From Candidatus Eiseniibacteriota bacterium (GTDB lineage: Bacteria; Eisenbacteria; RBG-16-71-46; JABDJR01; JAWXBZ01): a DNA stretch of 22,687 bases. The stretch covers positions 1 through 22,687 of the forward strand of contig JAWXBZ010000013.1 of assembly GCA_034440375.1 (NCBI GenBank). The letters run 5' to 3'. Below are positions 1-22,687 of this stretch, in pieces (positions within the stretch are counted from its first letter, which is position 1; each line of letters opens with the position of its first letter). The notes beneath the pieces are model-generated. The model made no database searches. It was not told the DNA's origin and saw nothing but the letters and a program-made list of their open reading frames with translations. Both the position numbers and the translations under genes were made by a program.

Positions 1-1
1 C

Positions 2-622
2 GCCTCGCTGGAAATGTCAGACAGGACGGCGACGATTGCCACGTTGACGGGTGCACTCAAGGATCCCGATCGGAGCGTGGCGCTGGCGGCGGCCGCCGCG
101 CTGACCCGGATCGATGGGCTGGATCACGCGAGTGAGGTCGCCTCCATCTCGACAGGAGATTTTCCACTCAACCTCGACACCATCCGGAAACCTTTGGCAA
201 AAGGGGCGCGAATCGTGACGTCCCGGGGTGAGTTGGTGATCGAATTCCTGCCCGGCGCCGCCCCGAATACCGTTGCCAATTTCACCTCGCTGGCCACGCG
301 CGGCTACTTTAACGAACTTAATTTCCATCGGGTGGTACCGGGGTTCGTCACGCAGGACGGCTGCCCCCGCGGCGACGGTTGGGGCGGGCCCGGATACGCC
401 ATCCGTTGCGAGTACAACGATCAGCATTATGAAGCCGGGATGGTGGGGATGGCCCTCTCCGGCAAGGACACCGGCGGCAGTCAGTACTTCATCACGCATA
501 CGCCGCAGCCTCACCTGGATGGACGCTTTACCATTTTTGGCCGGGTCGTTTCGGGCCTTGACGTTCTCGAGGACATTCTGATCGGGGAGCCGATCGACCG
601 GATCGACCTGACTTCCTCGTAA
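2..622 (+). CDS. Cyclophilin-type peptidyl-prolyl isomerase with upstream HEAT-like repeat (5' partial)
   Basis: Frame is open from base 2. Cyclophilin motifs APNTVANF, FHRVVPGFVTQDG, GMALSGKDTGGSQYFI and HLDGRFTIFG; HEAT-like 'ALKDPDRSVALAAAAAL' precedes them. Confidence 0.92.
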   Translation, partial: ASLEMSDRTATIATLTGALKDPDRSVALAAAAALTRIDGLDHASEVASISTGDFPLNLDTIRKPLAKGARIVTSRGELVIEFLPGAAPNTVANFTSLATRGYFNELNFHRVVPGFVTQDGCPRGDGWGGPGYAIRCEYNDQHYEAGMVGMALSGKDTGGSQYFITHTPQPHLDGRFTIFGRVVSGLDVLEDILIGEPIDRIDLTSS

Positions 623-651
623 CCCCGCCGGACAACGGCGATGGAGACGAT

Positions 652-3264
652 TTGACGCAGCAGCAACAAGAGATCATTTCACCCGGGGCTGGGTCGGCCG
701 GCCCATCAGGACGCGGAGTTGTCCGTGCGGGTCGGCGACTCCTGTGGCTTCTGGCCGCCGGGCTGGTCGGTTTTTTCGACAGCCATGCCGCCTCCCCGGA
801 TTTACCGGCCACCCTGGACGCACGATTTCGGACCGCACACCGTTCCCCCTTTGCGGCCCGGGAGGCCCTGGCGCCCGGGTCCGACGGTCGGATCAGTTGC
901 TTCGTCGAGGGCCCGGTGTCCAGGACACAACTGGAACGACTGGGGGCCCGCGTCGGCCCGGAATCAAACGGCCGCCGAACGGTGCGTGTTCCCCTCCCCA
1001 ACCTGTTTGCGGCGGCACGGCTACCGGGTGTCCGCCGAATCTCACCGGCCCTTCGGATGCGGCCGAACCTCGACCTGTCCGGCCTCGACACCCGCGCGAC
1101 GCTGCTTCATCAGGGATCGATCGATGCCGCCGTCGGTGTCCGGGGTGACGGGGCCATCGTCGGAATAATCGACAGTGGAATCGACTGGATGCACCTCGAT
1201 TTCAAGCAATCGGGAGGCGCCACCCGCCTTCTCGGCATCTGGGACCAGACGGACCCGATCGGGCCAGCGCCGGTCAGTCAGTCCTACGGATCGTATTGGA
1301 CGCCGGCCGAGATCAACCTGGCGGTCTGCCGCCAGCGCGACAGCACCTACTACGGACACGGCACACACGTGGCCGGCATCGCCGCCGGCAACGGGCGCGC
1401 CACCGGAAACGGCCAGCCAGCTTTCACCTATGTCGGAGTGGCCCCGAGGGCCGACCTCCTGGTCGTCAACACCACCTTTGACGATGTCGATATCGCCGAC
1501 GCCATCGCCTGGATTTTCGAAGAGGCGACACGGCTTGGCCGGCCGGCCGTGGTGAACCTGAGTCTTGGCAGCGATTACGGCCCGCACGACGGAACCACCG
1601 ACCTGGAGCAATTCATCAACGGCATCGTTGGGCCGGGACGTGTCGTTGTGGCCAGCTGCGGCAACTCGAATGGCCGCGGCCGACATGGCGAACGAATCGT
1701 GCCGATGGCCGGCGATGGCGTCCTTTCCTTCCGGATCTTTGGCTACACCCCGAGCCCGTCCTTATCGGATGGCCTTTCGATCGATCTCTGGTACCCGGGC
1801 GGTGATAATCACCTTGTCTCGGTTCGAACTCCAGGCGGATTCTCGGTCGGGCCGGTGGCCAAGGGACTCTTTCTCGCAGCCGGCACGCCCGACGGATGGG
1901 TGTCGATCGACGCTTCCGGTACGGAAGGGTTGAACTCGAATGGCGACGTCGAAGTGCTGATTGACATTTCCGACGCCGGCGGCATCGCGCCGGCAACCGG
2001 CGATTTCGAGGTACGGTTCACCCGGGTGTCGGGCGGTGTCATGAGCGAGGTCGACGGGTGGATCTACGATTGGTCCTTTCCATTTCCGCCAGCCTTTGTC
2101 AGCGGGAAGGAGGAGGCGGAACTGGTCATCACGCCGTCCACCGCCGACAGCTCGATCAGCGTGGCATCGCATACGACGCGGGCCTCCTGGCAGTCCATCA
2201 ATACCAGCATCTACAACTACGGACAGACGTTGAACCAGATCTCGGCATTTTCAAGCCCAGGCCCCCGGCGGGACGGCCAGGCCAAGCCGGATCTATCGGC
2301 GCCCGGTAGTGCCATCGGGGCGACGCACTCGGCGACCAGCCAGCCGAATCCCATCCCCAATATCCTGCCGGACGGGGTCCACAAGATCCTCCAGGGAACG
2401 AGTATGTCAGCGCCCCAGGTCACCGGCGCTACCGCCCTGCTCCTTTCCCGCTGGCCAAACCTTTCCTCTTCCCAGATCCGGGCGGCCCTGACCCAGTCGG
2501 CCCGGGCGGACGGCCCAACCGGGGCCGTGCCGAACAACAGTTGGGGGTATGGCAAGCTGGACCTGGAACAACTCTTCCGGCAGCGACTGGCCTTCACGAC
2601 GACGATCGATCCGATGCGCCTGGCACATCCCGGCAGCTCTGTCGGCCTGTTCGAATTGTGTGCGCTGCCGGCCACCGGCTCGTGGAGCACGCGGTATCGG
2701 GTGCGGGTCTCGGACAGCCAGGGGTGGCTGCACCATCGGAATGGTGGCCTGCCCATGGCGGTCGCCAGCTATGACACCGTCACCTCCCCCGCGGTCCCGG
2801 GCGGTTCGCGCTGCGCGCCGGTGGAGGGCGCGCTGTCCATCGAAATCCCGACGCCGACCCCGACCGGCACTTCGACCACCGTCACCTTTGTCGTCGAACC
2901 GGAGGGCCTGCCCTGGATGGCAGTGACCCGGGTCACCACCATCACCGCCTCCACGACATCCGGCACCGATGACCGGGCGATCCCCGATCGAACGGAATGG
3001 ACCCTGGCCTCACCACCTGGCGAGCGTCCGTCGGAGTTCGTGGTGGCTTCACCCCGGGGTGGCCTCGTGCGGCTCACCGCATTCGATGTGGCCGGACGGC
3101 GGCGAGCCGTGCTTTTCGATGGGTTGGTTGAGGCGGGCTGGACCAGAGTCCGATGGGATGGATCGGATGATGCGGGTCGGCCGCTCGCCGGCGGTATCTA
3201 CTTCGTGAAGCTCGTTTCGGTTGACGGATCGTCGACCGGCCGCATCATCCTCGCGTCACGTTGA
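652..3264 (+). CDS. S8 (subtilisin-family) serine peptidase with C-terminal FlgD-Ig-like domain, probably secreted
   Basis: Catalytic triad motifs IIDSG, HGTHVAGIAAG and GTSMSAP. Hydrophobic N-terminal stretch. C-terminus 'FDVAGRR...WDGSDDAGRPLAGGIYFVKL' is typical of FlgD-Ig-like tails. TTG start is uncertain. Confidence 0.92.
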   Translation: MTQQQQEIISPGAGSAGPSGRGVVRAGRRLLWLLAAGLVGFFDSHAASPDLPATLDARFRTAHRSPFAAREALAPGSDGRISCFVEGPVSRTQLERLGARVGPESNGRRTVRVPLPNLFAAARLPGVRRISPALRMRPNLDLSGLDTRATLLHQGSIDAAVGVRGDGAIVGIIDSGIDWMHLDFKQSGGATRLLGIWDQTDPIGPAPVSQSYGSYWTPAEINLAVCRQRDSTYYGHGTHVAGIAAGNGRATGNGQPAFTYVGVAPRADLLVVNTTFDDVDIADAIAWIFEEATRLGRPAVVNLSLGSDYGPHDGTTDLEQFINGIVGPGRVVVASCGNSNGRGRHGERIVPMAGDGVLSFRIFGYTPSPSLSDGLSIDLWYPGGDNHLVSVRTPGGFSVGPVAKGLFLAAGTPDGWVSIDASGTEGLNSNGDVEVLIDISDAGGIAPATGDFEVRFTRVSGGVMSEVDGWIYDWSFPFPPAFVSGKEEAELVITPSTADSSISVASHTTRASWQSINTSIYNYGQTLNQISAFSSPGPRRDGQAKPDLSAPGSAIGATHSATSQPNPIPNILPDGVHKILQGTSMSAPQVTGATALLLSRWPNLSSSQIRAALTQSARADGPTGAVPNNSWGYGKLDLEQLFRQRLAFTTTIDPMRLAHPGSSVGLFELCALPATGSWSTRYRVRVSDSQGWLHHRNGGLPMAVASYDTVTSPAVPGGSRCAPVEGALSIEIPTPTPTGTSTTVTFVVEPEGLPWMAVTRVTTITASTTSGTDDRAIPDRTEWTLASPPGERPSEFVVASPRGGLVRLTAFDVAGRRRAVLFDGLVEAGWTRVRWDGSDDAGRPLAGGIYFVKLVSVDGSSTGRIILASR

Positions 3265-3486
3265 TCGACGCCCGCAGAAAGTAAATCGGGGTACGAACGG
3301 CTTGCTTCGCGGTCCCGATCACGCTTGCCGGTGGTCCCCGCCAACCGGAATCGCGACCCGGGCAGATGGTGTCGGCGTGGCCGATTCACACCGGCCACCC
3401 CATCCACGAAGGTCTGCCGCCCGCACCCCGCACCAGCCGCTATCCGGACGAATCCGGGGGATGCCCGGGCTGGCCTACATTCATGA

Positions 3487-4224
3487 CTACTTGCCGCTGA
3501 GGACCTCGGCCTTGGCGTTGCCGTCATATCCGGACAGGCGGGCCTCGATGTTTCGGATCGGCATCGAGATCAGGGGCACCTGTCCATTGTCATCGACCAG
3601 AAGGTCAACGGCCATGTTCTCGAGATTGATTGTCAGCCTCTTCATGCGATAGGAGCCGCGGGCGTTCTCGAACGACCCCATGCCCCGAATCATGACGTGT
3701 GCCATGTGGACCTTGGCGGCGCCCGTATCGAAAACCGCGACATCCTGCTCGCCACCCTTGTCGAAATCGTAGTGCCGCACGACCAGCGTCAGGAGCGATA
3801 CCACGTGATCGTCAATGACGAGCTCCGCCGGCTTGATTCTCAGGTTACGCTTGCTGCTGCTGCCGTTCTCCTTGAGCGAAAGCACGGCCTTGCCACCGTC
3901 GAAGACGGCTTCCACCTGGTCAACCCGTTCCCCCCGATCGATCACCCGCGTGTACCGGCGGGGTGCCAGGGTGGCCGCGTCAAAAATCAGGGTTGGCCGA
4001 AGCGTTGTAGAAACCCCGCCGACCTCCAGGACGCACTCTCCCTCGAGAGTGACCTGGCCATCCTCCGCCTCGCTCAACGTGAAGCGTTCCGACCCGACCC
4101 GACTTCCATTCTGGAAGATATCGTAAGTGCCATTGCCCGATGCGCTCGCCCGTGAATCCGGGGCAACGCCAATCAGCAGGAAACCAAAAGTCATTCCACC
4201 CATCACCCAATTCACCAAGCCCAC
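3487..4224 (-). CDS. Hypothetical secreted beta-strand-rich protein
   Basis: Long ORF with a signal-like N-terminus followed by 'GTYDIFQNGSRVGSERF'. GTG at 4224 has GGAGG upstream; the ORF-track start at 4332 is probably too long. Confidence 0.7.
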   Translation of the reverse strand: MGLVNWVMGGMTFGFLLIGVAPDSRASASGNGTYDIFQNGSRVGSERFTLSEAEDGQVTLEGECVLEVGGVSTTLRPTLIFDAATLAPRRYTRVIDRGERVDQVEAVFDGGKAVLSLKENGSSSKRNLRIKPAELVIDDHVVSLLTLVVRHYDFDKGGEQDVAVFDTGAAKVHMAHVMIRGMGSFENARGSYRMKRLTINLENMAVDLLVDDNGQVPLISMPIRNIEARLSGYDGNAKAEVLSGK

Positions 4225-4450
4225 GTCCAAGCCCTCCGTTTCGCCGCCATCGCACCCAAATCGTCCGGAAGCCCTCCGGATGCTGTTCGGGAGTCGACGA
4301 GTGCGGGAACCGAGCAAGTAGACGCGGGCCACACAGTGAAAGTTGCATGGCTGAATGTAAATATTGAAAATGGGCGAGGGGGAGCCGTCGGCGTGAAACT
4401 ATCGTGTCAATCGGTGGATCCGGCATACCCACCGACAGAAGGCAGAGCCG

Positions 4451-5179
4451 TTACTTTTTCCCGACGGGGCGATACGTGCGGAAAACGAGGTCCCAGAGCG
4501 GTGTGGAGATGCCGTAGCGGGTGTCGTGGTCATCGAAGTGGTGAAGCAGGTGGTAGCTGCGGAGGAACTTGCCGACGCCCGACGTCGGTCGGGCATGATG
4601 CACGTAGAAGTGGACACTGTCGTAGAACAGGTATCCGCCCATCATGCCGGCATAGAGCGGGCCCCACCAGACTTTGCCGAAGGCGGCGAAGAAGATGAGG
4701 GCAAAAAAGGATGCCAGGCCCCAGTACATGAGCGGCGGCGCCACCAGCCGCATCGGGTCGTCCGGAAACTCGTGATGGTAGCCGTGTGTCAGAAAGAAGA
4801 ACGCCTTCAGCGTCTCGGACTTCGGCGTGTAGTGGAAAAGCCAGCGGTGCAGGAGATACTCCAGCAGAGTCCAGAGAAGCATGCCGGCCGCAAAGCCCAG
4901 CCCGAGCTGCCAGGCCGGAAGGTCGTGGGAATGCCCCCACCAGATTCCCCCCGCCATGATCGGAATCGTGAACAGCCACGGCACATACCACGGCGATTTC
5001 GTGAGCCCAAGCTCCATCATCTTGCTGCGAAAAATCTGGATGCCATTCTTCTTCCGGCGATTTTCCGGGTCCGGCTTGGCATCAATTCCCTGCCAGCGCC
5101 GCATCGTATCCAGGCATTCCTCGGAATAAACAGATCGAATCGGAGGACTTGCGGGTGTTGCCGGTGATACAGGTGACAT
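4451..5179 (-). CDS. Fatty acid hydroxylase / sterol desaturase family membrane protein (FA2H-like)
   Basis: Four His boxes (HRWLFH, HGYHH, HFYVHH, HLLHH), several TM segments, and 'YGISTPLWDLVFRT'. AAGGAGG precedes the ATG. Confidence 0.9.
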   Translation of the reverse strand: MSPVSPATPASPPIRSVYSEECLDTMRRWQGIDAKPDPENRRKKNGIQIFRSKMMELGLTKSPWYVPWLFTIPIMAGGIWWGHSHDLPAWQLGLGFAAGMLLWTLLEYLLHRWLFHYTPKSETLKAFFFLTHGYHHEFPDDPMRLVAPPLMYWGLASFFALIFFAAFGKVWWGPLYAGMMGGYLFYDSVHFYVHHARPTSGVGKFLRSYHLLHHFDDHDTRYGISTPLWDLVFRTYRPVGKK

Positions 5180-5272
5180 GAAGCGACGAACCCTCCTTGA
5201 CGGGCCAAGCTGACGGGGGGAAGTCTACTTCAGCGGGTGGGGCGAGTCCAAGCAGCCCTTCCCCCCCCTGCC

Positions 5273-6202
5273 TTACCGCTTCGGGGGCCGGGCAAAGCCG
5301 AAATCCCCGTTGTCACGTTCGCGAAGGCGATTCCGGTGATGCCGGTCCTCGATCCCGAGAGCCCGGAGGCCCGACGCGTATTCGTAGCGGAGTATGAACC
5401 GATCGGTGGCTGCCGCCTCCGGCTCGAACCAGGTGCGCTGAACCACATCATGGCTGCGCTCACCCCATCCGGTGCCTGGGCTGGAATTGTCCCTGTTGTC
5501 GCGCTGCCGTTCCGCCGTCATGTCACGACCCGCCTCGGCCTTCGACTGTCCCATCTCGGGCGAGGCCGGCGGGCCCGCGGCGGGCGACGATGCCCGATTA
5601 CCCGCCTCATCCCGGGACCTCTCCTGCGGTGAATCAAACTGCCCCCGGTCCCGCAGCCAGCGGCCACCCACTTCACGGAAGGCCATGACCCGAATCCAGC
5701 CCAGATCACCGTTGGCCTGCCCGCTCCGCTCGGCGTAAGACCGCTCCTCGTCGACGAACACGAACCGTCGAACCTCGTCCAGCGACGTCCGCCACCCGCG
5801 AATTTCCGTCTCTTCCCACGGACCGAGCACGTACATCGCCTCATGATTCTTGAGCTTCGACCGCTCGCCGTTCACGACGTTCAACCCGTCGACCGTGATC
5901 AGCACCCCCACCCGCTCCCCTGAGTTGTTCCGGATCGCCAGCGCGTAGTTCCGCCCCCGCACCGCTTCGAAATAGCGCCGATCCGGGCGACCCGGCGCCT
6001 CGAAGAGCGCCGTCGCCCGCTCATTCACCATCACCCGGACATCAACCAGGTCCCCCGTCAACTCCCGCCCCGGCTCGGGCGAATGGGCCGAGAGGACACC
6101 GGTTGAGAGCGGCAACAGGAGCATGACCATGTAGAGAGGAGCCGGGGCGCCGGACCAGCGGGATCGGGATGGGCCAAAAAATGACACGCCAAGCGGTTTC
6201 AT
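5273..6202 (-). CDS. Conserved-looking hypothetical protein with signal peptide
   Basis: 309-aa ORF with GGAGG RBS, hydrophobic N-terminus and a globular region 'VLITVDGLNVVNGE...IRGWRTSLDEVRRFVF'. Confidence 0.75.
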   Translation of the reverse strand: MKPLGVSFFGPSRSRWSGAPAPLYMVMLLLPLSTGVLSAHSPEPGRELTGDLVDVRVMVNERATALFEAPGRPDRRYFEAVRGRNYALAIRNNSGERVGVLITVDGLNVVNGERSKLKNHEAMYVLGPWEETEIRGWRTSLDEVRRFVFVDEERSYAERSGQANGDLGWIRVMAFREVGGRWLRDRGQFDSPQERSRDEAGNRASSPAAGPPASPEMGQSKAEAGRDMTAERQRDNRDNSSPGTGWGERSHDVVQRTWFEPEAAATDRFILRYEYASGLRALGIEDRHHRNRLRERDNGDFGFARPPKR

Positions 6203-6283
6203 GCAGGACCTCCAGGAAGTAGGTAAAGCGGCAGACCAGCGCCACTACCGCCTCCATGTGGATCCCTATTCCCCAACAAATGA

Positions 6284-6319
6284 GAAAAGGCCGCCCGACC
6301 GGAACCCGATCAGGCGACC
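6284..6319 (-). terminator. Intrinsic terminator downstream of the tRNA-Cys 3' end
   Basis: Minus strand reads GGTCGCCTGATCGG-GTT-CCGGTCGGGCGGCC then TTTTC: a 14-bp stem with G-U pairs, starting 15 nt after the CCA. Confidence 0.7.
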
Positions 6320-6334
6320 ACATGACCTCGTAAC

Positions 6335-6380
6335 TGGAGGCGCCACCCGGATTTGAACCGGGGAATAACGGTTTTGCAGA
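6335..6380 (-). pseudogene. 3' half of tRNA-Cys(GCA); att junction of the integrated element
   Basis: Minus strand TCTGCAAAACCGTTATTCCCCGGTTCAAATCCGGGTGGCGCCTCCA contains the GCA anticodon loop, T-arm, acceptor 3' strand and CCA. Upstream bases cannot form the anticodon 5' stem, D-arm or acceptor 5' strand. The integrase stop lies 15 bp away. Confidence 0.88.
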
Positions 6381-6395
6381 GGTCGGCGCTGACCC

Positions 6396-7463
6396 CTATC
6401 TGTTGACCACACGCATACTTGTGTTCTCCGAACGGCCGTTGGGACCAGAGACGGGACCGGTTTCGACCCGGTCGAGGTCGGCGAAGAGCGCCGCGTCCGA
6501 CAATCCAGCGTACCTCTCGGTCATTCGCGATGTCGAGTGACCGAGCATCCGCTGAAGAGCGGCGAGACTTCCTCCCCGTTCCAGGTACCGGCAGGCAAAC
6601 GTGTGCCGAAGCTGGTGCCAGTGCCAATTCACCTTGTTGTCCTCCGGCATCCGGCCCGCGTTGCGATAGGCCAGCGTGCAGGGATTGACCATGCGGTAAG
6701 GCGACACGAAAACGCCCGAGGCGATCTTTCGGAGTTCCTCGATGACGCGTCCCGCCTCGGCCGTCAACGGCACCCGGCGCACCCGGCCCGACTTCGTTCC
6801 TTCGAGAACCAGGTGCAGTCGCGGCTCCTTGACGACGTGCCGCCACTGCAGCTCCCGAAGCTCTCCCCACCGGAGTCCGGTTTCGACGACCAGCCCGATA
6901 CAGAGTGCTTCCTTCGGACGTGCGTAATTGAAAATCTGCTCCATCTGCTCGTCGGCCAGGCGCCGCGGCGCGTGCTCGGCGATGCGCGGCATGATATCCC
7001 GCCGCCAGGGCACCGAGACGAGTTCGCCGGCATCGACCGCGTGGCGCAGAAGGCAGCGGACGTCGGACAAGATGTGATGCACTGTCTGAGGCTCCATGTT
7101 CCCATCCAACCGGGCCCGGAGAGCCCGGAGGTCGGCGTACGTCAGCCGGGCCAGCTCCACCGCCCCGATCACCGGCAGGATGTGCTGTTCGAGCCTCCGT
7201 TCCGTGAGCTTCACCCCCTTTGGATTCCGGCGCTGGTGGACCCACTCTTTCATCCAGCGCGTGGAAAAAGTCGAGACCGTTTCTGTTCTGGGCTCGTTCG
7301 CCTTCCGGTGCTCGAGCTCGATCGCATCGAGCGAGGCGGCAAGGCAATCCCTGGCGGTCTCCGAATCTCGTGTTCCCAGCGCGCGGCGGTACAGCTTCCC
7401 CCCGACAAACATCCGGGCGTAGTACCACCCACCGCGTCTAACCAGATTTCGTGGTCGTCGCAA
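6396..7463 (-). CDS. int: Tyrosine recombinase / phage-type integrase
   Basis: Catalytic motifs TGLRWGE (R), TKSG (K), HQLRH, LGHS and RYA (Y); N-terminal arm-binding-like 'RGGWYYAR'. TTG at 7463 has AAGGAG 7 nt upstream (ORF-track start is 7502). Confidence 0.95.
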   Translation of the reverse strand: MRRPRNLVRRGGWYYARMFVGGKLYRRALGTRDSETARDCLAASLDAIELEHRKANEPRTETVSTFSTRWMKEWVHQRRNPKGVKLTERRLEQHILPVIGAVELARLTYADLRALRARLDGNMEPQTVHHILSDVRCLLRHAVDAGELVSVPWRRDIMPRIAEHAPRRLADEQMEQIFNYARPKEALCIGLVVETGLRWGELRELQWRHVVKEPRLHLVLEGTKSGRVRRVPLTAEAGRVIEELRKIASGVFVSPYRMVNPCTLAYRNAGRMPEDNKVNWHWHQLRHTFACRYLERGGSLAALQRMLGHSTSRMTERYAGLSDAALFADLDRVETGPVSGPNGRSENTSMRVVNR

Positions 7464-7653
7464 GGCGCGTCTCCTTTCTGTTTCGCCTTGCCAACCATTC
7501 ATCCAACTCCGTACGCCTGAACCTTACCGTGGCCCCCGCCTTTAGGAAGGGAATTCGACGACGCCAGACCCACTGGTACACGGTGCGTGGCTTCACCCGG
7601 AGATAGTCGGCGGCCTCGGGAACAGTCAGGAGCGCTTCGGGCACTGCATTCAC
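7438..7653 (-). CDS. xis: Excisionase-like helix-turn-helix DNA-binding protein
   Basis: 'LLTVPEAADYLRVKPRTVYQWV...IPFLKAGATVRFRRTELDEWL' fits the HTH_17/Xis pattern. GTGA overlap with the upstream gene. Confidence 0.88.
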   Translation of the reverse strand: MNAVPEALLTVPEAADYLRVKPRTVYQWVWRRRIPFLKAGATVRFRRTELDEWLARRNRKETRLATTTKSG

Positions 7654-7958
7654 CTCCGCTGGTCGCCCACGAGCTGGCGGATCTGATCGATGATGGCCAC
7701 CTCGAACAGGTCGGCCGTCTCGCGATCAATCGGGTGATGGAGGGGGTGCGGCTTGCCGGTGGACGCGAGCTTCCGTGGATAGGTGAGAAACAGGCGACCG
7801 GACAATTCGTCGCGGCGGATCGCGATGTCGTTCAAGAGGACGCTGCCGTACCGGCAGGAGGCGTAGGCCACCAGGCCATCCGTGCCGTTCGGGACCGGGC
7901 GGATCCGGACTTCGCTGATTTCGTGAATTTTGTGAATGGTTTTGGAAATGTCAGACAT
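7650..7958 (-). CDS. SpoVG-like nucleic-acid-binding protein
   Basis: 'ISEVRIRPV...LVAYAS...LLNDIAIRR...LFLTYPRK...HPIDRETADLFEVAII' follows the SpoVG pattern. GGAGG RBS precedes ATG 7958. Confidence 0.75.
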   Translation of the reverse strand: MSDISKTIHKIHEISEVRIRPVPNGTDGLVAYASCRYGSVLLNDIAIRRDELSGRLFLTYPRKLASTGKPHPLHHPIDRETADLFEVAIIDQIRQLVGDQRR

Positions 7959-8098
7959 GATCGGTGACCTCCTGTGACGCCCCGACCGGGTCATTGAATG
8001 TGGGCGACTGGTTTTGTGGTTGCTCCGAACCGTGCACGAAATTCACAAAATCCCCATCCATGGCCGGCGCCTCCGAATTTCGTGAATTTTGTGAGTGG
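7911..8098. repeat. Iteron-like 9-bp-period repeats in direct and inverted arrays
   Basis: ATTTCGTGAATTTTGTGA is identical at 7918-7935 and 8077-8094; an inverted copy CACGAAATTCACAAAAT lies at 8035-8051. Confidence 0.8.
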
Positions 8099-9666
8099 AT
8101 GGCCGGGTTCACTTCGAACGAGGCGCTCGGCGGGCGCCCACGGCCGGATCGCTGACGCGCGGTTCGCGGGCGAATCAGCAGGTGCTCGACGAGGAGAACG
8201 AGTGGCGGGTCCATCTCAGCCGGCGCCCTGAACCGGGCTCGCGCCGCCTGGTAGAGCTCGTGCGTCGTGAAAGCTGCCGTGCCGGTTCGCCGGATCCAGG
8301 CCAGGATGTACCGCGCATCCCGTGCAATCGGATTGGCCGACATCATGTCGAAGGCGCTTCCGGCGTGGGCGCGGAGATAGTCCGCGAGTCGGAGGGCCCG
8401 CCGCATCTCCCCCTCACCGATCTGCTCGAACTGGCCCCCCTGGCGCAGGCCGGCCCGGTCCGCCAGGTGCAGCAGGCCGGCAAGCCGGACCAGGGTGCCC
8501 CCCAGCTTGTTCCCCCAGTCAGCAATACTCTCGAGCTCTCCGGACGGCCCGAGATGCTTCTCGATCGTGCCCTTGAATTCCACCAGGAGGGCGTAGGCTT
8601 TTCGATGAAGGTCGATCATGTCGGGTCTGATCTCCCCCGTCTCGTCCTTTTCCACCGGGATCCGGAGCAGTGCGGCAATCGCCTCTTCATAAGCCGCCCG
8701 GACTTGCTCCGGCACCGGAGGCGAATCAGCCAGCCGCTCGCCGACCAGACTCGTCGGAACGGACCAGAGGAACCTGGCCAAAAGGCCTCGACCCCGGAAC
8801 CCCTTCTTCTCCTGGAGGCCCGTGATGACGTCGGGCTGGATGGCCAGGCCGATCGTGATCGCCGGATTCCGGACCGACCCACCGGAACGGCTGATCCGAT
8901 CCGTCGAGATCGGGCTGCCGCTGTGCCCCTTCAGATAGATGTCGATGTTCGGAACGCCTTCCGAATAGCGGCCACCCATGAGCTCAAACGGCCCCCCCTC
9001 GTCCGACAGAATTCCGATCCGCCCGCCCTGCTGGCGCAGGACGACTTCCAGGGATTCGGCGGTCACGTCGTCGAGGATCATCCGAAGCTGGGCGGGCACA
9101 TAGAGGGCTGCCTGTTCGAGGACAGCCTCCTCAATCTCCTTCAGCAGCCTGACGTGCCGCTCCGCATCACCGGCCTTGGCCGCCTGTATCTTCAGATGGT
9201 CAATCCGCTTCGTAGCCACGTCATATCGAGCCGCCGCCGCCCGGATCTGCGGCTCCATGCGCCGCTGTTCCTCCGCCACGTACTGAGCCACCGGCCGGAT
9301 GGCCGCGGTGAACGCCGGACTCTTCGATTCCCCCGGCTTCAGCGCGACGGCCACATACAGGTTCAGCGGTTCATCCCAATCCGGGCGGACCTGCACCTTG
9401 AGCTTCTTCGCGCACGAGAGGGACAGGATGGCCAGGGCGAGCATCGCGGGCAGATCGACGGGACACTGCAGAGCCTCGGCGAGGGCGACCACCCAGTTCT
9501 TGAGCCAGGGGGGAAGGACCTCCGCCGGGAAGGCCGGCACGTTGGCTGTCTGTCCGAGCGGCAGCGGATTGCCCCAGGGTTCGCCCGATCCGTCTATCGG
9601 TTCAGCACCGGCGAAGGGGTCGGAAGGCAATGTGCCATCGCGGTGCCGGTCGTTGTCGTCCTTCAC
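7951..9666 (-). CDS. DUF3987 / YfjI-family protein (putative replication helicase-like)
   Basis: P-loop-like 'LKPGESKS', plus 'DVTAESL', 'LSDEG', 'DRISR', 'IQP' and 'GLLARFL'. GTG at 9666 has a GAGGAGG RBS and overlaps the upstream stop (GTGA). Confidence 0.85.
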   Translation of the reverse strand: MKDDNDRHRDGTLPSDPFAGAEPIDGSGEPWGNPLPLGQTANVPAFPAEVLPPWLKNWVVALAEALQCPVDLPAMLALAILSLSCAKKLKVQVRPDWDEPLNLYVAVALKPGESKSPAFTAAIRPVAQYVAEEQRRMEPQIRAAAARYDVATKRIDHLKIQAAKAGDAERHVRLLKEIEEAVLEQAALYVPAQLRMILDDVTAESLEVVLRQQGGRIGILSDEGGPFELMGGRYSEGVPNIDIYLKGHSGSPISTDRISRSGGSVRNPAITIGLAIQPDVITGLQEKKGFRGRGLLARFLWSVPTSLVGERLADSPPVPEQVRAAYEEAIAALLRIPVEKDETGEIRPDMIDLHRKAYALLVEFKGTIEKHLGPSGELESIADWGNKLGGTLVRLAGLLHLADRAGLRQGGQFEQIGEGEMRRALRLADYLRAHAGSAFDMMSANPIARDARYILAWIRRTGTAAFTTHELYQAARARFRAPAEMDPPLVLLVEHLLIRPRTARQRSGRGRPPSASFEVNPAIHSQNSRNSEAPAMDGDFVNFVHGSEQPQNQSPTFNDPVGASQEVTDHV

Positions 9667-10661
9667 CGGACCACCTCCTCGCTCGGCCGGCTGCGAAAGA
9701 CCTGGCAACGCCCGTGAAGGGTCGCGACGATCTGGTGTGCGTAACGCTCTCCCGGTTCGTCGTGGTGAGTTCGGATCACGACGCGGCATCCGTCCGGGAT
9801 CCGGTCGGCGATCTCCTGCGACCAAGCCCCGGCTTCAACACCGAAGCAGGCGGGGCCTTGAGCCTCGGCCTCGCGCTGGCGAGCCGCCCAGGTGAGCCAG
9901 TCGGGCTCGCCTTCAGAGACGACAGCCTCCCGCGGATCCCACCAGTCCGGAACGATTCCGGAGAGGAGCTGCGCGCCAACTGGGTCGGCCAGGACAAGCC
10001 CCTTCACCGAGAAACCGGCCGGGGCCAGAGATTTTGGCGTCGTGGCGGGGTCGGTGCAGCGAGCACGTAGCGAAACCGCTTGGCCGCCGTCGTCCCACAG
10101 TCGAAAGATGACCCGGTGGCCGGTCTCCATCCAGGAACCGCCCCGGCTGCACGCCCAGCGAGGCAGGCTGTGGCCCGAGCGAGGCGCCCGGGCGAGGTCC
10201 CACAGCTCCGTCCGTTCGATTATCAGATCTGCCTCGTCACCGAAGCGGCGACGAAACCACCTGGCGACCTCCGGATCCGAGCCGACCGGAAGCGAGGAGG
10301 ACCAGATGGCCTCGACCTCACCAGAAGGCGGCCGCTTGATGGCCTGATCGATCAGGGCTGAGAGATCGACCTTCGGTACATAGGTCTGGTCGCGGAAACG
10401 CCCGTTCGGTATGGCCCTCGGCGTCCGCTCGCCGCACCGAATCCCCCGCCGGATGTGCCCAAGGGCTTCGCGCTCCGGGAGTCCAGTCCCAGTGGCCGCG
10501 TCAAGCAGGAGACCTTCGGCCTCGGACTGTTCGATTTGACCCGCCCCGACGAATCCGCCAATCGACGCAGCGGCGCGAAAGACAGCGCAAGCACGACCGG
10601 ATGAGCTTCCGCGCAGGGCCCCGATCTCTGCGGCAACCGCCGCTCGGACGTAGGCCGTCAT
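9663..10661 (-). CDS. Primase-like protein: N-terminal PriCT-like helical region plus C-terminal Toprim-like domain
   Basis: 'VVSEGEPDWLT' and 'RVVIRTHHDEPGERYA' resemble Toprim motifs; the N-terminal 'GRACAVFRAAASIG...LPEREALGHIRRG' resembles primase C-terminal helices. Start chosen from the ATGA overlap. Confidence 0.65.
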   Translation of the reverse strand: MTAYVRAAVAAEIGALRGSSSGRACAVFRAAASIGGFVGAGQIEQSEAEGLLLDAATGTGLPEREALGHIRRGIRCGERTPRAIPNGRFRDQTYVPKVDLSALIDQAIKRPPSGEVEAIWSSSLPVGSDPEVARWFRRRFGDEADLIIERTELWDLARAPRSGHSLPRWACSRGGSWMETGHRVIFRLWDDGGQAVSLRARCTDPATTPKSLAPAGFSVKGLVLADPVGAQLLSGIVPDWWDPREAVVSEGEPDWLTWAARQREAEAQGPACFGVEAGAWSQEIADRIPDGCRVVIRTHHDEPGERYAHQIVATLHGRCQVFRSRPSEEVVR

Positions 10662-10768
10662 CGGGTCGCGTCCTTCGCGGAGCGCGTGGTCCAGGAGGCT
10701 GTCACTGGATGGATGGGGCAATCGTTCGGGTGGGATCGCCGGCAGGCAGAGGTAAGCAGATTCCTCAT
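10658..10768 (-). CDS. Small 36-aa leader ORF (not in ORF track)
   Basis: MRNLLTSACRRSHPNDCPIHPVTASWTTRSAKDATR*. AAGGGAG lies upstream, and the stop overlaps the primase-like ATG (ATGA). Confidence 0.45.
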   Translation of the reverse strand: MRNLLTSACRRSHPNDCPIHPVTASWTTRSAKDATR

Positions 10769-10865
10769 GAAGTCTCACTCCCTTGATCCAGGCACAAGTC
10801 CGTAGGTCTGATCGCGCATGGGCGCGCGTCTCAATGGGGCGAGTGATGACGGATTCGGAAAAGCC

Positions 10866-10896
10866 CGACCAATCTAAATGTTGTTTAGGTTGGTCG
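10866..10896. promoter_or_regulatory. 13-bp inverted repeat upstream of the replication/integration operon
   Basis: CGACCAATCTAAA-tgttg-TTTAGGTTGGTCG, 12/13 match. Confidence 0.55.
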
Positions 10897-11089
10897 ACAT
10901 CTCCGGTCCCCGATCGCGTCTGAACCCCACTTGCGAAAGGGGGGCATCAGGCTCCGGCGGGGACACGATCCCCTACCCCCGTTGCTTACTTACCCGGGGA
11001 TGGGTTGGAACGTCGGAGCGGGAGCAGCGCTGCTTTCAACGTCTGGTGCACCGGCACTCCCCGGGAACGGAGGGTGTCTGGGGCAGGCT

Positions 11090-11132
11090 GGTTCCTTCCA
11101 GCGCGAGGCCCCTCGGGTGCCGGCAACCCCGC
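11090..11132 (+). other. Lambda cosQ/cosN-like motif
   Basis: GGTTCCT, then 22 nt, then GCCGGCAACCCCGC; lambda as recalled has GGGTCCT, 24 nt, GGCGGCGACCTCGC. Confidence 0.4.
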
Positions 11133-11164
11133 TATTTGTGTCGTCGGAGGCTTCCGAAACAAGT

Positions 11165-11208
11165 TAACACCCGTAACACCCGTTCCAGTGTTCCACTCGT
11201 TCCACGCG
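11165..11208 (+). repeat. Tandem ~9-bp repeats
   Basis: TAACACCCG TAACACCCG TTCCAGTG TTCCACTCG TTCCACGCG. Confidence 0.7.
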
Positions 11209-11361
11209 CGAAGGGCCGCGTCGGCAGCTCTTGATCGCCAGCGGCACAAAACCTTTCTGGTCGTCGAATGGGGCTTGTACAATGCAATTCAGCGACCCGA
11301 TGTCGAGCGTGGCCTTCCAACAGGTCGCTTCCGATACGAAACAGCAGGAGGTTGTGAACTC

Positions 11362-11796
11362 ATGACGCGTGATGGTCTGCAGTGGAAACGTGACTTTCCG
11401 ATGACAGAAGAAGTTGAGGATTTTTCGGGAAAGATCAGGCGCTTTCTAATTTCGTGCCACGAAGGCGCACTTGGATTCACGGTTCGCGCGGAGGAGAATG
11501 GCACCGAGGGCAACGGTTACCAGTTCGGGGTGTATAGCGAGACCAGCCCGTATGCTGCATTCGGTCGCCTTCGTGACAAGATGCGCCGGGCACTCGCCAC
11601 TCGTCATCTCAGCGGGTCCGCCGGCTCACCTCAGATGATGCATGACACTCTCCGGGGTCGGATTACCTCAGACGGTGATCGGGGAGTGCTCTTTGTGGTT
11701 GACGGCATCCCCCTCGAACTCGACAAATTCGCCGGCATGCTTGCCTCTCTCGAGGGATGGGAGTTCGAACTTCAGATCAAGAGCGCGCTCGAATGA
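11362..11796 (+). CDS. Hypothetical protein (144 aa)
   Basis: AGGAGG precedes ATG 11362; globular-looking sequence 'GYQFGV...LRGRI...VVDG...LEGWEFELQI'. The upstream ORF-track extension crosses repeats and is probably non-coding. Confidence 0.7.
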   Translation: MTRDGLQWKRDFPMTEEVEDFSGKIRRFLISCHEGALGFTVRAEENGTEGNGYQFGVYSETSPYAAFGRLRDKMRRALATRHLSGSAGSPQMMHDTLRGRITSDGDRGVLFVVDGIPLELDKFAGMLASLEGWEFELQIKSALE

Positions 11797-11851
11797 GGAG
11801 TGTCGCGCGCACCGACCCGGCGACGTTCGTCGTTCGCCGTCGCAGGGTCAT
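11777..11851 (-). pseudogene. abiEii: Truncated AbiEii toxin (first 24 codons only)
   Basis: ATGA-coupled to the abiEi stop; reads MTLRRRTTNVAGSVRATLLIRARS*, resembling the 'NxAASVRARLLNxAR' N-terminus of AbiEii toxins. Confidence 0.65.
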
Positions 11852-12435
11852 CCGACGGCCTCAAGGTACGGGCGGATCACCCGCGTCACGCGGTCAACCT
11901 CGGCGAATTGCCAGAGGGCATCGAGGTGCTTCGGATGGACCCGCCGGTACTCGCGCAGCGCCTCGACGGCCACGTCGGTACCGATCTTGTTGCGAAACTT
12001 GAAACAATCGGCGACGGTCTTTGCTGCGCTGAAGACACGTAGCCGCACGCCGCCAACGTCGTGCTCCGCCACCCCTTCGTTCAGAGCGGCGCCAGACAGG
12101 TAAACAAGACGAAGCGGCGGATGCTCAGTGCGCGGCCGCCACGCCTTCCGATCAATGGCCAGCCACACCTCGAAAGGGCTCTGCGTCGTCAGACCGTGGA
12201 ACCGAAGCGCTGACAGCAGGCACACAATACCCCCCGGGACGAGACGGGCCGCCTCCGCCAGATCGTTCCGTTCAGTGATCGGCGCTCCGGACTTTCGGTA
12301 GAGGCCACGCCCAACTCGCTCGATGACGCCCTGTTCGCGCAGGCGCCGGATCTCAGTTCGCGAGATCCCCGCACGCTCCAGGTCACGAGAGCGGGCAATC
12401 CCCGCCTTCCTGAGCACGGTCACGGCATGATCCAT
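11848..12435 (-). CDS. abiEi: Type IV TA antitoxin AbiEi (wHTH transcriptional regulator)
   Basis: 'GIARSRDL...IERVGRGLY', 'CLLSALRFHGLTTQ' and 'KTVADCFKFRNKIGTDVAVEAL'. ATG 12435 is the likely start. Confidence 0.9.
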   Translation of the reverse strand: MDHAVTVLRKAGIARSRDLERAGISRTEIRRLREQGVIERVGRGLYRKSGAPITERNDLAEAARLVPGGIVCLLSALRFHGLTTQSPFEVWLAIDRKAWRPRTEHPPLRLVYLSGAALNEGVAEHDVGGVRLRVFSAAKTVADCFKFRNKIGTDVAVEALREYRRVHPKHLDALWQFAEVDRVTRVIRPYLEAVG

Positions 12436-12443
12436 GGAAGCTT

Positions 12444-12493
12444 TTGTCACAAATCCTCGGCTTTCGTTTATAAGTGCCGAGATATTGTAACAA
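12444..12493. promoter_or_regulatory. Inverted-repeat operator candidate for AbiEi autoregulation
   Basis: TTGTCACAAATCCTCGGC...GCCGAGATATTGTAACAA (14/18) immediately upstream of abiEi; a further TTGTGACA near 12525. Confidence 0.6.
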
Positions 12494-12551
12494 GCAGTTA
12501 TCAGTGCGCAATAGCCAGATTGCCTTGTGACAGAAGGATTTTTGAGCGCAG

Positions 12552-13181
12552 TCAATCATCTGGCCCCCGATGCGCCGTCGCATCCTCGTCGACCCAGTCC
12601 TCCTCCTCCCACGACATCCCCTTTCGGCCCGGCACCTTCCGCGTCGGCCCCGGCTTGTACCACGGACAACTTTTCGGCCCGTAGCAGAAAGTTTCACGCC
12701 GGTATCGCCGCACCGAGGGATTCCAGTGGTCGATGATCATCTCCACGGCCATCTCGCATCCCCAGATGCACGCGGAGCATTTCGTGGAGTAGGTCGCGGC
12801 GGCAAGTCGCCGATGCCGCCGTTCCCGATAAACATCGAGGGCCGGCGGCACGCCCAAGAAAGGCGGCGCATGCCCGAGGCTCTCGCCCGCTCGACCGAGG
12901 ACCTTCAGCCCGCTTGCCTTGTAAATGTCGGCCGTCTCCACCCGCCTATCCTCGACACGCTCGCCGACGCCTGAAACACGGTCTCCGGAACGGAACTCGT
13001 GTTTCTCGTGCGCGGCCTTGCCGACCGCGACTGCAAACTCCCCCGCTTCTCCGGCGAGCTTCCCGCGGACCCGCAGAACGAAACCGAGGTACGTATGGGA
13101 GCTCTCGTCAAAGCTCCGGGTGAGCCGGATACGAGGCTGGACCGAAAGGATGTCACCATCCCAATTGAGCTTGCTGTTCAT
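12552..13181 (-). CDS. Cys-rich hypothetical protein (possible Zn-binding)
   Basis: 209 aa from ATG 13181; beta-rich N-terminal half, then CSACIWGC and FCYGPKSC, and an acidic tail. Confidence 0.75.
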   Translation of the reverse strand: MNSKLNWDGDILSVQPRIRLTRSFDESSHTYLGFVLRVRGKLAGEAGEFAVAVGKAAHEKHEFRSGDRVSGVGERVEDRRVETADIYKASGLKVLGRAGESLGHAPPFLGVPPALDVYRERRHRRLAAATYSTKCSACIWGCEMAVEMIIDHWNPSVRRYRRETFCYGPKSCPWYKPGPTRKVPGRKGMSWEEEDWVDEDATAHRGPDD

Positions 13182-13437
13182 GTGGATCTGATCCCTGCAC
13201 CCTCGCGTTAACGATTGCAGAAAGTACCCCCCAGCGGGCCTTTTTGAAATCAGTAGCGTCCGTGCATTCCCAACATGTGGAACCGCAGCTTCGACCCAGG
13301 AATACGCGTGGGGCGCCGCCAGGGCCCCAGGGCCCAAACTGGAGGCCATCCTGATAGACCTCTCCACCTCGGTGCCACCAATCCGCTAGCCCAGGGCCGT
13401 CCGCCAACCGGACAGAAACCGTCCGGCCAATTGACAT
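13153..13437 (-). CDS. Possible small hypothetical protein
   Basis: 94-aa ATG ORF that fills the gap and overlaps the next gene's start; no recognised motif. Confidence 0.25.
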   Translation of the reverse strand: MSIGRTVSVRLADGPGLADWWHRGGEVYQDGLQFGPWGPGGAPRVFLGRSCGSTCWECTDATDFKKARWGVLSAIVNARVQGSDPHEQQAQLGW

Positions 13438-13551
13438 CCTAACCTACTGTAAAAGATGCACTTGCCGTCTGAATTGCCTTCCATTCGCCCGCCCAAAGCT
13501 CGTCACTGTCCATGCGGCGAGCATGGTGCCCGGCGCGGATAGGAGGCCAGC

Positions 13552-13764
13552 ATGCAAATGACTCGGACCAACCCGGAACCCCTCGACGAATTCGTTAAGA
13601 GCCTCACCGAAATCGGGACCGTCCTGGAAGCCCTCAAGGATGCCACCGACGAGCACTTCGATTTGGCGCCGGAAGAAATCACCTGGGCCAACGTAGGCGA
13701 CGCCAAGCGCACCCTTCACGGTCTCCAAGAGATGCTCGACGTCATTCGTGGCGAGGTGAAATGA
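13552..13764 (+). CDS. Small prophage-type hypothetical protein
   Basis: AGGAGG RBS; 'LDEF...DEHF...PEEITWANVG' resembles small helical proteins I associate with prophages. Confidence 0.75.
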   Translation: MQMTRTNPEPLDEFVKSLTEIGTVLEALKDATDEHFDLAPEEITWANVGDAKRTLHGLQEMLDVIRGEVK

Positions 13765-13994
13765 CCATGGCCGCCACCGCACCATATTTCGGATTTCGGG
13801 AACACCAGGTCTTCTGGTCAGAGAGAGGCAGCATCGTCTGCGCCTGTTGCCACATCCCCTACCCCGGGTCGGATACCTGGGTGTGGGAACGCTGGGAAGA
13901 GATTACGCCCGCGACCATGGCGGAAATCGACCGTGAGGGCTGGCACGTGGCGTGCGAAGGGTGTGGCAAAGAGCCGCGCCGGATCGTGCGCTGA
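13761..13994 (+). CDS. Small putative zinc-finger protein
   Basis: ATGA overlap with the upstream gene; CACC and CEGC motifs. Confidence 0.65.
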   Translation: MTMAATAPYFGFREHQVFWSERGSIVCACCHIPYPGSDTWVWERWEEITPATMAEIDREGWHVACEGCGKEPRRIVR

Positions 13995-14016
13995 ATCCAA
14001 CCGAGAGGAACCAGTC

Positions 14017-14331
14017 AGGAGCAAGCCGAAGAGCACCACCAAGAAGGCCGCCCCTAAGGCGGCGGCCGACAGCCCCAAGGAATCGGTGGTCGTGACGTCG
14101 GCCAGCAAGCAGGCGACGAAGCACGCGGCCAAGGAGCCTCGTGAGAAGGCGCCGAAGGACGACATGATGGTCTTCGCGTTCCGCCTGTCCAAGGAGGAGA
14201 GCGCGGCGATCCACAAGGCCGCCGGCCCAGGCAAAGCGTCGAAGTTCGCCCGGACCCTCCTGGTCGCCGCCGCCCGGAACGACGAAGCGGAGGTGAAGGC
14301 GATCCTGAAGGCGGTCCAGACCAACGCGTAG
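14017..14331 (+). CDS. Lys/Ala-rich protein with C-terminal ribbon-helix-helix-like domain; start codon possibly mutated
   Basis: KKAAPK-rich N-terminus, then 'VFAFRLSKEESAAIHKAA...ASKFARTLLVAAA'. GAGAGGA is followed 7 nt later by AGG rather than ATG. Confidence 0.55.
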   Translation, partial: RSKPKSTTKKAAPKAAADSPKESVVVTSASKQATKHAAKEPREKAPKDDMMVFAFRLSKEESAAIHKAAGPGKASKFARTLLVAAARNDEAEVKAILKAVQTNA

Positions 14332-14355
14332 CGCACACCGATTCACGATCCCGTC

Positions 14356-14383
14356 GACCTCTCGAAATCATCGAGGGGTCTTC
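14356..14383 (+). terminator. Hairpin between convergent genes
   Basis: GACCTCTCGA-aatca-TCGAGGGGTC followed by TTC; the U-tract is weak. Confidence 0.45.
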
Positions 14384-14426
14384 GGCCTTCAGGCCACAAG
14401 CCCGCCCGAAGTGGTGATCATTCTCG

Positions 14427-15392
14427 TCATGGACCCGCCGCCTTGTGCTTCCGGGCATTCTGAACCTTCCAGAGCAGGGGCGGAAACTGAGCGACCCGAT
14501 CGGCGAGCAGGGCGTCATCCGGGAACAGAAGTTCCGGCCGAAGTTCGCCGAGTTGCAGGCGATCAACAAACTCTCTCTCGGCATCATCAAGATCCATCAA
14601 GTGGCCGACAGCGGCCCAAGCCTGCTAGACAAGTTCCGATGCCGAAGCGGGCCCTCTTCCAGCCAACATCGACACCAGCTCCATGTCGACCTGAGCTTGA
14701 TCGACTCGATTGAGGCGCTCCCGTTTGTACGCATGAAGAGGGTGGTCCAGCATGCCAGAGAATGCCACGAAGAGCCTCTTGAATTGGTGGGAATGCCAGA
14801 ACTGGATTGCGATCTTCGGCAATCGTGTGGCGTCATAGAGGTCCCTCGGTCGGCACCGACTCATCAAAGCACAGAGTTTTCCGGCGCAGATGTCCTCCAG
14901 TCCCGCCAGAGTCAGCTCGGGCCGAGGGAATTCACCTGGCTGCCACATGGGCTCCTTGCGAGTCGATCCGAATCCGATGCGGTGGACGAAATTCAGATCG
15001 ATCTCGATCCGGTCCCGGATCCCTGCCAGGTTGACGTAGCTGAAATAGATTTTGCGGCCGGCATGATCGTCCCCAGAGCGTTGGAGAAGATACCCTTGTG
15101 ATCGACCGATATCCTCCACAACCTTTTCGATCCGCGGACGCTCCCGCAACATCCCATCCCGGTCCGGGGCGCCGACATAATTGAAATCGAGGTCGACGGA
15201 CAGCCGCGGTGGCGGTCCGAAGAAGAGATTCAACGCGGTTCCACCCTTCAGTACCAGCGTCGACCCGAGCAGCGGATGTGGACCGATCTGCGAAGCGATC
15301 CCGCCCAGGCGAATTACCTTCTCGAGCGATTCCGCTCGAAAGCCAGTCTCCACGCTCAATGTGCGGATGGTCTCAGGGTCCAGGTTCTCCAC
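14427..15392 (-). pseudogene. abiEii: AbiEii nucleotidyltransferase toxin interrupted by an in-frame TAG at 14625-14627
   Basis: 'LKGGTALNL...RLSVDLDF', 'GKLCAL' and 'RDLYD'. The same frame continues 65 codons past the TAG (QAWAAV...LRPELLF...PPLLWKVQNARKH) to TGA at 14427. Confidence 0.85.
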
Positions 15393-16233
15393 TCTCCATT
15401 CCTCCGAGCAGATGTCGTGGAACAACGAGATTCCAGCGACTCACGTAAGCCCCTCCGACCCGCCCAGGCTCGAGGTAGGTCGGCGACTTCGGACGATGTC
15501 GGGCGATCTCCTCGAGGATTGAATCAGGCAGATAAAGCGTCGATTGGTTTCTTTCCAGGAACCAGCCGAGAGCGGCCCACAGGCGAGGGCTGTCGTAAAG
15601 TGCGAGAATCTCACGCAGATCGTTGAGGTTGAGTGTGACAAACCCCATGGCCGACTCCACAAGTTCATCCACCCCCCCCACCCACCTCAAGCTCCTGAAT
15701 CCTTCCACCAGGGTCCTCTCGGGGCTGGTGACGGTCAAGGATCTGCCGGCGCGCGTGATCGTCCTGGTCCATCGTCGCAGCGGATCTTCAGTCTGGAACG
15801 CGGCGCGGCGGTCCTTCCTCATGACCGGAGGGTGAACGAGAAACACGATGCGATTGGACCCAAGCCGCACAGGCGTCCGTCGCCGGTCGGTGTACACAGT
15901 GAAGACGTGCCAGACCGAATGAGCCTGCCCCTGAAGCTCCAGCGCGGAGTGATGACAAAACACAGCATCCGATCGAGCAGCCGCCGCCACCAGGTAGGGA
16001 TCCGGTTGATACCGTTTTGCCGCCGTGCCGAGCGGAACCGTTGCGAAAACCCCGCGCGCCACCGACTTCACACGCCCCTCCCGGACAAAGTACTTGAGCC
16101 GGGCTCTTGCCCTGGCCAGGGCGTCGGTCCCGCTCAGATAGTCTGCAAACTCGTGGGCCGAGAAGACAGAGTTCTTCTCGAGGAAATTCAGACTCCTTGA
16201 TGTCGCCACTTGTTGTTCAGCGCTATTTGGCAT
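15373..16233 (-). CDS. abiEi: Type IV TA antitoxin AbiEi-family protein
   Basis: 'VKSVARGVF', 'CHHSALELQG', 'VTSPERTLVE' and 'RWNLVVP'; overlaps the toxin start. Confidence 0.87.
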   Translation of the reverse strand: MPNSAEQQVATSRSLNFLEKNSVFSAHEFADYLSGTDALARARARLKYFVREGRVKSVARGVFATVPLGTAAKRYQPDPYLVAAAARSDAVFCHHSALELQGQAHSVWHVFTVYTDRRRTPVRLGSNRIVFLVHPPVMRKDRRAAFQTEDPLRRWTRTITRAGRSLTVTSPERTLVEGFRSLRWVGGVDELVESAMGFVTLNLNDLREILALYDSPRLWAALGWFLERNQSTLYLPDSILEEIARHRPKSPTYLEPGRVGGAYVSRWNLVVPRHLLGGMESGEPGP

Positions 16234-16466
16234 AGTTTTTTTACCTTTTATCAATCACAACAAGAAGGCGTCTCGACAACTAAAAGCTGAGGCAGCAGTG
16301 AAGCTTAGAGATCAACGCTAGTCAGGTATTTTCGTCTACAACCTGTAAAGAATAAATAAATTCACTGTTACAAAGCAAGATCGCAAGTAAAATATACTGC
16401 ACCCTTTACGGCTTCGCAAAGCTAAGCCATTACTAGACAATGCCTTACGGTTCCGGACCATTGGGT

Positions 16467-19400
16467 TCACTCTGCGCGTCCCAGCACCTCGATCAGCTCC
16501 GCAACTATCCGCAACTGCCCCTCGTCTGCGCCGCTCAGAACGATGGGCGCGAAGTCAGGGTTCACGGATTTTAGGGTGATCGCGCTGTGGCGCCAAGAAT
16601 CGTCCTGCCCCTTCTTCTCACTCTCGTAGCGCTTGACGGTATAACGCTGGCCGGTCTCCGGGTCGACAGCATCCACCAATTGAACAAGCACCGTCTTGCC
16701 ATGTCGCGTGCCCGTCACGGGCGCGGCAAAGAGGCAGTAGGAGCTATCCTGAATGATTGGTTCCATCGACTTTCCGACGACCTGGGCAACGAACATGAGT
16801 GGACGCAGCCGGTTGCGCGACTCGACTGTGACCCACTGGAAGCCGTCGTCCTCCACATTCTGAGGGTCGCTGAAGGCACCGGCGGCGGCCTTGAGCGGAA
16901 TAAGGGGGACGCAGGAAATGTAGCGCTCCTCAGGTTTGGGATCGACAATGCGGAGCCGTGCCGGCAAAGCCAGGGGGCCCGCTCCCCCTTCAGCATCGCC
17001 AGTCCCCTGTCGTAGTCGCCGATACGCCTCCGACGCCATCCACGCCGTCACCACCTTTTGGAAGGGTGCGTCATTCATGAAGCGCACGAAGATCTCCTCG
17101 TTCTGATCCATGCGCTCAACGAAGAGCTTCTCGAGCAGGTTCCTGAAGACGAGCTCGAACTTGTCGCCCGGATTCACCACGGCTGCTTGTCGCAGATCGC
17201 CGTCGGCCATGGCCGCCTCGACAATCTGGTCGAAGAAGAGCTGGTCGGCCTGGTTGAAGTCGGTTCCGAAGCGCTCGTTCACAACGTCTATGAGCTGGGA
17301 TAGTGGCACAGGCTGCGCGCGCACCAGGCCGCTGCCCACCTCGGTAGGTCCATCGAGGGGCCGTGCCTCACCGTCCTGGAGCGAGATGGACCCCTCGCTG
17401 ATCTTCTGCAGGCGGTAGTACTCAAGCCGTACCTCGTCATCAAACTGGTATGCCGCTCCGCTCTTGCGGCGTGGCAGCTTCGCCGCAAGATGCCGGAGGA
17501 ACACGTACAGCCGCTCCAGATCCGAGTCCTGATATGGGATTACCTGGCTCAGAAACCCATAGAGGTTCAGGAGCGCCTGCACCTTCCCCCGCCAGAGTTC
17601 CGCCTCCTCCTCGTTATCCTTCTGGCGAACGGTGAACCGTGACACCGCCGGATCGAGGGCGGCGTTCATCGCCTGGTGATCCATGGCGCTCTGGCGCTGC
17701 TTCGGCTTGAAGTAGACCGCACTGAATCGCTCTACCTCCTCGTCCAGGTAGATCCCAGAGGCGTCCAGCTCACCCTTTATCGCATACATGCGGGCAGGGT
17801 CGACTTCTTCGCCCATCTCGGCGCCTTCGTAGTAGGTCTTAAACGCCTCCCGAATCTCTTCCCGATCGTTCACGAAATCAAGGATAAACGTGTCTTCCTT
17901 GAGTGGATGAATGCGATTCAGTCGCGACAATGTCTGTACGGCTTGGATGCCGCCAAGCCGCTTATCCACGAACATCGTGTGCAGAAGAGGCTGATCGAAC
18001 CCGGTCTGATACTTCTCTGCCACGAGCAGGACCTGATACTCCTGCGTTGCGAATTTCTCGGGCAGCTCCTTCTCGGAGATGCCGTTGTTCATGCCCGGTT
18101 CGGTATAGGTGACGCCGGCCAGCTTGTCGTCCACCACCGTTCCCGAAAAAGCAACAAGAGACTTGATGGCGTAGCCCTTCTCCTGGATGTAGCGATCAAA
18201 GCTCTGTTTGTACCGGACAGCTTCCAGACGCGAACCCGTCACCACCATCGCCTTGGCCCTCCCGCCGATCTTGTGGCGGGTGACGGCCTGGAAGTGCTCT
18301 ACCATTACCTCAGTCTTTTGCGCGATGTTGTGCGGGTGCAGCTTCATAAAGCGCGCCAGCGCTTGAGCGGCCTTCTTGCGCTCAACGTTCGGATCGTCAT
18401 CGCAAGCCTTGAGCAGTTTGAAGTAGGTCGCGTACGTGGTGTAGTACTTCAGTACGTCGAGGATGAACTCCTCTTCGATCGCCTGCCGCATGGTGTAGCG
18501 GTGCGTCGGCTGCCCATCGCGGCCAAATACGGCGAGCGTCTTGTGCTTGGGCGTCGCGGTGAAGGCGAAGAAACTCAGATTTGCCTGTTTACCGCGCTTG
18601 GCCATGCTACGGAAGAGTTCTTCCATGTCTTCCCGGCCTTCTTCGGTCGCACGCTTCCTGGCTTCGTCCCGCAGCCCCTCACCGCCAAGCACTTCCTTGA
18701 GGTCGGTCGCCGTCTCGCCGCCCTGCGAACTGTGGGCCTCGTCTATGATGACGGCGCACCGCCGAGTGGCCAGCGTGCCGGTGCCGCTCTCGCCGCGCTC
18801 CTCGGCGAGCTTGAGCAGCTGGCGCGAGACGAACGGGAACTTCTGCAGCGTCGTGATGATCACCGGCACAGCATTCTCGAGCGCCTCAGCGAGCTGTCGC
18901 GAACTCTCGTCTATCCGCTGCACGACGCCACGCTTGTGCTCGAACTGGTAGATCGTGTCCTGAAGCTGCTGGTCGAGCACCACGCGGTCGGTCACCACGA
19001 TCACGCTGTCGAAGACGCGCTGGTTGGCTGCATCGTGCAGGGACGCCAGCCGATGCGTCAACCAGCCGATGGTGTTGCTCTTGCCACTTCCGGCCGAGTG
19101 CTCGACGAGGTAGTTGCGCCCCACGCCCTCGCTACGCGCGGCATCCACCAACTGACGCACCGCCTGAAGCTGGTGGTAGCGGGGAAAGATCATCGACTCG
19201 GTCTTGACCTTGCGGCCTTGGTCGTCGCGCTTTTCGTCAATCTGCAGGTGGATGAATCGAGCGAAAAGGTCGAGCAGGCTGTCCCTCTGCAAGACCTCTT
19301 CCCACAGGTAGGCCGTGCGGTAGGTCCGCCCGGCCGGATCAGGTGGATTCCCGGCGCCGCCCTCGCAGCCCTTGTTGAAGGGGAGGAAGTGAGTAGCCGT

Positions 19401-20018
19401 ACCCGCGAGGCGAGTGGTCATCAGCACCGACTCGGTATCCACCGCGAAGTGCACCAGCGTGCGGCGCTTGAACTCGAAGATCGGCTCGCGCGGGTCGCGG
19501 TCCTGCTTGTATTGCCGGCGCGCATCCTCCACCCGCTGGCCCGTGAGCGGGTTCTTCAACTCCACCGTGGCGATGGGGATCCCGTTCAAGCTCAGCGTCA
19601 CATCGAGCGACTTCTCGCAGCGCGGCGAGAAGTGAAGCTGCCGCGTCAGCCCCAGGCGGTTGGCGGCGTAGCGCGCTTCCAGCTCCGGATTCAGCTCGTG
19701 CGCCGCCTTGAAGAACGCCGCGTGAAGCGTGCGCCCGTAACACTTGAAGCCGTGGCGCAACGTCGCGAGCGAGCCGTTCTGGTCCATCCACTTGCACAGG
19801 TCGCCGAGGATCTGCTCGCCGGTCTTCTCCCCGTGCAGCGCCTCGAGCTTGGCCCACTCCTTCGGTTGCGTCTCGCGGATGAAGGCGAGCACCGTCTCGG
19901 GGAAGATCGCGCGCTCGCGGTCGAAGCCCTCGCGGGCGACCGGCACGTAGCCGTTCTGAAGGAGGTGCGCCTCGATGACCGTCTCGAAGGCGGCTTCGGA
20001 GTGGCGACCCTGGCTCAT
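16467..20018 (-). CDS. hsdR: Type I restriction subunit R with C-terminal S24/LexA-like domain
   Basis: Nuclease D...ELKN, Walker [19 protein letters not shown] and QTLSRLNR. The last ~165 aa contain AAG, GKSMEP and TVKRY. ATGA overlap at the start. Confidence 0.95.
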
Positions 20019-20665
20019 GCAGCCATCTCTCCGATCTTCTGCCCCAGCCACCACACGGCAACCGGACCATAGGGCGCCATCTCCCCGTAGCCGGCAATTT
20101 GCCTGTCGCGTTCCCGTACGTATCGGTCCCTGGGCACGGGGCCACCGATCCGTGCCTTCTCACCCTTCCACCACGCGAGAACAGCATCGAGAACGCTCTT
20201 CCGGTTGTTCTTGAGCAGCGGAAGATTGAGGTTCAGGACGTTATCCAGTTGGCCATCGAACACGGCGTCATGCGCGCGCATCGAGCCATCCAGCTCGTAC
20301 CGCACGCGGGTCTCGATGTGGTGCGCCGCGTTCGCCGGGTTCCACTGCAGATCGCTGTCACCCTTCCGCGTGTCGCAGTGTTGCAAGTGAGTCGGCTGAC
20401 CGTTCCCGCCAAGGCAGGTGCCGAGCAGGTTCCCGTAGCTGAGCTGGTCATTCGGGTGGCGAGACTGACACAGCCAATGCTCGATCTTCATGGTTGTCGG
20501 TCCGTTGCGAACCCGTCCCATGCAGTAGCAGCACAGTCCACGTTGCTCGGTCACGAGCGCATGCCGAAGCTCGTCCTTCCGGCCGTAGTTCTCATAGTCG
20601 CAGTGCGGCGTCTGGCGATGCGCCGTCAGGCTCGCCGGTTCAGTGCCCTTGGCGATCTGCCTCAC
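20015..20665 (-). CDS. ptuB: HNH endonuclease, TIGR02646 / PtuB-like
   Basis: 'EQRGLCCYC', 'IEH', 'YGNLLGTC', 'HCDTRKG' and 'LNLN'. GTGA overlap with the ATPase stop. Confidence 0.85.
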
Positions 20666-21915
20666 TGCTCGCTCTCCATGAAGTCGAGGAGGGTTCTGAT
20701 GCGGGTGACCTCCGGGTCATCCTCTCCGAGCTTGCCGACGAGCGTGGCCAGAAGGTCACGAGCGCTCTGGTACCGCTGCTTGCCCACCTCCTGCGAGATC
20801 TGCGAGAGCAGCGCGTTGACCTCCTCGGTGCGCGGGTCGGCGTCCATGATCTCTTCGAGCACGCGGCTCGAGTCCACGCCAAATGAGTGTGTCGGCGAGT
20901 AGACCTGGCCGTTCGCGATGATCTGAATCCGGTCGTGCTCGACCTCGCCAATGACCTGCGGCGAATGTGTCGTGGCGATGAACTGGCAGCGCGGGAAGGC
21001 CGCGCTCAGATTGCGAACGATCTGGCGCTGCCACTTCGGGTGCAGGTGCAAGTCGATCTCGTCGATCAGCACCACCGCTTCCGCCTCGGCGGCCGGGTCG
21101 GCCATTTCTGGGTTGGCCTGTGCCAGCCGACGCGTCAGGTCGAGCACGAGGGCCAGCGTGCCGCGCTCGCCGTCCGACAACTGCCGCACGGCGACAGTGG
21201 TGCTGCCGCGATCGATCAGCAGTTTCGGGCGCGCGTCGCCGTCCACACGGAGATGGGCGTAACCGGGGAGAAATCGCGCTACCGCGTCCTCGAAGGCGGC
21301 GAGCACTCGACCAGCCGAAACACGTTCCGCCTTCAGAGCTTCCTGGACCCGCATCCACGCCGCGAACTCGCCAAGCCTAAGTTCGCGATTTGCGAACGCA
21401 TCCGCGAAAGCCGCGGCGATCCCGCCGGCGGCCACGTTCTTCCCAGGCGCCCGCTCCGACGGCACTGCCCGATTGGTCGAGAACAGCACCGCCAACGGCC
21501 GACCGCCGGGCTCGCTCCCCGTCACCCGCGCGGGCACGTTGCCCAGGAACGTGACCTTCTCGGGGGTGTCATGCACCTGCTCCCGCGGCATGCCCGCCTT
21601 CCTCTCCTGCGGAGCACTCGATTCCCGCGGCTTGTGGATCAGGTAGCGATACTCCGACCCGCCGATCTGCACGCCACACTCGATGCTCAGCGCGTCCGCG
21701 CCAACCCGGATGTCTTCAACAGTGAACGATTGAACCGGCGCGCGCAGCTTGTTCGCCTGCTTGGCGAAGGCCGAGAGACACACGCGAAGCGCATCGATCA
21801 TGCTGGTCTTGCCGACGCCGTTGACACCGACAATCAGGTTGAAGCCCACCTGAAAGCGGAACTCGGCGGTCTCGATCGCACGGAGGTTGGCGAGCTTGAG
21901 CGCGGTGACTCTCAT
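20662..21915 (-). CDS. ptuA: ABC-type (AAA_15/21) ATPase, PtuA-like
   Basis: Walker A GVNGVGKT, signature LSDGE, Walker B/D-loop LIDEIDLHLHP, H-loop TTHSP. ATG 21915 overlaps the hsdS stop (ATGA). Confidence 0.88.
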   Translation of the reverse strand: MRVTALKLANLRAIETAEFRFQVGFNLIVGVNGVGKTSMIDALRVCLSAFAKQANKLRAPVQSFTVEDIRVGADALSIECGVQIGGSEYRYLIHKPRESSAPQERKAGMPREQVHDTPEKVTFLGNVPARVTGSEPGGRPLAVLFSTNRAVPSERAPGKNVAAGGIAAAFADAFANRELRLGEFAAWMRVQEALKAERVSAGRVLAAFEDAVARFLPGYAHLRVDGDARPKLLIDRGSTTVAVRQLSDGERGTLALVLDLTRRLAQANPEMADPAAEAEAVVLIDEIDLHLHPKWQRQIVRNLSAAFPRCQFIATTHSPQVIGEVEHDRIQIIANGQVYSPTHSFGVDSSRVLEEIMDADPRTEEVNALLSQISQEVGKQRYQSARDLLATLVGKLGEDDPEVTRIRTLLDFMESEQ

Positions 21916-22687
21916 GCCGCGTGCTCCACGTCTATCTGACCCGTCACGGCCGCGGCGATCAGCGCGGCGCGGCGCTCCTTCAGAAGCCCAACAGTGCGTA
22001 CGGTCTTGGACTTGATCTCGTCGAAGTTGGTCATCTGAACATCCAGTGCCGACAGAATCGCAGCTTGTTCCCCTATCGGTGGTACAGCCAACCAAAGTTC
22101 GTTGATTGCACCCATGGCAATGTTTGGCTGTGTGCCCGCAGACCACGTCTGTCGGACCTGGTCTTGAACGACATCGGCCCGAAGGCAGACCTCCAAATAC
22201 GCCGGTAGCGCCACATGCGGGTCTGCGCGAATGACCGCCAACGGGGACCAGATGGAGAACTCGTGGTCCACCAAGACTCTCGCAAGTTTTCCCGTGGTAG
22301 CGCCTGACTTGCAGAACAAGATGTCATCTCGTTGAGGCCGCGTCTTTCTGCAATAGGCCGCGTGAAGCTGTGGCGTGATGAAGCCTCGTCGCCGCTCGAA
22401 GTCGATGGCATCCTCTTGAATGGCTTCGGCAGAGATGAACTCTATGCCGTCTGATACAAACTCGGGCGTTTCGTGGGGGCCATCTGTTATTGGAATCGCG
22501 ACGAGCCGCTTAAGGCGCATTGCCTCCCAATGCGCCGGAATCTCGCCGAGCCAGGGGATGCCGGAGTCGCGGAGGGGGGCACGGGGGCCGAGGCCGCGGG
22601 TGACGGCGCGGGTGATGAGCGCCCGGCGCTTCTCGGCCAACAGCCCGAGCACCCGCTCCTTCGCCGCCACCAGCGCATCCAGCCGCG
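21912..22687 (-). CDS. hsdS: Type I restriction specificity subunit S (5' partial)
   Basis: Central conserved region 'EKRRALITRAVTRGL...DSGIPWLGEIPAHW', second TRD, and C-terminal 'PPIGEQ...LKERRAALIAAAVTGQID'. Confidence 0.95.
   Translation of the reverse strand, partial: RLDALVAAKERVLGLLAEKRRALITRAVTRGLGPRAPLRDSGIPWLGEIPAHWEAMRLKRLVAIPITDGPHETPEFVSDGIEFISAEAIQEDAIDFERRRGFITPQLHAAYCRKTRPQRDDILFCKSGATTGKLARVLVDHEFSIWSPLAVIRADPHVALPAYLEVCLRADVVQDQVRQTWSAGTQPNIAMGAINELWLAVPPIGEQAAILSALDVQMTNFDEIKSKTVRTVGLLKERRAALIAAAVTGQIDVEHAA

Follow-up and report, generated by a model that had tools for sequence, protein, structure and literature searches.

The S24 tail of an HsdR restriction subunit probably points to an undescribed protein-level switch that would shut restriction off when a cell's own DNA is damaged

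Self-cleaving S24 proteins and the silencing of restriction

A host chromosome with unprotected sites, as after DNA repair or in a newly entered cell, calls for restriction to be silenced, and the need to shut HsdR off by proteolysis against self-restriction is well established. The solutions known so far draw on host proteases, and their workings have been elucidated in very few species: ClpXP performs this shut-off for the HsdR subunit of EcoKI (PMC12707154, PMC11109961), and Lon-like proteases do likewise for HsdR in P. aeruginosa (10.1101/2024.10.21.619520). The HsdR protein analysed here would serve the same proposed aim, removal of HsdR when the chromosome is at risk. However, whereas host proteases recognize HsdR in those systems, in this one the protease and its site would be built in, and the proposed signal is the RecA-ssDNA filament (RecA*).

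On the S24 side, the closest described proteins are LexA, lambda cI and UmuD. The C-terminal domains of LexA and cI are dimerization domains, the cleavage sites of cI and UmuD are of the VQA/G or VQC/G type (slash, scissile bond), and self-cleavage of S24 proteins at high pH also proceeds in the absence of RecA.

The window that we analysed, 22,687 nucleotides long, is an entire contig of a draft genome assembled in 264 contigs. Its hsdR gene encodes a protein, here termed HsdR-S24, whose C-terminal tail shares with LexA the fold (Z up to 11.9), the positions of Ala-Gly, Ser and Lys, a site of xAA/G type, and the order of parts: N-terminal effector, linker, C-terminal S24 domain. Unlike LexA, the tail is joined to a nuclease-motor of ~1000 residues and not to a winged-helix domain, so HsdR-S24 is not a repressor; the genome has its own LexA, on contig 54. 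Identity to LexA is 31% over 114 aligned columns with two insertions, the spacing from Ser to Lys is 45 residues versus 37 in LexA, and the tail forms a separate subfamily that single-sequence search does not link to LexA. Fold and dyad are also common to UmuD and cI (Z 10.1-11.7 to chains on RecA filaments, 8gmt and 8gmu), whose sites differ from the tail's xAA/G. UmuD is activated by the loss of a short N-terminal peptide, whereas HsdR-S24, a large enzyme, would be parted from its whole S24 core. Untailed sister HsdR proteins, for example those of cultured Sphingomonadales, Rhizobiales and Anabaena, have the same core (91% identity in both L021 and L083), the same operon layout and the same frequent insertion of ptuAB.

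The restriction operon and its fused S24 module

The fusion gene (16467..20054, on the minus strand like every feature below) is a single open reading frame of 1195 codons that runs from a GTG at 20054 to a stop codon at 16467-16469. The true start is probably Met13 (ATG, 20018-20016); this ATG overlaps the ptuB stop as ATGA, and the resulting 1183 residues equal the length of relatives. Three parts follow one another: an HsdR core from Met13 to Arg1015 (17010..20018), with a PD-(D/E)xK nuclease, an SF2 motor (GSGKS, DEAH) and a helical C-terminal domain; a flexible Gly/Ala-rich linker (approximately residues 1016-1029, 16968..17009), which has low pLDDT in the structural model and is weakly conserved among relatives; and a predicted S24 self-cleavage module (approximately residues 1030-1195, 16470..16967), recognized by profile, hhalign and model fold. 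Read along the frame, the landmarks are a ten-residue stretch ending at R1015, the Gly/Ala-rich linker, 22 letters of tail sequence, and YTVKRY. The earlier note had read the HsdR frame as continuing into an S24-type tail, with key residues near 16880, 16768 and 16633; the frame is indeed open throughout, and all three positions fit the coordinates found here.

Alignment to the genome's own LexA places the predicted scissile bond, Ala1058-Gly1059, in KAAA/GAF (16878..16883). The predicted nucleophile, Ser1096 in GKSMEP (16767..16769), aligns with the Ser of GESM in that LexA, and the predicted general base, Lys1141 in YTVKRY (16632..16634), with the Lys of TVKRF. The lead-in RLRIVxPKPxERYxxCVPL is conserved among 36 tailed HsdR proteins compared, and forms part of the S24 module. 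A simple scan found no intrinsic terminator 3' of hsdR.

Pfam places HSDR_N at residues 130-218, SWI2_SNF2 at 294-542, a T1R_D3-like domain at 662-727 and Peptidase_S24 at 1051-1186; the HsdR nuclease, SF2 motor and domain 3 are all present (PF04313, PF18766/PF04851 and PF22679, respectively). The protein matches REase_I of PADLOC (E 3e-33), and its TIGR00348 hsdR score of 196 bits, under the cut-off of 284.55, marks it as belonging to a divergent HsdR family. From its sequence, the gene is predicted to encode a functional type I restriction subunit that carries, behind a flexible linker, a portable module of LexA type.

Immediately upstream lies ptuB (20015..20665), encoding the Septu HNH nuclease, which is translationally coupled on both sides (GTGA overlap with ptuA, ATGA overlap with hsdR). 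It matches PADLOC PtuB at E 4e-67, and its NCBIfam PtuB match (E 6e-26, 91.5 bits) falls under the 150-bit cut-off. The gene for the Septu ABC-type ATPase, ptuA (20662..21915, start taken at ATG 21915), matches PADLOC PtuA at E 6e-115, with an alignment that begins at ORF residue 78, and is joined by an ATGA overlap to the stop of hsdS. These adjoining genes, both strong in PADLOC and overlapping by four bases, place the pair in Septu. Of hsdS, the contig end leaves only the 3' part (21912..22685; PADLOC Specificity_I, E 8e-66). hsdM is absent from the contig and none was found nearby in the assembly, where the sole match is a 46-position N6_Mtase hit on contig 88; gene order in relatives is hsdM-hsdS-cargo-hsdR, and two of them (L004 and L006) have hsdM and hsdS upstream. 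No tRNA was found beside the island integrase.

In the earlier note, the tail had also been tied to the PtuAB effector of the operon. The two Septu proteins have genes of their own, and although Septu matches strongly in this operon it is unassociated with the tail: among scorable related loci, ptuAB separates hsdS from hsdR in 10 of 38 with the tail and 13 of 32 without it (Fisher p 0.31), and phylogenetically independent pairs gave no tail-ptuAB trend. We therefore reject this link.

That the tail is of S24 type, as first suggested from the letters alone, is borne out by a profile match above the Pfam cut-off: PF00717 (Peptidase_S24) scores 25.8 bits on residues 1051-1186, compared to a gathering score of 23.3 (E 9e-6). 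A six-frame search of the genome with the Peptidase_S24 profile gave the tail 30.2 bits (E 8e-7). When the tail family was compared to the genome's own LexA by hhalign (probability 95.5%, E 1.5e-8), A-G was paired with A-G, GKSM with GESM and TVKRY with TVKRF. MAFFT offset the two Ala-Gly pairs by one column, because the tail has one extra residue between the conserved Pro-Leu and Ala-Gly; the distance from Ala1058-Gly1059 to Ser is 38 residues, versus 35 in the genome's own LexA. A single-sequence phmmer search of PDB sequences with the tail returned no S24 chain and one spurious match (E 1.2). With the tail family profile, 22 of 25 matches to PDB sequences were LexA, cI or UmuD, all weak (best E 0.003).

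The residues expected of a self-cleaving protein are conserved in relatives numbering in the hundreds. P1 is gapped in 20 of 150 family representatives, and among the other 130 it is Ala in 124 and Cys in 3; P1' is Gly in 124 of 130 ungapped representatives. Where a residue is present, the nucleophile column holds Ser in 139 of 142 representatives and the general-base column Lys in 138 of 144. G-x-S-M is invariant in alignment A1, and of the 124 representatives with a residue at every one of the four positions, 110 retain Ala/Cys-Gly, Ser and Lys together. Across the 36 tailed HsdR proteins, the cleavage pair, Ser and Lys are each at least 95% conserved, as is P2, and in most family members P3-P1 is Ala-Ala-Ala, the LexA-like xAA/G type. 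Such near-universal conservation of Ala-Gly, Ser and Lys suggests retained catalysis rather than a mere scaffold.

An AlphaFold2 model of the last 196 residues has a mean pLDDT of 85.2 and a pTM of 0.80, with the first ~30 residues, which correspond to the linker, at pLDDT 47-58. Foldseek matched the model to LexA, lambda cI and UmuD structures (E down to 7e-6), and VIA-align superposed model residues 47-196 on these proteins with Z of 10.1-11.9 and rmsd of 2.8-4.3, covering residues 73-200 of E. coli LexA. Model residues 55-61 (LKAAAGA) are helical by DSSP, and the model does not display the cleavable conformation. A homodimer prediction for two 196-residue tails with alignment A1 scored 0.00 relative to a mark of 0.42 and carries no weight either way. 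Profile, Ser-Lys dyad, in-chain Ala-Gly and modelled fold together identify the tail as a Peptidase S24 domain that is predicted to cleave itself.

Distribution of the tail and its partners

Among the best 80 related loci, 40 carry the tail; 39 of the 80 close HsdR relatives lack it, which argues that the tail is dispensable for the enzyme. The untailed relatives extend 6-35 residues past ...RRLR (their counterpart of residue 1010) and contain no S24 sequence, in agreement with the earlier view of the tail as an addition past the normal HsdR end. With these 40 loci and 1618 protein clusters matching the tail, the fusion is no chimera and no singleton, two outcomes for which that view had allowed. 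The HsdR family spans at least 12 phylum labels at 71-94% identity, and at least four tail gain or loss events have occurred within it. In all 39 comparisons the tail is less identical than the core (median 66% versus 86%), a ~1.8 times faster divergence.

Members of the S24 subfamily always carry the domain at the C-terminus, behind a linker. Defence partners were identified for 42 of 89 scanned representatives and comprise at least eight kinds, including Type ISP enzymes, two HsdR families, PLD, McrBC, LlaJI, MmeI-like proteins, MZB helicases and SLFN-type helicases; the sole property common to these partners is action on DNA in defence. Partner classes are mixed on the S24 domain tree (20-21 label changes, minimum 8). 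An HTH was found in 4 of the 89 scanned members, and in HsdR-S24 the N-terminal 1015 residues are occupied by HsdR domains and not by a DNA-binding domain of the LexA/cI type. The presence of the module on other restriction and defence enzymes is an aspect that the earlier note did not include.

Candidate roles for the tail

We tentatively favour, with slightly less than even confidence, the reading that HsdR loses its tail through RecA*-stimulated self-cleavage and is thereby inactivated or destabilized, which would amount to built-in restriction alleviation. As in LexA, the S24 module would dock on RecA-ssDNA filaments and cut its own chain at Ala1058-Gly1059. The trigger would be RecA* arising from broken DNA or stalled replication, including that which follows attack by the enzyme on unmethylated sites in the host chromosome. 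The cut would free an S24 core of ~137 residues and leave an HsdR that ends in ...Leu-Lys-Ala-Ala-Ala. Shut-off could then take two routes: tail-mediated pairing of enzymes would be broken, or the new Ala-Ala C-terminus may act as a degradation tag, by analogy with the specificity of E. coli ClpX. The LexA 1-84 fragment, which ends in Val-Ala-Ala, is a ClpXP substrate. Alleviation of this kind would need only the universal RecA signal, a fitting arrangement for a restriction system passed from phylum to phylum, and a host-independent safety device would be useful to an HsdR family spread over so many phylum labels. The more general proposal of the earlier note, that RecA*-triggered cleavage tunes restriction, is plausible.

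The genome encodes RecA, LexA, ClpX and ClpP, and its RecA has the L2-loop Phe (GVMFGNPETT). According to 10.1101/2023.10.30.564768, six LexA residues make a pocket for RecA Phe203. The corresponding positions in the tail are Ile, Ala, Phe, Ala, Leu and Tyr, all non-polar and also residues of the hydrophobic core, a pattern that is compatible with, and not diagnostic of, docking on RecA*. Several features count against the shut-off reading: the S24 sequence match to the classical family is modest; the two insertions relative to LexA (8 and ~8 residues) could alter docking in the RecA groove; and the N-terminal partner, at >1000 residues, is far bulkier than the LexA DNA-binding domain. In the same source (10.1101/2023.10.30.564768), steric bulk at the N-terminal domain is reported to hinder assembly of the complex.

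That the switch would turn restriction off, and not on, is a position reached by argument, and UmuD, which shows that S24 cleavage can activate, counts against it. An activation switch, in which the tail holds the enzyme inactive or paired until RecA* arising from phage replication or DNA injury triggers self-cleavage and arms restriction, as when UmuD becomes UmuD', seems unlikely to us. The intact cleavage machinery fits it equally well, UmuD and cI structures on RecA filaments are among the fold matches, and many partners are abortive-infection-like or modification-dependent, so that an infection-triggered on-switch would be sensible. However, autoinhibition would need specific contacts with at least eight unrelated partner architectures, between which the module moves; the intermingling of partner classes is easier to reconcile with a generic, partner-independent effect (lost pairing or a new C-terminus) than with specific inhibitory contact. 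The linker in front of the tail is also of low confidence in the model, the untailed sisters (L021 and L083), with cores up to 91% identical, presumably work without arming, and arming a nuclease while host DNA is already broken would worsen self-damage.

We give a similarly low chance to a role that is independent of the signal, in which RecA is uninvolved and the tail serves as a dimerization or assembly handle, or else restricts the lifespan of HsdR by cleaving itself slowly and constitutively. In Type I and Type ISP enzymes, DNA is cut once two motors have met; pairing could matter for such two-motor enzymes, and the PDB titles of the fold matches include dimers and an octamer. Dimerization alone, however, does not need retained Ala-Gly, Ser and Lys, and the best-matching characterized S24 self-cleavers are all RecA*-stimulated (entries with RecA filaments).

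Distinctly less probable still is a trans-acting or decoy function: proteolysis of a different protein (such as an S24-type repressor of a phage or the host), recruitment of the enzyme to RecA-coated DNA with no cleavage involved, or service as a target or decoy of phage anti-restriction proteins. The faster divergence of the tail could be a mark of an arms race or of adjustment to a partner but may also reflect weaker constraint; Ala-Gly in cis, at a LexA-like distance from Ser, points to self-cleavage, and no conserved partner gene was seen beside tailed loci, of which few were examined in detail. An assembly chimera, or two genes misread as one, can practically be dismissed: although the genome is a draft, two of the 40 tailed relatives (L037 and L044) have the tail in a different frame and L054 has it partly out of frame, the frame in the window is uninterrupted, the fusion recurs in 38 independent assemblies, complete chromosomes among them, and 103 of the best 120 matches are proteins of >1100 residues.

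Under the favoured reading, self-cleavage on RecA* that silences HsdR, the tail probably points to a protein-level switch that shuts restriction off upon damage to the cell's own DNA. Across the whole subfamily, the S24 tail may work as one portable proteolytic switch, gated by RecA* and common to a guild of DNA-targeting immune enzymes, a proposal to which we give even odds; the guild would include type I, ISP, IIL-like and IV restriction enzymes, PLD nucleases, and MZB and Schlafen-type helicases. If true, the LexA regulon would have a counterpart at the level of proteins, with immunity tied directly to the DNA-damage signal and the reach of RecA* extended from gene regulation to direct control of immune effectors. 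Restriction systems would police their own autoimmunity in any host entered. A self-contained LexA-like fuse would be a new general answer to the need for silencing and would explain how promiscuously transferred systems become established, and the S24 module could become a damage-responsive protein switch for engineering.

Full-text searches of mainly open-access literature, covering main texts, yielded no account of an S24 domain on a restriction enzyme. The main text of a 2025 restriction-modification review (PMC12707154) contains none of the terms S24, LexA, self-cleav or autoprote, and a term look-up in the YprA/ARMADA preprint found no S24 domain on a restriction enzyme. The module may have gone unnoticed because nearly all of the examined loci that carry it come from uncultured bacteria, with the label MAG on 39 of the 40. 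A plasmid collection gave one match, in Halomonas sp. PA16-9, with a different partner and with the S24 part out of frame.

A type I restriction operon with an S24 domain on HsdR

The window is one complete contig of a draft genome of 264 contigs. Its restriction operon lies on the minus strand and comprises hsdS (21912-22685, truncated at the contig end), ptuA (20662-21915), ptuB (20015-20665) and a 1195-codon hsdR frame (16467-20054). The three junctions are 4-base start/stop overlaps (ATGA at 21912-21915, GTGA at 20662-20665 and ATGA at 20015-20018); with such an overlap at every junction, all four genes, including a Septu pair inside a type I restriction operon, are probably translationally coupled. 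The likeliest start of HsdR is Met13 of the frame, giving 1183 residues, a length that matches its relatives. Pfam places an HSDR_N nuclease at residues 130-218 of the frame, an SF2 motor (SWI2_SNF2/ResIII, with GSGKS and DEAH) at 291-542, HsdR domain 3 at 662-727 and Peptidase_S24 at 1051-1186. PADLOC classes the frame as a type I REase (E 3e-33); its score with the NCBIfam hsdR model (196 bits) falls under the 284.55 cut-off, and it therefore belongs to a divergent HsdR family.

The earlier note had read the C-terminal extension (hereafter the tail; the remainder is the core) as a LexA-type autoprotease domain, and the Pfam score, alignment to the genome's own LexA and a fold match all bear this out. 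The HMM scan proposed there gave a match above the gathering score (25.8 versus 23.3 bits). The genome's LexA (211 residues, contig 54) has the E. coli spacing, 35 residues from Ala-Gly to Ser and 37 from Ser to Lys (E. coli numbering read from the PDB titles G85D, S119A and K156A). When a tail-family alignment of 66 sequences was compared to this LexA with hhalign (probability 95.5%, E 1.5e-8), KAAA/GAF paired with R-IAA/GT, GKSME with GESMI and YTVKRY with ATVKRF (slash, predicted scissile bond). Relative to LexA, the tail carries two insertions, 8 residues in the hairpin ahead of the Lys strand and about 8 past that strand.

An AlphaFold2 model of the tail (pLDDT 85.2, pTM 0.80) consists of a low-confidence linker of about 30 residues followed by a confident beta domain. 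Foldseek matched it to 33 chains at E <= 0.001, those listed being LexA, cI or UmuD entries. VIA-align superposed it on LexA/cI/UmuD with Z 10.1-11.9 and rmsd 2.8-4.3 over 97-126 residues; the match spans model residues 47-196 and so includes the cleavage-site region. Signal peptidases, of the sister family S26, ranked next (Z 5.6-6.8). Among PDB sequences, phmmer with the single tail sequence found no S24 chain, and the tail-family profile gave weak matches (best E 0.003), 22 of 25 of them to LexA, cI or UmuD. By every sequence and fold criterion applied, the tail is a member of family S24, a real domain with its key residues intact. A LexA/cI-type repressor was considered and rejected, as the fusion protein has no DNA-binding domain.

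The genes downstream of hsdR include an AbiEi/AbiEii pair (15373-16254 and 14625-15425) and another AbiEi, different from the first (11848-12555). A 271-aa ORF (12552-13367) overlaps the start of this other AbiEi; it has no family match and is possibly a divergent partner of AbiEii type. Three further ORFs at 13444-14590 had no family matches either. The island also encodes a 263-aa DUF7686 + DUF7713 protein (11005-11796, plus strand). Opposite the contig end, the defence genes are bordered by a gene for a tyrosine integrase (6396-7502) and one for a DUF3987 protein (7951-9825), with housekeeping-type genes (cyclophilin, subtilase) farther out. Given this arrangement, the restriction/Septu/AbiE cluster looks like the cargo of an integrative element. 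A search of the window for tRNA genes found none.

Recurrence and history of the tail

The earlier note had allowed that the fusion might be an assembly chimera or a singleton. It is neither: the tail is in frame with hsdR at 38 of the best 80 related loci (L054 and L078 counted; drawn from at least 591 stretches in a species-level genome collection), and the tail region matches, at E <= 0.001, 1618 clusters of proteins grouped at 90% identity and 657-2092 residues long. Within the best 120 of these clusters, all have HsdR domain 3 (PF22679) by reading of the table, a PF00717 match is precomputed for all except five, and 103 exceed 1100 residues. The tail is absent from 39 of the 80 loci, where HsdR ends 6-35 residues past the equivalent of residue 1010; it lies in another frame, past a stop, in two (L037 and L044), and one locus (L032) runs into a contig edge. 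At L054 the tail is partly out of frame. The out-of-frame tails of these three loci could reflect decay, a split gene or assembly indel errors.

Tailed loci among these relatives carry at least 12 phylum labels at 77-94% core identity, complete chromosomes among them, which indicates extensive horizontal transfer. A MAG label attaches to 39 of 40 tailed loci; untailed loci include cultured Sphingomonadales, Rhizobiales, a Planctomycetales isolate and Anabaena, with several cultured type strains. This bias may account for the fusion going unstudied. One Vicinamibacterales chromosome (L036) has a second tail copy at 16124-16594, about 3 kb downstream of its tailed hsdR and 61% identical to the window's, presumably on a different enzyme.

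To place gains and losses, we built a quick maximum-likelihood tree of HsdR cores (77 rows, tail columns removed; untailed L051, L055, L082 and L083, with broken or short translated frames, were left out). The tree requires 10 changes of tail state with L032 as unknown and 11 otherwise, compared to a shuffled-label mean of 25.8, and well-supported branches force at least four changes. Untailed genes (L021, L042, L035 and others) nest within tailed ones, so this HsdR family carries the tail facultatively. Tail identity to the window was below core identity in 39 of 39 comparisons (median 66% versus 86%). Pairwise tail and core distances among tailed genes correlate (r 0.57, slope 1.8, 630 pairs), indicating that the tail is mostly co-inherited with the core, yet evolves faster.

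The link that the earlier note proposed between the tail and the co-encoded PtuAB effector did not hold. With ptuAB scored as present when tblastn matched both genes at full length in the hsdS-hsdR interval, it occurred at 10 of 38 tailed loci (window counted) and 13 of 32 scorable untailed loci (Fisher p 0.31), and independent pairs on the core tree showed no trend between the two. The hsdS-hsdR gap is a general, variable cargo slot in the relatives: at many loci PtuA-like ATPases occur with no PtuB beside them, and one locus (L004) holds a Dam-like methyltransferase, two unknowns and a Schlafen/HATPase_c_4/Fic-like_C protein.

The S24 module on other proteins

When the tail (196 residues) was run with phmmer against 1.84 billion representatives, 1767 proteins matched at E <= 0.001, of which 135 reached E <= 1e-30. 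We scanned 89 of the best 150 matches for Pfam partners, the other 61 being mostly fragment-like (<230 residues). Partners were Type ISP enzymes (10), Schlafen-group-3 helicases (8), HsdR of two families, SWI2_SNF2 type and T1RH-like_C type (6), MZB/DEAD helicases (5), HTH repressors (4), PLD nucleases (2), Schlafen AlbA_2 (2) and other restriction-type proteins (9; McrBC, LlaJI, MmeI-like, RE_endonuc, HNH with or without methyltransferase, N6_Mtase, ResIII); 43 had no second domain at E <= 1e-4. Ala/Cys-Gly, Ser and Lys are kept in 110 of the 124 representatives from the best 150 that span all four positions, and P3-P1 is Ala-Ala-Ala in most family representatives.

On a weakly supported domain-only tree (123 rows, 44 labelled; 9 of 120 branches starred), partner classes intermingle, with 20-21 label changes (minimum 8, shuffled mean 30.2). 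Nearest to the window's tail are Type ISP tails (73% identity). Within the window's phylum, the module occurs in 8 of 206 species genomes (the window's counted), on long frames of 507-2006 residues with one fragment excepted.

Possible roles of the tail

An apparently functional HsdR carries at its C-terminus, on a flexible tether, an S24 self-cleavage module that is intact and conserved, and the host genome encodes RecA (with the L2-loop Phe), LexA, ClpX and ClpP. We tentatively suggest that the tail is an off-switch of restriction triggered by RecA-ssDNA filaments (restriction alleviation). Such filaments, arising among other causes from breakage of the host chromosome by the enzyme itself, would stimulate self-cleavage at Ala1058-Gly1059. 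HsdR would thereby lose the S24 core, and restriction would be turned off, either through loss of S24-mediated pairing or through exposure of an Ala-Ala C-terminus. Cleaved LexA ends in Ala-Ala and is degraded by ClpXP. The proposed trigger is like that of LexA, and the proposed purpose is the same as that of ClpXP-dependent restriction alleviation.

Removal of HsdR by proteolysis is the established means of averting self-restriction: ClpXP acts in this way on EcoKI (PMC12707154; PMC11109961), and Lon-like proteases do so in P. aeruginosa (10.1101/2024.10.21.619520). According to a preprint (10.1101/2023.10.30.564768), six LexA residues form a pocket for RecA Phe203, and bulk N-terminal to the LexA core hinders RecA docking. 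In the tail these six pocket positions are occupied by Ile, Ala, Phe, Ala, Leu and Tyr (hhalign), residues that appear compatible with RecA docking, without being diagnostic. The hindrance described is a caution for an HsdR partner of 1000 residues, with the long linker a mitigating point.

Cleavage might instead activate the enzyme, in the manner of UmuD, which we consider unlikely; a signal-independent role, as a dimerisation handle or lifetime timer, seems equally doubtful. A trans-acting or decoy role is the least probable of these. We favour the off-switch because the module is portable among unrelated partners, which calls for a partner-independent effect; the mechanism is plausible, wholly inferred and open to direct test.

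The fusion is real and widespread, and apparently new to the literature: full-text searches of incomplete coverage, together with targeted look-ups in a 2025 review of restriction-modification biology and in the YprA/ARMADA preprint, found no restriction enzyme described as bearing an S24 domain. What the window adds is a natural contrast of tailed and untailed genes inside one HsdR family, a tail unlinked to ptuAB that diverges faster than its core, and mapped RecA-pocket residues.

The tail also matched a locus of a cultured strain, Halomonas sp. PA16-9 (L094; NZ_CP040452.1, 5974-8444). There a 686-aa Schlafen-group-3 helicase ORF is overlapped and followed, out of frame, by a 159-aa S24 ORF with Ala-Gly, GESM and TVK motifs, 39% identical to the window's tail (tblastn). 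Provided that the frameshift is real or open to checking, this strain could offer a way into the system through culture.
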